Source: an uncultured virus (IMG/VR IMGVR_UViG_3300025174_000006) (taxonomy: Duplodnaviria; Heunggongvirae; Uroviricota; Caudoviricetes). From it: DNA of 64,000 nucleotides. The stretch lies in IMG/VR virus record IMGVR_UViG_3300025174_000006; one strand, given 5' to 3'. This document shows positions 1 to 64,000 of this stretch, piece by piece. Numbering within the stretch: the stretch's first letter is position 1; every line of letters starts with the position of its first letter. Both the position numbers and the translations under genes were made by a program. The notes beneath the pieces were generated by a model. It was given only the letters and a program-made list of their open reading frames with translations, ran no database searches and was not told the origin of the DNA.

Positions 1-129
1 AGACATATAATCAGAATTTTTTCTACACGAATGGTTTTAACTGAAAAAAGCATAGTTAAAAAAGTAACAATAGCTATTGAAAATAACGTAGGATTTAAAA
101 ATAGAATAAATAGTAATACTTTTTTTTAA
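1..129 (+). CDS. 3' end of a hypothetical protein (truncated by window edge), contains TRMVLTEK motif
   Basis: Frame 1 is open from base 1 to TAA at 127-129: RHIIRIFSTRMVLTEKSIVKK... Confidence 0.5.
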   Translation, partial: RHIIRIFSTRMVLTEKSIVKKVTIAIENNVGFKNRINSNTFF

Positions 130-146
130 AAATTCTCATTTTAAAA

Positions 147-177
147 TTTGCTGGATAGAAATAAATTCCTACATTTG
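147..177 (+). promoter_or_regulatory. Bacteroidota-type sigma70 promoter (-33 TTTG, -7 TAnnTTTG)
   Basis: TTTG at 147-150, TACATTTG at 170-177, 19-nt spacer, upstream of ORF 228. Confidence 0.65.
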
Positions 178-227
178 CAATCTCAATTAATTAAAATCAA
201 ATTAAACATTATCAAATCTTAAACATC

Positions 228-1025
228 ATGAAATTAAAATTAAACACTCTATTAGCTAAGACAGACCACTTAGCTACGTCTTACAAAAACTCTATTAAAG
301 ATTACATTGGTTTCTTCAAAGATAAACAATCCGCTTTTAAAGGCGAGAAGAAAACTTATGATCCAAAATCAGGGACAATCGACATTCCTTCTGAAAGAGG
401 AAATAAAATGGTTGTTACAACCGTAAAAGAAAAGCTTGACTGGTTAAAAGAAACCAATACCGAATATATTAATGCGTTATTTTCTCAGGAAGCTACAAAC
501 GCAAATGGATTAGCTAAAGCGAAACTTGCAATTGACGGAATTGAATTCGGAGAATTTTCTTCTCTTGAGCTTTTGCGTTTGAAATCTCTTATTGAAAACG
601 GTGAGCTTGAACAAATGTATGCCAACATTCCAGTTCGTGCTGACGATGAAGAATGGAATAAAACAGATGAAGACCAATACGTAGAAAGAGAAATCTTTGA
701 AGGTAAGAAACAAGAAGGGATTAAAAAATCCATCACAAAAGAAAGTTATATACTTTCTGACCCCAACATCAAAGAATTAAAAGATTCTTCTTCTTATAAG
801 CCACAAATGGCTTCTAAAGACACTATTATTGAACTTGGGGATTATTCTTATCAAAAATTTTCCGGTGAATGGTCTCACAGAGAAAGAGCAGAATTGCTTC
901 GCAGAAGAACAAAACTTTTGAGTGCTGTAATTGAAGCGTTGAAAATTGCAAATGAAGCAGAAGTAATTAATTCAAATATGACTGCAGATAAGTTGTTCAA
1001 TTTTTTACATACCGGTAAAATTTAA
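228..1025 (+). CDS. Conserved hypothetical protein (resembles the family I recall as DUF7873); candidate partner of the downstream ncRNA
   Basis: 265-aa ORF; motifs KLN.LLA, G.KKTY.PK, A.A.L.IDG, LL.LK, KFSG......ELL.R..KL..AV..A...AN recalled from that family. Confidence 0.6.
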   Translation: MKLKLNTLLAKTDHLATSYKNSIKDYIGFFKDKQSAFKGEKKTYDPKSGTIDIPSERGNKMVVTTVKEKLDWLKETNTEYINALFSQEATNANGLAKAKLAIDGIEFGEFSSLELLRLKSLIENGELEQMYANIPVRADDEEWNKTDEDQYVEREIFEGKKQEGIKKSITKESYILSDPNIKELKDSSSYKPQMASKDTIIELGDYSYQKFSGEWSHRERAELLRRRTKLLSAVIEALKIANEAEVINSNMTADKLFNFLHTGKI

Positions 1026-1031
1026 AAACTA

Positions 1032-1211
1032 ATGGACAAAGATAAACTTAATTGGGGATTGATTTCTTGGGTGTTGTATTCAATTAGTGCGTATGTTTTA
1101 CTAATACCATTTTTTGAATATTCCTTAAAAACACTGAGTGGTTCCATAATATTAGGTTTTTTCGGAAGTTTATTAAACATCATAATACAGTTATTAAATA
1201 AAAAAAATTAA
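1032..1211 (+). CDS. Small membrane protein, 59 aa (not in ORF track)
   Basis: ATG 1032 to TAA 1209-1211; MDKDKLNWGLISWVLYSISAYVLLIPFFEYSLKTLSGSIILGFFGSLLNIIIQLLNKKN, two hydrophobic segments. Confidence 0.6.
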   Translation: MDKDKLNWGLISWVLYSISAYVLLIPFFEYSLKTLSGSIILGFFGSLLNIIIQLLNKKN

Positions 1212-1213
1212 AC

Positions 1214-1292
1214 GTTCACTGCTGGAAGTTACAATATGTCGTACGTAACAGTTGCAAATTGAGTTAAATGGTTCCAGCGCCTCAAGGTGAAC
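1214..1292 (+). ncRNA. Compact structured RNA with a potential pseudoknot, family unassigned
   Basis: GTTCACT 1214-1220/GGTGAAC 1286-1292; GCTGGAA 1221-1227/TTCCAGC 1272-1278; GTTAC 1228-1232/GTAAC 1245-1249; TTGAG 1259-1263/CTCAA 1281-1285. Confidence 0.5.
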
Positions 1293-1325
1293 ACTTATTA
1301 AAATCGTTCTTTAAAATATTTAAAA

Positions 1326-1606
1326 TACTGACGGAGCGTGAACTTCATAATTAGCCTTACATTTAAAATTGCGGTTTTAATGTTGAGTCAGAAGCTTCAT
1401 AATCATGTTAAAAACGAATAGAAAATCAAGTAAAAAAGCAAGAAACTGGTGGTTCGAATCCACTCCCATCCTCTTTAAAAACAAAAAACAAGGACGGGCA
1501 GTTTGAGCGGGGAAACGCTTGTTAAATAAACTATAAACTTGGTTAATTTCTATTCATACATTTTCAGTAATGTACAGCCCCGGAGCTAGGATATATGCTA
1601 CGGGGC
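1326..1606 (+). ncRNA. Large ncRNA with a circularly permuted tRNA-like domain (YrlA-like topology)
   Basis: T arm GGTGG-TTCGAAT-CCACT 1448-1464 comes before a loop-closed acceptor stem CCCATCCT/AGGACGGG and D arm GTTT-GAGCGGGG-AAAC; enclosed by long stems; boxA-like GTTCTTTAA at 1306-1314; 3' GC hairpin 1577-1606. Confidence 0.7.
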
Positions 1607-1610
1607 ATTT

Positions 1611-1712
1611 GGGAAAATACGAGAATTGGTATATCGGCTATGAAAAAGAAATCCGCAAAGCTTTTTTTAGTGACCGAAAGGTGTAGGGGTTCGATGCCCT
1701 TTTTTCCCACCA
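1611..1712 (+). tRNA. Type II (Leu-like) tRNA with an aberrant 33-nt anticodon arm; anticodon not assignable
   Basis: Acceptor GGGAAAA/TTTTCCC, discriminator A, encoded CCA 1710-1712, D arm CGA-GAATTGGTATA-TCG, variable arm ACC-GAAA-GGT, T arm AGGGG-TTCGATG-CCCTT. Confidence 0.7.
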
Positions 1713-1716
1713 AATA

Positions 1717-2121
1717 ATGAACACAGAAGAACAAGAAATAATAAAAGAATTCTCAATTCTTGAAGATTGGATGGAAAAATACGACCATCTTATCAAACTT
1801 GGAAAATCCATGAAAACCATGGATGAAAATAATAAAATCGATGAAAATTTAATTAAAGGATGCCAGAGCCGAGTTTGGTTGCATTCTGAATTTTTGAATG
1901 ACAAAGTTATTTTCACTGCGGATAGTGATACTACAATTACAAAAGGAATGGTTTCAATGCTGGTAAGAGTTTTTTCTAACCGGACCGCATTAGAAATTAT
2001 AAATGGTAATCTTGATTTTATTTCCGAAATAGGATTAATGCAACACATTTCACCAACCAGGAGCAATGGTTTAGTTAGTATGTTCAAACAAATGAAGAAC
2101 GACGCTCGTGAATTTATTTAA
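1717..2121 (+). CDS. sufE: SufE-family Fe-S cluster sulfur acceptor
   Basis: DW.EKY..LI.LGK, IKGCQSRVWL (catalytic Cys), F.ADSD..ITKG, SPTRSNGL. Confidence 0.9.
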   Translation: MNTEEQEIIKEFSILEDWMEKYDHLIKLGKSMKTMDENNKIDENLIKGCQSRVWLHSEFLNDKVIFTADSDTTITKGMVSMLVRVFSNRTALEIINGNLDFISEIGLMQHISPTRSNGLVSMFKQMKNDAREFI

Positions 2122-2318
2122 TCTATTCTATTAGAGTGGTGATGTGGATTTGATTTCCTTTTTTCTTTAACATCTTCTTTATAAGCCTTTTTTGCATCTT
2201 TCATGTGCTGAGATACATTCTGATTATTTATAGATATTGCATCATTAGACATTGCATCCTCATAACCTTTCTTATATAAATAAGCTGCGATAAAATTCGT
2301 CTTATATTCTTTTTCCAT
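2118..2318 (-). CDS. Hypothetical protein
   Basis: 66-aa ORF in the minus-strand gene run. Confidence 0.5.
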   Translation of the reverse strand: MEKEYKTNFIAAYLYKKGYEDAMSNDAISINNQNVSQHMKDAKKAYKEDVKEKRKSNPHHHSNRID

Positions 2319-2375
2319 TTTATCATGTTTTAGTTCCGGTGATAAATAGAAGAAAATTGGAAATTCCGTGATTAT

Positions 2376-2696
2376 TTATTCGTTTTTTCTATTTTTTATA
2401 GAATTAAACAACTCAAGTTGCCCCTTCATAAGTTCTACATCTTTGCAATATTCGAACAATTCAAGGTCTATTAAAGTGTCGAGTGTTTTTTGTAAGAATT
2501 TCTCAGCATCTTTTTTGCTGGTATTAGAAACCCATTCAGTAAACCAACCTGGATTTTTCCATTCTTTAACTGTTCTAATAATGATTTGAGATAATATCTC
2601 AATAATACGCTCTTCAGATATGTTTCTATCATTAGCTTCGCGTTGCAACTCTTCTGTTGAAACGTTTTCATCTTTAGGGTTTAGTGCCATGTTCAT
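2376..2696 (-). CDS. Hypothetical protein
   Basis: 106-aa ORF, typical composition, packed in operon. Confidence 0.6.
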   Translation of the reverse strand: MNMALNPKDENVSTEELQREANDRNISEERIIEILSQIIIRTVKEWKNPGWFTEWVSNTSKKDAEKFLQKTLDTLIDLELFEYCKDVELMKGQLELFNSIKNRKNE

Positions 2697-2708
2697 TTTA
2701 ATAAATTA

Positions 2709-2909
2709 TTACTTACTTTCACAACCACATATATCACATTTATAGTAATCATTATGTGAATCATGACCATCATATTTCATTGCATCCAAGCCACTTACAT
2801 GCGCATGAGCACAAACTTCTCGAAATGCGTTTATTGCATTATCAATTTTTTTAACTCGTTCAAGCAATGTTGACTTTTCGATTTCTAATTTTTTAATTTC
2901 TTCTTTCAT
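2709..2909 (-). CDS. Small coiled-coil plus Zn-ribbon protein
   Basis: C.H...H....C..C pattern after an N-terminal coiled coil. Confidence 0.6.
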   Translation of the reverse strand: MKEEIKKLEIEKSTLLERVKKIDNAINAFREVCAHAHVSGLDAMKYDGHDSHNDYYKCDICGCESK

Positions 2910-2910
2910 G

Positions 2911-3888
2911 TTATTGTAAATTTATTATGCTTTTTATTTTAGTATAATCAAAATCTATAATAAATAAAAAATTATATCCATTTTTTATTGTATTTCTTCT
3001 TTTTGAAAAGTTTTTCTTTAAATCATATCTTAAAGTATAAAGTGATTTTATTTCAATAATTAAATTATATTTTGGAAGTAAAAAATCTGAATAATAACAT
3101 CTTTCTTTATTATCAAAAAAATATTTAATAGATTTTCCTTTTTCAACTTGTATTTTATTGTTAATGCAAAAATCTAAAAAATCTTTTTCATTTAAACCTT
3201 GATACTTTAATCCAGTACCAATATGTATTCTATTTCTAAAAGCGTTTTTTAAACTTTTTTGATGTATTTTATCATTGTGCATTGCGCTTTTAACGCCATA
3301 CCTTTTTAAATTTGTTTCTTCTAATCTTGAAATCTGTAAATCTCTTAAATATTGTGGTCTATCTTTTTTAGTTTTTGAAGTTCTTTTAATTATTTCATCT
3401 TTTTCTTCAAATGATTTATTGTTTACTGTAATTTTCGTTTTTTCTTTATTGTTGAAGTTTTTGTCACCATATTTTTTTTCTTTAATTATGCTGTGTTTTT
3501 CTCTTTCATTTTTATCTGAAAAATTGCTTACATAACCATATTTCTTTAAATTTGTATTTTTTGCTTTTTCTATATTAACATAATTCTCATCACCATATTT
3601 TTCAAATAATGTGTTTTTATTCTTTCTTAAATTGTGTGCACATTGTTCAGAACAAGAATATAAATTATATTTTTTTATGTTTTTTAAATAATGTCTATAT
3701 TGTATATTTTTTTTATTTCCACAACAATCACATTGTACATCAATTCGTGAATGACTGTTTGGTGAAAGGTCTTCAACTTTAACAGTTATATTAATACCAG
3801 CAGTTTCAAAATCATATCCTTTATTTTGATAATATTTTAATAATGTATTGTTTGATATTCTTGTATTTGCTTTTGTGCTTAAAATCAT
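2911..3888 (-). CDS. Free-standing homing-type endonuclease (TNLKKYG repeats, C-terminal PD-(D/E)XK nuclease)
   Basis: VQCDCCG Zn site, repeated T(N/L)..KYG units, YYSDF...IIEIKS; likely start MILSTK at 3888 after a TATTTAT motif. Confidence 0.7.
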   Translation of the reverse strand: MILSTKANTRISNNTLLKYYQNKGYDFETAGINITVKVEDLSPNSHSRIDVQCDCCGNKKNIQYRHYLKNIKKYNLYSCSEQCAHNLRKNKNTLFEKYGDENYVNIEKAKNTNLKKYGYVSNFSDKNEREKHSIIKEKKYGDKNFNNKEKTKITVNNKSFEEKDEIIKRTSKTKKDRPQYLRDLQISRLEETNLKRYGVKSAMHNDKIHQKSLKNAFRNRIHIGTGLKYQGLNEKDFLDFCINNKIQVEKGKSIKYFFDNKERCYYSDFLLPKYNLIIEIKSLYTLRYDLKKNFSKRRNTIKNGYNFLFIIDFDYTKIKSIINLQ

Positions 3889-3938
3889 AAAATATACTTT
3901 TTTATAAATAGTATATTTTATACATAACACACTAACAA

Positions 3939-4154
3939 TCAATCATTTTTTATTCGTTTAAGTATTTGTTCATTTGTTTGTAAATCACTACTACTTACAT
4001 CGTCTCCAATTATGTAATCTTGCCAACCTATTTCATAAGCTTTTTTTAATAAAGGACTTTCATTAAAAGATAAAATATTTGTATCATCACCAGAAAAGCA
4101 ATCATCCCATCCTAATTTATATGCCTGTAATATTATTTCTTTTTCTTCATCCAT
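3939..4154 (-). CDS. Hypothetical protein (AY..GW.D repeated twice)
   Basis: 71-aa ORF overlapping neighbours in operon style. Confidence 0.6.
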   Translation of the reverse strand: MDEEKEIILQAYKLGWDDCFSGDDTNILSFNESPLLKKAYEIGWQDYIIGDDVSSSDLQTNEQILKRIKND

Positions 4155-4605
4155 TATTTTCTAATTTTTCAGTCAAAACTTTTCTTTCTAAAGAAACACC
4201 TCCCATATTTTCTATTTTCACAATAAGAGCATTTGCATTTAAAATAATTTCTTCCAACTCTTCAAGTTTTTTTATTATAGATTCACAATAAAGTTTATAC
4301 GCCAAAAAAGGACTGTCATATTTTTCAACATTACTATTTGGAGCAGTCCAAAATAAGGGGCAAGATTTCTCGCCAGAAAAATCCATTGCAAAAAAACTAT
4401 TATCAGCAGAGAAAAAAAGTATTTTATTATTGCTTGTTATACGAAATTCTTTCAAACCTTTAACTTCTTCACATTTAGCTTCTTCAATTCCAAGCCTATT
4501 TAATGCATTAATTATTCTTGGATAAATTTGCTGAGCCATCAATTCAGCTAAATATATATTTTTAGGGTCGCTTCTATATAATTTATTTTGTAAATCTGTA
4601 GCCAT
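4147..4605 (-). CDS. Hypothetical protein with C-terminal RKVLTEK motif
   Basis: 152-aa ORF coupled to neighbours. Confidence 0.65.
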   Translation of the reverse strand: MATDLQNKLYRSDPKNIYLAELMAQQIYPRIINALNRLGIEEAKCEEVKGLKEFRITSNNKILFFSADNSFFAMDFSGEKSCPLFWTAPNSNVEKYDSPFLAYKLYCESIIKKLEELEEIILNANALIVKIENMGGVSLERKVLTEKLENNG

Positions 4606-5252
4606 TATTTAGAAAGTTCTTTTAACTTGTTTTCTAATTCAATTTTAAATGTAAGATATTTTTCTCGGAAGTATTCCCATTCTGTTTCATCACATTCGTT
4701 TATTTCTTTATGAAGATAATTTGCAGCTGTAAAATCCACTATTTTTCCATATTCCATAATTTGGATTGCAAAAATAAGCATTTTAAGTGAATGAAATATA
4801 CTTTTTAATGCACGATATATATCCCCTTCATTAAGTTTATGTTTTCCACCTCTCCAGCTGTTAAATGATTGAGCTATAATATTTTTAGCAAGCTTCTTTT
4901 TGTTTAAAACAAATTTCAAACTTTCTTTTTCCTGGAACCTTGCCCATGTCGGAGAAAAGAAACACTCAAGGTTCATGATGTCATGATTTTCTAAATCACG
5001 TTTGAATTTATCCGGAGTAATAACATGAATATTGAGACGACAATTATCTATTTCTGCTGTCATTTCGTTATGTTCTAATAGTGCAGCTCCAATAATTATA
5101 ATATCGTAATCAGAATCTACTCTATTGTTAGAGTATACTCTTGATCCATATAAAAATATGTTTCTTATTTTAATAGGATGAATTCCGGCTTTTTCTATGA
5201 TTTCTGCAACCGTAAATGGAATATCAAATATTGTACGTGTTGTTGTGTTCAT
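4605..5252 (-). CDS. Pol-beta-superfamily nucleotidyltransferase domain protein
   Basis: LYGSRVY...DSDYDIII signature. Confidence 0.75.
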   Translation of the reverse strand: MNTTTRTIFDIPFTVAEIIEKAGIHPIKIRNIFLYGSRVYSNNRVDSDYDIIIIGAALLEHNEMTAEIDNCRLNIHVITPDKFKRDLENHDIMNLECFFSPTWARFQEKESLKFVLNKKKLAKNIIAQSFNSWRGGKHKLNEGDIYRALKSIFHSLKMLIFAIQIMEYGKIVDFTAANYLHKEINECDETEWEYFREKYLTFKIELENKLKELSK

Positions 5253-5631
5253 TTTTATATTTTTCGGTTAATACTTTTCTATCATTTAAAAATTGCAACG
5301 GAACCTTACTTAATGTGACGTAATAGATTTTCCACTTTTCAGTTTTATCATTAAAAAAGAATGAAATAGTTCCAATCTTATCATGAGAAATATATTTAGA
5401 ATTATTTAAATTATTTTTATAATTAAAAGGCTCACTTATAAAAAAATAAATTTGTCTTCCATTTTTATCTCTTCTTATTGATTTATCTTTTTCAAAATAT
5501 CCAATATTTTTATTGTTAAAATATACAAAATAAAGATTCCAAATTTTAGAAGGCCTTACTTCAAATTCTTTTAATTTGTGTTTTTTACATACAAAATACG
5601 GATAAACTTGTTTCATGATATTAATTATCAA
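5224..5631 (-). CDS. Hypothetical protein with near-C-terminal RKVLTEK motif
   Basis: 135-aa ORF. Confidence 0.55.
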   Translation of the reverse strand: MIINIMKQVYPYFVCKKHKLKEFEVRPSKIWNLYFVYFNNKNIGYFEKDKSIRRDKNGRQIYFFISEPFNYKNNLNNSKYISHDKIGTISFFFNDKTEKWKIYYVTLSKVPLQFLNDRKVLTEKYKNEHNNTYNI

Positions 5632-6157
5632 ACCAAAAAACTATCCTTACATCATCCAAATTTCCAAGTTCTGACAATTCTTCAATATGTTTACAAAAAG
5701 TACCATCCGGACCACCAATAATGTCATAATAAGTTTTGTCTTCCCAATCTTCATCATACTCTCGTGGAAATGATATTTTTTCGAATATAACATTCCTTGA
5801 ATTTGTAGAAAATTCCTGTTCTGGTGTTCTTAAATCTTGATTAAAATCAAATTCAACCAATTCTCTAAGCGTTACAAAAGAAATAGTATGACCATCACCT
5901 TCCCATCCTATCCAGTTGCTTTTAACTGCAATAGAAACATCAATCGGCAATTTATAAGAAGGCTCTTTTATTGGTTTTACGTTACTTCTAACACCAGCTA
6001 AAAAACCAAACATACTATAAGAGCGCCAATCAAAAGGTGAACTGGATTTTTCCGTATCAAAACTATATGATGGAGTAAAATGTTTACCGGTAAATAATTC
6101 CCATTTACATTTACCGTTTTTTCTTGTTTCAACGTGAATATGAATATCAGCTCCCAT
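5621..6157 (-). CDS. Conserved phage hypothetical protein
   Basis: MG.DIH..VE, R.Y..F..LAGVR, GH..S..TL.EL, RIVFWFDN pattern familiar from phage proteins. Confidence 0.7.
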   Translation of the reverse strand: MGADIHIHVETRKNGKCKWELFTGKHFTPSYSFDTEKSSSPFDWRSYSMFGFLAGVRSNVKPIKEPSYKLPIDVSIAVKSNWIGWEGDGHTISFVTLRELVEFDFNQDLRTPEQEFSTNSRNVIFEKISFPREYDEDWEDKTYYDIIGGPDGTFCKHIEELSELGNLDDVRIVFWFDN

Positions 6158-6843
6158 TATTTTAAAATATTTACTTTTTCAATTAAAACATTTCTTGAAT
6201 ATGTATTTGCTTTTAAAATATAATAGTTTAACATATCTTCATATTTATCATGCTTTCTATCTAAATATACACTCGCATCTTTATATAACCAATTTAAAAT
6301 ACTCATAATTTGTTGATTACCTTTTTTATAAACTCTATATATCATTTTCATTTTTCCATATCCAAGGACAATATTTGTTTCTTTCAAAAATATATCATAA
6401 ATTTTTTTCATAAGCTGTTCAGTTCCAACAATACTAAATTGATAACGTCTATAATTTTTATCCATCGTATAACAAATAGAACCATCTCCATCAAACAAAC
6501 CTCTAATAAAATGCCTATATAAATGCTCTTTTATAATAGGAAATTTAGCTATTTTACTTTTTCTTGGAACGACTCCATAGTTGTTTAAATTGTTTATTAT
6601 TTCTTTTTTTGTACAACTGAAATAATATATAGGCCCAAATCCATGGTCTGTAATTGAAATTGGTTTTTCATCTATATAAATTAATTTAGATAACTTTTCT
6701 AAGTGTCCCTTATCTTTAATATTAACTCTTAAATTCTTATTTCCAATATTACAACCATCAGCAAGAATAAATCCTAACCAATATGCTTCTTCTTCTGTAT
6801 TTATATTTTTAAATACATTTTTGTTATATTCATATTTTTTCAT
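6157..6843 (-). CDS. LAGLIDADG homing endonuclease, free-standing
   Basis: AYWLGFILADG and FIRGLFDGDGS motifs; LYKDA..YL.RK tail. Confidence 0.85.
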   Translation of the reverse strand: MKKYEYNKNVFKNINTEEEAYWLGFILADGCNIGNKNLRVNIKDKGHLEKLSKLIYIDEKPISITDHGFGPIYYFSCTKKEIINNLNNYGVVPRKSKIAKFPIIKEHLYRHFIRGLFDGDGSICYTMDKNYRRYQFSIVGTEQLMKKIYDIFLKETNIVLGYGKMKMIYRVYKKGNQQIMSILNWLYKDASVYLDRKHDKYEDMLNYYILKANTYSRNVLIEKVNILK

Positions 6844-6950
6844 GTTAATAAATATGGAAAAAATAATTAGTTACAACCCATCACAACCCACAATAACAAT
6901 TAAACATAATTTGTGTTTTTTTTTCTTGCAAATGTAAAAAAAAAATTTGA

Positions 6951-7005
6951 TAATATTTATTAAAAGCTAATAAAAATAGCAAAGATATTTAAGATACGAC
7001 TTAGG
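6951..7005 (+). repeat. Diverged direct repeat copy A, at the tnpB 3' side
   Basis: Aligns to 8811-8864 with 9 transitions and one gap. Confidence 0.75.
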
Positions 7006-7026
7006 AGTTCCAAAAAACATAGAGAC

Positions 7027-8583
7027 TTATAGAAAGAGCATAGTTTTCACTTTGCTTTTTTCTGTTTTATTCTGTGCGTTTTGCTGAAACAAATAATTGT
7101 TCTTATTTGCCCTACGAACACTCTTCTTCGTAAGTTGGAGGCGTTTACACATTTCTTTCCAAGAACTTATGTTCTGTAATTCGTTATAATCCATCTGTGT
7201 GATATTACTCACGTTGGTTATAACTCCTTCATGGAAAGAAGGCATAAACTTTCCTCCTTTAATATATTTTATCATCCCTCTCCTACAAATCTCAATGCTT
7301 GCTGCGATTGGATCAAATGTATTATAATTTATATTTCCGATAAAACTCGAATAACATGGGTTTATCTCAATCTTCTTTATTCCATAAAATGAACACCACT
7401 TATCTGAAAGTTGAGCAATTAAATTTCGACACCAGATATTGTTTATCTGTCTATTTGAATTCTTATTTCCATTGTCTTTACCAGAAATGTTGGTTAGTTC
7501 CTCAATAACAAAATTACACGTATGATAATGTTCTAGTTCTGAAAAAAGATTTTTTATTGCAATTGACAATTCATGTTTTCTTTTGTCTGAAGACACTTCT
7601 TTTTCTGAGAGTTTTACGAAATCAATAAATCCTTTTTTTATTATCTTAAAATCACCTTCCAATGAACTACTTAATTCATTTTTGTCACAAATTGAATAAC
7701 CGATTCCTTTTGGATTTAAATCTATTCCACAATATCTATTTTGCATTTTTATACCAAACATGCGTTGTTCGTGATCTCTGTGTGCTTGTGAAATAAGTTG
7801 TTTTCGTTCGGTTTTATCTGTAACGTGTTTTATGTCTTTATAGAGTTGTTTTTCGTTAAACCATTTTCCACTAATCCTACTTTCTTCATATGTGATACAA
7901 ATGTATGTTGAAGTCAATTTAATTGTAACAGGTATTTCTTTTTGCTGACACAACAAAGCAATAATTTTTAATATTCCTTTTTGTTTTTGTGTTGCATAAA
8001 ACGAAATGTTAACTTTTCTTTTTGAATTTTCATATTTAAAAATAACATTTCCATTTCCGAGTTCTTTTAAATTAAAAAAACGGTTACCTTTGCTGGCTGA
8101 ATCTCCATAAAAAGTAATTGGCAACAATCTATTTTCTTTAAATTTCTGTTTGTTTTTTAAATATAATTCTGGATTAGAAATCTTTTGTTTTGTTATAACT
8201 TGCAATAATTTTCTCCCGCCAAAAACAACATTCAAATTTAAAGACTTGTTTAAAGAAGAAATTTTTCTTTGCAATTTTTTCTTTAAATTTGGTTTTGTTT
8301 CGTTTTTAAGTTTTTCATGCAATTTAATAATATTCTTGTTAATCCTTTCTTTGTTGGATTTCTCTCGTTCTTTAAAAGCGATTACTTCTTTTATAAGATA
8401 ACTATATGCTTTATTTGAGTGAATGTGTTTAGAAATAATTTCATCGATAAAATTCTTATCCTCAATTAACTCAATATTGCGATACATTTTTCTGAAGGCA
8501 ATCGAATATTGTTTTTGTAAAGAAATGATAAACTCTTTGTCTTCTTGATTGATGTTTGTTATTTTGAGTTTAAGGGTTAACAT
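7027..8583 (-). CDS. tnpB: TnpB-like RNA-guided nuclease (IS200/IS605/IS607 accessory protein), no adjacent transposase
   Basis: VVFGG and GNR.F motifs; RuvC GIDLNP, FVIEEL, FDPIAAS; INPCYSS.IG. Confidence 0.8.
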   Translation of the reverse strand: MLTLKLKITNINQEDKEFIISLQKQYSIAFRKMYRNIELIEDKNFIDEIISKHIHSNKAYSYLIKEVIAFKEREKSNKERINKNIIKLHEKLKNETKPNLKKKLQRKISSLNKSLNLNVVFGGRKLLQVITKQKISNPELYLKNKQKFKENRLLPITFYGDSASKGNRFFNLKELGNGNVIFKYENSKRKVNISFYATQKQKGILKIIALLCQQKEIPVTIKLTSTYICITYEESRISGKWFNEKQLYKDIKHVTDKTERKQLISQAHRDHEQRMFGIKMQNRYCGIDLNPKGIGYSICDKNELSSSLEGDFKIIKKGFIDFVKLSEKEVSSDKRKHELSIAIKNLFSELEHYHTCNFVIEELTNISGKDNGNKNSNRQINNIWCRNLIAQLSDKWCSFYGIKKIEINPCYSSFIGNINYNTFDPIAASIEICRRGMIKYIKGGKFMPSFHEGVITNVSNITQMDYNELQNISSWKEMCKRLQLTKKSVRRANKNNYLFQQNAQNKTEKSKVKTMLFL

Positions 8584-8586
8584 AAC

Positions 8587-8742
8587 TTATTTGTTATTGT
8601 TTTTTAAATCATTTTCCATAAATTGTCTAATCCGTTCAGACATATTATATTCATTATTCATACAAAAAATTCTATAATTATTTTTGAGATTTTTGTTAAC
8701 TCGAATGATTAGCAATTTATTTTCTTTCTCTTTTGTTTTCAT
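8587..8742 (-). CDS. Ribbon-helix-helix DNA-binding protein, coupled to tnpB
   Basis: LIIRVNKNLK...NMSERIRQFM; likely start MKTKEK at 8742 just after TATATTTATA. Confidence 0.65.
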   Translation of the reverse strand: MKTKEKENKLLIIRVNKNLKNNYRIFCMNNEYNMSERIRQFMENDLKNNNK

Positions 8743-8810
8743 GTCTATAAATATAAACAAAAAAATTAAAATCGCAATAAATAAATATTTTAAAGATAAA
8801 TAAAATTTTG

Positions 8811-8864
8811 TAATATTTATTAAAGCCGATAGAAATGGCAAAGACATTCAAAATACAGCTTAGG
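8811..8864 (+). repeat. Diverged direct repeat copy B, upstream of RHH-tnpB
   Basis: See 6951-7005; contains TATTTAT and ATG GCA AAG ACA TTC AAA ATA. Confidence 0.75.
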
Positions 8865-8886
8865 CCGTTATTGTTGCAAAACAATA

Positions 8887-8921
8887 AAAATCCCATCCAG
8901 TTCGCTGCCGGATGGGATTTT
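8887..8921 (-). terminator. Intrinsic terminator hairpin
   Basis: AAAATCCCATCC...GGATGGGATTTT inverted repeat. Confidence 0.7.
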
Positions 8922-8944
8922 GCTTTATGGATATGTTTTAAATC

Positions 8945-9373
8945 TTAAGATCTAAGAATATATTTTGCTATTTTTGAAGTCCGGCCACTTTTGTTTACAA
9001 AAGAATGAACGGATGTCTCAATATTCATTCCTCCTTTTTTTAAATCAAAAACAAGAGCTCCAAGTCTCAAAACTCCATATAATTCAATGGCTTCTAACAC
9101 ATTGATAGAACCTTTCTTCATAAGATGTTTAAGAACCATATCATATTGAGAACTTGGTTTTACATATTTTTTAATAATTGTTTTTTTTGCTACCGGTGTT
9201 TTTAATGCTGGTCTTACTTTTGATAACATTTTTTTTGCTACAGGCGCTTTTTTTGTTGTTGTAACTGATTTAGTTAAGCGATTTGCACTTTTCTTTAGTG
9301 GAGATTTTGTTGCTGCTTTTTTTAAGCGAGCTGGCTTTGCAGTTTTCGCACTGCTTTTAGTTGTTTTTTTCAT
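8945..9373 (-). CDS. Lys/Ala-rich histone-H1-like N-terminus fused to a winged HTH domain
   Basis: Basic low-complexity first ~70 aa; SQ...VL.HL...GSI...EA...YG..RL.A....L pattern. Confidence 0.7.
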   Translation of the reverse strand: MKKTTKSSAKTAKPARLKKAATKSPLKKSANRLTKSVTTTKKAPVAKKMLSKVRPALKTPVAKKTIIKKYVKPSSQYDMVLKHLMKKGSINVLEAIELYGVLRLGALVFDLKKGGMNIETSVHSFVNKSGRTSKIAKYILRS

Positions 9374-9500
9374 TGTTTTTTAGATTTGATTATTGATTGA
9401 TATTTTATTATTGGCAGCTAAGATAATAATTTATTTGTTATTTCCAGCAATTATGGTTAAATTCTTAAAAATTTAGCATATTTATATTAAAACTGACTAA

Positions 9501-9713
9501 ATGAAAAACTTTTTGATTAATTTATGGAAAGAATTATTTGGAAAAACACCAAATACAACAATAATTATACCTGCAGAAACTATTTCCGAAAAAACTATTG
9601 AAGTACATAAGGTTGATTGTGCTTGTAAAGAAAAAAAAGAAGTTAAAAAGGTGAAGCCAGTTAAAAAGACACAACCTGCAAAAATAGCTCCAAAAACAAA
9701 GAAGAAAAAGTGA
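9501..9713 (+). CDS. Small basic protein, late-type motif upstream
   Basis: 70-aa ORF after ATATTTAT. Confidence 0.55.
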   Translation: MKNFLINLWKELFGKTPNTTIIIPAETISEKTIEVHKVDCACKEKKEVKKVKPVKKTQPAKIAPKTKKKK

Positions 9714-9715
9714 TG

Positions 9716-9984
9716 TTAATCCATGTCCATGAACATATGTTCAGTGACAACACTGTCTGATAGTTCTTTATTTGCTCTTTTTGGAAATTTAATAATTCTT
9801 TTTCTCTGTTTATTATAATTTCAGCAATTTCTTTTTTTGGAAATGAAAGAGCTTTTGTTGGGTCATTTGTCCATCCTCTCATCGGAGAGTCTACTGTGTG
9901 ATTGTGATTTTCTAAATCTAAACTCATAAAATACCATAATCTGGTTATTGAATTTTCTATAAAATATATGCAATTCGTTTCCAC
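9716..9984 (-). pseudogene. Hypothetical phage gene with a probable frameshift near 9800
   Basis: WTNDP.KA..F in one frame; KELSDSVVTEHMFMDMD-stop in the adjacent frame; the track ORF runs on into the opposite gene. Confidence 0.4.
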
Positions 9985-10215
9985 TTATTTTTTTAAAACT
10001 AAGTTATGGCTTATTTCTACTATTTTTTTACCACTAACTATTATGGCGCCATTTTCTATAGCTTTTAACATAATGGTTTTGTTGGTTAAGTCGTAATGCG
10101 GATGTCCTTTTCTAACTCCTTCAAAAAAATGTCTCTTGAGTCCTATTTTTTCAGCGAAAGAATGTAGCTCTTTTAAACTATCTGCTACCATATGGACTCT
10201 ATCCACATATACCAT
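9985..10215 (-). CDS. DUF4031-family protein
   Basis: VYVD..HMVADS..ELH.FA..IGL...F....HPHYDL. Confidence 0.75.
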   Translation of the reverse strand: MVYVDRVHMVADSLKELHSFAEKIGLKRHFFEGVRKGHPHYDLTNKTIMLKAIENGAIIVSGKKIVEISHNLVLKK

Positions 10216-10866
10216 TTAAACAGTTTTATCTAAATTATATTTTTCATAATAAAACTTTCTGGTTTTATCAATATAAGATTTATCAACTCTTGAAACCTCT
10301 AAAAGATAAAGATAAGCGTCAAGTGCAATTTTAGCACGAGAATTCATCGGAAAAATATCTGCATTTTTTACCAGAAAATACTTAACAATATCTTTTGCAT
10401 GTGTTTTTGCGTCTTCTGGAATCATTTTAAAAATATAACCTTTACCAAGAAGTGGTTTTGACCTTTTCGACCTAAACAAACTATATAGTTCCAAAATTCC
10501 AGGAAACTCAGATACTCCATTGTTGAATAGATTATCATAATGTTTTATAAAAGCTTCTTTTTCATTTTTAAGATTTTCTTCTACAAACTTAGGACTTTTC
10601 CCTTTAAGGTTCTTCCTTATTATTATAATACTTTTAATATCTTCATCAGAATGTATTCTGCCGGGAAATAAGTCTTCGCCAGAAAAATCATTATTAGTTT
10701 TTGGAACGTCAATATTTTTTATTTTCGAAACAGCTTTTTTTACTATTCTTGGTGGAATTCCTAATGATTTTAACTTATTTGCAACTACTATTGGATTTCT
10801 TTTAGAATTATCGGCTTCTAAAAGCACATCTAATTGTTTTGAAATGTATTTTTTTAACTGGCTCAT
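10216..10866 (-). CDS. Hypothetical protein (late-type motif upstream)
   Basis: 216-aa ORF. Confidence 0.6.
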   Translation of the reverse strand: MSQLKKYISKQLDVLLEADNSKRNPIVVANKLKSLGIPPRIVKKAVSKIKNIDVPKTNNDFSGEDLFPGRIHSDEDIKSIIIIRKNLKGKSPKFVEENLKNEKEAFIKHYDNLFNNGVSEFPGILELYSLFRSKRSKPLLGKGYIFKMIPEDAKTHAKDIVKYFLVKNADIFPMNSRAKIALDAYLYLLEVSRVDKSYIDKTRKFYYEKYNLDKTV

Positions 10867-10900
10867 GACATTGTTTTATAATAAATAGGTCAACAAAACA

Positions 10901-11116
10901 TTAATTATCTGATTTTTCAAATAGCACTTTTCTTGTTTGATTCTCTCTATATATTATATCTGTTCTAAAATTATCATTATTTGACCCAAATACCGTTGTG
11001 TTCATACTAATAAAGGCGTGTCCCTCTAAAGAAATAAATGCTAAAGCAGAACTTATCGCTTCTGAATCTATTTGTTCTTGACTACTATGAGATGTTATTT
11101 TTATATGTTTTAGCAT
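10901..11116 (-). CDS. Small protein with C-terminal TRKVLFEK motif
   Basis: 71-aa ORF. Confidence 0.55.
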   Translation of the reverse strand: MLKHIKITSHSSQEQIDSEAISSALAFISLEGHAFISMNTTVFGSNNDNFRTDIIYRENQTRKVLFEKSDN

Positions 11117-11119
11117 TAT

Positions 11120-11362
11120 TTAAGGTCTAAATCTTCCAAAGTCAATTATTTTTTCAGTCAATACTATTCTGGTTATTTTATTTTCTCCTTCAATTGTCGC
11201 TGAATAATGAGGGTAAATGTTAAATTTTATAGAAAATTTTTTAATTTTTTGTCCAGAATTTGCAAAAAAAGCAAAACACTCTTCTATTTCTGGCGTTATG
11301 AAATGTATTTGAAATCCGTCAATCGGATTAATTATTCCATTTATTATCATTTCTTTAGTCAT
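11120..11362 (-). CDS. Small protein with near-C-terminal TRIVLTEK motif
   Basis: 80-aa ORF. Confidence 0.55.
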   Translation of the reverse strand: MTKEMIINGIINPIDGFQIHFITPEIEECFAFFANSGQKIKKFSIKFNIYPHYSATIEGENKITRIVLTEKIIDFGRFRP

Positions 11363-11630
11363 GATTTTAATCTATTATCTTCCAGCAACAGCATATTTTG
11401 TTATTCCTATGAATTCTTTTTTTGCCCAATTATCAATTATTGATAATTCCTTGTCTGTTGGACGTTTATTATGTGGACCACGTATTTGCACTGCTCTACC
11501 ATCTCTAACCTCTATAGTTACCATACTTATACCGAACAGTCTTAAAGAGAAAATTGAACATGACCATTTTAAACAAGAGCTTAAATAAGAATACACACAA
11601 TGAGCCATACTTTTTCCCTCATCAGACACC

Positions 11631-13367
11631 TTAAACAATAGAAGATAGATATAAACATGATTCTTTTTGTTTTGTTTGTTTTGCATTCAAAACAAAAACA
11701 TGTTTATCTATTTTGCTATGTCGAAGTTTCGCTGAACGAAGGTGAAAAAAAGTTGCCTCCTTTTCCTGTTCATCCAGCCACAAGTCTCGTAAAGACTTTC
11801 GGTATCTGAGTCCCGATAATTGGATTTTGTCGTGAAGTTCTTTCCAATTACAACACTCCTCCAATGCCTCAACATCTCGCAGAGAACCTGAGTTCATCCG
11901 TCTCATAGCGTGAAGACCAGTTTGTGATATACTTGGATAGAATGTGCCTTTTGTGAATTTAAAAGCACCACGCCTACCAATTTCAATTGCCGCATTTACA
12001 CAATCAACAAAGGAATTGTTTATGTTTCCTATAGTGGTTGAATAAGCACAGTTTATTTCTAATTTTTTTATTCCAATTTTTGTGCAATAAGAATTAATTA
12101 TCTCTTCGGAAAGAGTTCTGTGCCACACATTGTAAATCTGCCTGTTTGCTTCTTTTGGTTTATCATTTGAATCTTTTTTGTTGAAATTAAGTTCCTCACA
12201 AATGAAATATGCACACTTAAAGTATCTCGCTGTCTTAAACACGTCTTTCCAAATGTGGCTTATTCCGTGTGTTCTTTTATTTGTTATGCAAGCTCGTTCT
12301 TCTTTTGTTGCTTCTTTTGGTGGGTTTGCATTAAGCTCTTTTAAGTCGTAATATGAGCCATGAACAAACGAAAAATCACCGGTATCGTTATTTTTATCTA
12401 TTATTGCAACTCCAATATAATTGGGGTTTGAATCGTAAGCGATATATCTGTTTTTATTTTTTCCAAACAACATTTTTTTATCCAACTCATTATAATGTTT
12501 TTTGTATATATTACTTATTAATTCTTTTGTTTGTTCTTTTGAAAGATTTTTCTTTTTTATATCTAAACATTCTTGCCTTCTTTTGGATTTATCGATATTA
12601 AATCCTTCCAAAATAGAGTCGTCATAAGCAATGGATATTGTTTTTGTTGACAAATAAACTGATAAAGATATTTCTTTTTTATCAGACATAGCCTGCAGTT
12701 CAGAAAGAAGATTTTTTCTTTTGTCAGAAAATTCTATTTTTATTTTTTTGCCTTTTCCTGGTTTATAGATTATAATTCCATTGCATAAATCAAATGTAAA
12801 AAACCTATTTCCTTTTTGGTTTGATTCACCAAGAATGTATAAACTATTATTTCTTTGTTCTTGATATTCTTCTTTTGTTTTTGCTAATTTTCCTGCAAAA
12901 TCTTGTTTTTTATCTTCTTCTTTTTCTGCTGAAACCATATTTGACAAATAAGAAATATACCTTAAATTTTCTTTGCCTCCGAAAGTGATGTCTTTTGGCA
13001 TTAAAAAATTTAATTCCGAAAGTTTATTTTTGAGTTTGTATAGTTTCTTTTTATTAAATTTATCTTGTTTTTTACCTTTTGCTTCTAATTTCTCAATTGA
13101 TTTATTTATGTCAATAATTCGATTATTAACTTCTTCTTTGTTTGATAAAGTTTTTTTAAACAGGCTAATAACTTCTGAAGCAACGCTTCTGGATTCTATA
13201 AGATTTAATCCAAGATTATTTTTTGCAAAAGCAACAAGCTCTTCTTCTTTTGTATTTCCATTTGTCATTCGATATAGCACACGTTTCGCATGAGAATATT
13301 GCATTTGTTTTTCAGAAACAAATTCTTCATCAGAAAGCGATTTTATATCTAATAGAATAGATTTCAT
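11631..13367 (-). CDS. tnpB: TnpB RNA-guided nuclease of the IS607 element
   Basis: ITFGG, KGNRFF; RuvC AYDSNP, FICEEL, FVDCVNAA; homologous to 7027-8583. Confidence 0.85.
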   Translation of the reverse strand: MKSILLDIKSLSDEEFVSEKQMQYSHAKRVLYRMTNGNTKEEELVAFAKNNLGLNLIESRSVASEVISLFKKTLSNKEEVNNRIIDINKSIEKLEAKGKKQDKFNKKKLYKLKNKLSELNFLMPKDITFGGKENLRYISYLSNMVSAEKEEDKKQDFAGKLAKTKEEYQEQRNNSLYILGESNQKGNRFFTFDLCNGIIIYKPGKGKKIKIEFSDKRKNLLSELQAMSDKKEISLSVYLSTKTISIAYDDSILEGFNIDKSKRRQECLDIKKKNLSKEQTKELISNIYKKHYNELDKKMLFGKNKNRYIAYDSNPNYIGVAIIDKNNDTGDFSFVHGSYYDLKELNANPPKEATKEERACITNKRTHGISHIWKDVFKTARYFKCAYFICEELNFNKKDSNDKPKEANRQIYNVWHRTLSEEIINSYCTKIGIKKLEINCAYSTTIGNINNSFVDCVNAAIEIGRRGAFKFTKGTFYPSISQTGLHAMRRMNSGSLRDVEALEECCNWKELHDKIQLSGLRYRKSLRDLWLDEQEKEATFFHLRSAKLRHSKIDKHVFVLNAKQTKQKESCLYLSSIV

Positions 13368-13967
13368 TTATTTTTCTTGCAGTTCTTTTTTAAATTGATT
13401 TAATTTTCTTCTGTGTGAATAAGATTTCATAGAAAAATAATGAATAATAGATACGAGGTCTTCCGTAAGTTCTTGTTCATAATTTTTTTCAACAGTTTGT
13501 GTTGCGACCACAATTTTTGTTCCAAAAAATCGACAGAAAGTCTCAAACAAATCAAAGCCAAACCTACAAAGCCTATCTTTGTGTTCTACTACAATATTGT
13601 CTATATTTCCTTTTATTACCTCTTCCAATAATTCGTTAAAAAATTTTCTATCAGAAAAATTCATTCCGGATTTAATATCCTGATATTGTTTATTAATAAC
13701 AATTCCTTTACTTACGCAAAAATCCATTAATCTTTTTTCTTGAGAAATTAAATCATTTTTTTGTTTAGATAAGGAAACTCTTGAGTAAGTTACGTTTATT
13801 TTTTCTTTTTTTGTGTTTGACAAACCTATTAGTTTATATACATCTTCGTTGTCATACACATAATGATAAGGGTTAATAGCAACATATTTAATTATTCCTT
13901 TTTTAGAATAAGAATTTAATGTTTTTTGTGTAATTCCTAAGGTTTTTCTTACTTCTTTTGCTTTCAT
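13368..13967 (-). CDS. tnpA: IS607 transposase (MerR-like HTH plus serine recombinase)
   Basis: N-terminal HTH, YSRVS catalytic Ser, DIKSG, HKDRLCRFGF, EL.EDL.SII..FS. Confidence 0.92.
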   Translation of the reverse strand: MKAKEVRKTLGITQKTLNSYSKKGIIKYVAINPYHYVYDNEDVYKLIGLSNTKKEKINVTYSRVSLSKQKNDLISQEKRLMDFCVSKGIVINKQYQDIKSGMNFSDRKFFNELLEEVIKGNIDNIVVEHKDRLCRFGFDLFETFCRFFGTKIVVATQTVEKNYEQELTEDLVSIIHYFSMKSYSHRRKLNQFKKELQEK

Positions 13968-15226
13968 GTTTTTGTATTAATAAGTATAATTAAAAATACT
14001 TTTCTTTTCACAATAGTAAATAGTAATAAAAAAAATTAATCTGTTTTTATTTGTTTTTATTTAAATCGAGTTCATATAAATCTGCAGCGTTGGATATTTC
14101 TGTAATTGTCCAAGTTTTTCTTTTATCATTTTTACCTTCTGAAAAAGTAAAAGGTCTAACAATAGAGCGATTCCATTTAGAAGTTAAATCCGGCTTATGA
14201 TAAGAATAAACATTGTTATTTTCTGCTCTGGCTATTCTTCCTAATTGATTTATTTCTTTGTGCCAAGCGTGTGTATCTCTTATTAGAGCTACAATATTTC
14301 TGCCCTTCATATTGAAATTAGGACTTTCTGGTCTATATACAGCAACCCCATTATTAACCATTCGTTTTGAAACAAATTTCTTTTCATTTATATAATCCAA
14401 AACAGTACCAACCTCATCATAGTTTAACATTGGTATATTAACAAAAAATTTTATTACAGCTGTCCAAAAATCATTATTTGTAAAATCATGTCTAAGTCTG
14501 GACATTAATATTGCGTCAGCCAATCTTGAATCTCCTCCCAAGCCTAAAACTTGAGAGCGCCTAACTGCATCATCTATTGAATATCCAGGGAATGGAGTTT
14601 CAATAAATTCATGAGCCATTTTTTTGGTAATTGGAATAGGAAATTTAAAAAGCTCTCTTGCACTTTTACCGGATGCTAAATGCAAAAACCATTCTTTATG
14701 TTTATCAGTGTTAAATGAACTTTTTTCTGTCCAAGATTGGAACATAAATTCTGGAACTTCATATTCACAAAACAAATGTTCTAAAAGTGATTTTAATTAC
14801 TTGTAAGTATTTTTGCTTTTGAATTCTAAAGTGGAAATATCTCGAATCCAAAAAATATTCATTTTTAAGACTTCATTAATTACCACATAGTACTCTTTAA
14901 GCATTCTAAATGCTTTTATTTTTACAAAAAACTCTAAAACCTCTTTAACTTTTTTTCTTTCATTTTCATCTTTCATATAGATGAATTGTCCATGAATATT
15001 CGTTAATAAAGGTTCAATGATTTTAATTAATTCTTTATTGCATCTTCCGGTATTATCAGAAGAGCATTTTTCGGTAGATAATATTTTTAAAGCTTTAGGA
15101 AGAGATTTATGCAAATCTATATCAACTGGAAGTTTAGGAATAGACTTAACATATTTTTTATGAGCTTCTATTTCTATGATTTCATTATGTATGTATTTTG
15201 CATTGGCCATTCCAGTTGTGTGACTA

Positions 15227-15676
15227 TTATTTCTTTATTTTAAATTTAACCTGTCCAATTCCATCTTTAAATCCAACACCGGTAATAAACATATGTTGGT
15301 TTGTTAAAACTTTTAGTTCAGTTTTTTGTTCTATAAATTTGGCAAGAACGAACCATTTTTTTCCGTCAGAAATACACCTAACTCCTTTATTTATATATGG
15401 AAGGACTTCTCCTTTATTTTCTGTTGTTACACTTCCATTAGTTACTTCTAAGACATGAACAAAAGAAACTATTTCGTCTTTTTCCAGTGCTTCTTTTATG
15501 GAGTTAATTATTATTCCAGCTCTTTTTAAGGATACTTTTTCATTTTCTTTATAATTGGCAGTAATGATTTTTATGGTTCCTAGGACTTTACCATTCTCGA
15601 AAACATCTGCACATTGCATAAATTTGTTCATCTGTTTATTTCCAGAAATAACCATTAATTTTGCAATTGATTCCAT
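15227..15676 (-). CDS. Hypothetical protein
   Basis: ORF; likely start MESIAK at 15676. Confidence 0.55.
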   Translation of the reverse strand: MESIAKLMVISGNKQMNKFMQCADVFENGKVLGTIKIITANYKENEKVSLKRAGIIINSIKEALEKDEIVSFVHVLEVTNGSVTTENKGEVLPYINKGVRCISDGKKWFVLAKFIEQKTELKVLTNQHMFITGVGFKDGIGQVKFKIKK

Positions 15677-15742
15677 GATAATACGTTTTAAAAAAGAAAA
15701 TCCGGAACACAACACTCCGGATTCCTTTTTGTGTGAATGATT

Positions 15743-16492
15743 TTATTTATTTGTAAAAACCAATCTATTTTTGCGTTGGAAATTGTAATTGTAAATTTCT
15801 TCAAACATCTGCAAATACATTTCGCCGTCAGCACAATGAACAAACTTTCTTGGGTTTTTGTCTATTTGACTAATCATCCGGTTGTGATTGTAATCCTTTG
15901 TTTTAACAAGTCTTTTACAAGCAGTAACAGCTGAACGGTAATCCATTTTCGGAAGATAAGTCCTAAAACTCTTCCAAATATTTAACACCTTTTGAGCTTC
16001 ATTTATTTGGTTTTGAGTAATTTCAACTATTTCTCCTGCCAAAATTCCCTTACGAATATCCGAACTTCCCTCTCCTCTCAAAAACGAAACAGCTTGGCTC
16101 GGTTTTAATCCGTTTGACATAGAAAAACTTTCAATTGCCTGGAAAACTTTGTTTCCACTTTTTGCTCGTGCAACAATATGATCATCGGTACTCCAAGGCT
16201 TTTGTAAAGAATTTGTTTTTGCAACAGCATCTAAATTAAGAGTTTGTTCTGCGATGTGAAAATAAATAACAAGACCCAATTCTTTTCTGGCAGTAAGGCG
16301 GTGTTGACCATCTCTAACTACGCCATTTTTTGATATGATAATTGGATACGATTTACCATAATCGGCAATTTCAATTTCTTTTTTTAATTTTTCAACTCTA
16401 TTCCTGTCAACAGGACGATTTTGACTAAATTTGAAAGAATTATAATTTTTACTATTATAAATCTTTCCCGGTTTGTAATTACTTAGACTCAT
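15743..16492 (-). CDS. ParB/Srx-like N-terminal domain protein
   Basis: NRPVD, PIII, DGQHRL.A motifs. Confidence 0.75.
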   Translation of the reverse strand: MSLSNYKPGKIYNSKNYNSFKFSQNRPVDRNRVEKLKKEIEIADYGKSYPIIISKNGVVRDGQHRLTARKELGLVIYFHIAEQTLNLDAVAKTNSLQKPWSTDDHIVARAKSGNKVFQAIESFSMSNGLKPSQAVSFLRGEGSSDIRKGILAGEIVEITQNQINEAQKVLNIWKSFRTYLPKMDYRSAVTACKRLVKTKDYNHNRMISQIDKNPRKFVHCADGEMYLQMFEEIYNYNFQRKNRLVFTNK

Positions 16493-16578
16493 GATTTTGT
16501 TTTTTTTGGTTTATACTAATTTATATTTGAACTTAAAATTTATTAAACGAAAATTGATTTGATATGTTGCAAATTGAA

Positions 16579-17034
16579 TTATTTCGTTTTTTCCTCGCAA
16601 ATATACGAAATTAAACTCTCAATTGTTTGAAATAATGGTATTTTATGCATTTCACATCTTTTACCTATATAACGATTGTTTACTGATTCAGGAGGGAAAC
16701 CTACAGCTATTTTGCCAGAATGCATAAATTCTCCAAATTCAATATTTGTGGTAAATGCCGGCATTGTCTCAAGATTCCTTGGAATCCAATATATGATTAA
16801 GCTGGCTTTATTTAAACCTTTTACTTCCCATGCAATTTGTTTTTCGAAATCATATAAAGAACCTAATATTCTATTTTCGGGAGCAAATACAGAGCCTTTA
16901 AATCCTTTTAATTTTAAAGCTTTTATAAACTCAGGCCTCCAGGATTTAACTGATACATCTCTTGGAGTTGGTCCGGCTAAAAACACACTAAACTCAGGAT
17001 TGTTAAACTCTTCTCCGGCGTATATGACTTTCAT
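16579..17034 (-). CDS. Nucleoside 2-deoxyribosyltransferase-like protein
   Basis: SVFLAGPTPR, SWR, Q..WE...L, WIPR, TTNIEFG. Confidence 0.75.
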   Translation of the reverse strand: MKVIYAGEEFNNPEFSVFLAGPTPRDVSVKSWRPEFIKALKLKGFKGSVFAPENRILGSLYDFEKQIAWEVKGLNKASLIIYWIPRNLETMPAFTTNIEFGEFMHSGKIAVGFPPESVNNRYIGKRCEMHKIPLFQTIESLISYICEEKTK

Positions 17035-17172
17035 TGTGTTATTTTGTTTTTCTTAATTTTAACCTTTTTTGTTTTTTGATTGGTGAATGTATATTTAGTC
17101 ATGTTACCAATATAATTATTCAAACGCCAATTTATTCTATTAATTCGTTGCTCTTGTGTCAGTTCTACTTTA

Positions 17173-17445
17173 TCATTTTTTTTCATTTCTGTTATATTTA
17201 ATTAAGGCAGCGATTATTGGAATAGCCAGACATGCTGAGCCTACTATTGTCCAAAAAATAACCATATTTTGGTTTTTGCCATCTCCGAGATAAAGAGCTA
17301 AGAAAAAAGCTACAAAAACGTCAATAATTATCATCCAAAATATATCACCAATTGTTAAAACCACAATTGGATGTACAAAATGAAAGACGGTAAATATTGC
17401 AAGAGATACTGCAATAACAATTCCTACTATAAATGCATTTTTCAT
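17173..17445 (-). CDS. Small membrane protein (3 TM)
   Basis: Three hydrophobic segments. Confidence 0.6.
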   Translation of the reverse strand: MKNAFIVGIVIAVSLAIFTVFHFVHPIVVLTIGDIFWMIIIDVFVAFFLALYLGDGKNQNMVIFWTIVGSACLAIPIIAALIKYNRNEKK

Positions 17446-17512
17446 ATTTGTTTTTTAAAATTATGTTGGAAACAAAATTAATAAAAAAAACATTAAAAAC
17501 AAATTTTGTGGA

Positions 17513-17884
17513 TTAAAATTCTTTATTTGTTTTAGAAACAAAATCCTGAGCTAACCTAAAAAACACTTGCATATTTTTATCTTTAAGGTCGGTGGATGGG
17601 AGGGCAATTATTATTTCGGTTATACATTTTATCCACTCATTTAATATTTTCACCTCATTCAAAGAAATTTCTATTTTCTTTTCGCTCAAAGAAAGTTTTT
17701 CCATTAAGGATAAAAATTTAGGACTTTCTTGAATTATTTTTCCTTTTTCTATTGAGATTGATTCCATGTATTTAGAGTGGAAAGTAAAACTAACAGCCAT
17801 TAAATGGGCAAATTTATCATTCTTTAATAATTTGAATGAATTATTTATTCCTTTTCTAAATGATATTATATCTTTCTTTGCCAT
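17513..17884 (-). CDS. Hypothetical protein
   Basis: Likely start MAKKD at 17884. Confidence 0.5.
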   Translation of the reverse strand: MAKKDIISFRKGINNSFKLLKNDKFAHLMAVSFTFHSKYMESISIEKGKIIQESPKFLSLMEKLSLSEKKIEISLNEVKILNEWIKCITEIIIALPSTDLKDKNMQVFFRLAQDFVSKTNKEF

Positions 17885-18153
17885 TATATTTGTAAATATA
17901 AATTTTAAAAGATAAAAAATAAATGGTAGTGATTTTAAAAACAAAAAATGGTCAAATATTGACCAAATTAATTTATAAACGCAATTTGACAAAAAACTTT
18001 ATATTTATAGAAATAAAACATTAGTCAATGGATAAGAAGCCCGAAAATACCGAAATGGAAATAAAGCCAGAAAATGAAATTTCAGAAAACTTAGCTATAG
18101 TTAGTTGCGAATATGATAATTGGCATTCAGAATAATTATTTAATAATAAAAAA

Positions 18154-19719
18154 ATGTCAATAATAAGCGAATCATATAAAAATAAATTAATGAGACTTGC
18201 TGGAGTAAATTTAAAAACACTTACAGAAGCGTCAAGAATTGATTTTTTAAAAAATGACTTTATAGAAAGGGTCGGAAGAAAATATGATAAGTTCTTGAAA
18301 TTTTATTCTACAGGAATCTGGAATCCAGAAAAAGAGCCGGATAACTTTATAAAAAATATATTATGGAACGAAAAATTAGTTTTTACAAATACAAGGAATG
18401 TTAAAAATGTTTTAATACCAAGACAAAGATTTGTAGAAACAATGACTAATGCATATTTTATACAATTAGAAAATGCAGACCCAACAGAAAATAATCAATA
18501 TTTAACTTGGTTAATAAATATATTTCTTGCTGGAAATCTTCCTACAGAAGACATTTATAAAGTCAATGAAGCTCTTACTTTGTTTTATAAAAACAAAGAA
18601 AAATTACCGGTAGAGCAAAGAAACATAAACTCTTTTAAAGATTTATCATCTCTTTTTTCAACAATTTCCAAATATAGTTCTGAGGATGAATTAAGTACTT
18701 CTGAAAAAGAACGAATAATTAAACTTGAAGGTGCAGAACAAATTTATGATAGTCCAAATTGGAAAATAATTATCCCAAAAACAAAAGAAGCTGCATGTTT
18801 GTATGGAAAAAGTACTAAATGGTGTACAGCATCTGAAGATAATAATAGATTTAAGTATTATAGTCAACAAAGTCCTCTCTATATTTTAATAGATAAAAGG
18901 ATAAAAGATGATAGGGATATATTTAAAAAATTACAATTTCATTTTTCATCCAATCAATTTATGGACACAACAGATAGACAAATAAGTGTTAATAAATTTT
19001 TTAATGAGAATAGAGAACTAAAAGATTTTTTTAAAAAAATAGGAGAAATAGATGCTTCTTTTGAGATAGAACATATATTAGTCTCAAAAGAAGAGGGGTT
19101 AAATCTTTTAAAAACAACAAAAAATAAAATCGCCTTAATTGAAAGAAAAAATTTTAATTTTCTTAAGGATTTTTTCCTTGGAATTGGGGCTAAAAAAGAA
19201 TTTATACAAGCAATATTAACAGATAAAGAATTTATAAAGCATTTATTTGAATACGGTTTATTCGATAATTTAATTGACTCTTATAAAGAAATGGATGTTC
19301 CCTTAGAAGGTCTTAATGTAATAAAATCATTACCATGGTTAAATTCATGGATTATGAATAAAGACACTAAGCCTGAAAGAATTCAAGATTTTATATTTAG
19401 TATTTCAAAAAATTTAGGAAACGAAGGACAAGAGTTCGTTAAACATTTACTAACAAAAGGAGGAATTATTTGGAATGCACTTCTTCAGCCTGGAAACATA
19501 AGAATAACACATTATTTTAATATGTTATCTTCAAGAAAATCTCTTGGAACTTCCGGAATGATCATGTCAAAAAAATTATTAAGAAACCCAAGTGTTATAG
19601 CTGAATTATTATCAAAAGGGGTGTCTAAAACATCTATTGAAATGCTTAATAATTTTTACAATAGCGGAATAAAGGAATGTTATCAAGCACGTTTATATTT
19701 AAGAAACATACTTAGGTAA
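18154..19719 (+). CDS. Putative virion-associated protein with LAG leader; paralog of 42298-43812
   Basis: ADPT...Y..WL, ED.YK, IIIPK..EA.C.Y...TKWCT, PLYI.ID, QFHF.SNQFM. Confidence 0.7.
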   Translation: MSIISESYKNKLMRLAGVNLKTLTEASRIDFLKNDFIERVGRKYDKFLKFYSTGIWNPEKEPDNFIKNILWNEKLVFTNTRNVKNVLIPRQRFVETMTNAYFIQLENADPTENNQYLTWLINIFLAGNLPTEDIYKVNEALTLFYKNKEKLPVEQRNINSFKDLSSLFSTISKYSSEDELSTSEKERIIKLEGAEQIYDSPNWKIIIPKTKEAACLYGKSTKWCTASEDNNRFKYYSQQSPLYILIDKRIKDDRDIFKKLQFHFSSNQFMDTTDRQISVNKFFNENRELKDFFKKIGEIDASFEIEHILVSKEEGLNLLKTTKNKIALIERKNFNFLKDFFLGIGAKKEFIQAILTDKEFIKHLFEYGLFDNLIDSYKEMDVPLEGLNVIKSLPWLNSWIMNKDTKPERIQDFIFSISKNLGNEGQEFVKHLLTKGGIIWNALLQPGNIRITHYFNMLSSRKSLGTSGMIMSKKLLRNPSVIAELLSKGVSKTSIEMLNNFYNSGIKECYQARLYLRNILR

Positions 19720-19721
19720 TA

Positions 19722-20078
19722 TTAAAATGGCAAATCCTCTTTATCATCATAAACAATCCCTGAGTTTTCAGCTGGAGTTTCTACAAAATCAGGAGATTTT
19801 TTAATAATCTCTATTCTCCACACTTCTAAAGAATTAAAAACTCTAACAATACTATTTTTATCAACAAATTCTTTTCCTTTTAAATCAAATAAAAGTTTCA
19901 CTTCATCTCCTGGATTTAAACCATCAGCCAAAGAAACATTATTTTGAATTAATGTAAATTCTGAAGTCTGTGGATAATTCGTACTTTTAGAATGTTCTAC
20001 AATCAATCTTCTTTTCTTAAATTTTTCAGAAATCTGTTCCAGATTTTCTACTCTTATTATTTTTGCTATTATTTCCAT
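19722..20078 (-). CDS. DUF3127-family OB-fold ssDNA-binding-like protein
   Basis: F.KR, YPQ...F, GDEV...F.L.G.E, FNSL..WRI, acidic tail ending DLPF. Confidence 0.8.
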   Translation of the reverse strand: MEIIAKIIRVENLEQISEKFKKRRLIVEHSKSTNYPQTSEFTLIQNNVSLADGLNPGDEVKLLFDLKGKEFVDKNSIVRVFNSLEVWRIEIIKKSPDFVETPAENSGIVYDDKEDLPF

Positions 20079-20185
20079 TTTATGTTGTTTTTAGCAAATG
20101 TAACTATTTAAAATAGAAAAACACATTATTATTGACTTTTTCATTAAAAAATGTTTTATTTGAATAATTTTAAAAAAACAAAAAT

Positions 20186-20443
20186 ATGAACGAACCGGAT
20201 AATCAACAACAAAATAGTGACGAGACTATGCAATATGATTCTAAAATCAATAACGTAGTAGCTCTTACTCAACTCATAGGTACAATAGTCGATTATTATT
20301 CTTTCAAAAGCAAGATAATAGAAGATGAGGATGATGTGGAAAAATGGAAAAAAAATCCAGATGAGACTCCAATTATACCAACAAAAATAGACGGTGTTAT
20401 AGAGAAATCCTTTCTATTCCAGCTTAAAAAATTCACCGAATAA
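20186..20443 (+). CDS. Hypothetical protein
   Basis: 85-aa ORF coupled to the next gene. Confidence 0.55.
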   Translation: MNEPDNQQQNSDETMQYDSKINNVVALTQLIGTIVDYYSFKSKIIEDEDDVEKWKKNPDETPIIPTKIDGVIEKSFLFQLKKFTE

Positions 20444-20445
20444 GG

Positions 20446-21117
20446 ATGGAATTTGATGAATTGATAAGTAATATTGATTTACATTCTCCGTTCCATAAAA
20501 TGCTGGAAAAAAATAAATTAACAATTACACAAAATGAATTATTAAAATATGTTGATGATAATCATTTTACAATAATACATAAAAGAAGGCAAGAAGGAGT
20601 TAGTACTGCGTTATCAGTTTATATTTTGTGGTTATTAATTAATAATCCGGGACATTCAATTGCTTTGATATTTTCTCAGACAGAAGAGAGGGAAAAATTC
20701 AGACAAATTATCAACATGAATTTAACTTTACTTGAAAAAATATTTAAACTTCATGGCTATGATATGGTTTTAACAGCTAAAAACCATAACATAAATGAAA
20801 CTATATTTCCAAATGGTTCGCGTATTCATTATTGGTCAAAAAACAATAAACATGCCGGCAGGGGTCATAGTTTAGATTTTGTTTATATATCAGAAGTAAC
20901 TCACCAAGATAATTACATGGAACTAATTCAATGCCTTTATCCATGCGTTGCAATGAGTAAAAAAGGTAGATTTCTAATCACTTCATCAACTATTAGGACA
21001 CTAAAGGAAGACTTCTTTATGAATGGAGAAGGAATTTCCGAATACTGGTGTAATGATTTTTTCGATGGTAAAAGATTTGTAATAGTAGAAAAATACGAAT
21101 TCAATCATAAAGTGTGA
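20446..21117 (+). CDS. Degenerate terminase-large-subunit ATPase-like domain
   Basis: K.RQ.G.ST, F.NGS.I, GRG.....YISEV (Walker B D replaced by S); no nuclease domain. Confidence 0.55.
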   Translation: MEFDELISNIDLHSPFHKMLEKNKLTITQNELLKYVDDNHFTIIHKRRQEGVSTALSVYILWLLINNPGHSIALIFSQTEEREKFRQIINMNLTLLEKIFKLHGYDMVLTAKNHNINETIFPNGSRIHYWSKNNKHAGRGHSLDFVYISEVTHQDNYMELIQCLYPCVAMSKKGRFLITSSTIRTLKEDFFMNGEGISEYWCNDFFDGKRFVIVEKYEFNHKV

Positions 21118-21674
21118 ATTTTAAAATCAAGCTCTTTTGATAGTGTGTCATAATAAATTCCTATATCTCTCTGTACACATGAAACATCTCTATATTTTTG
21201 AAACATGTCAAATACAAGCATTTCAAACACAGAGCTAGTCAAGAAATCAACCGAAACTTTATATCCACAAACACAAAGAGCTCCTGTTTTTTTTAAAAAA
21301 TCTTTTATTCTTGAATTTTCAGCCTGAAGCACAAGACAACTTCCAAAGAAAATTATCTTATCCTTACAAGAATCCTTTAATATCTCTGATATTTCTTCTA
21401 ATGTTATATCTTCTTTCCCTATTTTTATTTCTCCCTCATTCCCATGAAACGCTATATAACAAATAGAATAATTTGAATATTTTTTTAATTTCCATTGTGA
21501 AAGATAATAAAAGAGCGATTCTTTAGTCCCACAATGTTTATGAATGTATTTAATGTCACAATTTTTTTCTAAAAACATTAAAGAAGCAAATATACTTGAT
21601 TGTTGACGCAAATCTTTTTGCCAATCCCCTTCAAGACAAAAAATGTTCTTTTTATATTTTTTAGAGATTTTCAT
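21105..21674 (-). CDS. DUF6642-like / caspase-CHAT-fold protein
   Basis: IFCLEG.W, YIAFHG, FFGSC His-Cys dyad pattern, GY...VD. Confidence 0.6.
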   Translation of the reverse strand: MKISKKYKKNIFCLEGDWQKDLRQQSSIFASLMFLEKNCDIKYIHKHCGTKESLFYYLSQWKLKKYSNYSICYIAFHGNEGEIKIGKEDITLEEISEILKDSCKDKIIFFGSCLVLQAENSRIKDFLKKTGALCVCGYKVSVDFLTSSVFEMLVFDMFQKYRDVSCVQRDIGIYYDTLSKELDFKIHTL

Positions 21675-21771
21675 TATGTTCTTTATAGTAAATATAGAGG
21701 TTTTAATTTAAAATAAGGAATAATTTTTATATTTTTTTACATATTTAGTTAAAAAGCTCTAATAACTTAAA

Positions 21772-22017
21772 ATGAAAAGATTTACGGAAAGTGAATTAAA
21801 AAAGTATCTACAATCACAAGTGGAAAAAATAGTTATTTCAGAAGGTTTAATTAAAAAACAGAAAAGTAATCCGGTTCCGGAATTTGAAAGCTCTAAGAAA
21901 GAAACTGTATCAGAATCAGATAATATTCAAATTGAGGATGTAAAATTACTGGCTGAAGAGATAAAACGTATGAAAGAGCTTATTGATTTTAGAAATCCTT
22001 TACTAAAAAAAGAATAA
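21772..22017 (+). CDS. Small putative head-associated protein
   Basis: TESELK..L and EEIKRMKEL motifs shared with leader-bearing proteins. Confidence 0.55.
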   Translation: MKRFTESELKKYLQSQVEKIVISEGLIKKQKSNPVPEFESSKKETVSESDNIQIEDVKLLAEEIKRMKELIDFRNPLLKKE

Positions 22018-22057
22018 TAACAACTTCGATAACAATTGCAGTTATCCAACGAGTTTA

Positions 22058-22087
22058 AAAAACCTTCAATTTTATTGGAGGTTTTTT
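22058..22087 (+). terminator. Intrinsic terminator
   Basis: AAAAAACCTTCAAT...ATTGGAGGTTTTTT. Confidence 0.65.
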
Positions 22088-22133
22088 GTTTTTATCAATT
22101 TATTCCTTTTTATTTGCATTAAATTATTAAACC

Positions 22134-22721
22134 ATGGAAGATTCAGAATTTTTTTTAAAAATAGATGCTATGTTAAGTAAAACATTAAAAAACCAAACAC
22201 TCAAAGAGATGCAAGATGAATTAATAGTTGAAATTACTAAAAATAAAGAAAACCATAAAGAAAATTTTAATCCTGCATTAGTTTTTAAAAAAATTGGACA
22301 AAATATATTTCGAAAATTTCTTGAAACAGAGAGAGGGTATACATTACTTTATGATTGTGAAGACAACACTTTTGACCAAACATATATAAAAAATGGGAAA
22401 ATAGAAGTATTTGAATTAAAAACAGATTACACCCATATGATAAATGATGATAATACTGGAGAAATAGCAGATACAAAAAACATAGTAATCGAATTTAAAT
22501 CCATTGATAAAATGGCTAAATTTTTTGTTACATACTTTCCTCAAATAAATGAGTTATGGTTAATTAGAACAGAAAAATTAAAGAAGCTTATTGAAGAAGA
22601 GAAATATAATTTTCAAACAATAAAAACAGGTGACAATATAACTTATTTAACAAATAGAATAGAAATTAAATCAGAATTCAGCATAACAAATGTTTGCAAA
22701 GAAGAAATTGTAGTAGTGTAA
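22134..22721 (+). CDS. Putative PD-(D/E)XK nuclease-fold protein
   Basis: FD...(I/F)ELKTD...NIVIEF pattern. Confidence 0.5.
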   Translation: MEDSEFFLKIDAMLSKTLKNQTLKEMQDELIVEITKNKENHKENFNPALVFKKIGQNIFRKFLETERGYTLLYDCEDNTFDQTYIKNGKIEVFELKTDYTHMINDDNTGEIADTKNIVIEFKSIDKMAKFFVTYFPQINELWLIRTEKLKKLIEEEKYNFQTIKTGDNITYLTNRIEIKSEFSITNVCKEEIVVV

Positions 22722-23344
22722 TGGTAAAAAGCATATCATATAATGAAGAAGAAATTATAAACTGGATATTAAATCTCCATTGCAAGACTTCTATTGAGCT
22801 TGATCCAACATACAGTAAAGGAAATTTCTATAAAGGAAGTATTACTAAACCGAAATATAAATTCGACCTATATCCTCAAATTGATGGAGTAGAACGTGCT
22901 AATGCTGAAAAATTGCCATTAGAAGACATTAGCATTAATACTATAATGTTTGACCCACCATTCTTAGCAACAAAAGGAAAATCTTTAACAATAGACAATG
23001 GAAGTAATAAAATAAACAAAAGATTTGGTGTTTATCCTACAGAAAAAGAATTACACACATTTTATATCAATGCTTTAATTGAATTCCATAGAATATTAAA
23101 ACCTAATGGTGTCCTTATATTTAAATGTCAAGATAAAGTAAGTTCCGGAACACAGTATTTTAGTCACAATTTCATAATTAATGAAGCAAATAAATTAGGG
23201 TTTTACACAAAAGACATGTTTATATTATTAGCAAAACAAAGAATAGTGGCAAACTGGCAGTTAAAAAACCAGAAGAATGCCAGAAAATTTCATTCATACT
23301 TTCTCGTATTTGAAAAATCGAATAAAACAGTCAAATATATTTAA
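22721..23344 (+). CDS. Amino (N6A/N4C) DNA methyltransferase
   Basis: LDPTYSKG.F, MFDPPF, E..RILKP.G.LIFK. Confidence 0.8.
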   Translation: MVKSISYNEEEIINWILNLHCKTSIELDPTYSKGNFYKGSITKPKYKFDLYPQIDGVERANAEKLPLEDISINTIMFDPPFLATKGKSLTIDNGSNKINKRFGVYPTEKELHTFYINALIEFHRILKPNGVLIFKCQDKVSSGTQYFSHNFIINEANKLGFYTKDMFILLAKQRIVANWQLKNQKNARKFHSYFLVFEKSNKTVKYI

Positions 23345-23346
23345 CT

Positions 23347-23571
23347 TTGGGACATTACATTGATAATTATTTAAAAGCACTTCCGCCTTTTTTAAAACAA
23401 AATCAAAACGATGAAAATGTTCTAACAAGGATTGTTATTGTTGAAAAATATAATATAAATCCTTGGATTTGCTCAGGCAATTTAATAGAAGATTTAAAAA
23501 AAGACATGGATTATTTTCGTGCTAAAATGTTTAACTGTGTTGGAATTCCCTCAAAATACTTCGAAATATAA
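23347..23571 (+). CDS. Small protein with TRIVIVEK motif
   Basis: 74-aa ORF. Confidence 0.45.
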   Translation: MGHYIDNYLKALPPFLKQNQNDENVLTRIVIVEKYNINPWICSGNLIEDLKKDMDYFRAKMFNCVGIPSKYFEI

Positions 23572-23600
23572 TATTTTTTTAGATTATTTAATGATAAATC

Positions 23601-24239
23601 ATGTATTTATCTGAATCATATAAAAATCGTCTTAAATTGCTATCTGGAGTTATTCTTGAAGATGGTTCTGATGCTGTGAAGCACACTCCTGGTCTTGACG
23701 AATTCTTAGAAAAAGTAGTCGAAAGATATAAAATTGACAACACATTTGTTGATATAATAAAACAATTTATTTTAAATTCTGATTGTAAAAAAATTTCAAT
23801 TGAAAATCTTAAAATGGGTGATGCTGTTGCTATGTCTGATAGATTAATATTAAGTCCAAATGTTTTCAGAAATCATTTAGGTAGATTTTTATTCATATTA
23901 TTTCATGAAACAGCTCATCAATATCAATTTAAAAAATATGGTGAGGATAAAATGCTTTCACTTTATACCGGCGACATTTCAATAAAAGAAGCTGCAGAAC
24001 TTATGAAAAAAATAGAAGTTATCGCTGATGACTTTGCTGCAAGAAAAATTAGAGAATTAATTAAATTAAAATTTTTACATCCAAAGCATAGTGAATTCAA
24101 AGGATTTTACAAGGATGTTCCTATTGAAAAACTTTCACAAACCATTATTCAAATAAAGGATATGTTAAAAAAACTAAACATAACCGAACCATCCAAAATT
24201 AGTGAAGTATTTTATAATTGGGTAAAGGCCGACTTATAA
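23601..24239 (+). CDS. Zincin-like protein with LSG leader
   Basis: FHETAH and E..AD.FA motifs; leader MYLSESYKNRLKLLSG. Confidence 0.7.
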   Translation: MYLSESYKNRLKLLSGVILEDGSDAVKHTPGLDEFLEKVVERYKIDNTFVDIIKQFILNSDCKKISIENLKMGDAVAMSDRLILSPNVFRNHLGRFLFILFHETAHQYQFKKYGEDKMLSLYTGDISIKEAAELMKKIEVIADDFAARKIRELIKLKFLHPKHSEFKGFYKDVPIEKLSQTIIQIKDMLKKLNITEPSKISEVFYNWVKADL

Positions 24240-24279
24240 CTCTAATTATAACTTTTTTCAAGATATTTAATGATAAGTT

Positions 24280-26139
24280 ATGAACTTATCAGAATCGTAC
24301 AAAAATCGCCTTAAATTATTGTCAGGAATTATTTCTGAGAATGTTTCTAATATCCAAGAATTAGATATTGAAGACGTATCTATTCCGGCAAGCTACATAA
24401 AAGATTCCTTAAATCCACAAATATGGGATGGTGATAAGTTAAAACCAGAAATAAGAGAACATTTACTAAATATAGTTAATGGATACAAAAAGCATCTTGA
24501 ATTAAAAATAGAACCTAAAGATGTTAAATTTTTGGGAAGTATGGCTAATTTCAACTGGACAGATGCAAGTGATATTGATGTCCATTTATTTTATGACATA
24601 AAAAACATCTCTGATAATACAGAACTTACTAAGCAATTACTTGAAAGTAAAGGTAAAGATTGGAAAGATAATCACGATATAAAAATAAAAGGTTTCAATG
24701 TTGAATTATATGCTCAGGATATTAATGACCAATATCACTCTGGTGGTGTTTATGATTTACTTAATAACGACTGGATTAGTAAGCCAAAAAAAGAAGATGT
24801 TAAAGTTGACAAAGAATTAATAAAAAGAAAATCTTCTTCCATTGCTACAAGAATAGAACATGTTGAAAAATTGTCTGATAATAATCCAGATAAAGTTTAT
24901 AAAGAAGCAAAAAAATTAAAAGATAAAATCAAAAAAATGAGACAAGCTGGTTTAGATAAAACTGGTGAATTTTCTGCTGAGAATTTAGTTTTTAAATACT
25001 TAAGAAACAATGGTTATCTTGATAGGTTAGGAAAAGTTATCTCAAAATCTTTTGATAAAAATCTATCACTGGATGAAACTAACATTACTGAAGCTAACCA
25101 CGATATTGATCCAAGACATTTAAGGAAAGTTATTTTTAAAAGCAAACGCAGGCCAGAAATGATTATTGTCGTTAGTAAGACTTTAGATGGTAGAATTGTT
25201 GACATAGAAAATAAATTCAATATAAATTTCCCATTTAAAGTAGGACAGATTCTAAATAGAAACCATGAAACATGGGCTTGTAATAATCATTATTTTGTAA
25301 ATGACAAAGATACTTGTCCGGAAGAAAAAGTATTTGGTATTAGAAAAAGTGATATTCCTCAAGGACATGAATTAAGAATGATGTTTCCGGGTAAATTTAA
25401 AAACGAATCAAAAATGGAATTAAATGAAGAAACCAATAAACTTTCCTCGAAAGAATCACTTGAAATAAAAAGGGTAGCTAAAAAAGGAAATTTAAATATT
25501 GGAAGATATGATATCAACGAGCTTATTATGGGATTTCAAATTGAAAAAGAACATGGTACAGTTAATCCAATAACAAATGTTACTAATGATGATGAAGTGA
25601 AAACCTTAAAAATTGCTTTAGCTCATCTTAATGAGGTACCGGACTATTATACAAAACTTAAAAAGTATGTAGAAAATGGGATTTCAGAATCAAAAAAAGT
25701 AAAAAAAAAATTAATGAATGAATCAACAGATTTTGAAGAAAAACAAAAGCATAAATTAATTATAAAAAAATCCGTTGACAATCTTGACGAAAACAAAATT
25801 AATCTTATTAAAAAGTTTATAATTTTTTGTTGTAAAGAATTAAAGATAGATAGTTCGTGCACTGTATTTTTAACAGGAAAAAGGGGTGGTCCAATTACTA
25901 CTACTGCAAGTTATAATCCAGAAAATGACCATATTTGGATTTATACAAAAAACAGGAATATGCTGGCAGATCCAATGAGATCGATGGCGCACGAAATAAG
26001 ACATTTTAAACAAAAATTAGATGGTGTTTTAACTGAAAAGTCAGGTGAGGATGGAAGCATTCATGAGAATGAAGCAAATTCTTTTAGTGGATGTATGATT
26101 AGAAAGTTTGGTAAAAACAATAGAGAAATTTATCAATAA
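24280..26139 (+). CDS. Multidomain protein: nucleotidyltransferase, DUF5661-like, zincin domains
   Basis: GSMANFNW...SDIDVH; G..IEKEH...IALAHL.E.PDYY..L; AHEIRH...ENEAN. Confidence 0.75.
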   Translation: MNLSESYKNRLKLLSGIISENVSNIQELDIEDVSIPASYIKDSLNPQIWDGDKLKPEIREHLLNIVNGYKKHLELKIEPKDVKFLGSMANFNWTDASDIDVHLFYDIKNISDNTELTKQLLESKGKDWKDNHDIKIKGFNVELYAQDINDQYHSGGVYDLLNNDWISKPKKEDVKVDKELIKRKSSSIATRIEHVEKLSDNNPDKVYKEAKKLKDKIKKMRQAGLDKTGEFSAENLVFKYLRNNGYLDRLGKVISKSFDKNLSLDETNITEANHDIDPRHLRKVIFKSKRRPEMIIVVSKTLDGRIVDIENKFNINFPFKVGQILNRNHETWACNNHYFVNDKDTCPEEKVFGIRKSDIPQGHELRMMFPGKFKNESKMELNEETNKLSSKESLEIKRVAKKGNLNIGRYDINELIMGFQIEKEHGTVNPITNVTNDDEVKTLKIALAHLNEVPDYYTKLKKYVENGISESKKVKKKLMNESTDFEEKQKHKLIIKKSVDNLDENKINLIKKFIIFCCKELKIDSSCTVFLTGKRGGPITTTASYNPENDHIWIYTKNRNMLADPMRSMAHEIRHFKQKLDGVLTEKSGEDGSIHENEANSFSGCMIRKFGKNNREIYQ

Positions 26140-26140
26140 A

Positions 26141-26493
26141 CAAGCTCGCGACTTGGTTTATTTATCCTTGTAAAATTTGTTTTGCATTTGCTACTGGTCC
26201 CGCAACATTTGCTGTATTATTTGATATTTTTATTTTATTATCAAGCTTGTCACATCTAGAATCTAATTCCCTGTGAAGTTCATTGATGTCTTTTCTAAGT
26301 TCTTCATCACCAAAATTAATACTTTGATTTACAGTATTATCTAATTCATCAATCTTTCTACCTAACCTAAAAATTGCAACCACTACCAATGCGATGACAG
26401 TAACTACACATAAAGTTGACAGAATTGTTAAAAAAATAATTGTTGTTGTTTCCATAATTTGTTTCTCCTTTGTTTTTATAAGTCGCGAGCTTG
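26141..26493. repeat. Perfect 14-bp inverted repeat bracketing a single gene
   Basis: CAAGCTCGCGACTT 26141-26154 and AAGTCGCGAGCTTG 26480-26493. Confidence 0.8.
26162..26455 (-). CDS. Small single-TM plus coiled-coil protein, 97 aa
   Basis: Start METTT at 26455 after AAAGGAG; N-terminal hydrophobic helix. Confidence 0.7.
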   Translation of the reverse strand: METTTIIFLTILSTLCVVTVIALVVVAIFRLGRKIDELDNTVNQSINFGDEELRKDINELHRELDSRCDKLDNKIKISNNTANVAGPVANAKQILQG

Positions 26494-26577
26494 AGTAAAA
26501 CAAATTTAATTAGAAAAACTATTAAAGTCAATAGGTAGGTTTAAATTTTGAAATAATCAAAAGCCTCTATAGCATTA

Positions 26578-26949
26578 CTATGCAGGAGTGTTGTATTTTC
26601 CATCATCAAATATTGTTAATTGTTGTATTCTTTGAAGAAATATTACCTTCATTTCTGTTTCTTCGCCTATCCACCATGGTTTTTTTGAGTACATATTTGA
26701 CATTAATGTGAAGAATTCTTTTTCATTAAGCCCGGTATCTGTCAAATAAACTCCAGAAGCAATTATTCCACTTATGGTTCTATTGTCTGATTTCAAAACT
26801 CTGGCATAGCAAAAAAACCTTTCCCCAATCCTAATGTCAAATTCCATTCCAGGATTATACGACTTGTAAGCTGGTCTTATTGTAGAAAATGTGTCACATA
26901 AAAGTTTGTTATTCCAATTTTTCGAAAACTCGATTCTTTCGTATTCCAT
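26578..26949 (-). CDS. Hypothetical protein (possible ASCH/PUA-like fold)
   Basis: F...WN.KL....F.TIR pattern. Confidence 0.5.
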   Translation of the reverse strand: MEYERIEFSKNWNNKLLCDTFSTIRPAYKSYNPGMEFDIRIGERFFCYARVLKSDNRTISGIIASGVYLTDTGLNEKEFFTLMSNMYSKKPWWIGEETEMKVIFLQRIQQLTIFDDGKYNTPA

Positions 26950-26965
26950 TTACAATTATGCTTAT

Positions 26966-27157
26966 TTATTTGTAATTTTCCTTCCAACTATCACCTAATT
27001 CTTCTTTAATAATATCATCAATAAATGAATCAATTTCATCATCTGAAAGGAATTTTTTACCAGCTTTCTTTTGCCGTTTTAATTCCCTATCCAAACCAAG
27101 TGAAATTCTTTCTATTAATTTTGATTTGTCTTTTATTAATTTATTTATTTCGTTCAT
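26966..27157 (-). CDS. Hypothetical protein
   Basis: 63-aa ORF in operon. Confidence 0.5.
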   Translation of the reverse strand: MNEINKLIKDKSKLIERISLGLDRELKRQKKAGKKFLSDDEIDSFIDDIIKEELGDSWKENYK

Positions 27158-27163
27158 TTCTAT

Positions 27164-28255
27164 TTAATCCTCCAATTTTGACTCCGGTTCTTCTGAATTT
27201 CTTTTTTCAATTGCATTTTTAATAGCTTCTATTTGTTTTTTACCTAATTCTTCTGGATGGTGACAGATATCTATGCATAAATTTGATAAATCTGTATAAT
27301 CCAATTGTGCAATGTAATTAATAAATGGCGCAAGGTCATGACTTGTAACATCTGCAGTACTTAATAAAGCTCTCCATAATGTAGGTCCAAAAAAGTAATG
27401 CCACTGTTCGTGAGAATATTTATCAGCTTCAGCATAAACATATTCTAATTCATATGGAGGTAATTGAGGGATTCCAATTGAAGCAAGGTAATCAACTACT
27501 CCTTTTGAAAGTTCGTGAATTAACACTGGAAAATTCATTGCAGATGCTTTTATGTCCTTTTTTTCAATATCAACTTTATTATGACCCTGAACAACAGGAC
27601 GACCACCCATCTGCATTGCATCAGCCTGAATCATTTGCCAGTTCCAATAATTTACAAGTGCAGACAATCTGTTGTATTTTCCTAAAAGCTCCGGATTTAT
27701 ATCATTTAATTTATCAGCAGCAATATAATAAGCTGATGTCCATTGATGAATTGCGGCACCATGTACAATAGAATTAAGAATTCTTCTTTTTTCTATTTCA
27801 ACTTTTAATTCTTCCTTTCTTTCATCACTAATCATTTCTTCTTCAACGTCACTATCATCAAAATCACCGTCTCCGGCTTCTTCATCTGAATTTTCTAAAA
27901 ATGCTCTTAAATTAATTGTCTCAGGAACATTATACATTTCCCGAACAAGGTCTATTGCAATTTCCGTCAATTCTTCTCTGTGAGGAGCTTCAAGTTGTAA
28001 TAATTCTTGCATTAACATCATTGCATGCATTGGACTTTGTCCTTCAGCACGTTCAATATATATGCGAGTGCAACGATTAAATTCATCCGCTCCAAGAAAT
28101 GCCGGATTATAAGAAAAAAATCTATTCTCATTAAATGGAAAAGTTTTTTCATCAATCATTCTAACTATTCTTGGATTTGGCATATAATTTCCATTTTCCA
28201 AATATTCAGCAAACATTAATGTTGCATCTTGTTCTATTTTTTGTATTTCTGGCAT
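27164..28255 (-). CDS. Conserved large-phage hypothetical protein
   Basis: E..KRRI.N....GA, FPVLIHEL.KG, E.W....GP.LW. Confidence 0.7.
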   Translation of the reverse strand: MPEIQKIEQDATLMFAEYLENGNYMPNPRIVRMIDEKTFPFNENRFFSYNPAFLGADEFNRCTRIYIERAEGQSPMHAMMLMQELLQLEAPHREELTEIAIDLVREMYNVPETINLRAFLENSDEEAGDGDFDDSDVEEEMISDERKEELKVEIEKRRILNSIVHGAAIHQWTSAYYIAADKLNDINPELLGKYNRLSALVNYWNWQMIQADAMQMGGRPVVQGHNKVDIEKKDIKASAMNFPVLIHELSKGVVDYLASIGIPQLPPYELEYVYAEADKYSHEQWHYFFGPTLWRALLSTADVTSHDLAPFINYIAQLDYTDLSNLCIDICHHPEELGKKQIEAIKNAIEKRNSEEPESKLED

Positions 28256-28292
28256 GTTTTTTTATTTAAAATTTTATATAACTAATTAATTA

Positions 28293-28439
28293 TCAGGCTT
28301 TCGGGCTGGGTTTTGTACTTGGAGACGGTATAGACCATGGATCATTACCAGGCTTTGTTCCGGGTTTTGTTGTTGGTTCTGTTGTCGGTTTTGTTACCGG
28401 CGGAGCTGTTGTTGGCTCTGGTGAAAAATTGTTTTTCAT
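28293..28439 (-). CDS. 48-aa Pro/Thr/Lys-rich peptide (not in ORF track)
   Basis: MKNNFSPEPTTAPPVTKPTTEPTTKPGTKPGNDPWSIPSPSTKPSPKA, ATG 28439, TGA 28293. Confidence 0.6.
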   Translation of the reverse strand: MKNNFSPEPTTAPPVTKPTTEPTTKPGTKPGNDPWSIPSPSTKPSPKA

Positions 28440-28488
28440 ATTGATTGTTTTATTGTTTAAACTGATTTTGTTCGAATAGGTTGCGAAG

Positions 28489-29265
28489 TTAAATAAAATA
28501 TTTTGGAAACTTGTTAACTAACTTAAGAAAATTATTATACATATATTTTTCTCTATATTTTTCTTTATCCGGTATCCTTGAATCAATGTAAATTATATGG
28601 TCAAAAAGCCAATTTTCATGAGCAATCCTTATTGTTTCAGTTGTTCTATGGTCATTATCTGTTAATTTAAATTGGTTTACATGTATAAGTAAACTTTCAA
28701 AATCACATTTATATTCATTATCTTTTATGAATTCAAGAGAACTGTTAGGCATTTCAGCGAGAAACATATTTTCAACTCTTTTATTGTGTTGCTCTTTATT
28801 ATGTTGAAATAATTCAAGCTCATTAACCCTTCTTACGTCAGTAATAACTATTTTTTTATTGTCTCCAATTTTTAATAATGCTCTGTTTGTCCAATAATGC
28901 ATACCATTTTTTTCCTTCATTAATTCAGCAAACCAAATCATATAAGGTCTTAAAATTTCTTTTATCTCTGAGTTTTTTGGATTAAGAAAATTTACATCTT
29001 CAATACTAATTTCAATTCCTTTATCAATTAAATCATTAAATACTTGCGGTCTCATATATTCATCAATATCACCTTTAACAACATCACCAAAAGAAATTCT
29101 TTTAAAGCCAAGTTTTTCTACCATTAAATTTCCAAAAGTATCTTTCCCCGATTTAGAATATCCACAACATCCAATTATTGTTTTATTTTTTAATAAATCA
29201 AAATTTATTTCACCATCTCCAGAAGTAAGTAATTCCCCCGGAATTTCAATATCAATTTTTTCCAT
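28489..29265 (-). CDS. Deoxynucleoside monophosphate kinase-like protein
   Basis: G..GYSKSGKDT P-loop, F.D..K, VITDVR..NE. Confidence 0.75.
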   Translation of the reverse strand: MEKIDIEIPGELLTSGDGEINFDLLKNKTIIGCCGYSKSGKDTFGNLMVEKLGFKRISFGDVVKGDIDEYMRPQVFNDLIDKGIEISIEDVNFLNPKNSEIKEILRPYMIWFAELMKEKNGMHYWTNRALLKIGDNKKIVITDVRRVNELELFQHNKEQHNKRVENMFLAEMPNSSLEFIKDNEYKCDFESLLIHVNQFKLTDNDHRTTETIRIAHENWLFDHIIYIDSRIPDKEKYREKYMYNNFLKLVNKFPKYFI

Positions 29266-29294
29266 ATCCAAATTTAAATATAAAAAACCACAAA

Positions 29295-31502
29295 TCAAAA
29301 ATCAACAACATTATTATTGTCATTATGTGCAATATTTTGTAATTCCTGAACGTTGAAATTAAAATCCAACATTTCGTTTTCTATATGTTTTGCTTGTTGA
29401 ATTGTTTCTGGCAATTTCAAATCATAACAATTATTATATTCTTTTATTTCAAAGAATTTTTTAATAAAATCTTTTACTGAGTTAATTATTGTTTCGGTAG
29501 CTTTAGCATTATGTTTAGCTTTTAACTGATTAAAAGTATATATTGTTTTTTTTGAACCATCAGAATCAATATTCGAATATTGTATATTTATACTAAGAGT
29601 AGCTCTATCCATAGTTTCTAAATCTTCAACAGAATATATTACAAAACTTCCTTTTGCAACATTTGCACAATAAGTTTTAACACAATGACTCATTACTGAT
29701 GATTCTTCATAAAATTTTTCCGGAGTATCAATTAAATTAAATTTGATATTATCAAAAATTCCTTCTGTATGTCTGAATTTATCTATGTGAATTTTTAAGT
29801 CTTCACTTAATTTTTTATCTGCAATCAACCTAAAAGAAAGACTCAAAGAATTATGCATATCAACTAAAGCATCAAAAGTTTTTGATTTTAATATTTCAGT
29901 TAATTGAATCTCTACATTTATTAACATAAATATAGTGTCCATATACAATTGAAGTATTTTTTCAAAATTAGCATCAGAGGTATGAAAGATTTTTAAAATA
30001 TGGCAAAAATGTTTGTGGGTTATTTTAAAATGTCCTATTCTGTTAATGTTTTGATTATACATATTTTGCACACAAACAATAAAGTCGTAAGCATCTTTTA
30101 TATTATTATTTAATATTATTTTGTCAACTGTTTCAATTTCGTCAAAAGCAGAATTGTTATGTAAGAATCCATAAAACACTTGAGCAACTTCATCAAAATT
30201 TCTTTCTAAAAATAAGTCTACATAAAATTTTCTAAATTGTATATTTTTCAATCTCAATTTAATATCTTTATATATTGGAACCCTTGTGTCAACCTGTACT
30301 GTCGGATGAGTTGTTATTGAAAATAATAAATCTTTTTTTTGGGGATGAGCTTTTAATTTTCTCTTTCTTTTTTTCTCTTCTGTTTTTATGTATTTAATTA
30401 TTTTTGTATGTTTCGAAAATTCAGAAGTTACTTTACTTTTAAACATAGTTTCCAAAATTGTTTTTGGATTGGTTGGATTTTTCTTTTTTAAGTTTGTCAA
30501 AGAACACACAAAAGAAGAATTTGTTAATAAATTAAGAAATTTATCCGGACCATAAGTAAGAATTAATGTCACGATGGGCTGATAAACTGAAAGTGACAAC
30601 ATTATACATAATCTTCTTTTTAAATATTGTATCCAAATATATCTGCTTGTAGACATATTTCCATTATAGTTACTGAGCGATTCTGGCTTATAATGACAAT
30701 TATTTAAAAAAGATTCTTCACCACAATTAGTTGGAGAGCTACTTAAATTTCTAAATAAAGAATTCAAATACATTTCATCACGCTCTTTTTCTAATATTAA
30801 ATTTATTCTATTAACATCCCTCTGGTCACATTTTGATTCTACTAGTTCACAAAATTTTATTAAAGGTTTTATTACCTGTCTTTCAAAAAGTCCTTGCGAA
30901 ATTACATTTTCATATAATGCATTTAATGTCATATTGTTAACTATTGAAGAACAATGTTTAACAAGAAATCTAAACGGCACTGTAATTATTTTTTCCTTAA
31001 TTTTTATCTTTATGGTATCGCTTTTTTTAGAAAGGTATAATGAACGATTACTAATATTCCTAAAAATCAATTTTTTTGTTGTAACAGAGACAAACACTAT
31101 AGTTGCAAAAGAATATAAAGCATAAAAATTTTCTTTTTCAACTACACCAAATCTTTTTGATGTAACATTTCCTTCTATTTCTTTAGAGTAAATTAACTTT
31201 ACACCGGAAAGGGATTTGTACTCTTTACTGCAACTATTGCAAATTGTTTTTTGACTTGAAATTATTTTACCGTATCCATTTCTACTTATTGCTTCAAAAG
31301 GAATTTCAGTCATTTGACCACAAGTACAATATAAAGCCCATCTTTTATTGGAATAATTGTTTTGAAAATGGCTGAATTCTTTTTTTACATTTGTTTCTGG
31401 TGTGCTTTCCACGTCATCAAAAGACGGATTAGAAGAATCGTTATATTGTGGAGTCCTAACTAAATCAAATATAAGAGCAAGATATGGATTTTTTTCTTTC
31501 AA
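29295..31502 (-). CDS. Large protein with N-terminal Zn ribbon and C-terminal PcfJ domain
   Basis: CTCG...CNSC; EESSVMSHCVKTY, RATL.I, Q.K...N. Confidence 0.7.
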   Translation of the reverse strand: MKEKNPYLALIFDLVRTPQYNDSSNPSFDDVESTPETNVKKEFSHFQNNYSNKRWALYCTCGQMTEIPFEAISRNGYGKIISSQKTICNSCSKEYKSLSGVKLIYSKEIEGNVTSKRFGVVEKENFYALYSFATIVFVSVTTKKLIFRNISNRSLYLSKKSDTIKIKIKEKIITVPFRFLVKHCSSIVNNMTLNALYENVISQGLFERQVIKPLIKFCELVESKCDQRDVNRINLILEKERDEMYLNSLFRNLSSSPTNCGEESFLNNCHYKPESLSNYNGNMSTSRYIWIQYLKRRLCIMLSLSVYQPIVTLILTYGPDKFLNLLTNSSFVCSLTNLKKKNPTNPKTILETMFKSKVTSEFSKHTKIIKYIKTEEKKRKRKLKAHPQKKDLLFSITTHPTVQVDTRVPIYKDIKLRLKNIQFRKFYVDLFLERNFDEVAQVFYGFLHNNSAFDEIETVDKIILNNNIKDAYDFIVCVQNMYNQNINRIGHFKITHKHFCHILKIFHTSDANFEKILQLYMDTIFMLINVEIQLTEILKSKTFDALVDMHNSLSLSFRLIADKKLSEDLKIHIDKFRHTEGIFDNIKFNLIDTPEKFYEESSVMSHCVKTYCANVAKGSFVIYSVEDLETMDRATLSINIQYSNIDSDGSKKTIYTFNQLKAKHNAKATETIINSVKDFIKKFFEIKEYNNCYDLKLPETIQQAKHIENEMLDFNFNVQELQNIAHNDNNNVVDF

Positions 31503-31507
31503 AATGA

Positions 31508-32620
31508 CTAATTACTTAATGGAAAATGAATTTTTGGATGCGATTTATAATTTTCTAAAGTAATATCTTCTAAGGCATATTCAGAAATGTCATTAACTAT
31601 TTTATCAGATATTTTAACTATTGGTAACTCATATGACTCTCTTAACAATTGTTCATTAACTCCATCAATTTGATTTAAATAAATGTGACAATCACCTAAG
31701 TTTCCTATTATCTCATATGGAATCATACTTACTTGTTTGGCAATCATACTTAAAAGAAGAGAATAGCTGCTGATATTATATGGTAAACCAAGTGCCGTAT
31801 CAATGCTTCTTTGATTCCAACTTAATGAAATTGCTCGTTTCGGAATGTTTTGTTGATCTAATTCAAAATCTTTCCAATTATTTTTCCCACCTTTGTCACT
31901 GCCACCATAACCCAAATTTTTATCAAACCACTTATTTCTTTCTTCTGTGGTTAATTCTCTTGTCCAACATTGGAATCCATAATGACAAGGAGGTAAAACA
32001 CATTTATCTAAAGTTCCTGGATTCCAAGCACTAACCATTAATCTTCTACTATCTGGATTGGCTTTTAAGTCATTTATAAGATTCGATATTTGATCTACGA
32101 AACCAATTTTTGCTTGGATGCCTTTTTCTGTTTTTTCATATTCTGTAAAAGTCCACTTCCTCCATTGTTTACCATAAATTTCGCCTAAATTTCCCCATTT
32201 TTCAGAAAATCCTTCTTCGTTTTTTATTTTATCAATAAATTCTTCTTTTGATTCGTACCTTAATGGAGCTGGATTAAATTCTGGTGAATATTTTTTTGCT
32301 TCTTTGGTGGCATAATCATATAACATTTTCTTTTCTTTTTCAAATGCTTTATATGCGTCCCCATCCCAAATATGACAGTTGTTATCAACTAAATATTTTA
32401 TGTTTGTATCTCCTTTTAAAAACCAAAGTAATTCAGTTACTATTGTTTTAAATGCCATTTTTTTGGTAGTAAGTAAAGGAAAACCGGTAGACAATTTATG
32501 ACGTATTTCTCGACTAAATACACTTAAAGTTCCAGTTCCTGTTCTATCAGATTTTTTAGTACCATTTTCAAGAATATCTTTAAGTAAATTTTGATAATCT
32601 AAATCTAATTTATTTGCCAT
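31508..32620 (-). CDS. thyA: Thymidylate synthase
   Basis: DRTGTGT, FPLLTTK, ELLWFL.G.TN, YG.QWR, SRR, LPPCH, QRS.D..LGLPYN, GDCHIY. Confidence 0.96.
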   Translation of the reverse strand: MANKLDLDYQNLLKDILENGTKKSDRTGTGTLSVFSREIRHKLSTGFPLLTTKKMAFKTIVTELLWFLKGDTNIKYLVDNNCHIWDGDAYKAFEKEKKMLYDYATKEAKKYSPEFNPAPLRYESKEEFIDKIKNEEGFSEKWGNLGEIYGKQWRKWTFTEYEKTEKGIQAKIGFVDQISNLINDLKANPDSRRLMVSAWNPGTLDKCVLPPCHYGFQCWTRELTTEERNKWFDKNLGYGGSDKGGKNNWKDFELDQQNIPKRAISLSWNQRSIDTALGLPYNISSYSLLLSMIAKQVSMIPYEIIGNLGDCHIYLNQIDGVNEQLLRESYELPIVKISDKIVNDISEYALEDITLENYKSHPKIHFPLSN

Positions 32621-32692
32621 AATTATTTTTTATACAAAAGTAGTAAAAATTTCAATACTATTTAATGTAACATACAATATTTTTCAACAAAA

Positions 32693-34090
32693 ATGCCGTC
32701 AAAAAATAAAAAACAGTTAAATTTTTTCTTATTAGTTAAAGCCTATAAAGAATCTGGAGAAAATGGCGTTTTTCGTCAATTAAAACATCTTGAAGGATAT
32801 AAACCAAGACTTACTCCAACTTATATGAACAAGTTGATTAAAACAGCTGAAAGTATTGCTGATTCAGATTTAATAGATATGACTTCTGGAGTAGAAGGAG
32901 AAAACCCATTAGGCGATACAAGAAATTTAAAAGTAGGCTACTGGGCATTATTTACAGGAAAATACAAACCAGCCGGCTCAAAAGATGAAATTCCAAAAGA
33001 AGGAGAATTTATAGCCCAAATAAAAAAAGTAGATAACGCGAAAGGTTTGGTTGAATTTAATCAAAAAGGTTTTAGAAATAAGTATGGAAATACTATTTTC
33101 ATACCAAGAAGAGCTGTGGTCATCAATCAAGAATTTCAATATTTGGATTATGCTTTATTTGACAATGTAATACGTACCGGTAAAAACCCTCAAGAACTTG
33201 CGAAGCCAAAAGAAAATATGGAAGAGTCAATTGAACTTAAAAGCAAATCACATAAGGGCAATAGATTATTTGATATGCTTAAAACTGCAAAGTTTCAACA
33301 TTATGATTCTCCAAAAGGAGAATTATCTACATTAAATCATGGAGAAGAAGATAGAAAAAGAATAGTTTCAAAACTAGGCAAAGCTGATAAAAAAACTTAT
33401 AGAGAATGGATTAAAACTCCAGAAGGAAAAGAATCTTTGGAAAGGTTTGAGGATTTTACATCACCCTTATTTAAAAAGAATAAAATTGAAGAATCAGTAA
33501 GAAAAATGGTAAGGAAGTTGTTGCGAGAAAACTTATCAGGAGAAAATTTGATACCAGATGATATAATTGATAGCTTTTACAATAGAATAAAGAAAATATT
33601 AGACGCTGGAGCTGATAAAAAACATCCCTCAGTAGAACGAGAATTAAACAGAATCAAAATGTTGAATGCAGATGTTATACCTGAAAAGATAAAAGCTCTT
33701 TTAACAGAAGAAATCGAAAATAATAATATTGATTTATCGAATTATAATGGCTGGGAAAAACAATCAGAATGGTTTGGAAATCCTTCATTAGGCTTAGAAA
33801 GTTATAAAAAGATATTTCAAAATCCATTTAACAACAAAATGGTTCCTGTTTTTATATACGGCAAAGAAGGAGAAGGAAAAGATAAACCAATTTTGGGCGG
33901 TACTGATGAAAAAGGAAACAGGGTTTTGTCAGGCGAAAAATTCGATGCTTCAGATTGGCATTTTGTAGTGCATGCCGGAGCTAATAGTCAATATTCTTAT
34001 TCTGGAGGATTTTATCCAGAAACCCCAACTTTAAAACAAGCTATGGATATTGTGGATGAGAAATATAAAAACAAAAAACTTATTCATTAA
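32693..34090 (+). CDS. Hypothetical multidomain late protein
   Basis: 465-aa ORF, TATTTA motif upstream, E-rich linkers. Confidence 0.65.
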   Translation: MPSKNKKQLNFFLLVKAYKESGENGVFRQLKHLEGYKPRLTPTYMNKLIKTAESIADSDLIDMTSGVEGENPLGDTRNLKVGYWALFTGKYKPAGSKDEIPKEGEFIAQIKKVDNAKGLVEFNQKGFRNKYGNTIFIPRRAVVINQEFQYLDYALFDNVIRTGKNPQELAKPKENMEESIELKSKSHKGNRLFDMLKTAKFQHYDSPKGELSTLNHGEEDRKRIVSKLGKADKKTYREWIKTPEGKESLERFEDFTSPLFKKNKIEESVRKMVRKLLRENLSGENLIPDDIIDSFYNRIKKILDAGADKKHPSVERELNRIKMLNADVIPEKIKALLTEEIENNNIDLSNYNGWEKQSEWFGNPSLGLESYKKIFQNPFNNKMVPVFIYGKEGEGKDKPILGGTDEKGNRVLSGEKFDASDWHFVVHAGANSQYSYSGGFYPETPTLKQAMDIVDEKYKNKKLIH

Positions 34091-34237
34091 ATTCTTGTGA
34101 TATTCAATCACATATTTTAATTTTTTCAAAATATATCATGAATCTTTTAAAATTTCATTCGTGAATAAAAATATATTACTTTCAGTATGTTTGCCTTAAA
34201 AGTTTTTTATTGCATATTTATAGTAAACATACTTAAA

Positions 34238-34933
34238 ATGAAAACAGAAACAGAAAAAACAGAAGAGAAACAAAAAATCAAAGAATTGGTTGATAAGGGT
34301 TTAAAAAATAAAGAAATTGGGAAAATATTAGGAATGAAATATCGTACAGTTTGTTTTAAGTTAAGAGAATATAAATTAATTAGATATTCTAAACCGCAAA
34401 TTTCTCAAGAAAAAATAGATGAAATGATTAGATTATATAATGAAGGATATAATTGTACCGAAATTTGTGAAAAAATAAATATAAGTAAAATTACAATTTC
34501 ATTTATACTAAAGGAGAACGGAATCAAAATAGTTAAACGAAGTGCTGATAGTAAACCAGAATTAAGATTATTAAGAGGTGAAAAATGTATAATTTGCGAT
34601 AGAAACCTTGGACCATATGTTACAATATGTAGCACTTGTGTTTCTCAAGTTAGAAGGTATAAAATAAAGAAAAAAATGTTTGATTTTAAAGGTGGCAAAT
34701 GTGAAGATTGTGGAGATGATAGTTTATGTGTGGATATTTATGATTTTCATCATTTAGATCCAGATGAAAAGGATTTTAATTTATCAAAAGTTTTAATAGA
34801 CGGAAAATCTTGGGATGATATAGAAAAAGAATTAAAAAAATGCGCCTTACTCTGTTCTAATTGTCACAGAATTAGACATTCTGTTGAAAGAAAAAGTGAA
34901 AAATTTTGGAAATATATAAAATTAATTTCTTAA
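34238..34933 (+). CDS. HTH plus HNH homing endonuclease
   Basis: GGKCEDCG, DFHHLDP..K.F, E..KC.LLCSNCHR..H. Confidence 0.8.
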   Translation: MKTETEKTEEKQKIKELVDKGLKNKEIGKILGMKYRTVCFKLREYKLIRYSKPQISQEKIDEMIRLYNEGYNCTEICEKINISKITISFILKENGIKIVKRSADSKPELRLLRGEKCIICDRNLGPYVTICSTCVSQVRRYKIKKKMFDFKGGKCEDCGDDSLCVDIYDFHHLDPDEKDFNLSKVLIDGKSWDDIEKELKKCALLCSNCHRIRHSVERKSEKFWKYIKLIS

Positions 34934-34938
34934 AAAGA

Positions 34939-34969
34939 AAAGCTCCAGTAAAACAATTACTGGAGCTTT
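34939..34969. terminator. Bidirectional intrinsic terminator
   Basis: AAAGCTCCAGTAA...TTACTGGAGCTTT between convergent units. Confidence 0.75.
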
Positions 34970-34974
34970 CACTG

Positions 34975-35091
34975 TGTTGATGGGGGGGATCGAACCAACC
35001 CGACTCATTTGCTTTCAGGAAATTGCTCTCACTTACTCCTTGCGAAGTAAAGGATTTGTCTTGCGAAAAACCACCACTGAGCTACATCAAC
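34975..35091 (-). tRNA. tRNA-Phe(GAA)-like gene with a ~40-nt two-hairpin insertion in the D loop
   Basis: Acceptor GTTGATG/CATCAAC, D stem GCTC/GAGC, anticodon loop CTGAAAG, T loop TTCGATC, two GCAA-capped hairpins, no encoded CCA. Confidence 0.75.
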
Positions 35092-35114
35092 ATATTATTA
35101 AAGAACTAATTTTG

Positions 35115-35191
35115 TGTCGATTAGAGACTACAAGTCCTCTCTTTTCTGGTTGTTCACACCAGCACTTTACGTGTACATAAGTTAAATCGAC
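35115..35191 (-). tRNA. Non-canonical tRNA-Phe(GAA)-like gene, copy 1
   Basis: GTCGATT/AATCGAC, TA, ACTT/AAGT, CTGGT-GTGAACA-ACCAG, AGAGG-ACTTGTAG-TCTCT. Confidence 0.75.
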
Positions 35192-35196
35192 ATATG

Positions 35197-35273
35197 TGTT
35201 GGTGAGAGACTACAAATCCGCTCTTATTCGGCTGTTCACACCGATACTTTATATGTGTATAAGTTACACCAAC
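35197..35273 (-). tRNA. Non-canonical tRNA-Phe(GAA)-like gene, copy 2
   Basis: GTTGGTG/CACCAAC, TA, ACTT/AAGT, TCGGT-GTGAACA-GCCGA; compensatory changes relative to copy 1. Confidence 0.75.
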
Positions 35274-35318
35274 ATATTTTATTTAAAAGAACTAAATCGT
35301 TTCAATTATTTAACGATA

Positions 35319-35351
35319 CAAAGATAATAATATTTAAAACTTAAAACCAAA
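35319..35351 (-). promoter_or_regulatory. Bacteroidota-type promoter driving the tRNA-like cluster
   Basis: TATCTTTG at 35319-35326, TTTG at 35348-35351, 21-nt spacer; boxA-like GTTCTTT at 35283-35292 and 35098-35106. Confidence 0.65.
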
Positions 35352-35410
35352 TATTTTATAATAAAAATTTACCTATTTATTAAAAAGTTATTAACAATTC
35401 AAATACTACA

Positions 35411-35950
35411 ATGACTACAGAGGAAAAAAAATTAAGAATAGCTATAAGAAAATCATTAATGGAAATGGAAAACGTTTCTGAAAGCGATATTTTAACAAGA
35501 GCTGGAGTTAACTGGCAAGAGATGAAGCCTAAATTTTTAAAAACAGTTAAATGTCTTGTTTCAAAAATAGATGACGATAAATATAACGATGCAGAAGATT
35601 TAATAGGTAAAGCTATTGGTATGCTTAAAATTTGGAAAGCAAAAATGAAAAAAGGAATAGGAATGGTTGATAGAACTTCGAATACTGAGACGTTGGATGA
35701 AATTGATATTACGGAAACTTTTGGTGGGAAATATGCTCTAGGAACTGGATATAAAAAAGATGAAATTGGCGATAAAAAATATCAAGGAAAACTTATTGAT
35801 TATATTCTTTATAATCAAGGAAGAAACACAGACCAAAGAGAGCCGACTGATAGAAAAATGTATTGCGGATATGATTTAGAACAATTATCTAATAAGGATT
35901 TACAAAAAATAAAGGATAACATGGAACATCCAAGAGGAAGATACTGGTAA
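35411..35950 (+). CDS. Hypothetical late protein
   Basis: 179-aa ORF after CTATTTAT. Confidence 0.6.
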   Translation: MTTEEKKLRIAIRKSLMEMENVSESDILTRAGVNWQEMKPKFLKTVKCLVSKIDDDKYNDAEDLIGKAIGMLKIWKAKMKKGIGMVDRTSNTETLDEIDITETFGGKYALGTGYKKDEIGDKKYQGKLIDYILYNQGRNTDQREPTDRKMYCGYDLEQLSNKDLQKIKDNMEHPRGRYW

Positions 35951-35995
35951 TTAAAGAGTTGCAGTAAAATCCTTCCAATCTTTTTCTGATTTAAT

Positions 35996-36445
35996 CTAAT
36001 CATAATTACATCCAAAAAAGGTTTCATTCGTTAATACATTACTTGTAAGTCCTGCTTCGGAAGTTACAACTACAGAGCTTTGTATTTCTCCTTTAACCCA
36101 CATTTTAAAGATGTTATTATCCTCTTTATATTTATCTCTTTGTGATTTTATATCAAATCCGTAGTCTGCGTGTAGTCCAATAAAAACTCCTTTATTTTGA
36201 TTGCCGATTTTTTCTACCAGCACTTCTGGCTTTACTAAATAATATAAACATTCTAAAGCTTCTTCGCTGTGTGCTGTCGAGGATTTCTTGCTAATAAATC
36301 TTTCATCAAATTTTCCTAATTTAGAAATTAGCTCTTCGACTTTTGACCTGTTGTTTTTAATAACTTTCAGTTCTTCTTCTAAATGAATTGTATTAAAACT
36401 AATACCAAATAGTGTTGTTGTTTCTTCGAATTCTTCAATATCCAT
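35996..36445 (-). CDS. Hypothetical protein
   Basis: 149-aa ORF, TAGATTTG motif upstream. Confidence 0.6.
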   Translation of the reverse strand: MDIEEFEETTTLFGISFNTIHLEEELKVIKNNRSKVEELISKLGKFDERFISKKSSTAHSEEALECLYYLVKPEVLVEKIGNQNKGVFIGLHADYGFDIKSQRDKYKEDNNIFKMWVKGEIQSSVVVTSEAGLTSNVLTNETFFGCNYD

Positions 36446-36482
36446 ATGACAAATCTAATATAAACAAATCTAAAATAAAGAT

Positions 36483-36752
36483 TTAAGAATATTTACCTCT
36501 TCGATTTGCTCTCCTTGGCTTTCTTTCTAATTTTACTGGAGCTTCTTCTGTTTCCTCTATTTGTTCCGGTTCTGGTACCGGTTGTTTTGGAAGTGGCGTT
36601 TGGTCTTGTTTAATAACTTCTGGATTACCTATAGAAGGTGATTGCGTTTGTTGAGGAACAGATTCTCCTCCTTGAGAAGATTGTTCATCTTCGTTGATAA
36701 TTCCTGCCAATTCACGCATTCTTTTTAGCTCTTCTGTAAGATTTTTTTTCAT
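36483..36752 (-). CDS. Small protein with LAG leader
   Basis: MKKNLTEELKRMRELAGIINE. Confidence 0.65.
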   Translation of the reverse strand: MKKNLTEELKRMRELAGIINEDEQSSQGGESVPQQTQSPSIGNPEVIKQDQTPLPKQPVPEPEQIEETEEAPVKLERKPRRANRRGKYS

Positions 36753-36765
36753 TTTACTTAATTTG

Positions 36766-37251
36766 TTATTTTCCTGGTTTTCCAGATTTTATCCACTCAT
36801 CTCTAAGTTTCTCATTTTCTATTCTATTCCAAACTGATTTTTGAATTGCCTGAGATGCTTTTGTTCTAGAATTTGCAGATGCTTCATCTGGATAACGGAC
36901 ACGCCATTGATAAACAAGCTCCTTTGCTACTCCTAAACCTCTGTATTTCTTATCAACAACAAGAGTATTGCCAAAATGATAGCTGGCAATTATTTTATCA
37001 CCATCATATACAACAGCACCATCTTCATTGAATTTCGCTGAATATTTCCCTTTTAAAAATGGTTCTAATTTATCATCTTTTAATGTGGTAAGTTCACTTG
37101 GTTTTAAAAATTTCGCATTAGCGTTTGTTGTTATTGATGGTTTTCCTAAAAATTGGTCTTTTGTTAAATCATATACAGATGAAAACTTAGCTTCATTAAT
37201 TCCTGCCAATTCACGCATTCTTTTAATTTCTTCTGTGAGATTTTTTTTCAT
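36766..37251 (-). CDS. GNAT-like acetyltransferase with LAG leader
   Basis: VVDKKYRGLGVAKELV acetyl-CoA motif A; leader nearly identical to the neighbour. Confidence 0.7.
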   Translation of the reverse strand: MKKNLTEEIKRMRELAGINEAKFSSVYDLTKDQFLGKPSITTNANAKFLKPSELTTLKDDKLEPFLKGKYSAKFNEDGAVVYDGDKIIASYHFGNTLVVDKKYRGLGVAKELVYQWRVRYPDEASANSRTKASQAIQKSVWNRIENEKLRDEWIKSGKPGK

Positions 37252-37265
37252 ATATCATAAATAGC

Positions 37266-38171
37266 TTACAATATATATCTATTCATTAGATTAGTTAAAC
37301 TTGGATGGTGTTGCGTTATTATTTCCCAGTTTTTTTTAGATAAAGATTCGAAATCGCAATGCTTTGAGTATTTATCTGGATTGTGTATTAATAACGTTTC
37401 CCATCCCAATGCAGAGATTTTATATTTATTTTCTTCTATTAAGTAATCTAAATGTGGAAATAATTGAACAATTTTTATAAGCAAAAAACAATCTCCTATT
37501 TGAAAAATGGATAAATCACAATGTTTTAAGAGTTCTGGTTTAGTAGTTAATATTTCTACCCAATCCAAAGCTTTTAATTTTTTTAAATCTAATTTATGTA
37601 TATATTTTTCTCCGCTTTTTTTAATTAAAACCCTAACAGCATAATGGTCAAGCGTTTCTAAATTCAATTTTTCTATTATTTCCGGAGTTTTATGGAAAGA
37701 TTCAATTATTTTTCCAATTTCATGTTTAGAATACGTGTATTTACCCAAATCTATCTTTGGTAAGAAGCTAATGTTTATCTCGAGCATTTTTATAGCATCT
37801 ATGGCCGACAAATTTTCATAATCCAAATCAAAGTATTCAATCATGTCCGGATGTACTATAAATATAGGAATAAGGTCTCTAAGAGTAAAATCATGCTTAT
37901 TTAAATCCAATCGTTCAAGAATATATTTATCCCTTACAATTAGTCTGATAAGCTTCATTTTATCTAATTTATCCCATTCGATAATATCTTTTATTCTTTC
38001 GTTTTTTAATAATGATTTATCATCTATAAAGTTGGGATTGATGAATTTCGATAACACTTTAAATATAGGTTCCGGCAAAATCCTGTAATCTATTAACGCA
38101 GCATAATGACATATTGCTTTTTTGATAATTTCTCGTTTACTTTGTATGTCAGGAATTTTAACTGAACTCAT
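37266..38171 (-). CDS. Helical repeat protein
   Basis: Repeated L....W..IL...P units; likely start MSSVK. Confidence 0.6.
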   Translation of the reverse strand: MSSVKIPDIQSKREIIKKAICHYAALIDYRILPEPIFKVLSKFINPNFIDDKSLLKNERIKDIIEWDKLDKMKLIRLIVRDKYILERLDLNKHDFTLRDLIPIFIVHPDMIEYFDLDYENLSAIDAIKMLEINISFLPKIDLGKYTYSKHEIGKIIESFHKTPEIIEKLNLETLDHYAVRVLIKKSGEKYIHKLDLKKLKALDWVEILTTKPELLKHCDLSIFQIGDCFLLIKIVQLFPHLDYLIEENKYKISALGWETLLIHNPDKYSKHCDFESLSKKNWEIITQHHPSLTNLMNRYIL

Positions 38172-38206
38172 ATATACAAATATGAATAAAGAATTATATA
38201 AAGTAA

Positions 38207-38638
38207 ATGTTTGAAATGGCTGAAGAAAAATTTGATACATCAGGAAGACTAATCAAACATATTGAACCGGTTACTGGAATAATATATGAATACGAATATT
38301 TAGAAGATAGCTCAAGAATAATTACAATTACAAATGAAAGTAATAAATCAAATTTTAAGACTATAAAAAAACAAAAATTCGAAGATGGAAATTATATTGA
38401 TGTGGAGGCTAATGAATTTGGAGATACATACAATATTTTAAAGAGATTTAATAAAGACAATAAAGAAAATTATTATGAACGGACAAATATAAAAACAGGA
38501 AAAATATTTAAGAAAAAAAGCATCTGGAAAGAAGGAAAAGTATACCTTTGGACAACAGAATATGATGGAGAAACGAAAAAAATAGGTTTCCGAATGACAC
38601 AAAATATAATTACAGGACTTACAAACAATAATGTATAA
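38207..38638 (+). CDS. Hypothetical protein
   Basis: 143-aa ORF. Confidence 0.55.
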   Translation: MFEMAEEKFDTSGRLIKHIEPVTGIIYEYEYLEDSSRIITITNESNKSNFKTIKKQKFEDGNYIDVEANEFGDTYNILKRFNKDNKENYYERTNIKTGKIFKKKSIWKEGKVYLWTTEYDGETKKIGFRMTQNIITGLTNNNV

Positions 38639-38877
38639 TGGAAGAAAACACAATCAAAACAGAAAAAAAAGAAGATTCAGTATTTGAGATAGATTCTTTA
38701 GTAGCTGAAACTTATAATGAAATTGTAAAATGGCACAATGAAGAACCAACCAAAGAGGGATTAAAGCAATTATCATTAGAAATTGTTGAGAAAATTGCCG
38801 GAGCTACTTTAAGCCACGTTGGTTTAAAAGGGAATCTTTCTATTTTTAAAGGAGAAGAGGCAAAGAAGGCAAAATAA
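38638..38877 (+). CDS. Hypothetical protein
   Basis: 79-aa ORF coupled to the previous gene. Confidence 0.55.
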   Translation: MEENTIKTEKKEDSVFEIDSLVAETYNEIVKWHNEEPTKEGLKQLSLEIVEKIAGATLSHVGLKGNLSIFKGEEAKKAK

Positions 38878-39669
38878 TTATTTCTTAAACAATCCAACTA
38901 ACAAATTGTAGGATAGTCCGACGCCAATGTACGGTCCAAAAGTTAAATTTTGTTTACCATAAACGATTCCATATCCAAGTTGTGCACTGAGTGAAAAATT
39001 GTTTTGTTTTTCAGGATTTAAAATGGCTCCCTCTAATTTTCCCACATGTACATTGGGATTTTTGGGAGTAACAAAAATCTCCTTAAACCCTGTCTTTTTA
39101 TTTTTAGCAACACCAACGACAAAATCCATCCTCAATTCATCTTGTAAAATACTAGTGGTTCCAGGCAAAATATCCAAAGTATATGTTTTGTTATCACCGA
39201 ATATATTTGCTTTTGCATTAAAAGAGCTTTTTCCTTTTAGTATTCTGGAGCTATCTGCATTTATAAAATCCCAATTAAGGTCATAATTTCCATTTCCTTT
39301 ATCAGAAAGTAAATTTTTAGAAGTAATAGTATCTCCAACATAAATGACTTGAGTTTTAATTATAATCTCCGGCCTTCTATTTTTAAGGTCTTTAATTTCC
39401 TTTGCTAAATCTTCGCTGTATTTTTGAATATCTTTTACTTTTCCTTCAAAAGCAACAATAGAAGTTTGATAAAAACCACTTTTATTTTTTTCTATAGTCA
39501 ATTCATTCTTTGATGCCTCTGCATTTTGAATAGCAAGTGCTTTTTGTTCTTTTAAATCACCACAAGATTTAAAATTCAGTAATATTAAAATTACTACCGC
39601 TGCAGTTAATATGAATATAAACAAATTTTTATTTGCAAATAATTTACTAAATAAATCTAATATTTTCAT
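38878..39669 (-). CDS. Membrane-anchored protein with coiled coil and C-terminal beta-hairpin (possible spanin-like lysis protein)
   Basis: N-terminal TM, coiled coil, GYG...GPYIGVGLSYN tail. Confidence 0.55.
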   Translation of the reverse strand: MKILDLFSKLFANKNLFIFILTAAVVILILLNFKSCGDLKEQKALAIQNAEASKNELTIEKNKSGFYQTSIVAFEGKVKDIQKYSEDLAKEIKDLKNRRPEIIIKTQVIYVGDTITSKNLLSDKGNGNYDLNWDFINADSSRILKGKSSFNAKANIFGDNKTYTLDILPGTTSILQDELRMDFVVGVAKNKKTGFKEIFVTPKNPNVHVGKLEGAILNPEKQNNFSLSAQLGYGIVYGKQNLTFGPYIGVGLSYNLLVGLFKK

Positions 39670-42251
39670 TGTTTTTTTGTTTTTAATTTATATGCCTCAA
39701 GTAGTTTTTTTGATATTATTTTTCTAATAACATAACTTTCTTTCATTAAAACTTTTCCAAATTCTTCCCATTTAAATGCTTTAATTTCAAGCCAATCAGT
39801 TGTTTTTTTATTACCACCCATAACTTTTATTCTTGAATTAGCAATTCCGTTTATGATTTCGGGGTCAACATCCATTATGCTGTATTTATATCCTTTTTGT
39901 AATGCAAAATATCTACTGTCATTTTCTTTAACATCTCTGTCTAAGAATTCAACGAAATCACCAACTTCAATATTATATTTAGAGCTTGAGAATCCACTTA
40001 TTAATTTTTCATATTCACCAAATCCAATTCTCGAGATAATTTCATCTCTGTTGATTACAATATCTTCTTTGGATTTTTCTTTAGATGTAAAATCAGTTAA
40101 AAAATCATAATATTTTCTATAAACAACTAAAGAAATATTTGAAGTATTTCCTTTAAAAGATTTTAAAGAAGTTGGTTTGTATTTTTTTATAAATTCTTCT
40201 ATTTTTTCTTTGCTCTCACCAGCAATTTCTAACATTGTAACATAATCTTTCAATACTGTATATAGCATGTCTGGACTATCTGCAGAATAAGATTCTGGCT
40301 TATCTACTTTATAAAGTTTGGCGAAAAAATTAATAATAATTTTTGCTACTTGAGGGTCTCTTATATCTTCTAAATCAAATTTAATATAAGGTTTATCTGC
40401 CTCTTCTTTTCCGTACTTAGTAAGAATTCCTCTATTAAACATTCTATAGAATTCAAATATCCCAGGAAGATGAACGCCTCTTAAAATATTATATTTAGTA
40501 ACATGAGACGGGTCATCATAATATCTTATAAATCTTTCTTTTTCAGCCTTTAAATTTCTTTGTATTTCTTGAGGATTTGATTCCTTAAATAAAAGTCTTA
40601 AAAAATTTATTTCTTTTCTTTCTGAATCTCCTTCAATTTTTGATTTTATAAATTCTTCATTTTTTTTAAGTAAATCTCTTCTTTCTTTTTGAGGTAATAA
40701 AGAAAGTTGGTCACCCAATTCAAATTCAGCATCAGATTCAGTTCTTGTTCCATCTGGAGCTACTTTTACATCTTTTTTCTGTGCTATGATTTTTCCTTCC
40801 GGAGTCTTTCTTAAAAATTTATGTTTATCAGATTTTGGCATTTCTAAAAAACTCATCATTTTGTTGATACCAACAGTTCCTCCACCAAACGCATCAGACA
40901 TAACTGGGAAATAATTATCTAATATAGATTTAAAAATTTCTTTATATGATTTAGCTTCTTTAGAATTAACATTAGAAAGTTTCTTTAACAATTTTTCAAA
41001 ATCATCTTTCTTTGTTGTAATATAATTTTGTAAATTAACATGCTCAAACATTTTTTTAAAATCTTCTGCAGGTAAAAAATCTAATAAAAAATTAACTTTA
41101 GAAAGAATTAAATTTGGTTTTCTCTTTGATAGTTCGGGTATATGAATAGAGAGCTCTTGAAGTGATTGATTAAATGTTATTGATTTAGAGTAACTATCAA
41201 TATTTTCAATGAATTTCTCTGGACCAAATTTCTTTAATGCTTCCAATGCATCTAAACTTCTGTTTTCGAACCATTCTTTTCCTTCTTTATTCGATATTAT
41301 ATATGGTTTACTATTTTCTACAAAATCTGGCCTTAACAAATCCAATCTATTAAAAATATCAAATTTTTTATTATCAAATGCCCAAGAAAAAGTATATGAG
41401 TCAGTTGTTTTCTCTATTGTTTGTTTTGCAACTGGAGTCCCTAAAAATTCAACTAATTTTTCAAACAAGTCATCCCATCCATAGAGATTGGTTCCAACCG
41501 GTTGATTTCCAACTTGCTTACTTTCAACCATAATTTTTGTAGTAGTAACTATAGATAAAGACATTAATGTACTAATTGGAACTTTTGTTCCTTTTTCCGG
41601 TCCAAGTAAAGTATAAGTAGTTCTGCTATATTTTCTATGTTCATCATGCATCATACCATTATGCTTGCTTTGGCAGCCAACTCCAAAAGCTTTATTTGCA
41701 TCGCAGAGTCTGTCAAAAAATTCACCCGCTCTTTGCGTATCAACTTTTACCCAAACACGACCTGAGCCGTCCGGTATTGTGTAAACTCTTTTAACAAGAC
41801 CTTCTTCTTCAACTTTTGTTATGGGTGGTTCTGGAAATTCTTCTGCGGTCTTTTGAGAAATTTCTTTTTTATTTTTTTCTTCTATTTTTTTCTTTGAAAA
41901 TTCGTAAGCTGTATTTAAGTCCATTTTTGGTAAATTACCTTCACTTCCGGCAATTTTAAACCAGGACATAACTGTGACCAATTTTTCTATATCTCCTGTT
42001 CCAAAATTCTCAATACCTCCCAAAACAGTAATTTGTTCAATAATCCACTTTACCATTTTTTTATTAATGACAGCTACATTTTGTTCGCCACCAAACGCTC
42101 TGAAATATATATGTTCTACAAAATCAAGAATTCTTTCATCGGTTTTAGGCAATCCTTTAGCTCCAATTAAAAAATCTTTTTTCCAGTCAGCACTAACTTC
42201 TGTAATTAATCCACACTCAATAAGAAATGGTTTTATGCTTGGTTTTTTCAT
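39666..42251 (-). CDS. Large hypothetical late protein
   Basis: 861-aa ORF, TATTTAT upstream. Confidence 0.7.
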   Translation of the reverse strand: MKKPSIKPFLIECGLITEVSADWKKDFLIGAKGLPKTDERILDFVEHIYFRAFGGEQNVAVINKKMVKWIIEQITVLGGIENFGTGDIEKLVTVMSWFKIAGSEGNLPKMDLNTAYEFSKKKIEEKNKKEISQKTAEEFPEPPITKVEEEGLVKRVYTIPDGSGRVWVKVDTQRAGEFFDRLCDANKAFGVGCQSKHNGMMHDEHRKYSRTTYTLLGPEKGTKVPISTLMSLSIVTTTKIMVESKQVGNQPVGTNLYGWDDLFEKLVEFLGTPVAKQTIEKTTDSYTFSWAFDNKKFDIFNRLDLLRPDFVENSKPYIISNKEGKEWFENRSLDALEALKKFGPEKFIENIDSYSKSITFNQSLQELSIHIPELSKRKPNLILSKVNFLLDFLPAEDFKKMFEHVNLQNYITTKKDDFEKLLKKLSNVNSKEAKSYKEIFKSILDNYFPVMSDAFGGGTVGINKMMSFLEMPKSDKHKFLRKTPEGKIIAQKKDVKVAPDGTRTESDAEFELGDQLSLLPQKERRDLLKKNEEFIKSKIEGDSERKEINFLRLLFKESNPQEIQRNLKAEKERFIRYYDDPSHVTKYNILRGVHLPGIFEFYRMFNRGILTKYGKEEADKPYIKFDLEDIRDPQVAKIIINFFAKLYKVDKPESYSADSPDMLYTVLKDYVTMLEIAGESKEKIEEFIKKYKPTSLKSFKGNTSNISLVVYRKYYDFLTDFTSKEKSKEDIVINRDEIISRIGFGEYEKLISGFSSSKYNIEVGDFVEFLDRDVKENDSRYFALQKGYKYSIMDVDPEIINGIANSRIKVMGGNKKTTDWLEIKAFKWEEFGKVLMKESYVIRKIISKKLLEAYKLKTKKQ

Positions 42252-42297
42252 TTAAATAAAATGCTTTTCAGATAAATAGGTAAAAAAAGGATATTAT

Positions 42298-43812
42298 CTA
42301 TAAAAATCCTTCGGTGGTAGCCCACCTATATTGTTCTGCAGTTAGGAAATTAGGAACTTTTTCTAAACCCTTTTTATTAGCTATCTTTGAAATGTAATAA
42401 TTTTTCAAATCTTTTGAAAGCAAGTTAAAAAATCTATTAGGCATAAACGTATAAAAGTTATCTAAATATTTGTTTATGTAAAGTTTCTTTTCTCGTTCGT
42501 CAAGTTCGCTGAATTGTTCTGGTTCAATAAGATGAACTTTGTTTTTCAAGAGTCCTTTACGATAACGTTCTTTTTGTTCTGGCGTAGCCATTTCATATGC
42601 CCAAGAAGGTAGTTTTTTGCCAGAATTTGACATTTGTTCAATGTAATAGGCCACTAACTTAGGGTCAGAGTCTAAAGCAACTGAATGAGGTAGTTCTCCA
42701 CCTTTCTTTACTATATCTTTATAGTAGTAAACCTTTAGTCTGTTTTCTGCATTTTTAAAATAATAAGAAGGTAATGAGGTTGAGCTATATTTAGATAATT
42801 TTTTTTCTATAGCTTTTTGACGTTCCTCCGGTTCCATTAACAATAAATATTTTTCAGCAATAGTCCATCCATTCTCAGCGAATATTTTTATTTGCAATTC
42901 TCTTAGTCCGGGTATTGTGTCAATTATTGTTTCTGGTATTTTTAATCCTTTTCTAATACGTTCTTCAAGTGCCGGCATAAATCTTTGAATAGCTTCTGGA
43001 TTTCTTTCTGCAATAGCTCCAAGTAATGAAAGCGCAGTATCACTTAAATCTTGACTTGTGGATAAATATTTTGCAATAGCTTCATTTAATGCATCAGCGA
43101 TACTTGGATTATTTTTGAAAAATTCTCCGACATCTATCTGACTATCATTCATGTTCATGAATTGATTCGACTCAAAATGAAACTGATATCTTCTTGTCGC
43201 ATCATCTTGATTTAATTTCAATTTGTCTATAATGATGTATAATGGACCGTCTTTTGTGTAATGTTCGTAATTATCAGGAAATCTCGTGCACCATTGACTA
43301 GTACATGCATAGAATTTCGAAGACTCGTAAGATTTAGGAACAACAACCATCCATCTTCTGTTTTCGAAAAATAATTCTGCTTGACCGTTATTTATAAAAA
43401 ATCTATCAGTTAAAAGATATGATTCATCATCTTTAACTTGACCGGTTCCTCCAAATCTTGAATTAAGAATAAATAACTCTGGAAGTGAACTTATTTTACC
43501 AATATCCTTAGCATTTTCTGGAAGAATATTTTGTTTTTTAAGCTCATTATACATAATGAGATATTCCTTTGCTTTATATAAATCTTCTTTTCTTAATTTC
43601 CCTTTTTTGTGAAGAGAAAGTAACCACTTTGAATATTGTCCTAACTTATCTGGAATTCCTTTTTTTATAGGAGTTGTAGGGTCTGCTTTTATAATGTCGT
43701 AAAAAAAATCGAGACGAATATCTACATAGTACTTTTCGTATATGTCAGACACTTTTGACTCAGAGAGAATTCCAGCCAATTCCTGCAGTCTTTTTTTGAG
43801 TTTGTCGTCCAT
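42298..43812 (-). CDS. LAG-leader protein, paralog of 18154-19719
   Basis: ADPT, YSKWLL, EDLYK, VVPK....S..Y....QWCT, PLYIIID, QFHFESNQFM. Confidence 0.7.
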   Translation of the reverse strand: MDDKLKKRLQELAGILSESKVSDIYEKYYVDIRLDFFYDIIKADPTTPIKKGIPDKLGQYSKWLLSLHKKGKLRKEDLYKAKEYLIMYNELKKQNILPENAKDIGKISSLPELFILNSRFGGTGQVKDDESYLLTDRFFINNGQAELFFENRRWMVVVPKSYESSKFYACTSQWCTRFPDNYEHYTKDGPLYIIIDKLKLNQDDATRRYQFHFESNQFMNMNDSQIDVGEFFKNNPSIADALNEAIAKYLSTSQDLSDTALSLLGAIAERNPEAIQRFMPALEERIRKGLKIPETIIDTIPGLRELQIKIFAENGWTIAEKYLLLMEPEERQKAIEKKLSKYSSTSLPSYYFKNAENRLKVYYYKDIVKKGGELPHSVALDSDPKLVAYYIEQMSNSGKKLPSWAYEMATPEQKERYRKGLLKNKVHLIEPEQFSELDEREKKLYINKYLDNFYTFMPNRFFNLLSKDLKNYYISKIANKKGLEKVPNFLTAEQYRWATTEGFL

Positions 43813-43838
43813 TTCTTTTAAATAGGAAATTAAAGAGG

Positions 43839-43862
43839 AAAGTCAGGAAAAATCCTGACTTT
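43839..43862 (-). terminator. Intrinsic terminator hairpin
   Basis: AAAGTCAGGA...TCCTGACTTT. Confidence 0.6.
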
Positions 43863-43921
43863 TAACTTGATTTTTGTTGAATATTATCGTGCAACTTTCG
43901 AAAAATTCATTTTGTTTATCC

Positions 43922-44191
43922 TTATTTTCTCAATTTATAACCTTCCATAAAACTATCCCTACTTTTACCTGTATGTCCCCAATGTGATTTATCATTTTTA
44001 TTGTTAGTAAAAAATTGCCAAGTAACTATTTCATCCCCTAATCCATTTGATTCAATTAAATGTTTAACAATCTTAATTGAGTATTTTCGGTTAGGGTTAT
44101 CATATATACCAATGGGATATTTTTTTGATATAATTTCCAATTCTTTTTTTAGTTTACTATCCATAATATTTTTTGGTTTCCTATACACCAT
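43922..44191 (-). CDS. Hypothetical protein
   Basis: 89-aa ORF. Confidence 0.45.
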   Translation of the reverse strand: MVYRKPKNIMDSKLKKELEIISKKYPIGIYDNPNRKYSIKIVKHLIESNGLGDEIVTWQFFTNNKNDKSHWGHTGKSRDSFMEGYKLRK

Positions 44192-44270
44192 AAGGTTTTA
44201 ACTTATAATTATAAAATTTACGAATTAAAATCCTGTCGAATTTTTTAATACTGCGCTTAGCCGATATACA

Positions 44271-45305
44271 TTATCTAATTTCAACATTAAGACGCTCAAT
44301 TGAGGTGAATTTTATATTTTCTTGGATTTCATTTATTTCTGTATTTGTTAAAGTGCGATCATTTGATTGAAAAACTATTCTATAACACTTAGATTGTTTA
44401 CCTGTTTTTGGGTGAGCAAATTCATCTATTAATGAAACATTTTCTATTAAATCGCCTCCATTTTCTCTCACAATTTCACAAAAATTATTATGAGCGAAAT
44501 TAGTATCTGCCCAAAATGCCAAATCTCTGGATATTGGTGGATAACTTGAGTATTCCTTAAATTTAACTACATCTCCAGAAATAAATTGATTTATAAATCT
44601 TTCATCAGACGACCAAAAGTAACGTATGTCTGGTATTTCAAATAAGAGGATAGACAATCTTTCCAAACCTAATCCAAAAGCAAATGCAGCTTTATTTTCT
44701 AAACCACAATTTTCCATAATTTTAGGTTGAACAACCCCTGCACCAAGAACCTCTAACCATTTTCCCTGAAACATAACTTCAACTTCAAAAGATGGATGTG
44801 TAAAAGGAAAATAATCTTCATTGAAGCGGTATTCACAATTTGGAAAAAGAACATCAATAAGACCTTTTAATGTTTTTTTAAGTTCTTCTTCTGCGTTTTT
44901 TCCATCTTCAATTACACATACACCTTCCATTTGGTGAAAAACCGGATAATGAGAGCTGTCAATATCATCTTTCCGATACACATCACCTGTAACTAAAAAT
45001 TTTGTATGACCAGCAGTTAATAATTCATTTTGGTGAGCCGATGTATGGGTTCGTAATATATGATTCTCATCAAAATAATAAGTATCACTCAATGAACGTG
45101 CAGGATGATCTTTTGGAATAAGTAGTTTATCAAAACAATTTTCAGTTGTAACCTTTGGATTTAAATCATCAAATTTTTTATATTCATCTCCAAAGTAATC
45201 ATAGATTTTTCTTTTAATAATTTCTAAAGGATGATTTTTTTGATTGTGTAAATTTCTGCCAATTTTAGCTTGGATTCCGGGGGTAATGTTTGATTTAAAT
45301 TCCAT
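44271..45305 (-). CDS. Monomeric mitochondrial-type phenylalanyl-tRNA synthetase (catalytic domain plus FDX-ACB anticodon-binding domain)
   Basis: HPARS.SDTYY, LRTHTSAHQ, GDVYR.D.ID..HYPVFHQMEG, YFPFTHPS, AFGLGLERL, YPPISRDLAFW, SKCYRI..Q..DRTLT..EIN. Confidence 0.92.
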   Translation of the reverse strand: MEFKSNITPGIQAKIGRNLHNQKNHPLEIIKRKIYDYFGDEYKKFDDLNPKVTTENCFDKLLIPKDHPARSLSDTYYFDENHILRTHTSAHQNELLTAGHTKFLVTGDVYRKDDIDSSHYPVFHQMEGVCVIEDGKNAEEELKKTLKGLIDVLFPNCEYRFNEDYFPFTHPSFEVEVMFQGKWLEVLGAGVVQPKIMENCGLENKAAFAFGLGLERLSILLFEIPDIRYFWSSDERFINQFISGDVVKFKEYSSYPPISRDLAFWADTNFAHNNFCEIVRENGGDLIENVSLIDEFAHPKTGKQSKCYRIVFQSNDRTLTNTEINEIQENIKFTSIERLNVEIR

Positions 45306-45392
45306 AAAATAATTGTTTAATTGTTTTTTGTACAAATTTATAAAAATAATATTAATTAACAATATATTAAACGGAAATCTTTTTAGAATGTT

Positions 45393-46061
45393 TTAATCAA
45401 ATTTCATATTCATTAGTTCTAACAATTCCTTGTCCATACTGTCAGAATATCCTGAGCTAAAAATGGCAAATTCCGTTATTAATTTTAAATATTTTGGAGA
45501 CGGTTCTCCATTTGCCTTGCCCTTAGTCTGAATTGCCATTCCGGTATGAGTATCAATCTCAATTGTTACATGCGACTCATTCTTTTCGTCTCGTAAAGAA
45601 ACTATTAACGAATTGCCTTGTTTCACTTTGGTAGTATATGTTCCTACGCAGTTTCTCATTGTTTCGCCTTCTGTTGCTAAATCTTCCACGTCCAAAAGAA
45701 CAAAATAATGTATTCCATCACGGCATCTATATAATATTTTATCATCCTCTTCTTTTTCTTTATTTTTAATAGTTTCATCAAATTTCATGTCGTCATGCCA
45801 TACTTGTGCCAGTACATAAGCCTCCAAAAAAGATAAAGATAAGATATTTGGCTTTTCTTTTTTTGCCCAATCTATTATAAATAAAAATCCATCAAGATTA
45901 TTCAGAAGAGTATCATCTTTCTTTACTTGACCTCCAATCCAAATATTAAATTTGTCAGTTCCGGATAAACGTCCGATTTCACTTATTTTTCTAACAAGCT
46001 CCTCATCAATTTTGAAGTTATCTAAGAGATATTTTTCTTTCTTTGTTAATTGCTCTGCCAT
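45393..46061 (-). CDS. PcfJ-domain protein
   Basis: DL..EG..M.NCVG.Y, SLRD.....HVTIE, Q.KGKAN. Confidence 0.75.
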   Translation of the reverse strand: MAEQLTKKEKYLLDNFKIDEELVRKISEIGRLSGTDKFNIWIGGQVKKDDTLLNNLDGFLFIIDWAKKEKPNILSLSFLEAYVLAQVWHDDMKFDETIKNKEKEEDDKILYRCRDGIHYFVLLDVEDLATEGETMRNCVGTYTTKVKQGNSLIVSLRDEKNESHVTIEIDTHTGMAIQTKGKANGEPSPKYLKLITEFAIFSSGYSDSMDKELLELMNMKFD

Positions 46062-46064
46062 AAT

Positions 46065-46781
46065 CTATTTCTTAATGTAATTCAAAATTTGCTTAGCACA
46101 ATCCTCAACATTAAATTTTTGTGTATCAACAATAATCTCTGGGTTTAATGGAATTTCATAAGGTGCTGTATCGTGCACTCCTGTAAAATCCTTTATCTCC
46201 CCACTCCTCGCCTTTGCATACAACCCTTTAACGTCTCTTTGTTCACAAATACTCAAAGGTGTATTGACATATATTTCAGTAAAATCCTTACTTATACTCC
46301 TTACATAATCTCTTGCTTCAGCATATGGAGAAATAAGACTTACGACAGGTATTATACCTTGACTTTGTAAATAAACTGCCATTTTTCCAACATCTTGATT
46401 GTGTCTTATTCTTGCAGCTTTATCAAAGCCATAATTTTTAAATATTTCTCTGATTTCATCTCCATCCAAAAGCATGGCGGCATGACCACCTTCTTTCAGA
46501 CGAGTTAAAACTTCTTTTGCTATCGTTGTTTTTCCAGAACATGAGAGCCCGGTAAAAAATAACATGCTCGTTCTATATTTTTTCTTTGTAAGTTTATCCC
46601 ACACAATATCAAACCAATAATATGTAAGTATTTTTACAATATTTTCCACAAGGCCAAGCATTATGGAGAGTTTTATGTTTCCAGTAAGAAGAAAAGAAAC
46701 AACAAATGTTACAACAAAAGAATAAATTCTGTAAATTACAGATTTTGTCATGTGTTTTATGTTAATTATTTTCCTTAGCAT
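46065..46781 (-). CDS. cysC: Adenylylsulfate kinase with N-terminal DUF2061-like membrane segment
   Basis: FTGLSCSGKTT, LDGD.IR, ISPY, C..RDVKGLY.KAR.GEI..FTG. Confidence 0.92.
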   Translation of the reverse strand: MLRKIINIKHMTKSVIYRIYSFVVTFVVSFLLTGNIKLSIMLGLVENIVKILTYYWFDIVWDKLTKKKYRTSMLFFTGLSCSGKTTIAKEVLTRLKEGGHAAMLLDGDEIREIFKNYGFDKAARIRHNQDVGKMAVYLQSQGIIPVVSLISPYAEARDYVRSISKDFTEIYVNTPLSICEQRDVKGLYAKARSGEIKDFTGVHDTAPYEIPLNPEIIVDTQKFNVEDCAKQILNYIKK

Positions 46782-46784
46782 TGT

Positions 46785-47051
46785 TTAAGAGTTCACTGTT
46801 ATAGTTATTCTGCATTGTTGCTCATCTATTTCTTCTACCAAAAAATTTCCGGTAAGTATTTTCTTATCTTCAAATCTTTTACCATTAATCATATAGTTTT
46901 TTCTGAAACTAAATGTATTATTATCTTCGTTCATATGAAACTCGCTCACAGTATAACAATTCATAACAACCCTCAATTTGTGTTGTATTGTAGTTCTTTT
47001 CCTTCTTTGAAATTTAGGAAAACTGAATAAAAATTGTTTTGTAGCTGGCAT
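46785..47051 (-). CDS. Hypothetical protein
   Basis: 88-aa ORF in operon. Confidence 0.5.
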   Translation of the reverse strand: MPATKQFLFSFPKFQRRKRTTIQHKLRVVMNCYTVSEFHMNEDNNTFSFRKNYMINGKRFEDKKILTGNFLVEEIDEQQCRITITVNS

Positions 47052-47623
47052 TAATTTGAGTTATTATTTTTTTCTGCTTCTATTTTTCTTTTTTTTCTCA
47101 TTTGATATTGTTCACGATACTTCTTTTTAAGTTGTGGTTTTGTTAGTGGCTTTCTACCGGCACCCTTTGGTCGACCTCCTTTATTTGGAGTAGGTTCGAT
47201 TACTTTAGTGGCATCTGAAACTTCCGGAGCTTCTTCGATTTTAGAAATGGGTTCAGTAACTATAAATTTAATTGAAGTACCTTCATTTTCAAGTTTGGGC
47301 TCTTTATATGGAAAATCATATATTGAGACATCTTCTTTTTGTGGTTTTGAAGTTTGTTCAAATATATCAAGAGCTTGTTCATTGACTGGGACAATAGGAT
47401 ATACTTGATACGAAATCATTCCAAATGGAACAGAAAAATTTTCTATGCTTTCAATATTCCCTTTTTTCCTTTGAATAATGATAGATTTTGTTTCTGTTCC
47501 AATATCATCAACGAGAATGCAGTTTCCATGAAATAATTCTACAGTTATGCTTTGGCTGTCTGTTTTCATAACAGATACATTTACTTTAATCCCCATTGGA
47601 GATATGTTTTTTATTAGTTTCAT
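47051..47623 (-). CDS. Hypothetical protein with AT-hook-like basic tail
   Basis: GGRPKGAGRKP. Confidence 0.55.
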   Translation of the reverse strand: MKLIKNISPMGIKVNVSVMKTDSQSITVELFHGNCILVDDIGTETKSIIIQRKKGNIESIENFSVPFGMISYQVYPIVPVNEQALDIFEQTSKPQKEDVSIYDFPYKEPKLENEGTSIKFIVTEPISKIEEAPEVSDATKVIEPTPNKGGRPKGAGRKPLTKPQLKKKYREQYQMRKKRKIEAEKNNNSN

Positions 47624-47722
47624 TTGTAATTGATTTTATTATACAAACATAACTAATTTAAAACAAAAAAGAAAGGCTCGCGATAAAAATTATGCGAACC
47701 TTTCTAATACAAAAAAATATTA

Positions 47723-49501
47723 TTATTTAATATTCGGATTTGGAACAAAAACCTTTGAATTCAAATCTAAAATGTATTTCTTATTCTCATTCAAAAAGTC
47801 TTTTTTATAGAATTTATACTCTAATTCAAATAAAGAGCCTGGTTTTTTCACGATTACAGTCTCTTCTGAATTGCTATTTATTTCCTTTACGTGTTCTTTG
47901 ATAACTTTTATCGGCTCTTTGCATGGTTTTGAAGGAATAATTGGCTTACTTGTATAATCACATTCATTTAAGAATTCATTAAGTTCTTCGTTCTCAACTA
48001 TTGATTCATTAAGTTTGAAGCTTGTTAATTTTTTCCATCTTTCTTTTAAATATTCATCTGATGTTTTTTCTGTAACTAAGTATCTTTTATTTATTCCTTT
48101 TGCTTCATTTTCAGAAGTGGAGAACATTTTCTTTTTAGTTAAATCCAATCTTGCTTTTGGAGATTCGACAGATTCATTTTTTATACCATGTTTTTTTAAA
48201 CCTTTTGAGGCAAATTCTAATTCTTCCGGACTATTAACTTTGATTCCATCCATTCCAGGTGCTCCAATGATGTGGTTGTGTTTTAAGTTGTCTAAGTTTT
48301 TTTGAGGAACTGTTGTCCAAAAATTATCACCTTCATTCATAGAAACAATTTTATATCCTTCTGCTATTTTGGGTCTCTTATTTGCTTTTTGTTTACCATA
48401 TGCAGTTTCTTTTACTGTTTTTTTAAATGCATTAGGCGTAAGATAAGCGCCAGCTCCTGCACCACTTGGTCCGGAAGCTGTAACTCCTGCTCCAGCGCCA
48501 CCTTCTTCATTAAGTTCCTCTGCTTTTTCTGTTTTAGAAACATGAATTTTATCTATATGATTGAAAAGATCTTTTTTCTCAATAGGAGTAAGAGATTTAA
48601 AATCAGATGTTCCAAATTTCTTTTTCATTTGACTCTTCACTAAATCAATATATTCTTCTTTTCCCATTGCGCTATTTTCAGCTCTTTCATTTAATTCTTT
48701 TTCATTTTTATCAAATAAAAGAGACTTCCCTTTTTCAGCTTTTTTATCGATTTTATCATAAGGACTTACTTTTGATAAAGGTTTAGTATTAGCATCTTTT
48801 ATTGGTTTTATATTTTTTTCTTCTTTTTTTGATTCATTTATTGAGCCAAATAATTCTTCCGAAGAGGAAAATATGCTTTTAAGTGTTAGTTTTTTCATTG
48901 ATTGTTTATTTTCATTAACGATAGATGTTGTGCTTTTGTCAGTTTTATCTTCAACTCCAAGCTTAGTGTTTGATAGATAACCTACTTCTTTTTTTGCAGC
49001 TTCTGAAAAAAGTTCTTTCATAGCTTTTTGTAATTCTGCTTTTTTAGAAGCGTCAGCAGAAATTGATTTAATAAAAGCATAAGCTGTTGTACTTTTACCT
49101 GAATATTTATTAGAATCTACTCCTCTAAAAAATCCAGCTTCTGTAGTTCTGTATTCAACATTAACCGTTTTGCCATTAAATTCGAAATTGATATCAGACT
49201 GAACTCTTTTTACACCAAGTATTACTTGCTTTTCTAAGCTTGATTTAGTTTTACCAGCAATTTTTATACTGAATTTGTTTTGTTCAGTGCCGGTACCATA
49301 AGCTTTTCCAGTTCCGTAAAATCCAGCTTTCTTTTCATTTTTTTCAAATCCCATTTTGGAAAACGCATCTTCTGTTGTAGATTCAAGCAATTCTTTTGCA
49401 AGCTCTATAACACTTTCTTTTATTTCGACTCCCTGTTGAAAATCGTCAGTTCTTTTAACTTCTGGATTCGTAGAGGGTTCTTTATCTTTTGGATTAGCCA
49501 T
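47723..49501 (-). CDS. Large acidic/basic late protein
   Basis: 592-aa ORF, TATTTAT upstream, many xNE linkers, GAGAYLTPNAF. Confidence 0.7.
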   Translation of the reverse strand: MANPKDKEPSTNPEVKRTDDFQQGVEIKESVIELAKELLESTTEDAFSKMGFEKNEKKAGFYGTGKAYGTGTEQNKFSIKIAGKTKSSLEKQVILGVKRVQSDINFEFNGKTVNVEYRTTEAGFFRGVDSNKYSGKSTTAYAFIKSISADASKKAELQKAMKELFSEAAKKEVGYLSNTKLGVEDKTDKSTTSIVNENKQSMKKLTLKSIFSSSEELFGSINESKKEEKNIKPIKDANTKPLSKVSPYDKIDKKAEKGKSLLFDKNEKELNERAENSAMGKEEYIDLVKSQMKKKFGTSDFKSLTPIEKKDLFNHIDKIHVSKTEKAEELNEEGGAGAGVTASGPSGAGAGAYLTPNAFKKTVKETAYGKQKANKRPKIAEGYKIVSMNEGDNFWTTVPQKNLDNLKHNHIIGAPGMDGIKVNSPEELEFASKGLKKHGIKNESVESPKARLDLTKKKMFSTSENEAKGINKRYLVTEKTSDEYLKERWKKLTSFKLNESIVENEELNEFLNECDYTSKPIIPSKPCKEPIKVIKEHVKEINSNSEETVIVKKPGSLFELEYKFYKKDFLNENKKYILDLNSKVFVPNPNIK

Positions 49502-49594
49502 TTTTAATACTTCTTTGTTAATAAATAGCAGAAAAATTGGAAAAGCTGTAATGTTCTGAAAACAAAAAATCCAGCAACATTGCTGGATTAATTA

Positions 49595-49858
49595 TTAAAT
49601 TAAATTTTTGCTTTTCCAAACCTCCCAAATATCTCTTTCTATGTCTGGAATACCAGGATTATCAAGATATAACTTACCTTTATAAAGATAACCTTTGAAT
49701 CTTTTTTTTGTTACAGATGATTCTAAAATGCCAAATCTATCTTTTTTATTAAAAGTTACAGTATCAAAAATCTTTTTAGCATTTAACCAAAATTTATAAT
49801 TCCATATTGCATTTAAAATATAAAATCGCAGAGTAGAATATTTCCAGTTATTAACCAT
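49595..49858 (-). CDS. Hypothetical protein
   Basis: 87-aa ORF. Confidence 0.5.
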   Translation of the reverse strand: MVNNWKYSTLRFYILNAIWNYKFWLNAKKIFDTVTFNKKDRFGILESSVTKKRFKGYLYKGKLYLDNPGIPDIERDIWEVWKSKNLI

Positions 49859-49861
49859 ATA

Positions 49862-50101
49862 CTAAAAAGGTAAAATTAAAGATATTGAACTACATATTAA
49901 TAAAATACAAAATGCAGATAATAAAATCATTAAAGAAACAGAACTGAATGCCATTGCTCCAATCATAAATTTTTCAATTAAAGAACCAGATTCAGACTCT
50001 TGAGACTTTGTGAATTTTTTATATTCCTTTATTATAAAATAAGATACATATCCAAACGCTATACTTAATAGCGCTAAGAATATTTTAAGAATTATTATCA
50101 T
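49862..50101 (-). CDS. Small 2-TM membrane protein
   Basis: Two hydrophobic helices. Confidence 0.55.
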   Translation of the reverse strand: MIIILKIFLALLSIAFGYVSYFIIKEYKKFTKSQESESGSLIEKFMIGAMAFSSVSLMILLSAFCILLICSSISLILPF

Positions 50102-50408
50102 GGTTTTCTAAATTATTGTTTTCTTTTATTTGAGAAAATTGCTCTTGTAGTGCTGCTGTTATTTCGCCAACTTGTTTAGTAAATTGGTCTGGTTTTTCGT
50201 TCCCATTCTTTATAATTGTTAACGTTTCTATCGTTGATTCAATTTTAGAAAGTTCAGTAAAAAGATCAACAGCTTGATTAACAATACCGGATACTCCACT
50301 ATCTGAAATATTTTTATTTAAAACCAAATCAAGTTGAGCCAAAACATTATCTCTTTGTGAATAAAGTTTTGACTCCACGGCTTTTAAAATTAAATTTTCT
50401 TTTTCCAT
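50085..50408 (-). CDS. Hypothetical coiled-coil protein
   Basis: 107-aa ORF. Confidence 0.55.
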   Translation of the reverse strand: MEKENLILKAVESKLYSQRDNVLAQLDLVLNKNISDSGVSGIVNQAVDLFTELSKIESTIETLTIIKNGNEKPDQFTKQVGEITAALQEQFSQIKENNNLENHDNNS

Positions 50409-50414
50409 TGTATT

Positions 50415-50984
50415 TTACATATCTTCTAATTCAACTTGCTTCTTTCCTTTTTTTACTTTGCCTTCTTTTGCAAGTTTTTTCTCTTCTTTTCTTTCTTCTA
50501 AGTTTCTTCTACAGGCCAAATCGACTATCTCAGATGTACTCATTACTTTATCTGCTCCAAAGAAACGCATATTTGATTTGTATTCTTTTGAGTCCGGTGG
50601 GTTTTTACCAACTTTTTGTTTTTCCATATCACCCATGTCAATACCACAAAGAGCTTTGTCAAGCATAATTATTTTTTGTTCAGGAGTAATGTCCTTCCAC
50701 ACATCATAAAATACAGTTAAAATGAAGTCATAGGTATCATTAATCATTTTGTCCATATCATTTCTTTTGAAAAGATCAAACAATGAATAACTGCTTCCAT
50801 CTTTTTTGGGTTTATCCGAATATAAGAATTTAATCCTATTTGGCTCGATGTACTCGTTGTGTTGTGTAGTTTTTTTGATATGATTAGCTATAAATAGCAT
50901 CTCATCATCAGCATCTTCAAATTTTTCAATACTTTGAAAAACGGGGGTAGCATTTTTCAGCTTTAATTCTAATTCTTTGTCCAT
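50415..50984 (-). CDS. Phage metallopeptidase-like fold, HExxH apparently lost
   Basis: RIKFLY, YDFILTV....W......Q....LDKALCGI at the HEL.H position. Confidence 0.55.
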   Translation of the reverse strand: MDKELELKLKNATPVFQSIEKFEDADDEMLFIANHIKKTTQHNEYIEPNRIKFLYSDKPKKDGSSYSLFDLFKRNDMDKMINDTYDFILTVFYDVWKDITPEQKIIMLDKALCGIDMGDMEKQKVGKNPPDSKEYKSNMRFFGADKVMSTSEIVDLACRRNLEERKEEKKLAKEGKVKKGKKQVELEDM

Positions 50985-51049
50985 TGGATAATTTTTTATT
51001 TGTTTAGGTTACAAATATAATTAGCGCAAACGAGAAAATCAAATTTTTT

Positions 51050-53560
51050 TTATCTTTTAATTCTTGTGTTGAGAGGATTCATCAAAGTTTTTGTGTCAAC
51101 TCCATCCTCAGGGTTTCTTATTTTTTTTTTGGTTTGATTTGAACTTTCTTGTGATTTTAATTGCTGTCTTACCCAATTTCTTCCAGCATTTCCGCCCCAA
51201 AGATTCCATTTTTGAATTAAAGGTGAATTATTGATGTTTTTTCCAGCAGCAAGCTCTTGATTAACAGCCTGCTCATTGTTTGTAAAAAAAGCCTCCATTC
51301 TCTTTAATTGAGCATGCGTCATAAGCTCTGCATTAGATAAAGAATTGGCTTTTTGAATGCCGGAGCCTTCATTCGAGGCATCTGATTGAACAAGTTTATT
51401 ATTTTGAACAGCTTGTAGTGCTTGTTGAGCCGTTTTAATAACATCACCAGATGGTTTAAATGTAGCTACTGTATTATCATTAGTGTCTGAATAACGAAAA
51501 TTTCCACCTTCAAATAGGATTTTCCTAATAGTTGCTCTTACTTTTTCTTCAAATAAACTTTTCATAGTAACATAATGTGCTAAATTTTCAAATGGAATAA
51601 AACCTTCCTTAACTCCTTTTTTTGTAAGTAATCTAATTTTAAATTTTCTGTTATGTATATTAGTCTCTAAAACTTCTATAAAATCACCATCTGGCATTTT
51701 AACAGAATTTCTTTCGCCATTTTTACTTATAAATCCTAAATTTCTCAATATACGTCCTGCTTCTTCTGAGTTTTGCACAACTTCTGGAGTTGTTTGAAGT
51801 TGTTCCAAATCTTCTTCTAATAACCTCTCTATTTCTTCTTGCATATAGGATAAATCTTTTGGTTTCGGCCATATATTTTGCCAAGCATCATCTAATCCAT
51901 ATCCATGTGCTCCTGTAATTTTATTTACATCAGAATCTTTTAAATCTTCAAAATCTTCAATAACATCATTTGAATTAAAGTTTTTTTCAGCAATGTATCT
52001 TAAAAGTTTTGTCCAAGGAAAAGTAATAACATCAGTATTAAAATCTATTTTAAATCTTTGTTCTTTCCTTATCATTTTATCCCTTACTTTTGCAAATTCA
52101 TCTGATTTTTTTTCATAAATTTCAGATATATATATTCTTTTTATATCTTCTGAATTTGGAAGAAATTCATTAATAAAATCCCAAATGCCTTCACCGTTAT
52201 TACTTTCTTCGTCTATTGGTGTTTTTAAAAAATTTGATATTGTTTTTAATAATTTTTCATTTTGTTTTCCGAGCATATGGTAAGACATTTGTTTTTCTTC
52301 TCTACTTTCCCCTTCTTCTACTGCATAATGATTTTCAACATAATAAAATGCACTTTCATCCTCATCTGAAAAACCTGCCCAATCTCTCCAATCATCACCA
52401 ATATAAAGTTGAATTTCTTTATTATTAGCTTCAAAATTAGAATACATTTTTTTATCATTAAAATCACTGTATCCAAAAACGCTATGAGGCTCATCATAAC
52501 CTCTCATTACTGCTATTATTTTCTGCATAAACATTGGTAATGATTTTATCTCTGCAGATTTTATTTTATAACCATTTGCTAATTTTGCTATAGGAGATAA
52601 ATTTTTTATTTCTTCATCAGTTAAAGGAATTTTGTGTTTTAATTTTAAATCAGGAGACATTTCTTTTATCTCTTCATCAGTTAAAGGAATTTTGAATTTT
52701 AATTTAGATTCAACAGGAATAGACATTAATTGCTCTTGATTTATGTCGATACCTAATAAATATCTATTTAATGGTAATATTTTTATGTTAAACAATGAAG
52801 AAATAAGCTTTTTAAAATCGGGATACATTTTAATAGTTTGATTAATAGTATTATTGTGACCAAAATCAATATTTAATATTTCGCCCAATTTAGATATTAA
52901 ATCAGCAGATTTCATTGCTGAATTTTTATCTGGAACTTTATTAAAAGCACCTTGAAAATCGATTAATTCTTTTTTTGCTTTATCAAATTGAATAGCAATT
53001 TTCACAGAACCATCTTTATTAACAAGCATATAACCACCTTTACTTTTAACAAATTCTTTAGCTCTACCAATTTCAGAAAAACACCAACCCCTTTCTTCTC
53101 CCACTTTCATACAAAAGTTTTTATCTTTAACAATAATCCATTTAGAACCATCTGGATAATTTATTACTGCTTTTCCTCCAGATATTTCTTTTAAAGTTAG
53201 AGGGTCTATATTTTTACTTTCAAACCACTTAACTGCAGTTTCGTAAACTTTATCAAATGGCATATTTGATGGAAATTTTGGAAAATTAGATTGATTAATC
53301 CAATTTATTATAACTTTTAATCTTGCATCGTTTATAATTTTTTCATTCAATTTTAATTCAGAAGCAAACCAAGGTATGTATTGGTTTTGTTGAATCAAAT
53401 TTTCATCTTCAGGATTTTTTACTGTTTTTTTAGAAAACTGAATAACGGTATTAATTATATCTTCAGGAACCCTTTGAGAACGAAGTTTATCTATTCTATT
53501 CTCATTAAGTAAACCTGCGAGTGACATTAATTTTGCTATATATTTTTCAGATAAATTCAT
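51050..53560 (-). CDS. Large multidomain LAG-leader protein with a PcfJ-like segment and internal 20-aa repeat
   Basis: YPDG.KW, G...GWC, Q.G..N; KIPLTDEEIK..SP twice; C-terminal WNLWGG.AG..W domain. Confidence 0.7.
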   Translation of the reverse strand: MNLSEKYIAKLMSLAGLLNENRIDKLRSQRVPEDIINTVIQFSKKTVKNPEDENLIQQNQYIPWFASELKLNEKIINDARLKVIINWINQSNFPKFPSNMPFDKVYETAVKWFESKNIDPLTLKEISGGKAVINYPDGSKWIIVKDKNFCMKVGEERGWCFSEIGRAKEFVKSKGGYMLVNKDGSVKIAIQFDKAKKELIDFQGAFNKVPDKNSAMKSADLISKLGEILNIDFGHNNTINQTIKMYPDFKKLISSLFNIKILPLNRYLLGIDINQEQLMSIPVESKLKFKIPLTDEEIKEMSPDLKLKHKIPLTDEEIKNLSPIAKLANGYKIKSAEIKSLPMFMQKIIAVMRGYDEPHSVFGYSDFNDKKMYSNFEANNKEIQLYIGDDWRDWAGFSDEDESAFYYVENHYAVEEGESREEKQMSYHMLGKQNEKLLKTISNFLKTPIDEESNNGEGIWDFINEFLPNSEDIKRIYISEIYEKKSDEFAKVRDKMIRKEQRFKIDFNTDVITFPWTKLLRYIAEKNFNSNDVIEDFEDLKDSDVNKITGAHGYGLDDAWQNIWPKPKDLSYMQEEIERLLEEDLEQLQTTPEVVQNSEEAGRILRNLGFISKNGERNSVKMPDGDFIEVLETNIHNRKFKIRLLTKKGVKEGFIPFENLAHYVTMKSLFEEKVRATIRKILFEGGNFRYSDTNDNTVATFKPSGDVIKTAQQALQAVQNNKLVQSDASNEGSGIQKANSLSNAELMTHAQLKRMEAFFTNNEQAVNQELAAGKNINNSPLIQKWNLWGGNAGRNWVRQQLKSQESSNQTKKKIRNPEDGVDTKTLMNPLNTRIKR

Positions 53561-53574
53561 AGATAGTTAAATGA

Positions 53575-54033
53575 TTAATCGTTAACCATCTTTTTTAACA
53601 TTGTTTTTATGTCTAATGGTTGCCTTGAATTAAAACCCATATTATTTAAATTCCAATTAATTTCTTCATAAAATCCTAAATTATTAATAGGTGCACCTGA
53701 ATCAATTGCTCTTTTTATGGCTAAACTTAAAGCCTCATTAGATTGAAGATAAGTATAATTTGGATTATACATTTTTACATTTTGTTCCGTGGTACTTGGC
53801 ATGAATGTATTTACAGTCACCCCATTACTTGCATTATTAAGATTGGTTGCATTTTTTTGAGGATTTGTAATCCACTCATCTATTCTTGCAATCTCCTTAA
53901 GTCTGCCTGCTTCTTTTAAAATAGCACTTTTATCCACCTTATTTTCAGTGGTTTCTTTTAAAATCTCGTTTTTTTCTTCAAAAGACTTAACGAGTTTTTT
54001 CATCCTATCTTTTTCGCTTGTATTTTTGTTCAT
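53575..54033 (-). CDS. Hypothetical late protein
   Basis: 152-aa ORF, E..RMK.L motif. Confidence 0.6.
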   Translation of the reverse strand: MNKNTSEKDRMKKLVKSFEEKNEILKETTENKVDKSAILKEAGRLKEIARIDEWITNPQKNATNLNNASNGVTVNTFMPSTTEQNVKMYNPNYTYLQSNEALSLAIKRAIDSGAPINNLGFYEEINWNLNNMGFNSRQPLDIKTMLKKMVND

Positions 54034-54051
54034 TTTTTATGATTTTTATAA

Positions 54052-54540
54052 TTACCAACTTACGAATCCACTTATCGCTCCAGTATTAAAATTATCCCAT
54101 CCTTTTGTTCTTGATTGATAATCTGATGTCGAATCTTTAGTAGATAACCCTATCATTCTGTCTGAATTTTTTGGCATGTCTTCATCTCCTATCAGCCCAT
54201 TATATTCATCTACTATTTCTGACATAACTTTATTTACTGATTGCTGGTGATGTTTTAAAAACCAAACCACAAAACCATATGTTGGATTTTCATCATCTTC
54301 TTGGCTTGTTCTTAGCCATTTAAAAAAGTTAATAGATTTTGTTTTAAATTGTGCATTTCTATTATCTTTTGTAGTGAAATCAATAATTATCACACCCTTC
54401 TCTGGTTTAATTTGTACATTAGAAACAGAACTAATATTATCAGGTGAAAATTTAGGTATTTCATTTCCTGTATCTTCTGATTCTAAAATTATATTTGAAA
54501 GCCAGGATTTAACACTAAGTTTCTTATTAAGTTTTTTCAT
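54052..54540 (-). CDS. Hypothetical late protein
   Basis: 162-aa ORF. Confidence 0.6.
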   Translation of the reverse strand: MKKLNKKLSVKSWLSNIILESEDTGNEIPKFSPDNISSVSNVQIKPEKGVIIIDFTTKDNRNAQFKTKSINFFKWLRTSQEDDENPTYGFVVWFLKHHQQSVNKVMSEIVDEYNGLIGDEDMPKNSDRMIGLSTKDSTSDYQSRTKGWDNFNTGAISGFVSW

Positions 54541-54588
54541 TACAAACTACGATTTAAGATTAAATAGTCTGTAATAACTTAAAAATGT

Positions 54589-55059
54589 TTAAAACTTCTT
54601 CATATAATATTGAATATTGGGAGCTATTTTAAGATCAAAAAGAGGAGCATTGGAAATTGTTAATGTTTTTTCAAATTCAGGAATTGATTCTTTAATGTCT
54701 TTTTTGATTGTTTTCCATCTTTCTACTACGAATTTTCCAAAATCAGATACAGAAATATTGTTTTTTATCAAAGTTATTTGTTTTTCCTTATCTGGCATGT
54801 TATACTGAACACATTCATCGGTATTTGAATCAAAAACTGTTACAAAACTTTCTCCAGACATAAATTTTTGTTTTAATTTAATTTTTGATTTAAATGTTAT
54901 AAGTTGTTTAGTGTCTGTTGTTCTATCAAATCTTATTAAAGTTTTATCTTTTATTATAAAATAAGAAATTACTTTATCAGCCTTATTAAGTTCTATATAA
55001 TTGTAAAGTTCGTTTTGCTGATTGTATTTGAAAATATATTTATTATTATTTTTTGGCAT
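54589..55059 (-). CDS. Hypothetical protein
   Basis: Likely start MPKNN. Confidence 0.5.
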   Translation of the reverse strand: MPKNNNKYIFKYNQQNELYNYIELNKADKVISYFIIKDKTLIRFDRTTDTKQLITFKSKIKLKQKFMSGESFVTVFDSNTDECVQYNMPDKEKQITLIKNNISVSDFGKFVVERWKTIKKDIKESIPEFEKTLTISNAPLFDLKIAPNIQYYMKKF

Positions 55060-55250
55060 ATATTTGGTATTTTTATAAAACAAACGAGTTTAGATGAGAT
55101 TGGAAATAGTTAATAATTATTTGTTCTGCTTTTCTAAGTTTTTTTAAAAAAATTATAATTGTGAATGCGAATTTAAAGTTCACAAGATGATTCTGATGAC
55201 ACTATAATTGATGTTTTACTTGATAAAATATATTTAGAACATAAGAATAA

Positions 55251-56207
55251 TTATTCCTTAAATATTTTAAAATATAGCTCTTCTATAGTTATGGAACATT
55301 TTTTATATTTCGAAGAATTTTTTCTCCATGTAATAAATTCAAGATTAGCAATATGCCCTATAACTTCAGGAGGAATATTGTTTCTGAAGCCCTCTGAAAT
55401 TGAATATTTATGATCTAAATGATAAGCTCCTTCAGTTCTATAATTTCCTCTTTTCTCATGATGAATAAGTGAACGTATTGGTTGTTTTTCTGTAATTGAT
55501 TTGACTTTTCTATAATATTTTTGTCTTTCAGATAATGTTTTTTCATATTCCTCATAATTTAATCCTGTACGTTTAACAAAATCACATTCTGGACATCCTT
55601 GTTCGTGTCCTGTGTGTGCAAGTGGAATTTGAAGGAAGTCACCATGTTCTTTACAGGTTATAAATCCTTTTGTGTGATTATTAATATATATAAAATTTAC
55701 ATATGTATATTTATTTTTATGAATTGCATTTGAATCGTTTACAAACTTTTCATGTGTACCTCTTTGAGAGTTGCCTTTTTTTATTATTCCACATTCTGGA
55801 CATCCTTGTTCTTGATTTAAATGAGCATCTGGAGTTTGTGAAAAACCTCCATGACTTGGACAAGTTATAATTCCTTTTGTGAAAGCATCAATATATATAA
55901 ATTTATCGTATATATAAAAAGAATCATGAACATCATTTCCTTCTTTAACAAATGTTTCTTTTGTTTTTCTACATCTATCTCCAACTAATTCATTTGCACA
56001 TTTTTTACATCCATGAATACTCAAATGATTTCTTGGTAGTTGAGAAAAATCTCCGTGTTTTTCACAAGTAATTATAATATGCGTATCCCAATTAACAAAT
56101 ATTGATTTAGGGTATGTATACAATTTATTATGAATATCATTTGCTCTTTCAATAAATGTTTCTGTTGTTATTTTTTCAATAACCAAACCGTTGTTATTCT
56201 TTAACAT
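55251..56207 (-). CDS. Homing endonuclease with three Zn-binding repeats and C-terminal HNH-like domain
   Basis: 3x I.C..HG.F.Q.P..H....GC..C; YHLDHKYSI..GF...I....IG...NL. Confidence 0.75.
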   Translation of the reverse strand: MLKNNNGLVIEKITTETFIERANDIHNKLYTYPKSIFVNWDTHIIITCEKHGDFSQLPRNHLSIHGCKKCANELVGDRCRKTKETFVKEGNDVHDSFYIYDKFIYIDAFTKGIITCPSHGGFSQTPDAHLNQEQGCPECGIIKKGNSQRGTHEKFVNDSNAIHKNKYTYVNFIYINNHTKGFITCKEHGDFLQIPLAHTGHEQGCPECDFVKRTGLNYEEYEKTLSERQKYYRKVKSITEKQPIRSLIHHEKRGNYRTEGAYHLDHKYSISEGFRNNIPPEVIGHIANLEFITWRKNSSKYKKCSITIEELYFKIFKE

Positions 56208-56358
56208 TTTTTATAAATTTTTTTTCAAGTATTTCACGTATGACTTCTGCTACGCTTATAAAGTTGTTTTTTTCAGAAGACCTTTTTATTGCTTCTCTTT
56301 TTAATTCTTCATGAAGCTCTTTTGACATTCTCATATTTAATTGAAAATTTTTTTTCAT
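56194..56358 (-). CDS. Ribbon-helix-helix protein
   Basis: LNMRMSKELHEELK.EA...SVAEVIREIL. Confidence 0.65.
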   Translation of the reverse strand: MKKNFQLNMRMSKELHEELKREAIKRSSEKNNFISVAEVIREILEKKFIKNVKE

Positions 56359-56481
56359 TGTTTTACAAGCTTTAGTGTTATACAAACATAAATAGTATAG
56401 AAAAAATGTAAACTCTTATTTAATTGTAATTAAGTGTTTATTTTTACTCATTAATTATTTATTTTTAAAAATAAAACAACA

Positions 56482-57399
56482 ATGCGTAAATTCAACATTA
56501 TCGGAGGCATGCCTAGATGTGGCACAACTTTAGCTGGACAAATTTTAAATTCTAATCCGAATTTTCATGTGACACCAACTTCTTCAATTTTGGATTCATT
56601 AAAGAATATAAGAAGCACATTTAGTCACAACCCAACTTGGAAGGCTCAAGATAGATTAAAGCTTATGCCAAATATTAGAGCTTCTATGAAGGGGTTTTTA
56701 AATGGATTTTTTGAAAATGAAAATGTTGTGTTTGACAAAAACAGAGGTTGGTCAAATAATATTTCTTTATTAGATGATGTTCTTGGAAATAATGACACAA
56801 AAATAATCTGGTTTTATAGAAATCCTGTTGAAATTATTTCTTCCATAGAAAGCCAACACAACAAGACAATACTTTTAGAAAACACTGATGAAGCTACTAT
56901 TCCAGGAATGTTTATGTCGCTCGACCGGCGCATAGGAACGTATACAAATGAAGATGGATTAGTTGGACACCCAGTTGCCACATTGAAAGACGCGATTGAG
57001 ATGGGATATCTTTCAAGAATTTTATTTGTAAAATACTATGATTTAACTAATAACACACAATTTGTTATGAACGCTATTCATCAATTTATAGGAGAAGATT
57101 TCTATGAATATGATTTAAAAAATGTTAAACAAACAACATATGAATTTGACGGGACTTATAATTATAAATTTCCACACACAATAAAAGAAGGAGAGATAAA
57201 ATGGAAAAAAGCAGATATGACTCTTCCTATGAAATATATACAAGCAATAAATGAAAGATTTTCCACTCTTAATAAATTAATTTTTGAAGGTGATGTATCT
57301 GAATTTGCTGGAGAAGAATTTTCTTCACATCAATTAAATATTGTTATGCCACCAACACAACAAAATTCGGTTATAGAACAAAATCCTTTTCAAATATAA
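56482..57399 (+). CDS. PAPS-dependent sulfotransferase family protein
   Basis: GGMPRCGTTL 5'-PSB loop, DKNR.W, RNPVEIISS 3'-PB motif, VKY.DL. Confidence 0.85.
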   Translation: MRKFNIIGGMPRCGTTLAGQILNSNPNFHVTPTSSILDSLKNIRSTFSHNPTWKAQDRLKLMPNIRASMKGFLNGFFENENVVFDKNRGWSNNISLLDDVLGNNDTKIIWFYRNPVEIISSIESQHNKTILLENTDEATIPGMFMSLDRRIGTYTNEDGLVGHPVATLKDAIEMGYLSRILFVKYYDLTNNTQFVMNAIHQFIGEDFYEYDLKNVKQTTYEFDGTYNYKFPHTIKEGEIKWKKADMTLPMKYIQAINERFSTLNKLIFEGDVSEFAGEEFSSHQLNIVMPPTQQNSVIEQNPFQI

Positions 57400-57402
57400 T
57401 GT

Positions 57403-59514
57403 TTACAAATTATCATTATTATTTTGTAAATTCCTTATGAATTCAATAGGATTAACTCCTCCCAAATCTTCAATACGTTGAATGTTTTGAATGAAATTAT
57501 CTAAATTTAATTCAGATTCATTTCCTCTCGAAGTAGAAAGTCTTAAATCTGCAAGCTCTTTATAAGAAATTTCTTTTTCTTGTAAAAATTCCATTATATT
57601 AGTTTTAAATCGGTCAGAACCTTGTCTATTGCAAGTTGCTTTAACTTGGTCAAATTCTAATTTTCCATATTTATCAGCTTTCAATCCAAGCATAAATTTT
57701 TCAGGTTCCCCTCCCTCTCTTTTTTCGTCAATATCTTCTACTATGCATAACACATATTGAGAATTAGAAACTCTATTTACATATGAGCCGGCACAATTTT
57801 TCATGTCCTGCGAAGCCTTAAGGAGTAATTCTGGTGTTCTTATCAATCTTACTTTTAAGTTTTTTTCATATTCTTCAAGAATTTTATATTGTGAAACAAA
57901 ACTTACAAATTCTTTATTTTTAGCATCATTAGAAAGTAAATTAAAATGGTCAATTAATTTATTATGATATTCTTCTAATTCCTCTATTTTTTTTATTTTG
58001 TGGAATTCTTTATTTGAATCCCAGTTGAGCGCTCTAATCATTCTAAGACTATCGTCGTAACTCGTCAAATCAAAACTCTTCAATAAAGTATAATCTAAAG
58101 GTATTTTTGACAATTCTTCCTCATTTACTTCTTGAATTTGTTCTGTGTCTTTAATTAAAAATCTTTCTCTGGCATATTTCAATTCAGTATTAGTTTTATT
58201 AAAAGAAAATAGTTTTTTTCTTTCTAAAGAACTTAAGGCCAACGAAATTATTTGATTAATTTTAAGCATATTCATATCTGCTCTAAATTCTAAGCTATAC
58301 CATAAATTAACTAATAAATTAACATTATTTTTTTTAACAAGTTCTATAAGTTCATTAAATGAAATGAATTTAGTATATTTTATTAAAATTTTATAATCAG
58401 AAAATCTTTCTATTATATTAAAAACATATGGGGAAACACTTTTTTCTTTTATGTCTTCACGCAAAAATCTTTCACCATCTTTATTTTTTCCTGTTTGATT
58501 TTCATTGTTGTTAAATCTGGAAGCATCAAACTTAAACGTTACCTCTCTTCCGCTTTCAGCCTTAAATACATAACCCATTTTTTCAGAATCATAAGCATCT
58601 AATTCTTTGCTTATTTCTTCGTTTTTATAATTTACAAGATAATTGAAAATTTTAAGAGGAGATGTTGCTCCATTATCTGATAACTCTTGTGGATTAGGAA
58701 GTTTGCAATCATTCATCATATCAAAAAGAAATATAGTTCCTTTTGTTAATGCTATTGTAGATAAGTTTGAATAGCAAATTATTCCAAAAAATATTGAGGC
58801 TACTTTTATAATAATGTCCAGTCCTGATTTACCGACCATTTGACTCATTAATTCATCTATTATATTTATGTTCTGTGAATCGGATACAAAATTAGCCATT
58901 CTATTTATAAATAAATGAACATCAAATAATCGTTCAGTTGTCTTTACTTCTCCATAAAGAAAAAACTCTAAAACAATTGACATCACCCTATCAAGATTAA
59001 ATTCAATTTCTTCCTTGCTGAAATCTTTAAAATAAAGTTTTTTGGCAGTTTTATCAAATTTTATCCAAGATAAACTTTCATTTAATTCTAAAGAAGGTTC
59101 ATCTTTTGAAATGACGAAAGGCATTGACCTTTTTTTATCAAAATTTATTTTTGCTATAAATCTTTGTTTTATTAATTTAACATCATTTTCATCTTCATAA
59201 AAACAATATGACTCAAAAAATTGTTTTTCACATTCTTGAATAATTCCAGCCGTTTCCTTAGTTGAATAATCTGTATCGCATTTTTCGCATTTAAGAGAAA
59301 ATCTGGCCATACTATTCTCATCGAATAAACCTGTAATATCACCTATATCAGCTCCTTCTTTTATACTTACTTTCATTTCTGAGGCTACGACCTTTCTATC
59401 TTGTTTGATTAAATGGCCACATTTACAAAAAAATAAATCTGTATCATTTTTTGCGTCATCATAATGAAAAGTAAACTTATTTAATATTTCTTCTTCTTTG
59501 ATTAATTCTCTCAT
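57403..59514 (-). CDS. Large protein with N-terminal Zn ribbon and C-terminal PcfJ domain
   Basis: FCKCG...CEKC; ASQDMKNCAGSY, QVKATCN. Confidence 0.7.
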   Translation of the reverse strand: MRELIKEEEILNKFTFHYDDAKNDTDLFFCKCGHLIKQDRKVVASEMKVSIKEGADIGDITGLFDENSMARFSLKCEKCDTDYSTKETAGIIQECEKQFFESYCFYEDENDVKLIKQRFIAKINFDKKRSMPFVISKDEPSLELNESLSWIKFDKTAKKLYFKDFSKEEIEFNLDRVMSIVLEFFLYGEVKTTERLFDVHLFINRMANFVSDSQNINIIDELMSQMVGKSGLDIIIKVASIFFGIICYSNLSTIALTKGTIFLFDMMNDCKLPNPQELSDNGATSPLKIFNYLVNYKNEEISKELDAYDSEKMGYVFKAESGREVTFKFDASRFNNNENQTGKNKDGERFLREDIKEKSVSPYVFNIIERFSDYKILIKYTKFISFNELIELVKKNNVNLLVNLWYSLEFRADMNMLKINQIISLALSSLERKKLFSFNKTNTELKYARERFLIKDTEQIQEVNEEELSKIPLDYTLLKSFDLTSYDDSLRMIRALNWDSNKEFHKIKKIEELEEYHNKLIDHFNLLSNDAKNKEFVSFVSQYKILEEYEKNLKVRLIRTPELLLKASQDMKNCAGSYVNRVSNSQYVLCIVEDIDEKREGGEPEKFMLGLKADKYGKLEFDQVKATCNRQGSDRFKTNIMEFLQEKEISYKELADLRLSTSRGNESELNLDNFIQNIQRIEDLGGVNPIEFIRNLQNNNDNL

Positions 59515-59619
59515 TTTTTGGATTGTTATTGTTCGCTTTTCAAATTTAAATCAAATAAAGTTAAAAAACAAAAATCCGGACAGTAATACCATCCGGATTT
59601 CTAAATAAAAATTATTTTT

Positions 59620-60417
59620 TTATAAATTTTTCAACTCTTCGTTTATTTTTTTAAGCTCTTCTTCTAACATAGATTTTTTTGCCATTTTACGAGCTTCTCT
59701 TCTGACTGTTTCGATTAATTCTTTTCTGGTATAGCTTTCTTTAAGTTCTACCTGAAGAGCTTCTTTAGGAGCATCTTTTGGCTCCCCATCTTGATTGCTG
59801 TTACCTTGATCGGTTTCTATACCTTTCATAATAGGTGCTTCATCTTTTACAACAGGAGCCTTTTCTTTCACAACGGCTTTAGCTTGACCAGCAGTAACAC
59901 CTTTTCCACCTTTTGCAGCACCTGCCTCAACATATGTTTTTGTTTCTTTATCCGTAAGACCATCCATTGTATTCATTTCTTCTTTGTTTTTTTCAACAAA
60001 TGGTGCAGAAACTTCTTTTTTTGGATTTTCTTTTTTGGATTCAAAAGTTGCGTTGTGTTGACCAGCAGTAACACCTTTTCCGCCTTTTTCTGTGCCGGCT
60101 TTTACACTGACAGCGGTAGCAGCTTTTTGGTCACTACCTAAATTTTTAGCAGTTGAATTTAGTTTCACATCTGCCGGAGCAACTGATGGAGCTTTCCCTG
60201 TTTTAGATTCTGAATTTTTTGTGCTTTTAAAAACAAGAGCCTTATTAGAGTCTCCAAGACCATCATTTTTATTCATTTTTTGATCGATTGGACTCCCGAG
60301 AGATTTAATCTTTGCAGGTTGTTCTTTTTCTTCTGATAATTGTTTTTGGATATTTTTTGCTTCTGCAAGAACCATTTTTTTAAAATCTTCTGCAGTGATT
60401 TTTTTTATATTTGCCAT
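59620..60417 (-). CDS. Lys-rich late protein with internal repeat
   Basis: AG..KGGKGVTAGQ twice; TATTTAT upstream. Confidence 0.65.
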   Translation of the reverse strand: MANIKKITAEDFKKMVLAEAKNIQKQLSEEKEQPAKIKSLGSPIDQKMNKNDGLGDSNKALVFKSTKNSESKTGKAPSVAPADVKLNSTAKNLGSDQKAATAVSVKAGTEKGGKGVTAGQHNATFESKKENPKKEVSAPFVEKNKEEMNTMDGLTDKETKTYVEAGAAKGGKGVTAGQAKAVVKEKAPVVKDEAPIMKGIETDQGNSNQDGEPKDAPKEALQVELKESYTRKELIETVRREARKMAKKSMLEEELKKINEELKNL

Positions 60418-60477
60418 TTTTTCTATTGTTTTTTAGAATAAATAGCGTGAAAAAAGGAAAATCAAGAATTTAAAGTG

Positions 60478-60969
60478 TTATTTAATCCATGGAAAATCTT
60501 TTCTGAACAATACTTTTGTTTTTTCATTTCTGTTTAAATCACTTTCTGTTATTTCTTTAAAATATTCTTCGGCAGTTTTTTTAAGAAGGACTATTTTATG
60601 CGTATCTAAATCCTCTTTAATAAAAGCAGTACTTCTATTTCTTCTAAGTAATTCATATTGTTGATATATTGAATTAACTAAAACAGCCCAATTATTTTTA
60701 ACTACTAAATCGAAATGCTTTAAAGCATGGCACGCTTCACACAAAAGAATAAACTCTGCAGTATCATGTTCAGTTCCATTCCACCATTGTAAATGTGCTT
60801 GTAATGACTCTTTATCGCCATTAGTGTATCCACAACCAAGACATGTATCTGAGCCGTTTTCAAAAACATCTTTTATAATTTCATTATATTTTTCTCTGCC
60901 TCCAGGTAGTGATTTTAAAAATTCCTTTTCAGAAGGAGAAATTGACGGTATTAACTTAAAATGTTTCAT
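60478..60969 (-). CDS. HNH-like Zn-binding protein
   Basis: CLGCG...AH...LLCEACHALKH. Confidence 0.6.
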   Translation of the reverse strand: MKHFKLIPSISPSEKEFLKSLPGGREKYNEIIKDVFENGSDTCLGCGYTNGDKESLQAHLQWWNGTEHDTAEFILLCEACHALKHFDLVVKNNWAVLVNSIYQQYELLRRNRSTAFIKEDLDTHKIVLLKKTAEEYFKEITESDLNRNEKTKVLFRKDFPWIK

Positions 60970-61003
60970 ATTTGGATATTAACCAAACAAAGATAGTAAA
61001 ATA

Positions 61004-61585
61004 TTAGCTTTTAACAAAACCAACCTTAATATTATTATTAACAAACATAAAATAACAATTTTTTCCAGAATGTTTTAAACCGGTTGCTCTATAATTGAAA
61101 AACTTAGCATCTTTTCCTGAATAATTTTCAACATAAGAATTAGCTATTTCTTCGTTTTTCATATTAAATTCAAACTCTTGTCTTGATATCGCTTTAATAT
61201 TATCTTTGTTTTTAAGGCACATAAAATATGCGTAATTTTTATCGTCATATGAAGAATATGACCTTACCATAAGAAGCTTTCCTGATATATCTAATTCTTC
61301 CGGCCTGAAATAAAATTGCTCAAGATGTTTTTCACATTTTTCTAAAATACCTACCATCATAGTAAATACCTCTGGAAGCTCTATTTTTCTCTCTTTCCAT
61401 AAATTTTCAATATTTATAACCATATTATACGCTTCGTCGTTCTGACTAATCCCATAAGCAAAATGAGGGTCAAATTTTAGAGATTTTTCAAAAGCATGTA
61501 TTCTGAAAACGTCAATTCTTTTTTCGTTTGATACTATAATAGTTCGTATAAGATTTTCTTTCATTTCATTTAAATATGCATCCAT
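61004..61585 (-). CDS. Hypothetical protein
   Basis: 193-aa ORF. Confidence 0.55.
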   Translation of the reverse strand: MDAYLNEMKENLIRTIIVSNEKRIDVFRIHAFEKSLKFDPHFAYGISQNDEAYNMVINIENLWKERKIELPEVFTMMVGILEKCEKHLEQFYFRPEELDISGKLLMVRSYSSYDDKNYAYFMCLKNKDNIKAISRQEFEFNMKNEEIANSYVENYSGKDAKFFNYRATGLKHSGKNCYFMFVNNNIKVGFVKS

Positions 61586-61678
61586 AGTTCAAAATTAACA
61601 TCAATTTTAAAATAGTGAACGGAAATTTGTTTTTTCTTAGTATTTATAAGAAAATATCTAAGATAAAATACATAAACA

Positions 61679-62200
61679 ATGGAAAAGAAAATCATAAAAA
61701 TATCAGCAAAGCAACTTCAAACAATAATTTCCGAAGAAGCGTCAAGATATAAAAAAGTTTTAGAACTTAAAAGAAAACAAAAATCAATTATATCCCAACT
61801 AAATGAAATGTATGAGGCTCAAGAACTTCAAGAGTTGATGGGTGGAGAAATTAATGTTGATGAGGGATTTAAAGAGATACTTCAAAAAGCTAAAAAAGCT
61901 ATAGGAATGCAAACTCCAGAGGAAAAAAGAGAAGCAGCGTTAGCAAAAATAAATTCAAACAAAAATTTAAAGGCTAAATATGCAGAAGCATTATCGATAA
62001 GCTCAGAAAGAGGAGAAGCTTATATTAAGTATTGGGAAAAATGGCCAAATAGCAACGAAGGTGCAGAATGGGATGAAGCTCAAAAAAATTATGTACCATT
62101 ATCTGATGTTGGACTTTCTAATAGACCTTTAGCTCAAAGACTTGGAGCAGGAACAAGCTCTATGACTACTGGTGGCGGAGCTGGTGCTGTTAAAAAATAA
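61679..62200 (+). CDS. Hypothetical late protein
   Basis: IKIS..QL..II.EE N-terminus; GTATTTATA upstream. Confidence 0.65.
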   Translation: MEKKIIKISAKQLQTIISEEASRYKKVLELKRKQKSIISQLNEMYEAQELQELMGGEINVDEGFKEILQKAKKAIGMQTPEEKREAALAKINSNKNLKAKYAEALSISSERGEAYIKYWEKWPNSNEGAEWDEAQKNYVPLSDVGLSNRPLAQRLGAGTSSMTTGGGAGAVKK

Positions 62201-62222
62201 ACATATAAATATTTAAACATTA

Positions 62223-62246
62223 GAAAAGACTCCTCGGAGTCTTTTC
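62223..62246. terminator. Bidirectional terminator
   Basis: GAAAAGACTCC-TC-GGAGTCTTTTC between convergent genes. Confidence 0.75.
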
Positions 62247-62250
62247 TGTT

Positions 62251-62679
62251 TTAAGTAAGTGCTAATATTTTTTTATCTATTTCTGTTAATGAAGAAATTC
62301 CTTTTTCACTTATTTTATCCAATACAGCATCTGAATTGAGATTTTCTCTAATAAATGAAGTTGTCAAGTAATTTAAATAATCTTTTTTCGATTCTCCAGA
62401 TATTTCTAATGAATTACCAAATAAAACAAACTTTGTGATGTCTTCATAGGAAAAATTAATTTCACATCTCAAATATTCGGTAAATAATTTTTCAATTGTC
62501 GAATCATCAACAACTGCATACATTGCTTCAAATCCTTCTTTTGTAGTAAATTCAATACATTCAAAAGAATTATATAACTCACATAATTCCACTACATAAG
62601 AATCTTCAAGTTTTCCAACAATTGTTTCCATTTGTTTAACTGTGTGTTTTGTTATTACTTTAATGAATTTCATAATCAT
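62251..62679 (-). CDS. Hypothetical protein
   Basis: C-terminal D.VLDKI...GI.SLT..DK..L motif. Confidence 0.6.
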   Translation of the reverse strand: MIMKFIKVITKHTVKQMETIVGKLEDSYVVELCELYNSFECIEFTTKEGFEAMYAVVDDSTIEKLFTEYLRCEINFSYEDITKFVLFGNSLEISGESKKDYLNYLTTSFIRENLNSDAVLDKISEKGISSLTEIDKKILALT

Positions 62680-62750
62680 TAGTTTTTAATAAATACTAAT
62701 CCTTTCCTATTAAAACGAATTTTAGCACAATTTGTTGCAAAATTTTAAAT

Positions 62751-63017
62751 TTAAGAGAATATCATTCTCGTATTTGATTGGAAAATACAATAATAATCTC
62801 CATCTTCGTATTTTGTATTCCAAATACCATTTTTTGTTTTTTCATCCCACTCAGCAACAGCTTCTTGTTTTGATACATTTTTTGTTATATCAATCCATAA
62901 ATTATCAAATCTGTCATATAGCCTTACAATATATTCTTCTTTTTCTTCTAAAGAATCAATAATTCGATGACGTTCTAATATTCTTTGATTCTTTTCATAC
63001 TTTGTTCTTTTGCTCAT
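62751..63017 (-). CDS. Hypothetical protein
   Basis: 88-aa ORF coupled to the MTase gene. Confidence 0.55.
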   Translation of the reverse strand: MSKRTKYEKNQRILERHRIIDSLEEKEEYIVRLYDRFDNLWIDITKNVSKQEAVAEWDEKTKNGIWNTKYEDGDYYCIFQSNTRMIFS

Positions 63018-63018
63018 A

Positions 63019-63675
63019 TTATTTACAGTTTTTTAAATAAACACATTCCATATGTTTTTTATTAGTTCCCATCATCTCTTTTAATGATTTAAAATTTAAC
63101 CATTTATCATTTTGATTACCACAAACTATAACCTGTGTATCTAAAGAATTTATTATATTTTTAAGCTTATCATAATCAACTTTCCAATATGTGTATTTGT
63201 GAGATTGAACGGAATAAGGTGGGTCTATAAAATATGTGAAATTTTCATTTACTGGCATGGTCATAGCATCCTTTTGATAAATTTTCCAATGTTTTATTTT
63301 ATATACTTCGCCTGCAATCCTTTTTCTATCTTTTTCCCACGTACTCCTTACGCTCATTATGTTATTTGGTCGCGCCGCTCCCCTATTTCCTTGATAACCT
63401 ATTAACCACCTTTCTTCATTACTTAAACTTTTTATGGTTCGTAAATCAAAACCAGGAGGAGCATCTGGTAAATTTAAAATATCATTTGCAGTTGCACCTT
63501 GCAAATATTTCCAGATTTTAAAAACTTTATCATATGTTTCATAAAGAATTACATTTTTTTCAAAATATTCTAATGAATATCTTGCAAATCCAGCAAATGG
63601 CTCTATAATAGTGTCTTTTTCTGGAGCTGGATAACATCCTTTGACTTTCGATTTGGTACCGTAATAGCTAATCAT
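63019..63675 (-). CDS. Dam-like DNA adenine methyltransferase
   Basis: YYG.K, IEPFAG, FIDPPY. Confidence 0.8.
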   Translation of the reverse strand: MISYYGTKSKVKGCYPAPEKDTIIEPFAGFARYSLEYFEKNVILYETYDKVFKIWKYLQGATANDILNLPDAPPGFDLRTIKSLSNEERWLIGYQGNRGAARPNNIMSVRSTWEKDRKRIAGEVYKIKHWKIYQKDAMTMPVNENFTYFIDPPYSVQSHKYTYWKVDYDKLKNIINSLDTQVIVCGNQNDKWLNFKSLKEMMGTNKKHMECVYLKNCK

Positions 63676-63763
63676 GTTTTTATGTTTTTAATTGTTTATG
63701 CAAAAATACTATTTTTTTATTAACATTGTTGTTTGCTGGATATTTTTTAATTAAAATTGCACT

Positions 63764-64000
63764 ATGGAAAATAATGTTACAAAAATAGAAAAAGAAGGCG
63801 TTTCATATATATGTGCCCCTGATTTAAAAAAACAACATATTAACAAATTCATAAGCTTCACTCCGTTTGAGATAGAAAGATGCGCTCAATTTTCTATTGA
63901 TATGATGAACAATAAGAACAAACCCAGAGGAAAACACGCAAAAGAAAACAGGCAAAGAGATGATGAAGAATATCTTTTCAACTGGTTTATTGGCTCATTG
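63764..64000 (+). CDS. 5' part of a hypothetical protein (truncated)
   Basis: ATG 63764, open to the window end. Confidence 0.5.
   Translation, partial: MENNVTKIEKEGVSYICAPDLKKQHINKFISFTPFEIERCAQFSIDMMNNKNKPRGKHAKENRQRDDEEYLFNWFIGSL

Follow-up and report, generated by a model that had tools for sequence, protein, structure and literature searches.

What are tRNA-like genes that carry a phenylalanine anticodon, depart from canonical tRNA and escape standard tRNA finders doing in the genome of a bacteriophage? The question is raised by a cluster of three such genes, referred to as E1, E2 and E3, in a 64,000-nucleotide stretch of DNA from an uncultured member of the Caudoviricetes (IMG/VR record IMGVR_UViG_3300025174_000006), called here the window. 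The hallmark genes of this phage comprise a sigma-70 factor, an amidase with a peptidoglycan-binding domain, a peptide deformylase, an integrase and a DnaB-type helicase; the full genome is about 0.5 Mb, and the host is probably a member of the Bacteroidota. At the DNA level, no match to GenBank phages was found. A giant virus of eukaryotes was considered as the source because the only named close match of the encoded PheRS is Tupanvirus (60% identity), and was rejected given the bacterial and phage hallmark genes present.

Layout of the cluster and anatomy of E1 and E2

The three genes follow one another on the minus strand (Table 1). A preliminary description, made from the letters of the window, had proposed three tRNA-Phe(GAA)-like genes at these positions. 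The GAA loop is found in all three, and the cloverleaves given for E1 and E2 agree with the anatomy reported here in their coordinates, stems and loops, the loss of GG and TTC, G32 and C37.

Table 1. Features of the cluster and of the upstream synthetase gene (positions in the window)
Feature	Position	Strand	Description
Single-chain mitochondrial-type PheRS	44271-45305	minus	344 aa; 9 kb upstream of the cluster, same strand
Cluster leader	35274-35326	minus	putative -7 promoter motif and conserved AGTTCTTT
E1	35273-35197	minus	77-nt non-canonical tRNA-Phe(GAA)-like gene; GAA at 35237-35235
E2	35191-35115	minus	77-nt paralog of E1; GAA at 35155-35153
Spacer before E3	35092-35114	minus	leader motif TTAGTTCTTTAATAATAT repeated
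E3	35091-34975	minus	117-nt tRNA-Phe(GAA)-like gene; GAA at 35016-35014
E3 D-loop expansion	35032-35070	minus	GCAA hairpins 35070-35055 and 35051-35032, from sequence and fold
Intrinsic terminator	34970-34938	minus	14-bp stem and T run; 1 found vs 0.2 expected

E1 and E2 are each built of a 7-bp acceptor stem followed by TA, a 4-bp D stem (ACTT/AAGT) and a 5-bp anticodon stem. Their anticodon loops are identical (GTGAACA; GUGAACA in RNA), with G at position 32 and C at position 37, and both have A as the discriminator; the 3' end of E1 is A73-C74. The D loops lack GG and the T loops lack TTC. The best reading of the T arm is AG[N]GGA/TCTCT, a 5-bp stem with a single bulged base, closed by a 7-nt loop YTTGTAG. 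E1 has AG[C]GGA/UCUCU as its T stem and UUUGUAG as its loop, and in E2 the bulged base is A and the loop CUUGUAG, so that the bulge itself is among the differences between the two genes. Altogether 19 of 77 columns differ between E1 and E2, 11 of them in stems, and none of the 21 pairs is broken: there are three double changes in the acceptor stem, two in the anticodon stem (five compensatory double changes in all) and one change from U.G to U-A. A scan for other copies in the genome found the motifs GTGTGAACA and TTGTAGTCTCT confined to these two genes. Model R1 scores E1 at 82.9 bits, E2 at 86.6 bits and E3 at 30.8 bits (E 5e-6).

Hairpin insertions in E3 and its orthologs

E3 has the anticodon loop CTGAAAG (CUGAAAG), with A37, and carries GCTCAGTGG in its D arm and GGTTCGATCC in its T arm. 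It retains the canonical GG and TTCGA motifs of the elbow. Its T stem is bulged (GGG[UU]GG/CCCCC), and a C.C mismatch stands at pair 31-39. The D loop contains a 42-nt insertion, placed after GG, which consists of two GCAA-capped hairpins. The insertion was absent from the preliminary description.

Orthologs of E3 were identified as R3 in locus L061 and as W3 and W4 on contig L175. At the same place of the D loop they hold a GNRA-capped hairpin with compensatory changes: the hairpin of R3 reads TTCTCT-GCAA-AGAGAA and that of X1 CTCC-GAAA-GGAG, and W3 has one GCAA hairpin and W4 two. Bulged T stems and GNRA-capped hairpins, inserted in the D loop (as in E3) or in the T stem, are oddities of the whole family; the extra arms branch off at position 20 of the D loop or within the T stem. 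Bulge and hairpins are conserved across phages whose PheRS proteins are 50-77% identical.

Pairing and loop positions maintained across the family

Taken one sequence at a time, the folding energies of E1, E2 and E3 are not significant (z -1.3, -2.0 and -0.9), and pieces from four DNA runs were all identical to the window and thus offer no variants for covariation. The comparison with relatives is informative. In an alignment of six sequences (A4), pairing holds in 96.8% of pair cells, and both sides have changed in 18 of the 21 pairs; none of 500 shuffles reaches the observed value, and controls in which the structure was slid are 29-46% paired. An alignment of 13 family members (A5) is 95.0% paired, with changes on both sides of 19 of 21 pairs and 0 of 500 shuffles reaching this level, although, being fitted to the model, it leans towards structure. 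Across its 13 sequences, pairing of the acceptor and D stems is complete (100%). Together with the unbroken pairs of E1 and E2, these changes bear out the earlier proposal that structure is under selection.

The GAA loop, on whose conservation the preliminary description had made its reading depend, is not lost in homologs: U33-G34-A35-A36 occurs in 19 of 19 members from seven DNA sources, and A38 in 18 of 19. U8-A9 is present in 18 of 19 rows of the model alignment; in the remaining row, that of W3, the 5' end is mis-aligned, and the W3 sequence itself has TA after the acceptor strand. Position 37 is C in 11, A in six and U in two of the 19, hence a pyrimidine in 13, and it varies between orthologous slots (A in R3, C in W3 and W4). 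G32 recurs among family members, and 12 of 19 have a mismatch at pair 31-39. Most units have U at position -1.

Watson-Crick 'kissing' between D loop and T loop (TACA/TGTA), considered as a substitute for the elbow, was rejected as statistically unsupported by shuffled D loops. The observed run was reached in 2282 (E1), 759 (E2), 545 (R2), 4135 (W2), 79 (V1), 4349 (S1) and 1769 (T1) of 5000 shuffles. Between R2 and W2, one change from A-U to G-C fits such kissing, an anecdotal observation.

Detection by tRNA finders and resemblance to tRNA-Phe

It had been anticipated that standard finders may miss these genes, and ARAGORN and the tRNA model of Rfam do miss all three. ARAGORN makes no tRNA call in the window, and neither its bacterial nor its mitochondrial mode calls E1-E3; the Rfam tRNA model (RF00005) reports nothing at its gathering score, nor does it match 34500-35800 at E <= 10. 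The relatives R1 and S1 are both called tRNA-Phe by ARAGORN. Judged against canonical elongator tRNAs, the genes of the cluster have the 7-bp acceptor stem, U8, the 4-bp D stem, the 5-bp anticodon stem and the 7-nt loop with U33. They lack an uninterrupted 5-bp T stem, all three being bulged, and only E3 keeps the GG and TTCGA of the canonical elbow; the purine expected at position 37 is found in E3 (A37) and is replaced by C37 in E1 and E2. Two identity features of tRNA-Phe, the anticodon GAA (19/19) and the discriminator A73 (18/18), are present throughout the family.

Phe is over-represented among the tRNA-like genes of this phage. A 212-kb piece holds seven Phe(GAA)-like genes, three of them called by ARAGORN and the others being E1, E2, E3 and X1; Phe has a codon share of 5.2%, and Lys, with 11.7%, has three tRNA genes. 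The main tRNA array of a complete relative includes two canonical tRNA-Phe genes, so the unusual cluster is not needed merely to have a tRNA-Phe.

Flanking signals and 3' ends

A shared promoter had been proposed for the three genes. Sigma-70-type matches near the cluster are at the level of chance (6 found vs 5.2 expected), and the leader holds a motif of another kind, TAnnTTTG. It sits 53 nt upstream of the cluster as the putative Bacteroidetes-type -7 motif TATCTTTG at 35326-35319, with TTTG 21 nt farther upstream; the consensus was taken from a passage of PMC2483708. TAnnTTTG lies within 120 nt upstream of six of seven family clusters, the background rate being 0.00094 per base and strand, a recurrence that suggests a promoter function. 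The leader also contains AGTTCTTT at 35293-35286. With the extension (T)A, AGTTCTTT is conserved upstream of the genes in the window (twice), L061, L060, L063 and L175. The boxA-like leaders proposed earlier would correspond to this motif, a putative likeness to the rrn-type antitermination element bound by NusB/NusE. Scans for further genome copies of the leader motifs were too noisy for use. The proposed terminator is present (Table 1): it ends the cluster at 34938-34970, between convergent transcription units, and equivalent hairpins lie 3' of the clusters in L061, L063, L072 and L175.

E1, E2 and E3 all end A-C-A. Earlier regarded as special in place of ACCA, this end is the normal 3' flank in this phage, whose ordinary tRNA genes (ARAGORN) have C after the discriminator in 18 of 18 cases and encode CCA in only 2 of 18. 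Within the family, every one of the 18 visible 3' ends has A73 and C74, and relatives encode CCA (8 of 18). A gene of the CCA-adding-enzyme family occurs in two of five related records, including a complete relative of 518,809 bp; an EF-Tu-type GTPase of phage origin was not found in the five records.

A mitochondrial-type PheRS upstream of the cluster

The preliminary description had suggested comparing charging by host and phage PheRS, an apt comparison, as the phage encodes a PheRS of its own (Table 1). The protein joins a class II core (PF01409, 3e-59) to an FDX-ACB anticodon-binding domain (PF03147, 4e-23; Pfam). It scores 378 bits against TIGR00469, whose equivalog cut-off is 258.35, falls below the cut-off of NF051887 SrmL (251.6 vs 300), and matches human mitochondrial PheRS (8P8X/3CMQ) with E 3e-103. 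For mitochondrial-type PheRS, passages of PMC7540514 give G34 as the main anticodon determinant and describe the roles of the contact residues. The corresponding phage residues D294, F296 and S305 align to human D364, F366 and S375 in the HMMER alignment; the C-terminal R344 is matched to human R414 by position only, because R414 lies one residue past the end of that alignment. All four phage residues are invariant or nearly so in 34 relatives. From these features the phage PheRS is probably the charging enzyme of E1-E3. At least one other class II aaRS is encoded in a relative, so PheRS is not a unique investment.

The PheRS lies in a conserved gene block 9 kb upstream of the cluster, an arrangement newly recognized here. 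Model R1 finds clusters 5-8 kb downstream of PheRS in L061, L063, L060, L072 and L070, that is, in five of 27 viral loci found through PheRS; in the other 22 no cluster was found within the flanks covered; one of the 27 loci is cut off at the enzyme gene. Nine of nine genome-contig loci with PheRS relatives, namely eight full-length relatives (46-57% identity) and L119 (36%), likewise have no cluster within the flanks covered. The pairing of cluster and PheRS is thus limited to one clade. A further cluster, of four genes, is located on the metagenome contig L175. Gene order from PheRS to cluster is common to the window, L061, L063, L060 and L072, and the intervening block encodes large proteins without family assignment (592, 504, 861, 263 and 324 aa). 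This synteny may reflect only a conserved core gene order. Single-protein searches with the flanking ORFs (35411-35950 and 32693-34090) found no relatives, and of two motif scans of viral contigs one gave 0 matches and the other 49, all chance matches inside coding DNA.

Probable role of the cluster and alternatives

With moderate confidence, we read E1, E2 and E3 as functional tRNA-Phe(GAA) genes of remodelled structure. Their products would probably be charged by the phage's PheRS and would supplement or replace host Phe-tRNA during infection. The cluster would be transcribed as one unit from a host-type promoter, ending at the intrinsic terminator, and the units would be excised like tRNAs; most have U at -1 and an acceptor stem of 7 bp that would stack on the T stem, a form preferred by RNase P. 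Their 3' ends would be trimmed to A73-C74 and then completed to CCA. Phe would most likely be attached by the single-chain enzyme from the syntenic block, a PheRS type expected to read mainly G34 and the acceptor end and, as in mitochondria, to tolerate tRNAs without a standard elbow. Variants at positions 32, 37 and 38, bulges and hairpins around an invariant UGAA would fit chargeable tRNAs that are poor substrates for host tRNA-targeting enzymes.

This proposal meets difficulties. tRNAs reading UNN codons have a modified purine at position 37, and E1 and E2 may decode poorly because theirs is a pyrimidine. E1 and E2 are missing the elbow formed by G18-G19 and T54-Psi55-C56, which is contacted by RNase P, by the CCA-adding enzyme and by the ribosome, and EF-Tu binds where the T-stem bulge lies.

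Tentatively, the cluster and the single-chain PheRS might form a natural private (orthogonal) pair, in which the rebuilt tRNAs escape host enzymes, the members with a pyrimidine at 37 (Y37) serve a role other than ordinary decoding and the hairpins dock a phage protein. The bulged T stem, GNRA 'handles', Y37 and altered elbow would then block host handling, by tRNA-cleaving defences and perhaps by host PheRS, with G34 and A73 still being read. The Y37 members might act as Phe donors for a phage enzyme, or read UUU runs in a deliberately slow or shifty way.

It is unlikely that E1, E2 and the other Y37 members are charged and never decode, being Phe carriers for a non-ribosomal, Fem-like enzyme; in that case the bulged T stem, altered elbow and Y37 would keep them off the ribosome and EF-Tu. 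Such carriers would explain the prevalence of Y37, the occurrence of G32, the non-standard elbow and the T-stem bulge, and they would agree with the canonical tRNA-Phe genes that coexist in the complete relative, with an excess of Phe-tRNA-like genes over codon demand and with the unassigned large proteins between PheRS and cluster. However, the Fem-like consumer put forward in the preliminary description has no counterpart in five phage records, one of them complete: neither FemAB (PF02388) nor Leu/Phe-tRNA protein transferase (PF03588) was matched there, and control genomes gave matches to these families. The switching between A37 and C37 in orthologous slots argues against two cleanly separated functional classes, and, according to passages of PMC7609411, the T-stem bulge A51a of selC* tRNA-Cys is dispensable for charging by its own CysRS.

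We judge it improbable that the same RNAs are decoys or sponges, tRNA-Phe mimics by which host PheRS or a tRNA-targeting defence enzyme of the host is bound and occupied, with neither charging nor decoding required. An invariant UGAA in a variable frame and multiple copies per genome are what a decoy would show, and tRNA-targeting defences and phage tRNA countermeasures are established in the passages of PMC10264068. But a pure anticodon-loop decoy needs neither the fully paired acceptor stems nor the conserved A73-C74 (18/18) and encoded CCA (8/18), and charging is suggested by the PheRS encoded close by, whose G34 contacts are intact. In the literature consulted, no nuclease specific for tRNA-Phe was met.

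It is very improbable that the RNAs, without ever carrying an amino acid, act as tRNA-like regulators or structural elements, for example in the sensing or titration of PheRS or as processing punctuation. In favour of this are the GNRA-capped expansion hairpins, a typical kind of docking element, and the conservation of the RNAs alongside PheRS, but the cluster lies 9 kb from that gene as a separate unit with its own promoter motif and terminator, and at the acceptor end it shows the features of a chargeable tRNA. That the genes are tRNA pseudogenes in decay, or cloverleaves arisen by chance in AT-rich DNA, as the non-significant single-sequence energies and their rejection by standard finders might suggest, is barely credible when 18-19 of 21 pairs have changed on both sides, 95-97% are paired vs 29-46% in slid controls, and bulge and GNRA hairpins are themselves conserved across phages with 50-77% identical PheRS.

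Comparison with known systems

In the limited collection of literature searched, in which PMC7162821 was represented without its supplements, no description of this tRNA family was found. Huge phages have been proposed to aminoacylate tRNA variants of their own (Al-Shayeb et al. 2020, PMC7162821), and the phages of the passages compared likewise have many tRNAs, aaRS, a peptide deformylase and a sigma factor; these passages, taken apart from the supplementary tables, name no PheRS and no structurally aberrant tRNA-Phe. The bacterial model of tRNAscan-SE used in that work, as its passages state, is likely to miss E1-E3. If RNAs of this kind are charged and used, tRNA counts of huge phages would be underestimates, because standard finders skip such genes.

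Phage tRNAs with changes in the anticodon loop evade host anticodon nucleases (PMC10264068), and in the passages of that source, as in the E1-E3 family, the anticodon is kept and flanking loop positions are altered. The tRNAs described there are otherwise canonical mycobacteriophage tRNAs, the nucleases are VapC, PrrC and colicins, and neither tRNAPhe nor tRNA-Phe occurs in that text. A T-stem bulge (A51a) is also found in selC* tRNA-Cys and allo-tRNAs, some of which have a dedicated synthetase variant (PMC7609411 and PMC5389517). Those RNAs, as described there, have 8/4 or 9/3 acceptor/T arms, whereas the arrangement here is 7/5 with a bulge, and the GNRA-hairpin insertions and Y37 of the present family are not described in the passages of PMC7609411. 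Charging and use of E1-E3 would widen the range of working tRNA shapes to include a bulged T stem, GNRA arms and Y37, and the 344-aa PheRS with its unusual tRNAs is a candidate orthogonal pair for genetic-code engineering. The system also bears on why phages invest in charging, be it for supply, for escape from tRNA-targeting immunity or for non-ribosomal use.

Staphylococcal non-proteinogenic tRNA-Gly species, the substrates of Fem enzymes, are extra isoacceptors that have lost the D- and T-loop hallmarks. The phage cluster differs from them in its amino acid, in the synthetase gene nearby and in that no Fem transferase was found in the five records. The human mitochondrial enzyme FARS2 (PDB 3CMQ, 3TUP, 8P8X; TIGR00469) has the same architecture as the phage PheRS, in which its G34-binding residues are kept, and degenerate mitochondrial tRNA-Phe, like E1 and E2, is without the standard elbow of D loop and T loop. 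In contrast to the mitochondrial system, the setting here is a bacteriophage, and its tRNAs are not reduced but expanded, by bulges and extra hairpins.

Cluster anatomy and tRNA-Phe gene content

The preliminary description claimed three tRNA-Phe(GAA)-like genes ending in a terminator; all three (E1, E2 and E3), the cloverleaves of the first two and the terminator hairpin are confirmed here and extended to a wider family. As read earlier from the sequence, E1 and E2 carry U33, GAA, G32 and C37 in the anticodon loop, while their D loops are without GG and their T loops without TTC. A Watson-Crick substitute for the missing elbow was tested and is unsupported. E3 has a normal elbow, with GG and TTCGA present, and holds a 42-nt insertion 3' of the D-loop GG that consists of two GCAA-capped hairpins; the spacer before it repeats part of the leader. 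The suspicion that standard finders may miss these genes was borne out, as ARAGORN made no call in bacterial or mitochondrial mode and Rfam gave none at gathering score, nor at E <= 10 over the locus.

The 'ACA' ends of E1-E3, previously singled out as special, are the house style of the phage and no oddity, because a C follows the discriminator in all 18 tRNAs called by ARAGORN elsewhere in the record (212,632 bp, 29% G+C) and CCA is encoded in only two of them. Three of these 18 are Phe(GAA), and only one has a standard loop; the loops of the other two are CCGAAAA and UCGAAAG. X1, found by the family covariance model and not called by ARAGORN, follows about 300 nt after a tRNA-Phe that ARAGORN does call, with a D-loop hairpin (CTCC-GAAA-GGAG) and the anticodon loop CUGAAAA. 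The piece holds seven Phe(GAA)-like genes with Phe at 5.2% of codons, versus three tRNA genes for Lys at 11.7%; Phe-like genes exceed codon demand, and codon supply alone therefore fails to explain the investment.

Features of the phage and of one relative. Positions are those of the window unless marked; L054, L055, L056 and L058 are pieces of the same phage record outside the window
Feature	Position	Strand	Description
Cluster	34938-35326	-	leader, E1, 5-nt spacer, E2, 23-nt spacer, E3, 14-bp terminator hairpin
E1	35273-35197	-	77-nt cloverleaf, loop GUGAACA
E2	35191-35115	-	77-nt cloverleaf, loop GUGAACA
E3	35091-34975	-	117 nt, loop CUGAAAG
PheRS	44271-45305	-	344 aa, single-chain, mitochondrial type
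X1	L054:15639-15735 (genome 72639-72735)	-	fourth aberrant tRNA-Phe(GAA)-like gene, 97 nt
tRNA-Phe(GAA)	genome 73045-73119 (L054)	-	isolated, C33 replacing U33
tRNA-Phe(GAA)	genome 85424-85497 (L055)	-	isolated, C33 replacing U33
tRNA-Phe(GAA)	185012-185089 (212,632-bp record)		standard loop
HTH + HNH ORF	34187-34933	+	homing-endonuclease-like
Three small ORFs	35996-37251	-	between conserved 324-aa gene and cluster
ORF pair	36483-36752, 36766-37251		near-same N-terminus MKKNLTEE[LI]KRMRELAGI
PcfJ-like	11375-11686, 29295-31502, 45393-46061, 57403-59514	-	
PcfJ-like	L058:2722-3456		
Thymidylate synthase	31508-32620	-	370 aa, 266-position profile
APS kinase	46065-46781	-	
Sulfotransferase	56482-57399	+	
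PAPS-reductase-domain protein	L058:12519-13370	-	
Cytolysin-domain ORF	L056:8628-9749 (genome about 103.6-104.7 kb)	-	373 aa, PF01289, E 3e-35
Recurring motifs and hairpins	genome about 54-86 kb (motifs in L053-L055, also pieces of the record)	+ (motifs)	intergenic motifs; GTCAC/GTGAC hairpins
tRNA-like genes	~15,900-16,300 of viral contig L070	+	seemingly interrupted

Selection on structure

Single-sequence fold energies of E1-E3 are unremarkable (z -0.9 to -2.0), so the case for selection on structure, first made from compensatory changes between E1 and E2, is a comparative one, and it is strengthened across the family. No pair is broken by the 19 differences among the 77 positions of E1 and E2. 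The 11 stem differences comprise five compensatory double changes and one U.G to U-A change; the remaining eight fall in the D loop (four), at position 26, in the variable loop, at one T-loop base and at one base left bulged in the T stem when the T arm is drawn as AG[N]GGA/UCUCU. Among the six short members from which the covariance model was built, standard pairs fill 96.8% of pair cells and both sides have changed in 18 of 21 pairs, a covariation reached by none of 500 shuffles, with slid partners 29-46% paired. For 13 members, in an alignment that was fitted to the model and so leans towards structure, 95.0% of cells are paired, 19 of 21 pairs have changed on both sides, and pairing in the acceptor and D stems is complete (100%). 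By these comparisons, the cluster genes form a selected tRNA-Phe-like family.

The GAA loop is kept in homologs: U33-G34-A35-A36 occurs in all 19 members and A38 in 18, and U8-A9 in 18 of 19 aligned rows, the exception (W3, on metagenome contig L175) being misaligned at its 5' end, where its own sequence has TA. A73 and C74 are found at all 18 visible 3' ends, eight of which encode CCA. Position 37 is C in 11 members, A in six and U in two, and pair 31-39 is mismatched in 12 of 19. By eye, a 1-2-nt bulge interrupts the 5' strand of the T stem in most members; S2 and U1 have a longer insertion at this site, a GAAA-capped hairpin in U1, and W4 (also on L175) has a plain T stem. One or two GNRA-capped hairpins lie 3' of the D-loop GG in E3, R3 (from viral relative L061), X1, W3 and W4, and their stems compensate between orthologs (R3 TTCTCT/AGAGAA vs E3 TTTTTC/GACAAA). 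Since bulge and hairpins are shared, with compensatory changes, the oddities are conserved family characters and not decay.

Association with a phage PheRS

The phage phenylalanyl-tRNA synthetase (PheRS) has a class II PheS core and an FDX-ACB domain. It scores 378 bits against TIGR00469 (cut-off 258), E 3e-103 against human mitochondrial PheRS, and 251.6 bits, below the cut-off of 300, against NF051887, 'PheS-related mystery ligase SrmL'. This single-chain type serves mitochondrial tRNAs whose elbow is not standard. At E <= 1e-10 the phage protein has 6892 homologs; the nearest are metagenomic proteins (60-87% identity), some on 200-520-kb contigs, and Tupanvirus (60%) is the only named close match. 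Passages of PMC7540514 list D364, F366, S375 and R414 among the residues of the human enzyme that bind G34. The first three align by HMMER to phage D294, F296 and S305, and R414 corresponds to the C-terminal R344 by position only, one residue past the alignment end; across 34 relatives, the four phage residues vary little or not at all.

Twenty-seven viral loci came from an alignment of PheRS relatives, and a covariance-model search of these loci finds the family in five, whose PheRS identities are 77% (L061), 66% (L063 and L060), 54% (L072) and 50% (L070); the same model recovers E3 at 30.8 bits. In all five, PheRS and cluster share a strand, the cluster being 5-8 kb downstream, and all except L070 have in common with this phage the gene order 592-aa protein, PheRS, cluster. 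No cluster occurs within 10 kb of PheRS in 21 of the 27 loci, and the contig of one more (L065) ends at the enzyme gene. Eight full-length PheRS relatives on MAG contigs (46-57% identical, seven labelled Bacteroidota) have no cluster within 9 kb, and none was found at a ninth locus (L119, 36% identity). The enzyme-cluster pairing is seen in one clade only. A pattern scan of metagenome contigs yielded a four-gene cluster on L175.

The tRNA-like genes of L070, a more distant PheRS-bearing viral contig, appear interrupted by 70-80-nt stretches repeating ATCTTTTCAGCAAATTATTT and may be intron-bearing or split tRNAs. Judged against L061, the phage has gained an HNH gene and three small ORFs beside its cluster. 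The former, immediately beyond the cluster terminator, is absent at that place in L061 and so is probably a mobile insertion; the latter are absent there too. The 161-aa member of the ORF pair with near-same N-termini shows by eye a GNAT-like RGLGVAKELV motif, with no family match.

Candidate expression signals, probable host and genome

The shared promoter proposed earlier was not upheld as a sigma-70-type site, as matches at the cluster are at chance level; TATCTTTG, 53 nt upstream of E1, fits TAnnTTTG, given as the Bacteroidetes -7 consensus in passages of PMC2483708. TAnnTTTG lies within 120 nt upstream of six of seven clusters, close relatives among them being non-independent, with 0.11 expected per 120 nt. 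From this motif and the MAG labels, we infer a host in Bacteroidota. The conserved leader motif AGTTCTTT(T)A may resemble boxA. Elsewhere, recurring intergenic motifs such as TGTACTATAC(A/G)AA(T)TTTAATTCTTT and hairpins of the form GTCAC...TTAATTCTTTT...GTGAC may be phage promoters and terminators.

Hallmark genes (sigma-70 factor, amidase with peptidoglycan-binding domain, peptide deformylase, integrase, DnaB-type helicase) mark the source as a bacteriophage. An identical PheRS protein lies on a 503,412-bp contig and one close relative has a complete genome of 518,809 bp that carries terminal repeats, so the true genome is probably about 0.5 Mb. At least five PcfJ-like proteins are encoded, one directly upstream of PheRS and syntenic in relatives. 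The length of the thymidylate synthase implies an insertion of about 100 aa. The APS kinase, sulfotransferase and PAPS-reductase-domain genes may form a sulfation module. The thiol-activated cytolysin domain is, to our knowledge, unusual in a phage.

Probable charging, decoding and possible escape

Given the conserved acceptor end, GAA, A73 and C74, and a phage-owned PheRS with intact G34 contacts, aminoacylation with Phe is the natural reading: the family, E1-E3 included, would be charged with Phe, probably by the phage's own enzyme. Among the genes of the complete relative is one for a CCA-adding-family enzyme. Around the invariant UGAA there is variety (G32, Y37, bulges, extra arms, and C33 in two other phage Phe genes), as expected if the tRNAs must stay chargeable yet escape attack or handling by the host enzymes that act on tRNA-Phe. 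Beyond the gene anatomy, this scenario of charging and escape is what we infer. The idea of escape from host tRNA-targeting enzymes has been published for other phage tRNAs, according to passages of PMC10264068.

Y37 and G32 with the missing elbow in E1 and E2, and a T-stem bulge where EF-Tu binds, count against ordinary decoding, as do two canonical tRNA-Phe genes in the complete relative and the finding of no phage EF-Tu in five related records. The RNAs may therefore have a non-ribosomal use. However, no member of the FemAB or Leu/Phe-transferase families was found in five phage records, one complete. The earlier interpretation is supported in part: the genes belong to a tRNA-Phe-like family under selection, whose charging probably falls to the phage PheRS, and no evidence was found for a Fem-like role.

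Comparison with known systems

Al-Shayeb et al. describe, in main-text passages of PMC7162821, huge phages with tRNAs and up to 15 synthetases and suggest that these charge their own tRNA variants; 'phenylalan' does not occur in those passages. Literature searches that took in these passages found no description of this tRNA-Phe-like family. In passages of reviews of non-canonical tRNAs (PMC7609411), the combination seen in the phage family (bulge, GNRA hairpins, Y37) is not described; the same passages record that selC* tRNA-Cys, too, has a T-stem bulge (A51a).

Follow-up and report, generated by a model that had tools for sequence, protein, structure and literature searches.

A tRNA-Phe(GAA)-like gene of unusual build lies on the minus strand at 34975..35091 of the 64,000-nucleotide stretch of DNA analysed here (the window), which is part of the genome, 81% complete, of a 212-kb jumbo bacteriophage. 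The gene (own_C) is 117 nt long, is read from 35091 to 34975, and carries a 43-nt insert between U20 and A21 of its D loop. Comparison with related phages leads us to regard it, with about even confidence, as a real, conserved, structurally expanded phage tRNA-Phe(GAA) that is under selection and probably charged by a phenylalanyl-tRNA synthetase (PheRS) of the phage; splicing of the insert and decay of the gene are both unlikely.

The architecture of tRNA is among the most constrained in biology, and its known natural expansions are mainly the class II variable arm and introns that are removed. A selected helical domain inside the D loop, at the elbow touched by RNase P, the ribosome and bacterial PheRS, would be a new tRNA build. 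Its link to a virus-borne, mitochondrial-type PheRS makes testable the idea that large phages carry partly insulated translation components, and natural orthogonal pairs are sought for genetic-code engineering.

Cloverleaf and D-loop insert

The gene was parsed from the sequence as a cloverleaf extending to discriminator A73. Its acceptor stem (GTTGATG/CATCAAC) is Watson-Crick paired at seven of seven positions and is followed, as in a tRNA, by A73 and an encoded C74, the full CCA not being encoded. The anticodon GAA (35014..35016, minus strand) sits in a standard 7-nt loop, CTGAAAG, with U33 and A37, on a stem (ATTTC/CAAAT) of four pairs plus a C.C mismatch at 31-39 (positions 35019 and 35011). 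The T arm reads GGG(TT)GG-TTCGATC-CCCCC; its loop TTCGATC is standard, and five G-C pairs form only with a 2-nt TT (34997..34998, minus strand) bulged out of the 5' strand. All L-shape nucleotides are kept (U8, A14, G15-C48, G18, G19, A21, A26, T54-T55-C56 and A58). Shared with canonical bacterial and phage tRNA-Phe(GAA) are thus the 7-bp acceptor stem, G1-C72, A73, the 4-bp D stem, A14, G18G19, A21, A26, the U33-GAA-A37 loop, a 5-nt variable loop with G15-C48 and a T-Psi-C-type loop; own_C differs in its D loop (50 nt with two helices, against the usual 7-11 nt), in the C.C mismatch at 31-39 and in the T-stem bulge. The original prediction, made from the letters alone, had listed a tRNA-Phe with two GCAA-capped D-loop hairpins, about 50 nt between GCTC and GAGC, a C.C mismatch in the anticodon stem and a 2-nt T-stem bulge. 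Every one of these elements was recovered, on the minus strand.

Between the strands of the 4-bp D stem (GCTC/GAGC) lie exactly 50 nt, which run in order AGTGGT, hairpin 1, C, hairpin 2, TG and A21. Hairpin 1 (GGTTTTTC-GCAA-GACAAATC; 35053..35072, minus strand) directly follows U20 and has eight positions, among them, in this phage, a G.U pair and a U.C mismatch. Hairpin 2 (TTTACTTC-GCAA-GGAGTAAG; 35032..35051, minus strand) is lineage-specific and has 8 bp including two G.U; drawn earlier as TTACTTC-GCAA-GGAGTAA, it is present in that form and is better described as one pair longer. Both hairpins contain TTCGCAAG, so hairpin 2 may have arisen by local duplication. Because the insert falls between U20 and A21 while G18, G19, A21 and T54-T55-C56-A58 are intact, the predicted added domain at the elbow, proposed there as a possible protein dock or shield, is a fair structural reading, which would place the insert in the 'variable pocket' on the outside of the L's corner.

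Standard detection tools passed over the gene. ARAGORN called no tRNA across the window, and the Rfam tRNA model (RF00005) gave no match to own_C in the 331 nt searched, either at its gathering threshold (29 bits) or at E<=10; none of the 15 matches of the Rfam search fell at the locus. After deletion of the insert in silico, ARAGORN called tRNA-Phe(gaa) for three of three expanded genes (own_C, its orthologue in the 518-kb related phage G001, and L030_mid of the related phage L030), against none of three with the insert kept. ARAGORN and the Rfam tRNA model are blind to such genes, and phage tRNA inventories therefore undercount them. The family model R1 scored own_C at 29.1 bits (E 3e-4). 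A loose pattern for tRNA-Phe with 18-48 nt of extra D loop had a single match in the window and none in 100 shuffled versions; chance is excluded.

Folding of the whole RNA gave z = -1.12, and its minimum free energy structure (-29.4 kcal/mol, against -22.1 for the model structure) was not a cloverleaf. The insert folded alone into exactly the two hairpins (-9.6 kcal/mol), but 92 of 1000 shuffles did equally well. Folding energy alone is not significant, so the weight of evidence comes from relatives. The 20 public runs listed as containing the locus include no RNA data; contigs of four DNA runs agreed with the window wherever they overlapped 34700-35600, with no variants. The locus has no second copy in the phage genome, and an origin of the hairpins as a mobile repeated mini-hairpin was rejected on that single copy number. 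The phage occurs at soil, sediment or groundwater sites. GNRA-capped stems of at least 7 bp number 37 in the genome, against 17.2 in shuffles, and are mostly terminators of unrelated sequence.

A three-gene array and its relatives

Three tandem tRNA-Phe-like genes, of which the expanded gene comes last, are set between a promoter-like motif and a terminator. The two upstream genes, E1 (35197..35273) and E2 (35115..35191), are paralogues of 77 nt each on the minus strand and score 93.4 and 90.8 bits, respectively, with R1. E2 has a 7-bp acceptor stem, A73 and an anticodon loop GTGAACA with GAA at 34-36; both genes have lost G18G19 and the T-Psi-C loop, and both have G32 and C37. Across the sibling genes, 97.6% of cloverleaf cells were paired and 12 of 21 pairs were compensated, against 29-48% of cells paired in slid controls. 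These two genes, three ordinary tRNA-Phe(GAA) genes elsewhere in the phage genome and a monomeric phage PheRS, the most important context of own_C, had all escaped the original prediction. With three ordinary genes at hand and Phe making up 5.1% of this phage's codons, extra decoding capacity is not obviously needed.

The putative promoter region (35283..35322, minus strand) consists of TTTGTATCGTT (35322-35312) and GTTCTTTTAA (35292-35283). The core of the motif, TTTGTAT.GT, occurs in about 20 copies before genes of this phage, and the motif also occurs upstream of the arrays in G001 and in the relatives L050 and L052. The other end is marked by a terminator-like hairpin, AAAGCTCCAGTAA...TTACTGGAGCTTT (34939..34969), followed by a T-run on the minus strand, which also closes a convergent HNH gene; a G+C-rich hairpin with a T-run stands in its place in G001 and L052. 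This homing-type HNH endonuclease gene adjoins own_C. No PHROGs family was found for ORFs around the locus. Elsewhere, the phage's tRNA-Lys is 88 nt long with a GAAA-capped hairpin in its variable region.

G001 has the same array at the corresponding place, and its neighbouring proteins share 57-77% identity with those of this phage. The three G001 genes match the Rfam tRNA model above its 29-bit threshold (43.6, 41.5 and 42.8 bits, the last being the own_C orthologue). In a manual parse, the compensated pairs that separate own_C from this orthologue number four in the acceptor stem, two in the anticodon stem, one in the T stem and three in hairpin 1, about 10 over the whole molecule, and no acceptor or D pair is broken. 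Counted by a tool over the alignable part, 91.2% of cells were paired, against 35-50% in slid controls, and five pairs had changed on both sides.

The orthologue carries hairpin 1 only, as GGTTCTCT-GCAA-AGAGAATC at the same position; of the eight pairs, four are invariant, three have changed on both sides and one is unpaired in this phage. Judged by these compensatory changes, hairpin 1 is selected, not decayed. The earlier claim that both hairpins look selected is upheld for this one (GCAA-capped, 8 bp, same site in G001, three compensatory pairs). It does not extend to hairpin 2, which is absent from G001, where TTTA-A stands instead, and for which there is consequently no comparative evidence of selection.

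The other departures from a standard tRNA also recur. All six array members of this phage and G001, and likewise the L050 and L052 members, have the 5'-strand T-stem bulge, although its exact position moves. Pair 31-39 is C.A in three G001 members, including the orthologue, and C.C in own_C. C37, in the loop CTGAACA, recurs in g1_A, L030_mid and all L050 and L052 members. L030_mid has a 47-nt insert at the same D-loop site of a tRNA-Phe(GAA), unrelated in sequence to that of own_C, and the middle member of the L052 array has an insert of roughly 44 nt in the variable region together with a 3-nt T-stem bulge.

An exact-pattern scan of viral contigs found nothing with the hairpin-2 junction of this phage or the E1/E2 consensus, and a viral scan with the L050/L052 sibling sequence matched only the L050 and L052 records. 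Among GenBank phages, only the HNH part of the 3-kb own_C locus was matched, and the 861-aa and 836-aa proteins had no relative; single-sequence scans with the neighbouring 465-aa and 179-aa proteins returned no relatives. The D-loop-insert pattern hit five loci in 185,579 species genomes, none a true case: three were half-tRNA duplications in Patescibacteria and two were chance-like matches.

A phage-encoded, mitochondrial-type PheRS

A gene for a single-chain PheRS lies at 44271..45362 on the minus strand and encodes a catalytic core followed by an FDX-ACB anticodon-binding domain (Pfam PF01409, 3.6e-59, residues 35-260; PF03147, 4.9e-23, residues 272-363). Homologues are 342-344 aa long, which puts the probable true start some 19 codons further downstream. 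Among proteins of solved structure its best match is human mitochondrial PheRS, aligned over both domains (E 1e-103); bacterial alpha chains align over the core only, at 5e-45. The top 120 homologues are 316-575 aa long and all have both domains; homologues of 79-87% identity lie on contigs of 10-46 kb, so closer relatives must exist. No gene for a beta subunit was seen among the 98 ORFs scanned (part of the genome). By its domain architecture (single chain, core then FDX-ACB, about 340-415 aa, no beta subunit), the enzyme belongs to the mitochondrial-type monomeric class. A literature search for monomeric PheRS and bacteriophage, largely confined to open-access journals, brought up no description of such an enzyme from a phage.

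The gene is 77% identical in G001 and is also found in L050, L052 and L053. It stands 6-9 kb upstream of the array in conserved synteny in four phages, and none of the other 38 PheRS loci has such an array within 10 kb. The linkage is confined to four phages that are related and share their gene order, so it may reflect kinship and not function. The ORFs that separate the PheRS gene from the array belong to no family, and the two largest unassigned syntenic neighbours (504 aa and 324 aa) gave no usable protein-atlas lead.

The two classes of enzyme read tRNA-Phe differently. According to the review PMC9976931, the identity elements of bacterial PheRS include U20 and U59, and the small monomeric mitochondrial enzyme is unable to contact nucleotide 20 and uses G1-C72, A73, C74 and G34. 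All four of these elements (G1-C72, A73, C74 and G34) are present in own_C.

Proposed function and alternative explanations

In the reading that we prefer, own_C would be the third gene of a small transcription unit running from the promoter-like motif through the three tRNA-Phe-like genes to the terminator. The precursor would be cut by host RNase P and RNase Z, and CCA then added. The body of the RNA would take the usual L shape, and the hairpin domain would stick out at its outer corner, from the variable pocket. It would be charged with Phe by the phage's monomeric, mitochondrial-type PheRS, which is expected to read only the acceptor end, A73 and G34 and to be too small to reach nucleotide 20. 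The insert, the bulged T stem and the open 31-39 pair may together alter surfaces that host factors read, among them the (alpha-beta)2 PheRS (which uses U20 and U59), tRNA-targeting nucleases and modification enzymes. The outcome could be a Phe-decoding channel insulated from the host or resistant to its defences, with own_C as one member of a deliberately diversified tRNA-Phe set beside the three ordinary genes. The T-stem bulge falls on the face of the tRNA bound by EF-Tu, and the ribosome or RNase P could collide with a bulky domain beside G19:C56, so decoding by own_C is not assured. No EF-Tu gene was found in either of two phages (this phage and G001).

A more specific and rather doubtful proposal is that the D-loop domain acts as an identity switch, since the insert, at nucleotide 20a, falls in the pocket read by heterotetrameric PheRS. 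The RNA would then go unseen by host PheRS while still being charged by the phage enzyme, as a natural orthogonal pair. If so, the bulged T stem common to the array would govern the way in which the charged RNA enters the ribosome, or whether it does so at all, and the array could serve phage translation as a private Phe channel or even feed Phe-tRNA into a non-ribosomal use.

Several known systems resemble this arrangement in part. Class II tRNAs (Leu, Ser and bacterial Tyr) carry an extra helix on the core that is tolerated by translation and serves as a synthetase identity element. A 'large VR' is given for Leu in Table 1 of PMC9976931. The projecting helix is shared with own_C, and the expanded tRNA-Phe of L052 even has its insert in the variable region; the class II arm, however, springs from positions 44-48, whereas the helices of own_C spring from D-loop position 20a. 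Literature searches on D-loop insertions and enlarged D loops of tRNAs or in phages, largely confined to open-access journals, returned no natural class of tRNA that has a helical D-loop domain. Mitochondrial tRNA-Phe and PheRS offer a second likeness, as the phage enzyme is single-chain and E1 and E2, like many mitochondrial tRNAs, are without D-loop/T-loop contacts. According to PMC9976931, enzymes of this type tolerate tRNAs that deviate in structure and make no use of nucleotide 20. Mitochondrial tRNAs are reduced, though, and own_C is expanded; its charging by the phage PheRS is a prediction. Phage tRNAs have also been proposed to be altered to escape host tRNases, by point changes in the anticodon loop in the cases published (van den Berg et al. 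2023, PMC10264068). Such tRNAs are isoacceptors that differ at host-read sites, which positions 32 and 37 of E1 and E2 fit, whereas own_C bears a whole helical domain at the elbow. We know of no host nuclease aimed at tRNA-Phe.

The strongest alternative, which we consider possible though we incline against it, holds that the array RNAs are non-decoding tRNA-Phe mimics that bind a protein and serve as decoys, regulators or non-ribosomal Phe donors. Candidate partners would be the PheRS of the phage, a host nuclease or modification enzyme that targets tRNA-Phe, or an aminoacyl-transferase of the tRNA-dependent kind, and the bulged T stem would keep the RNAs off EF-Tu and the ribosome. This would account for a 5'-strand T-stem bulge of variable position in every array member of four phages, for the open 31-39 pair in own_C (C.C) and three G001 members (C.A), and for E1 and E2, which combine the loss of G18G19 and the T-Psi-C loop with G32 and the recurrent C37; a pyrimidine at 37 is rare in decoding tRNAs. 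The three ordinary tRNA-Phe genes likewise make the array redundant for decoding. However, own_C and its orthologue keep U33, A37 and every L-shape nucleotide, which a mere decoy would not need, and no tRNA-dependent transferase family was recognised by Pfam in the 98 ORFs.

Removal of the insert, which the original prediction had offered beside the elbow domain, is very improbable. An endonuclease and ligase, or self-splicing, would take out about 43 nt and leave an ordinary tRNA-Phe of about 74 nt. The insert-free sequence is indeed accepted by ARAGORN as tRNA-Phe, G001 encodes an RtcB-type RNA ligase, and archaeal tRNA genes carry D-loop introns, which likewise interrupt the D-loop region with tens of extra nt. 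Beyond these points we found nothing in its favour. Archaeal tRNA introns have a bulge-helix-bulge motif at their flanks, and the splicing endonuclease cuts them out; here no such motif was seen by eye, and the endonuclease family (PF01974) was absent from both phages searched (this phage and its complete relative; 0/2), while the control matched four archaea. RtcB was not found in this phage, at 81% completeness. The host is bacterial, as indicated by the phage's endolysin with a peptidoglycan-binding domain, its sigma-70-type factor and its intrinsic terminators, and to our knowledge D-loop splicing does not occur in bacteria. The insert, at 43 nt, falls far short of a group I or II intron (core of at least 200 nt) and matches no Rfam family, introns included, and a discarded insert need not keep its hairpin by compensatory change, as the apparently selected hairpin 1 has done.

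That own_C is a functionless, decaying duplicate of a tRNA-Phe gene with junk insertions and mismatches is just as hard to credit: its three departures from a standard tRNA (50-nt D loop, C.C pair, T-stem bulge), its failure in standard detectors, the adjoining HNH gene as a sign of local genomic flux and a hairpin 2 unique to this lineage are set against the roughly 10 compensated pairs with unbroken acceptor and D stems, the invariant tertiary nucleotides and the conserved flanking promoter-like motif and terminator. The T-stem bulge, the open 31-39 pair and the D-loop hairpin are themselves conserved and are thus traits, not damage.

Structure, detection and array context of the expanded tRNA-Phe gene

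By sequence parse, the expanded tRNA-Phe(GAA)-like gene own_C is a 117-nt cloverleaf on the minus strand (35091->34975). The acceptor stem (GTTGATG/CATCAAC, 7/7 Watson-Crick) is followed by U8-A9, a D stem (GCTC/GAGC) enclosing a D loop of exactly 50 nt, A26, an anticodon stem (ATTTC/CAAAT) of four pairs plus a C.C mismatch at 31-39, the anticodon loop CTGAAAG with U33, GAA and A37, the variable loop GAGTC, the T arm GGG(TT)GG-TTCGATC-CCCCC, and discriminator A73 followed by C, full CCA not being encoded. The 5' part of the D loop, AGTGGT, supplies A14, G15, U16, G18, G19 and U20; hairpin 1 (GGTTTTTC-GCAA-GACAAATC, with one U.C mismatch and one G.U pair) stands directly after it, and hairpin 2 (TTTACTTC-GCAA-GGAGTAAG) follows a C spacer and precedes TG and A21. 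The original prediction had described about 50 nt with two GCAA hairpins between GCTC and GAGC, a C.C closing the anticodon stem and a 2-nt T-stem bulge; all of these are present in the parse, the bulge being TT, and its account of the structure was therefore accurate, with amendments to the strand, to hairpin 2 (one pair longer) and to hairpin 1 (the U.C and G.U).

A loose own_C-type pattern matched once in the window and in 0/100 shuffles. For the whole RNA the minimum free energy (MFE) fold differs from the cloverleaf (-29.4 versus -22.1 kcal/mol for the cloverleaf, z = -1.12), and the insert folded alone gives exactly two hairpins, with 92/1000 shuffles folding equally well; folding energy by itself carries little information on own_C. 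ARAGORN called no tRNA in the 64-kb window, Rfam reported nothing at gathering scores, its tRNA model gave no match to the locus even at E<=10 on either 1.3 kb or 331 nt, and the locus was absent from the 15 tRNA-model matches across the whole genome. With the insert removed by script, ARAGORN called own_C as tRNA-Phe(gaa); for own_C, its orthologue g1_C and a middle gene of a related contig (L030_mid, both below), 3/3 were called without the insert and 0/3 with it. The gene thus lies outside the tRNA family in two structural respects tested, D-loop size and detector thresholds; it appears to descend from tRNA-Phe and putatively works like a tRNA.

Two 77-nt siblings, E1 (35273-35197 (-)) and E2 (35191-35115 (-)), lie upstream of own_C on the same strand, E2 directly so. 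In each, the 7-bp acceptor stem is perfect and is followed by A and C, the D-type stem has 4 bp, the loop GTGAACA caps a 5-bp stem (placing U33 and GAA in the anticodon positions) and the T-type arm contains one bulged nucleotide; both G18G19 and a T-Psi-C loop are absent. Among four sibling genes 97.6% of cells were paired and 12/21 pairs compensated, 0/500 shuffles reached the observed pairing or score, and slid controls gave 29-48%; this sequence comparison gives strong support to a cloverleaf with bulged T stem in these genes. The array is preceded by TTTGTATCGTT...GTTCTTTTAA and closed at its 3' end by a hairpin and T-run (34969-34939), and no further copies of E1, E2 or own_C exist elsewhere in the genome. 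TTTGTAT.GT is the core of TTTGTATAGTACATTATAA, a putative phage-specific promoter-like motif. About 20 copies occur in this phage, on the coding strand and a short way ahead of start codons, and one copy stands immediately 5' of the ordinary tRNA-Phe at 73 kb (73045-73119). Copies of TTTGTATAGTACATTATAA were seen at about 8-86 kb of G000:C1 (the whole record) on the minus strand, 15-30 nt ahead of start codons, and GNRA-capped G+C-rich terminators recur at 75-90 kb.

Covariation and further expanded tRNAs in related phages

A scan with the 861-aa neighbour protein returned one related record (57% identity), G001, a complete genome of 518,809 bp with terminal repeats and a homologous array in the equivalent position (E 4e-9). 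The shared gene order is PcfJ-like, PheRS (phenylalanyl-tRNA synthetase), 504 aa, 861 aa, 263 aa, 324 aa, a small divergent ORF and the array, with protein identities of 55-77% along the block. All three G001 array members pass the Rfam tRNA threshold: g1_A (43.6 bits), an ARAGORN tRNA-Phe; g1_B (41.5 bits), the counterpart of E1/E2; and g1_C (42.8 bits), the 97-nt orthologue of own_C. The g1_C D loop reads AGTGGT, a single hairpin GGTTCTCT-GCAA-AGAGAATC, TTTA and A21, then GAGC. Hairpin 1 follows the same AGTGGT in both genes, so its position, length and loop are all conserved; among the 8 pairs, 4 do not vary, 3 differ on both sides and 1 fails to form in own_C alone. A covarying insert of the kind that the original prediction proposed to seek in related genomes is present in G001, and its view that both hairpins are selected rather than decayed holds for hairpin 1; hairpin 2 is absent from g1_C, being an extra 19-20 nt confined to the own_C lineage in this comparison. 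Hairpins 1 and 2 share TTCGCAAG, so a local duplication is a plausible origin of hairpin 2.

Between own_C and g1_C, compensated pairs in our parse number 4 in the acceptor stem, 2 in the anticodon stem, 1 in the T stem and 3 in hairpin 1. In the cleanly aligned part (D stem, hairpin 1 and anticodon stem) 91.2% of cells were paired, against 35-50% in slid controls; 18/500 shuffles reached the observed values, a weak control with two sequences only. The comparisons comprise three independent relatives, two hairpin 1 sequences and no comparative sequence for hairpin 2. The open 31-39 pair (C.C in own_C; C.A in g1_A, g1_B and g1_C) and the 5'-strand T-stem bulge are likewise shared, and both are traits of the array family, not damage. 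That own_C is a pseudogene, with these 'defects' as decay, is contradicted by their conservation and by the compensated changes, and is highly improbable.

A metagenome scan for tRNA-Phe with an 18-48-nt extra D loop returned 29 loci. Three are this phage, G001 and L032, the last an identical 5,071-nt copy of this phage's locus on a 209,885-bp contig and so not independent; 17 have a partial tRNA copy beside a full tRNA-Phe, 2 derive from sequencing adapters, 1 resembles a chance match, 3 represent pieces of a single tRNA-like sequence of ambiguous nature, 1 (L011) is ambiguous, 1 (L039) has a tRNA-Phe whose D loop measures 24 nt and 1 (L030) is informative. L030, a 1,060-nt contig from a related phage with 68% identity over 200 nt to the region upstream of this phage's main tRNA cluster, carries three tandem tRNA-Phe(GAA) genes. 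In its middle gene (L030_mid, 644-762), 47 nt of unrelated sequence are inserted at exactly the site used in own_C, between AGTGGT and A21, in an otherwise regular cloverleaf that is recovered as the MFE fold (z = -2.5). The D-loop-insert pattern gave 5 loci and no true case in 185,579 species genomes.

A covariance model built from the sibling genes (R1) re-found the arrays (own_C 29.1 bits, g1_C 35.4 bits) and detected arrays in two more phages, L050 and L052, at a distance of 6-7 kb downstream of the PheRS gene. The middle L052 member, a tRNA-Phe(GAA) of 120 nt, scores 34.4 bits on the Rfam tRNA model; its D loop is normal, about 44 nt are inserted in its variable region, and its T stem has a bulge of 3 nt. 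Each of the three whole arrays thus has a single member that keeps the elbow nucleotides, and that member bears a large helical expansion, at a site that varies.

Expanded tRNAs in this phage clade extend beyond Phe. The phage's 88-nt tRNA-Lys(UUU) (G000:C1:182698-182785 (-), outside the window) has a GCC-GAAA-GGC hairpin in its variable region and so joins own_C as a tRNA of this phage whose helical insert is GNRA-capped, and G001 has tRNA-model matches of 96, 103 and 117 nt. One 117-nt tRNA-like RNA (G001:C1:419546-419662 (+) = L105:101-217; Rfam tRNA score 28.8 bits) combines acceptor, D and T arms with a hairpin of about 58 nt replacing the anticodon arm, an architecture we take to be reminiscent of the bacterial Y-RNA-like YrlA. 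G001 also has RtcB at 206213-206983 and another odd tRNA-like match at 208494-208577. L093 (G005:C1:20916-23988), from another PheRS-bearing phage, holds an 88-nt tRNA-Val(UAC) with an enlarged variable region (minus strand 1409-1496) in a nine-gene tRNA cluster. A copy of the tRNA-Phe 5' half, through the 5' strand of the anticodon stem, was seen 10-20 nt upstream of a complete tRNA-Phe gene in L100-L102 (Patescibacteria MAG contigs) and the 17 metagenome loci. This arrangement recurs in many candidate-phyla-radiation genomes and may be a scar left by an element integrating into tRNA-Phe.

The linked PheRS and the predicted role of own_C

The PheRS ORF (44271-45362 (-)) has a class II core (PF01409, 3.6e-59) followed by an FDX-ACB anticodon-binding domain (PF03147, 4.9e-23). 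Among solved structures the best match is human mitochondrial PheRS, which aligns over both domains (E 1e-103), including the motif-2 and motif-3 regions; for bacterial alpha subunits the match is limited to the core (5e-45). Homologues numbered 6,430 at E<=1e-20, with both domains present in the 120 best, which include a Tupanvirus (60%) and a plant organellar (51%) enzyme. PheRS is encoded at 42 viral loci, with identities to the phage enzyme of 77% (G001), 66% (L050), 66% (L052) and 62% (L053), and is the only synthetase among the 98 ORFs scanned, a subset of the genome. The array lies within 10 kb of PheRS only in the three closest phages (G001, L050 and L052), and the L053 record has no R1 match; the linkage is therefore real yet confined to one clade with conserved gene order, and is suggestive of a functional tie.

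According to the review PMC9976931, bacterial PheRS identity elements include U20 and U59 of the variable pocket as well as G34, A35, A36 and A73. The elements used by the human and yeast mitochondrial enzymes are fewer (G1-C72, A73, C74, G34), and nucleotide 20 is out of reach for small monomeric PheRS. own_C, co-resident with a monomeric PheRS, keeps every nucleotide of the L shape and has G1-C72, A73, C74 and G34-A35-A36, with the helical domain directly after U20. Its RNA would fold as an L with the appended domain at the outer corner, would be charged by the phage PheRS, and would differ 'on purpose' from host-type tRNA-Phe on the surfaces that host factors read. This fits the published suggestions that charging in huge phages may be directed at 'their own tRNA variants' (PMC7162821) and that phage tRNAs may be altered for escape from host tRNases (PMC10264068). 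own_C is very probably an RNA gene that derives from a tRNA and is under selection, as is its D-loop hairpin; the full statement, including predicted charging and decoding, could as easily prove wrong as right. The literature search, of incomplete coverage, returned no account of a tRNA whose D loop contains a helical domain, nor of this phage PheRS/tRNA-Phe module.

The main alternative, which is possible though somewhat doubtful, is a non-decoding tRNA mimic: the array T-stem bulge falls on the EF-Tu-binding surface, C37 or G32 is present in the siblings and their elbow contacts are missing, three normal tRNA-Phe genes are already in the phage, Phe makes up only 5.1% of codons, and EF-Tu is encoded in 0/2 phages (this phage and G001). 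Splicing of the insert out of own_C, raised originally as an excisable insert, is very unlikely: it would be without an enzyme (PF01974 in 0/2 of the same phages, RtcB only in G001) and would leave the hairpin covariation unexplained.

Genomic surroundings

The window corresponds to positions 105060-169059 of a virus record of 212,632 bp (estimated completeness 81%, G+C about 28%) that is a bacteriophage; few of its proteins matched PHROGs, and no close relative was found among GenBank phages. ARAGORN placed all 18 tRNA genes of the whole genome outside the window, including the three ordinary tRNA-Phe(GAA) genes at 73,045, 85,424 and 185,012. The Pfam scan, covering 98 ORFs and not the whole genome, identified a sigma-70-type factor, a tyrosine integrase, an amidase endolysin with a peptidoglycan-binding domain, a DnaB-type helicase and a ribonucleotide reductase. 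A terminase-like ORF (20446-21117 (+)) matched only the N-terminal part of the T4-type large terminase (Terminase_6N) and is followed by a DUF6642 ORF on the opposite strand (21105-21674), which makes it likely that the terminase gene is split or interrupted.

Convergent with the array, and sharing its terminator hairpin, is the gene of a free-standing HNH endonuclease that has HTH domains at its N terminus (34187-34933 (+)); tblastn found no counterpart in the G001, L050, L052 or L053 loci, and the gene looks like a lineage-specific homing-endonuclease insertion beside a conserved RNA gene. Just left of the window, a 373-aa ORF (G000:C1:103628-104749 (-)) carries a thiol-activated (cholesterol-dependent) cytolysin domain (Pfam E 3.3e-35), an unusual cargo for a phage. 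The phage also holds a sulfur-activation set of APS kinase (fused to DUF2061), sulfotransferase and PAPS-reductase-like protein (46065-46781 (-) and 56482-57399 (+) in the window; G000:C1:199519-200370 (-)), and an APS kinase and the PcfJ-like gene lie directly upstream of PheRS in both this genome and G001.

Follow-up and report, generated by a model that had tools for sequence, protein, structure and literature searches.

Phenylalanyl-tRNA synthetases (PheRS) consisting of a single chain are an enzyme type that is already known: they have been described from giant viruses, and the supplementary material of a 2020 study on huge phages lists them. The human FARS2-type enzyme is termed PheRS-M in AARS Online and is represented by several structures (PDB 3CMQ, 3TUP, and 8P8X; PMC11580382). 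According to the giant-virus study, the PheRSs of nucleocytoviruses cluster with sequences from organelles and bacteria and probably share a mitochondrial-like biochemistry; the word 'phage' does not occur in its text (Mol Biol Evol 2024, PMC11304981). For huge phages, up to 15 aminoacyl-tRNA synthetases (aaRS) and 67 tRNAs per genome were reported, together with the suggestion that these phages 'charge their own tRNA variants'; in Supplementary Table 5A, at least seven coding sequences match the model TIGR00469 (137-378 bits among the matches listed), and the supplementary data include a tree of PheRS sequences in which eukaryotic ones serve as references (Al-Shayeb et al. 2020, Nature, PMC7162821). 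The accessible portions of this publication discuss neither the one-chain type nor deviant or insertion-bearing tRNA-Phe species nor a linkage of such tRNAs to the enzyme. Searches by title or abstract for monomeric phage PheRS yielded no publication on the subject, and the same holds for jumbo-phage aaRS with tRNA-Phe among the matches listed. In bacteria, the (alpha-beta)2 enzyme named in the earlier note is indeed the typical form, but chromosomes of Bacteroidota (Elizabethkingia, Chryseobacterium, Sphingobacterium, Pedobacter, Myroides, and others) also carry a one-chain sister family, designated SrmL ('PheS-related mystery ligase', NF051887) in NCBIfam, for which a literature search combining SrmL and PheS found no paper. 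Some phage tRNAs, in turn, have altered anticodon loops and escape host anticodon nucleases.

The window analysed here is a stretch of 64,000 nucleotides from an uncultured virus (IMG/VR IMGVR_UViG_3300025174_000006), which carries on its minus strand a single-chain PheRS gene of the PheRS-M or pheS_mito type (44271..45305; 344 amino acids plus stop). The reading frame is open over 44271..45362 (-), and the 344-residue reading starts from the ATG at 45305. A class II PheRS catalytic core (residues 16-241, 44583..45260 (-); Pfam PF01409, tRNA-synt_2d, 3.1e-59) is fused on the same chain to a C-terminal ferredoxin-fold anticodon-binding domain (FDX-ACB; residues 253-344, 44274..44549 (-); Pfam PF03147, 4.3e-23), and PheT models align to this second domain as well, with their C-terminal end (TIGR00472, positions 694-798). 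The protein reaches 378 bits with the pheS_mito model of NCBIfam (TIGR00469; cut-off 258.35). Its AF2 model has a pLDDT of 95.8 and finds 3CMQ as best PDB match in Foldseek (TMq 0.92, 44% identity), the open form 3TUP giving a TMq of 0.69. The single-chain, FARS2-type architecture read from the sequence in the earlier note is thus borne out by the two Pfam domains, the family score, and the fold. The dN/dS ratios of 0.11-0.21 against four relatives show that the gene is under purifying selection. Among GenBank phages, none of the 18 matching records covers at least 80% of the protein, and no close relative was found in that collection.

The similarity to the mitochondrial enzyme extends over the full length (E 3e-103) and comprises the one-chain organization with a class II core and a C-terminal FDX-ACB domain, without a beta subunit and without an editing domain. 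The catalytic and Phe-pocket motifs align with those of the human enzyme, among them HYPVFHQMEG, YFPFTHPSFE, and AFAFGLGLERL, which lie in invariant columns of an alignment of 40 sequences. Based on this homology, the enzyme is presumably a monomer. A bacterial PheS alpha subunit acting with PheT was rejected because the score with the PheS-alpha model TIGR00468 (196.3 bits) falls below the cut-off of 237.45 and because the B3_4 editing domain of PheT is absent from the genomes: Pfam finds no B3_4 domain in the window chain, and PF03483 is absent from the 212-kb record that holds the window (G000), from its complete relative G002, and from G003 and G006, whereas the positive control was found in 14 of 14 genomes. 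The differences from the human enzyme are that the latter is encoded in the nucleus and not by a bacteriophage, that it is longer (415 versus 344 amino acids), that it has an N-terminal presequence which the window protein lacks (the alignment begins at human residue 27), and that an insert at about residues 165-189 is missing here. In the phylogenetic trees, the eukaryotic PheRSs form a clade of their own (97/95) with the window sequence outside; this placement and the missing presequence exclude a FARS2 ortholog proper. Among the closest known counterparts is the giant-virus enzyme, which is of the same one-chain type and is 60% identical in the case of the Tupanvirus soda lake protein; however, the nucleocytovirus (NCLDV) sequences group in a separate clade (99/98), and the window protein is encoded by a tailed phage. 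SrmL proteins share the length and the two-domain layout (50-57% identity over residues 5-344), but the window protein scores higher with pheS_mito than with SrmL, while the reverse was observed for 12 of 12 Bacteroidota homologs tested. Membership in SrmL was rejected on the basis of a score of 251.6 bits, below the cut-off of 300, and of a branch (95/100) that parts SrmL from every viral and organellar sequence. None of the three PheRS trees resolves the backbone, and the single outgroup lies on a long branch (2.5).

The phage nature of the carrier, as assumed in the earlier note, was confirmed. G000 is collinear with G002, a complete 519-kb T4-like megaphage that encodes the Gp23 capsid, the T4 portal, the terminase, and the sheath. 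G000 itself is a fragment without the structural block, yet it contains genes for a sigma-70 factor, a peptide deformylase, and a peptidoglycan-binding amidase. The NCLDV capsid (PF04451) and VLTF3 (PF04947) are absent from G000, PF04451 being detected in three giant-virus records. The missing NCLDV markers, the bacterial-type genes, and the collinearity with a T4-like megaphage rule out a giant-virus or eukaryotic origin of the contig, and the collinearity with a complete relative likewise disposes of the concern raised in the earlier note that the contig might be chimeric. When the region 34000-46500 is divided into 30 bins, small identical contigs from each of four further runs account for 29-30 of them, although none of these contigs spans the entire region. 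The carrier is therefore a tailed phage, a T4-like megaphage of about 0.5 Mb, and its host probably belongs to the Bacteroidota. This phylum is also the one in which SrmL occurs.

Downstream of the PheRS gene, the window contains three tRNA-Phe(GAA)-like genes on the minus strand, designated w3 (35197..35273), w2 (35115..35191), and w1 (34975..35091), which were identified by reading the sequence and then confirmed with a purpose-built covariance model (R1; 62.1 and 62.7 bits for w3 and w2, and 44.4 bits for the alignment of w1). The claim that three deviant GAA tRNAs lie about 9 kb from the synthetase gene thus refers to real tRNA-like genes. The anticodon loop of w3 is GUGAACA with C37, its D loop has no GG, its T loop has no TTC, and position 73 is an A. 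w2 is a tandem copy of w3 (77% identical) in which the changes in the acceptor and anticodon stems are compensatory; in both, the canonical elbow signals are missing (G18G19 of the D loop and T54-Psi55-C56 of the T loop), as is a purine at position 37. In w1, the D stem and the T loop are canonical and the anticodon loop reads CUGAAAG, the D loop carries an insertion of about 44 nt, and the T stem has a 2-nt bulge (GGG[UU]GG/CCCCC), both of which are visible in the R1 alignment. These two features recur, including a covarying pair, in the w1 ortholog of G002 (el3). Directly after w1, an intrinsic-terminator-like hairpin of 14 pairs followed by a T run is located (34938..34970 (-); one site versus 0.3 expected), and a similar hairpin with T run trails the cluster of G002. 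About 41-46 nt upstream of w3, a motif of the TAnnTTTG type (TATCTTTGTATCG, 35314..35326 (-)) is present as the single match in the window (0.04 expected), and the same word is found upstream of the clusters in the relatives L012, L013, and L014; TAnnTTTG is the consensus of the Bacteroidota-type -7 promoter element, and the motif before w3 is a candidate for such an element.

Standard detectors do not see these genes: ARAGORN reports no tRNA in the window and thus misses all three, and Rfam finds none of them either at the gathering score or at E<=10. Folding of the individual sequences gives a weak signal (z -1.1 to -2.1); the case for w1-w3 rests on covariation. Across 13 GAA-type genes, paired cells make up 90.1% of the total and compensatory change is seen in 19 of 21 pairs, a level that was reached by none of 500 shuffles, while slid controls were 38-50% paired. 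The compensatory stem changes are seen between genomes whose DNA identity is no more than about 70%, GAA at positions 34-36 is invariant, and A73 is present in all 13 genes. Certain GAA-type genes have no U33 or have 8-nt loops, and these may not decode at all. G000 and G002 also contain near-canonical tRNA-Phe genes, one of them at 185012-185089 of G000. Compared with the phage tRNAs that escape anticodon nucleases, the cluster is similar in that several copies of one species have changes at loop positions 32/33/37/38 with the anticodon kept, but it differs in that the D and T arms are changed as well and in that the matching synthetase gene is linked. To our knowledge, no nuclease targeting tRNA-Phe has been described.

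The PheRS stop codon and the nearest end of a tRNA-like gene are separated by 8,998 nt, and this linkage is conserved. Deviant GAA clusters are located 5-9 kb from the PheRS gene in the window and in L012, L013, L014, and L017, and the linkage is present in all five syntenic relatives that extend far enough. In addition, two deviant GAA tRNA-like genes lie in tandem at a distance of about 8 kb from the PheRS gene of a non-syntenic jumbo phage (L153/G026). The co-occurrence sought in the earlier note was therefore found among syntenic relatives and in one non-syntenic jumbo phage, but it is not general: the positive loci number 6 among 43 viral PheRS-M loci, in about two independent groups, and at 36 of the 43 loci no Phe-type tRNA is present within 10 kb. 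Five of these six loci come from syntenic relatives and amount to roughly one observation, and because the backbone of the PheRS tree gives no branching order, all positive loci may go back to one ancestral PheRS-tRNA module. Other arrangements are seen in L021, where nothing but an ordinary ARAGORN-called tRNA-Phe lies near the PheRS gene, within an array of 12 tRNAs, and in three PheRS-M phages analysed over their entire records: G007 has a single ordinary tRNA-Phe at a distance of about 100 kb, G013 has ordinary tRNA-Phe(GAA) and tRNA-Phe(AAA) genes at about 58 kb, and G006 has a deviant tRNA-Phe beside the PheRS gene, which is the sole Phe-type gene found and one of only four tRNA-like genes in 222 kb. 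In G002 and G026, the canonical tRNA-Phe is located within the main tRNA arrays, and the copies that deviate most are found near the PheRS gene.

The gene directly upstream of PheRS on the same strand encodes a PcfJ-domain protein (45393..46061 (-); Pfam PcfJ, 1e-15), in agreement with the earlier note, and this neighbour is conserved in L012, L013, L014, L016, and L017. The further proposal that it serves as an aminoacyl acceptor or transferase partner did not hold up as well: conserved synteny is all that stands behind it, and PcfJ domains are found in four scattered open reading frames of G000. A place of the PcfJ protein in a charging system is thus putative; its matches in the Atlas are exclusively clusters annotated as 'PcfJ-like'. 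An 861-amino-acid gene that is also conserved beside PheRS belongs to no Pfam or PHROG family, and all of its Atlas matches score at most 0.85 with a TM of at most 0.30. A gene for an L/F-transferase, which would use Phe-tRNA, is absent from G000, G002, G003, and G006.

Taken together, these data lead us to favour, by a modest degree of confidence, a functional PheRS-M on a megaphage of about 0.5 Mb that counts its own deviant tRNA-Phe(GAA) cluster among its likely preferred clients. By homology, the N-terminal class II core would form Phe-AMP and then transfer Phe to A76, and the fused C-terminal ferredoxin-fold domain would read the GAA anticodon. In the infected cell, the phage would thereby be supplied with Phe-tRNA-Phe of its own making, the enzyme being one component of a large translation kit. 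The preferred clients would most likely be the phage's own tRNA-Phe(GAA) genes including those of the deviant cluster located 9 kb downstream. The members of this cluster are without the D/T elbow signals, carry a pyrimidine at position 37, or have a D loop or T stem enlarged by an insertion, and the (alpha-beta)2 enzyme of the host may charge such tRNAs poorly. Both the activity of the enzyme and its choice of tRNAs are inferences, as would be any orthogonality, and semi-orthogonal Phe charging as put forward in the earlier note is conjecture.

An alternative that we consider possible, though short of even chances, is that the enzyme belongs to a general toolkit, i.e., that it is an ordinary extra PheRS charging the host tRNA-Phe and the canonical tRNA-Phe of the phage, and that the nearness of the odd tRNAs is inherited synteny without function. 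The one-chain type would then have been acquired because a single gene is the sole form of PheRS that works after one horizontal transfer. G002 contains nine other aaRS-like open reading frames, 51 ARAGORN tRNAs, RtcB, an RNA ligase, and a deformylase; PheRS is therefore part of a broad kit in which Phe is not singled out, and a particular role for the odd tRNAs is not required. The near-canonical tRNA-Phe genes of G000 and G002 also speak for this reading, as do the giant viruses and the many unrelated phage groups that carry this type of enzyme without a nearby tRNA-Phe, and the count of up to 15 aaRS per huge phage (Al-Shayeb et al. 2020, PMC7162821). Against it stand the deviant GAA pair of the non-syntenic L153/G026 and the case of G006, in which the deviant tRNA-Phe adjoining PheRS is the one Phe-type gene found; placement within 10 kb by chance is expected at just about 0.1-0.15 per genome, according to rough arithmetic from site counts.

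Two further explanations call either the tRNAs or the enzyme into question. That w1-w3 are decaying pseudogenes, or decoys such as bait for a host anticodon nuclease, which are never charged and unrelated to PheRS, would agree with their rejection by ARAGORN and Rfam, the weak folding, C37, the lost D- and T-loop signatures, the 44-nt D-loop insertion and the bulged T stem, and also with the missing U33 in related GAA-type genes. We regard it as improbable, in view of stems that are kept by compensatory changes between genomes with about 70% DNA identity, the invariant GAA and A73, the odd features of w1 shared with el3 down to a covarying pair, and the cluster's own terminator and promoter-like motif; a decoy role may nevertheless be compatible with the covariation, the conservation, and these two signals. 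Very unlikely, in our judgement, is that the PheRS-like protein is a ligase with another, SrmL-like substrate or that it feeds a non-ribosomal use of Phe-tRNA via a neighbour such as PcfJ. This notion draws on the Bacteroidota one-chain homologs (50-57% identity) that NCBIfam files as SrmL, on the 251.6 bits of the window protein with that model, and on the conserved upstream PcfJ gene, but it is countered by the missed SrmL and passed pheS_mito cut-offs, the separating branch (95/100), the match of the catalytic and Phe-pocket motifs to the human enzyme, the lack of an L/F-transferase in the four genomes searched, and the PcfJ domains scattered over four open reading frames, with 'PcfJ-like' clusters as their only Atlas matches.

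If the preferred reading of a functional PheRS-M with the deviant cluster among its clients is carried further, the phage-owned enzyme and the linked tRNA-Phe(GAA) genes might form a natural, partly orthogonal charging pair, an extension that we put forward tentatively and consider rather doubtful. The tRNAs would be without the elbow and anticodon-loop features that are read by the host (alpha-beta)2 PheRS and by modification enzymes, and a defence nuclease directed against tRNA-Phe would possibly also be evaded, whereas the elbow-independent mitochondrial-type enzyme would still charge them; UUY decoding would therefore stay under phage control during a shut-off of the host's Phe arm or an attack on it. 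In this view, the D loop and T stem insertions of 20-45 nt would be tolerated extra arms or new small phage tRNA introns; the archaeal-type splicing endonuclease (PF01974) is absent from G000, G002, G003, G006, and G007, and the control was found in four archaea. The interesting part of the locus is the tRNA link, the enzyme itself being of a known type, and a Phe-charging pair private to the phage is possible. If this is true, a one-gene PheRS that tolerates misshapen tRNAs together with a detector-invisible tRNA-Phe would represent a natural orthogonal pair in a bacterial setting, which would be of interest for genetic-code engineering and would show a way in which the largest phages insulate their translation from the host. 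Members of the one-chain PheRS family are found in mitochondria, in giant viruses, in megaphages, and as a 'mystery ligase' in bacteria, a distribution that bears on the origin of the mitochondrial enzyme. Finally, as ARAGORN missed four of the seven GAA-type genes of the G000 record, the tRNA counts of huge phages that are based on this program are underestimates.

The PheRS gene of the window lies in a minus-strand ORF (45362-44271), whose ATG at 45305 opens a protein of 344 amino acids that is recorded in identical form on 14 contigs, the longest of 503,412 bp. The protein is composed of a class II PheRS core (residues 16-241; PF01409, 3.1e-59 in Pfam) and a ferredoxin-fold anticodon-binding domain (residues 253-344; PF03147, 4.3e-23). 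Among the NCBIfam models, it exceeds the cut-off of the equivalog for the mitochondrial enzyme, TIGR00469 (378 bits vs 258.35), and falls below those of the bacterial alpha subunit (196.3 bits vs 237.45) and of the "PheS-related mystery ligase" SrmL (251.6 bits vs 300). Among solved structures, it is closest to those of human mitochondrial PheRS, 8P8X and 3CMQ (E ~1e-103, full length). In the alignment to the human enzyme the stretches HYPVFHQMEG, YFPFTHPSFE, and AFAFGLGLERL are kept, whereas the N-terminal 26 residues and one internal insert of the human protein are absent. An AlphaFold2 model computed with 40 homologs as input (mean pLDDT 95.8) is best matched in the PDB by 3CMQ (TMq 0.92, 44% identity); since the tRNA-bound open form 3TUP scores just 0.69, the model represents the closed form. 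The dN/dS values against four relatives are 0.11-0.21, with dS saturated. From the domain and family assignments, the human alignment, the structural match, and these ratios, the earlier description of a one-chain, mitochondrial-type PheRS is therefore structurally correct throughout, and the protein can be soundly assigned as a new member of an already known kind of enzyme.

One-chain PheRS of giant viruses have been published before (PMC11304981), and the text of that paper does not mention phages. Huge phages were described, in a second paper, to carry up to 15 aminoacyl-tRNA synthetases (aaRS) and possibly to aminoacylate tRNA variants of their own, and at least seven phage coding sequences matching TIGR00469 appear in its Supplementary Table 5A (PMC7162821). 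Our literature search retrieved no paper on one-chain PheRS in phages or on SrmL. In a homolog search with the window PheRS, 6,897 of the 8,000 candidates that were scored reach E<=0.001, with PF01409 and PF03147 combined in all of the best 120 of these 6,897; a cluster-representative library gives 588 matches at E<=1e-30. Related loci in bacterial genomes number 25: all 12 Bacteroidota homologs tested are SrmL according to NCBIfam, and the homologs of two MAGs, one of Nitrospiraceae and one of Berkiella, score as the mitochondrial type (pheS_mito). SrmL, located on Bacteroidota chromosomes (L035-L054), has the same one-chain, two-domain layout as the mitochondrial-type enzyme and is present in two copies in Sphingobacterium tabacisoli. 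In the careful tree (49 rows under LG+G4, with a single long-branched PheS outgroup; P0124, P0122, L018, P0015, L029, L031, L028, L034, L036, and L047 left out), SrmL stands apart from every organellar and viral sequence (support 95/100), one clade unites the eukaryotic organellar sequences (97/95), another the giant-virus sequences (99/98), and the window PheRS groups with P0002, L013, and P0025 (99/89). The backbone between these groups is a polytomy from which donor and recipient are not readable, and two other trees, which like the careful one are without the partial loci L016 and L032, are similar.

Because the closest named homolog of the window PheRS is that of Tupanvirus (60% identity), a giant virus was considered as carrier. 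NCLDV capsid and VLTF3 models find no match in the whole 212,632-bp record G000, of which the window covers bases 105060-169059, while the capsid model is positive in three giant-virus records bearing related PheRS genes. Pfam applied to 147 G000 ORFs reveals a sigma-70 factor, a peptide deformylase, a peptidoglycan-binding amidase, an integrase, GP88, DnaB, and RNR, and no structural genes. These are found in the relative G002, a record of 518,809 bp rated as complete, bearing direct terminal repeats and collinear with G000 at ~70% DNA identity; a domain scan covering 102 of its 136 ORFs of >=290 aa gives a Gp23 capsid protein, a T4 portal, a terminase, a tail sheath, and a T4 baseplate protein. 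The missing NCLDV markers and the collinearity with a T4-like genome lead us to reject a giant-virus carrier; collinearity and gene content thus identify G000 as a piece of a T4-like megaphage of ~0.5 Mb, and the suspicion of a chimeric contig is dispelled. A T9SS sorting domain, a TonB-dependent receptor, and OmpA, also encoded in G002, point to Bacteroidota as the host of these phages.

The deviant tRNA-Phe(GAA) genes named in the earlier note are present, although neither ARAGORN nor Rfam (at gathering score or at E<=10) reports any tRNA in the window. Three cloverleaf-like elements are located on the minus strand inside a 478-bp gap (34934-35410): w3 (35273-35197) and w2 (35191-35115), which are tandem copies, and w1 (35091-34975). 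The former two share 77% identity, their acceptor and anticodon stems differ by compensatory changes, and they have the anticodon loop GUGAACA (U33, GAA, C37), a D loop without GG, and a T loop without TTC. In w1, the D stem and T loop are canonical, the anticodon loop is CUGAAAG, the D loop has ~44 nt extra, and the T stem has a 2-nt bulge after its third pair. Each of the three elements closes with A73 and a C after it. When w2 and w3 are aligned with 11 other GAA-type genes from four records (G000, G001, G002, and G003), 90.1% of cells are paired in the cloverleaf and both sides have changed in 19 of 21 pairs; none of 500 shuffles is as high, and slid controls reach 38-50%. A terminator-like hairpin lies directly 3' of w1, and the TAnnTTTG-type word TATCTTTGTATCG, which we take to be the Bacteroidota -7 promoter consensus, lies ~41-46 nt upstream of w3; words of this type also precede the tRNA clusters in the related loci L013, L014, and L012.

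The linkage of enzyme and tRNAs was surveyed in 43 viral one-chain PheRS loci (42 collected plus the window). In tblastn with 24 window proteins, five of them (L012, L013, L014, L016, and L017) have the window's arrangement of genes around PheRS, including the upstream PcfJ gene. In the four that reach far enough (L016 stops inside the PheRS gene), an 861-aa gene follows downstream and a deviant GAA-type cluster lies 5-9 kb downstream of PheRS. L013 has three GAA-type genes ordered as w3, w2, and w1, the third with the D-loop insertion and T-stem bulge of w1; L014 has three, one with a ~45-nt insertion inside the T stem; L012 has two in a cluster cut at the contig end; and L017 has one, with a ~23-nt insertion at the same T-stem position as in L014. 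The remaining loci share PheRS alone with the window, besides weak PcfJ-like or 504-aa-like matches in L144 and L148. One of them, L153 in the 208-kb record G026 with a T4-type terminase, nevertheless contains a tandem pair of GAA-type genes ~8.3 kb from PheRS, both missed by ARAGORN, with U37, aberrant D/T arms, and a bulged T stem (GGG[A]GG/CCCCC); the ordinary tRNA-Phe of G026 is in the main tRNA array, ~12 kb off if the genome is circular and the distance is taken across the record ends. No deviant GAA gene occurs within 10 kb of PheRS in the other 37 of the 43 loci. L021 has an ordinary tRNA-Phe within a 12-tRNA array, and among whole records G007 has a single ordinary tRNA-Phe, G013 has tRNA-Phe(GAA) and tRNA-Phe(AAA) ~58 kb from PheRS, and in G006 the sole tRNA-Phe is the deviant gene beside PheRS. 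Since rough arithmetic puts chance placement within 10 kb at ~0.1-0.15 per genome, two independent cases of linkage are at most suggestive. The proposed co-occurrence therefore holds as a real link in one phage family that recurs once outside it, and deviant tRNA-Phe genes are not a general companion of one-chain PheRS. That the enzyme serves the neighbouring deviant genes is plausible.

A broader translation kit weakens a "Phe-only" story, as do insertions in other tRNA-like genes and scattered PcfJ domains. G002 encodes nine further aaRS-like ORFs: a MetRS-like protein, several class I I/L/M/V pieces, an ArgRS-like protein, a D/K/N class II enzyme, a class IIb core, and two GluRS/GlnRS-like proteins, next to genes for RtcB, an RNA ligase, an HD-kinase protein, DnaJ, and ClpB. 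Several of the class I ORFs (424-655 aa; L069:13426-14700, L081:2290-3642, L073:13906-15873) match only part of the catalytic profile and could represent synthetase genes that are split, truncated, or interrupted by introns. PcfJ domains occur in four ORFs of G000, two of ~700 aa (window 29295-31313, 45393-46061, and 57403-59514; L010:9722-10456; all minus strand), and in at least one further ORF of G002. We found nothing tying the upstream PcfJ gene to aminoacyl chemistry, and no L/F-transferase in G000, G002, G003, or G006; the suggestion that PcfJ is an aminoacyl acceptor or transferase partner is thus unsupported.

ARAGORN predicts 18 tRNAs in G000, three of them tRNA-Phe(GAA), two with C33 in place of U33; R1, a covariance model built here, adds w1-w3 and an insertion-bearing gene at 72638-72735, giving seven GAA-type genes. 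G002 has eight, five by ARAGORN (two with 8-nt loops) and three by R1 alone. The U33-less genes, with otherwise canonical arms, lie at G000 73045-73119 (L006:13045-13119) and 85424-85497 (L007:10424-10497) and at G002 4818-4892 and 17799-17873 (L064); their loops read CCGAAAA, UCGAAAG and, in G002, the 8-nt CAAGAAAA, in which ARAGORN calls a 4-base anticodon, "agaa". Many of the GAA-type genes share a C31-A39 mismatch. Insertions of 20-70 nt, located in the D loop, past the third pair on the T-stem 5' strand, or in the anticodon loop, characterize tRNA-like genes of these megaphages that ARAGORN and Rfam do not detect: w1 (window 34975-35091, minus), L006:12638-12735 (minus; the G000 gene at 72638-72735), L013:18251-18348, L064:18245-18342, L014:17358-17478, L017:16066-16162, L073:11249-11352 (minus), L085:10875-10971, and L153:16076-16221. 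An archaeal-type splicing endonuclease was not found in G000, G002, G003, G006, or G007; RtcB and an RNA ligase are encoded in G002. Suppressor-type tRNAs (anticodons CTA/TTA) occur in other phages with one-chain PheRS (L144:19471-19558, L154:1547-1637; two CTA and one TTA in G013), which hints at stop-codon recoding in these lineages; none was seen in G000 or G002.

Among the other genes, a possible sulfation set (window 46065-46781, minus, and 56482-57399, plus; L011:4519-5370, minus) comprises an APS kinase in which DUF2061 forms an N-terminal membrane segment, along with a sulfotransferase and a PAPS-reductase-like protein; the kinase is common to the window and L013 only. A 223-aa ORF (window 20446-21117, plus) has a weak partial Terminase_6N match (22.5 bits, profile positions 6-116) and lies far from the place of the true terminase in the collinear G002. 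The thymidylate synthase (window 31508-32620, minus; 370 aa) matches its Pfam profile with residues 8-368 over just 264 positions and therefore contains ~100 extra inserted residues. A 373-aa ORF immediately to the left of the window (L008:13628-14749, minus; G000 103628-104749) matches Thiol_cytolysin (Pfam, 3.3e-35), a cholesterol-dependent-cytolysin-like fold here within a phage genome.
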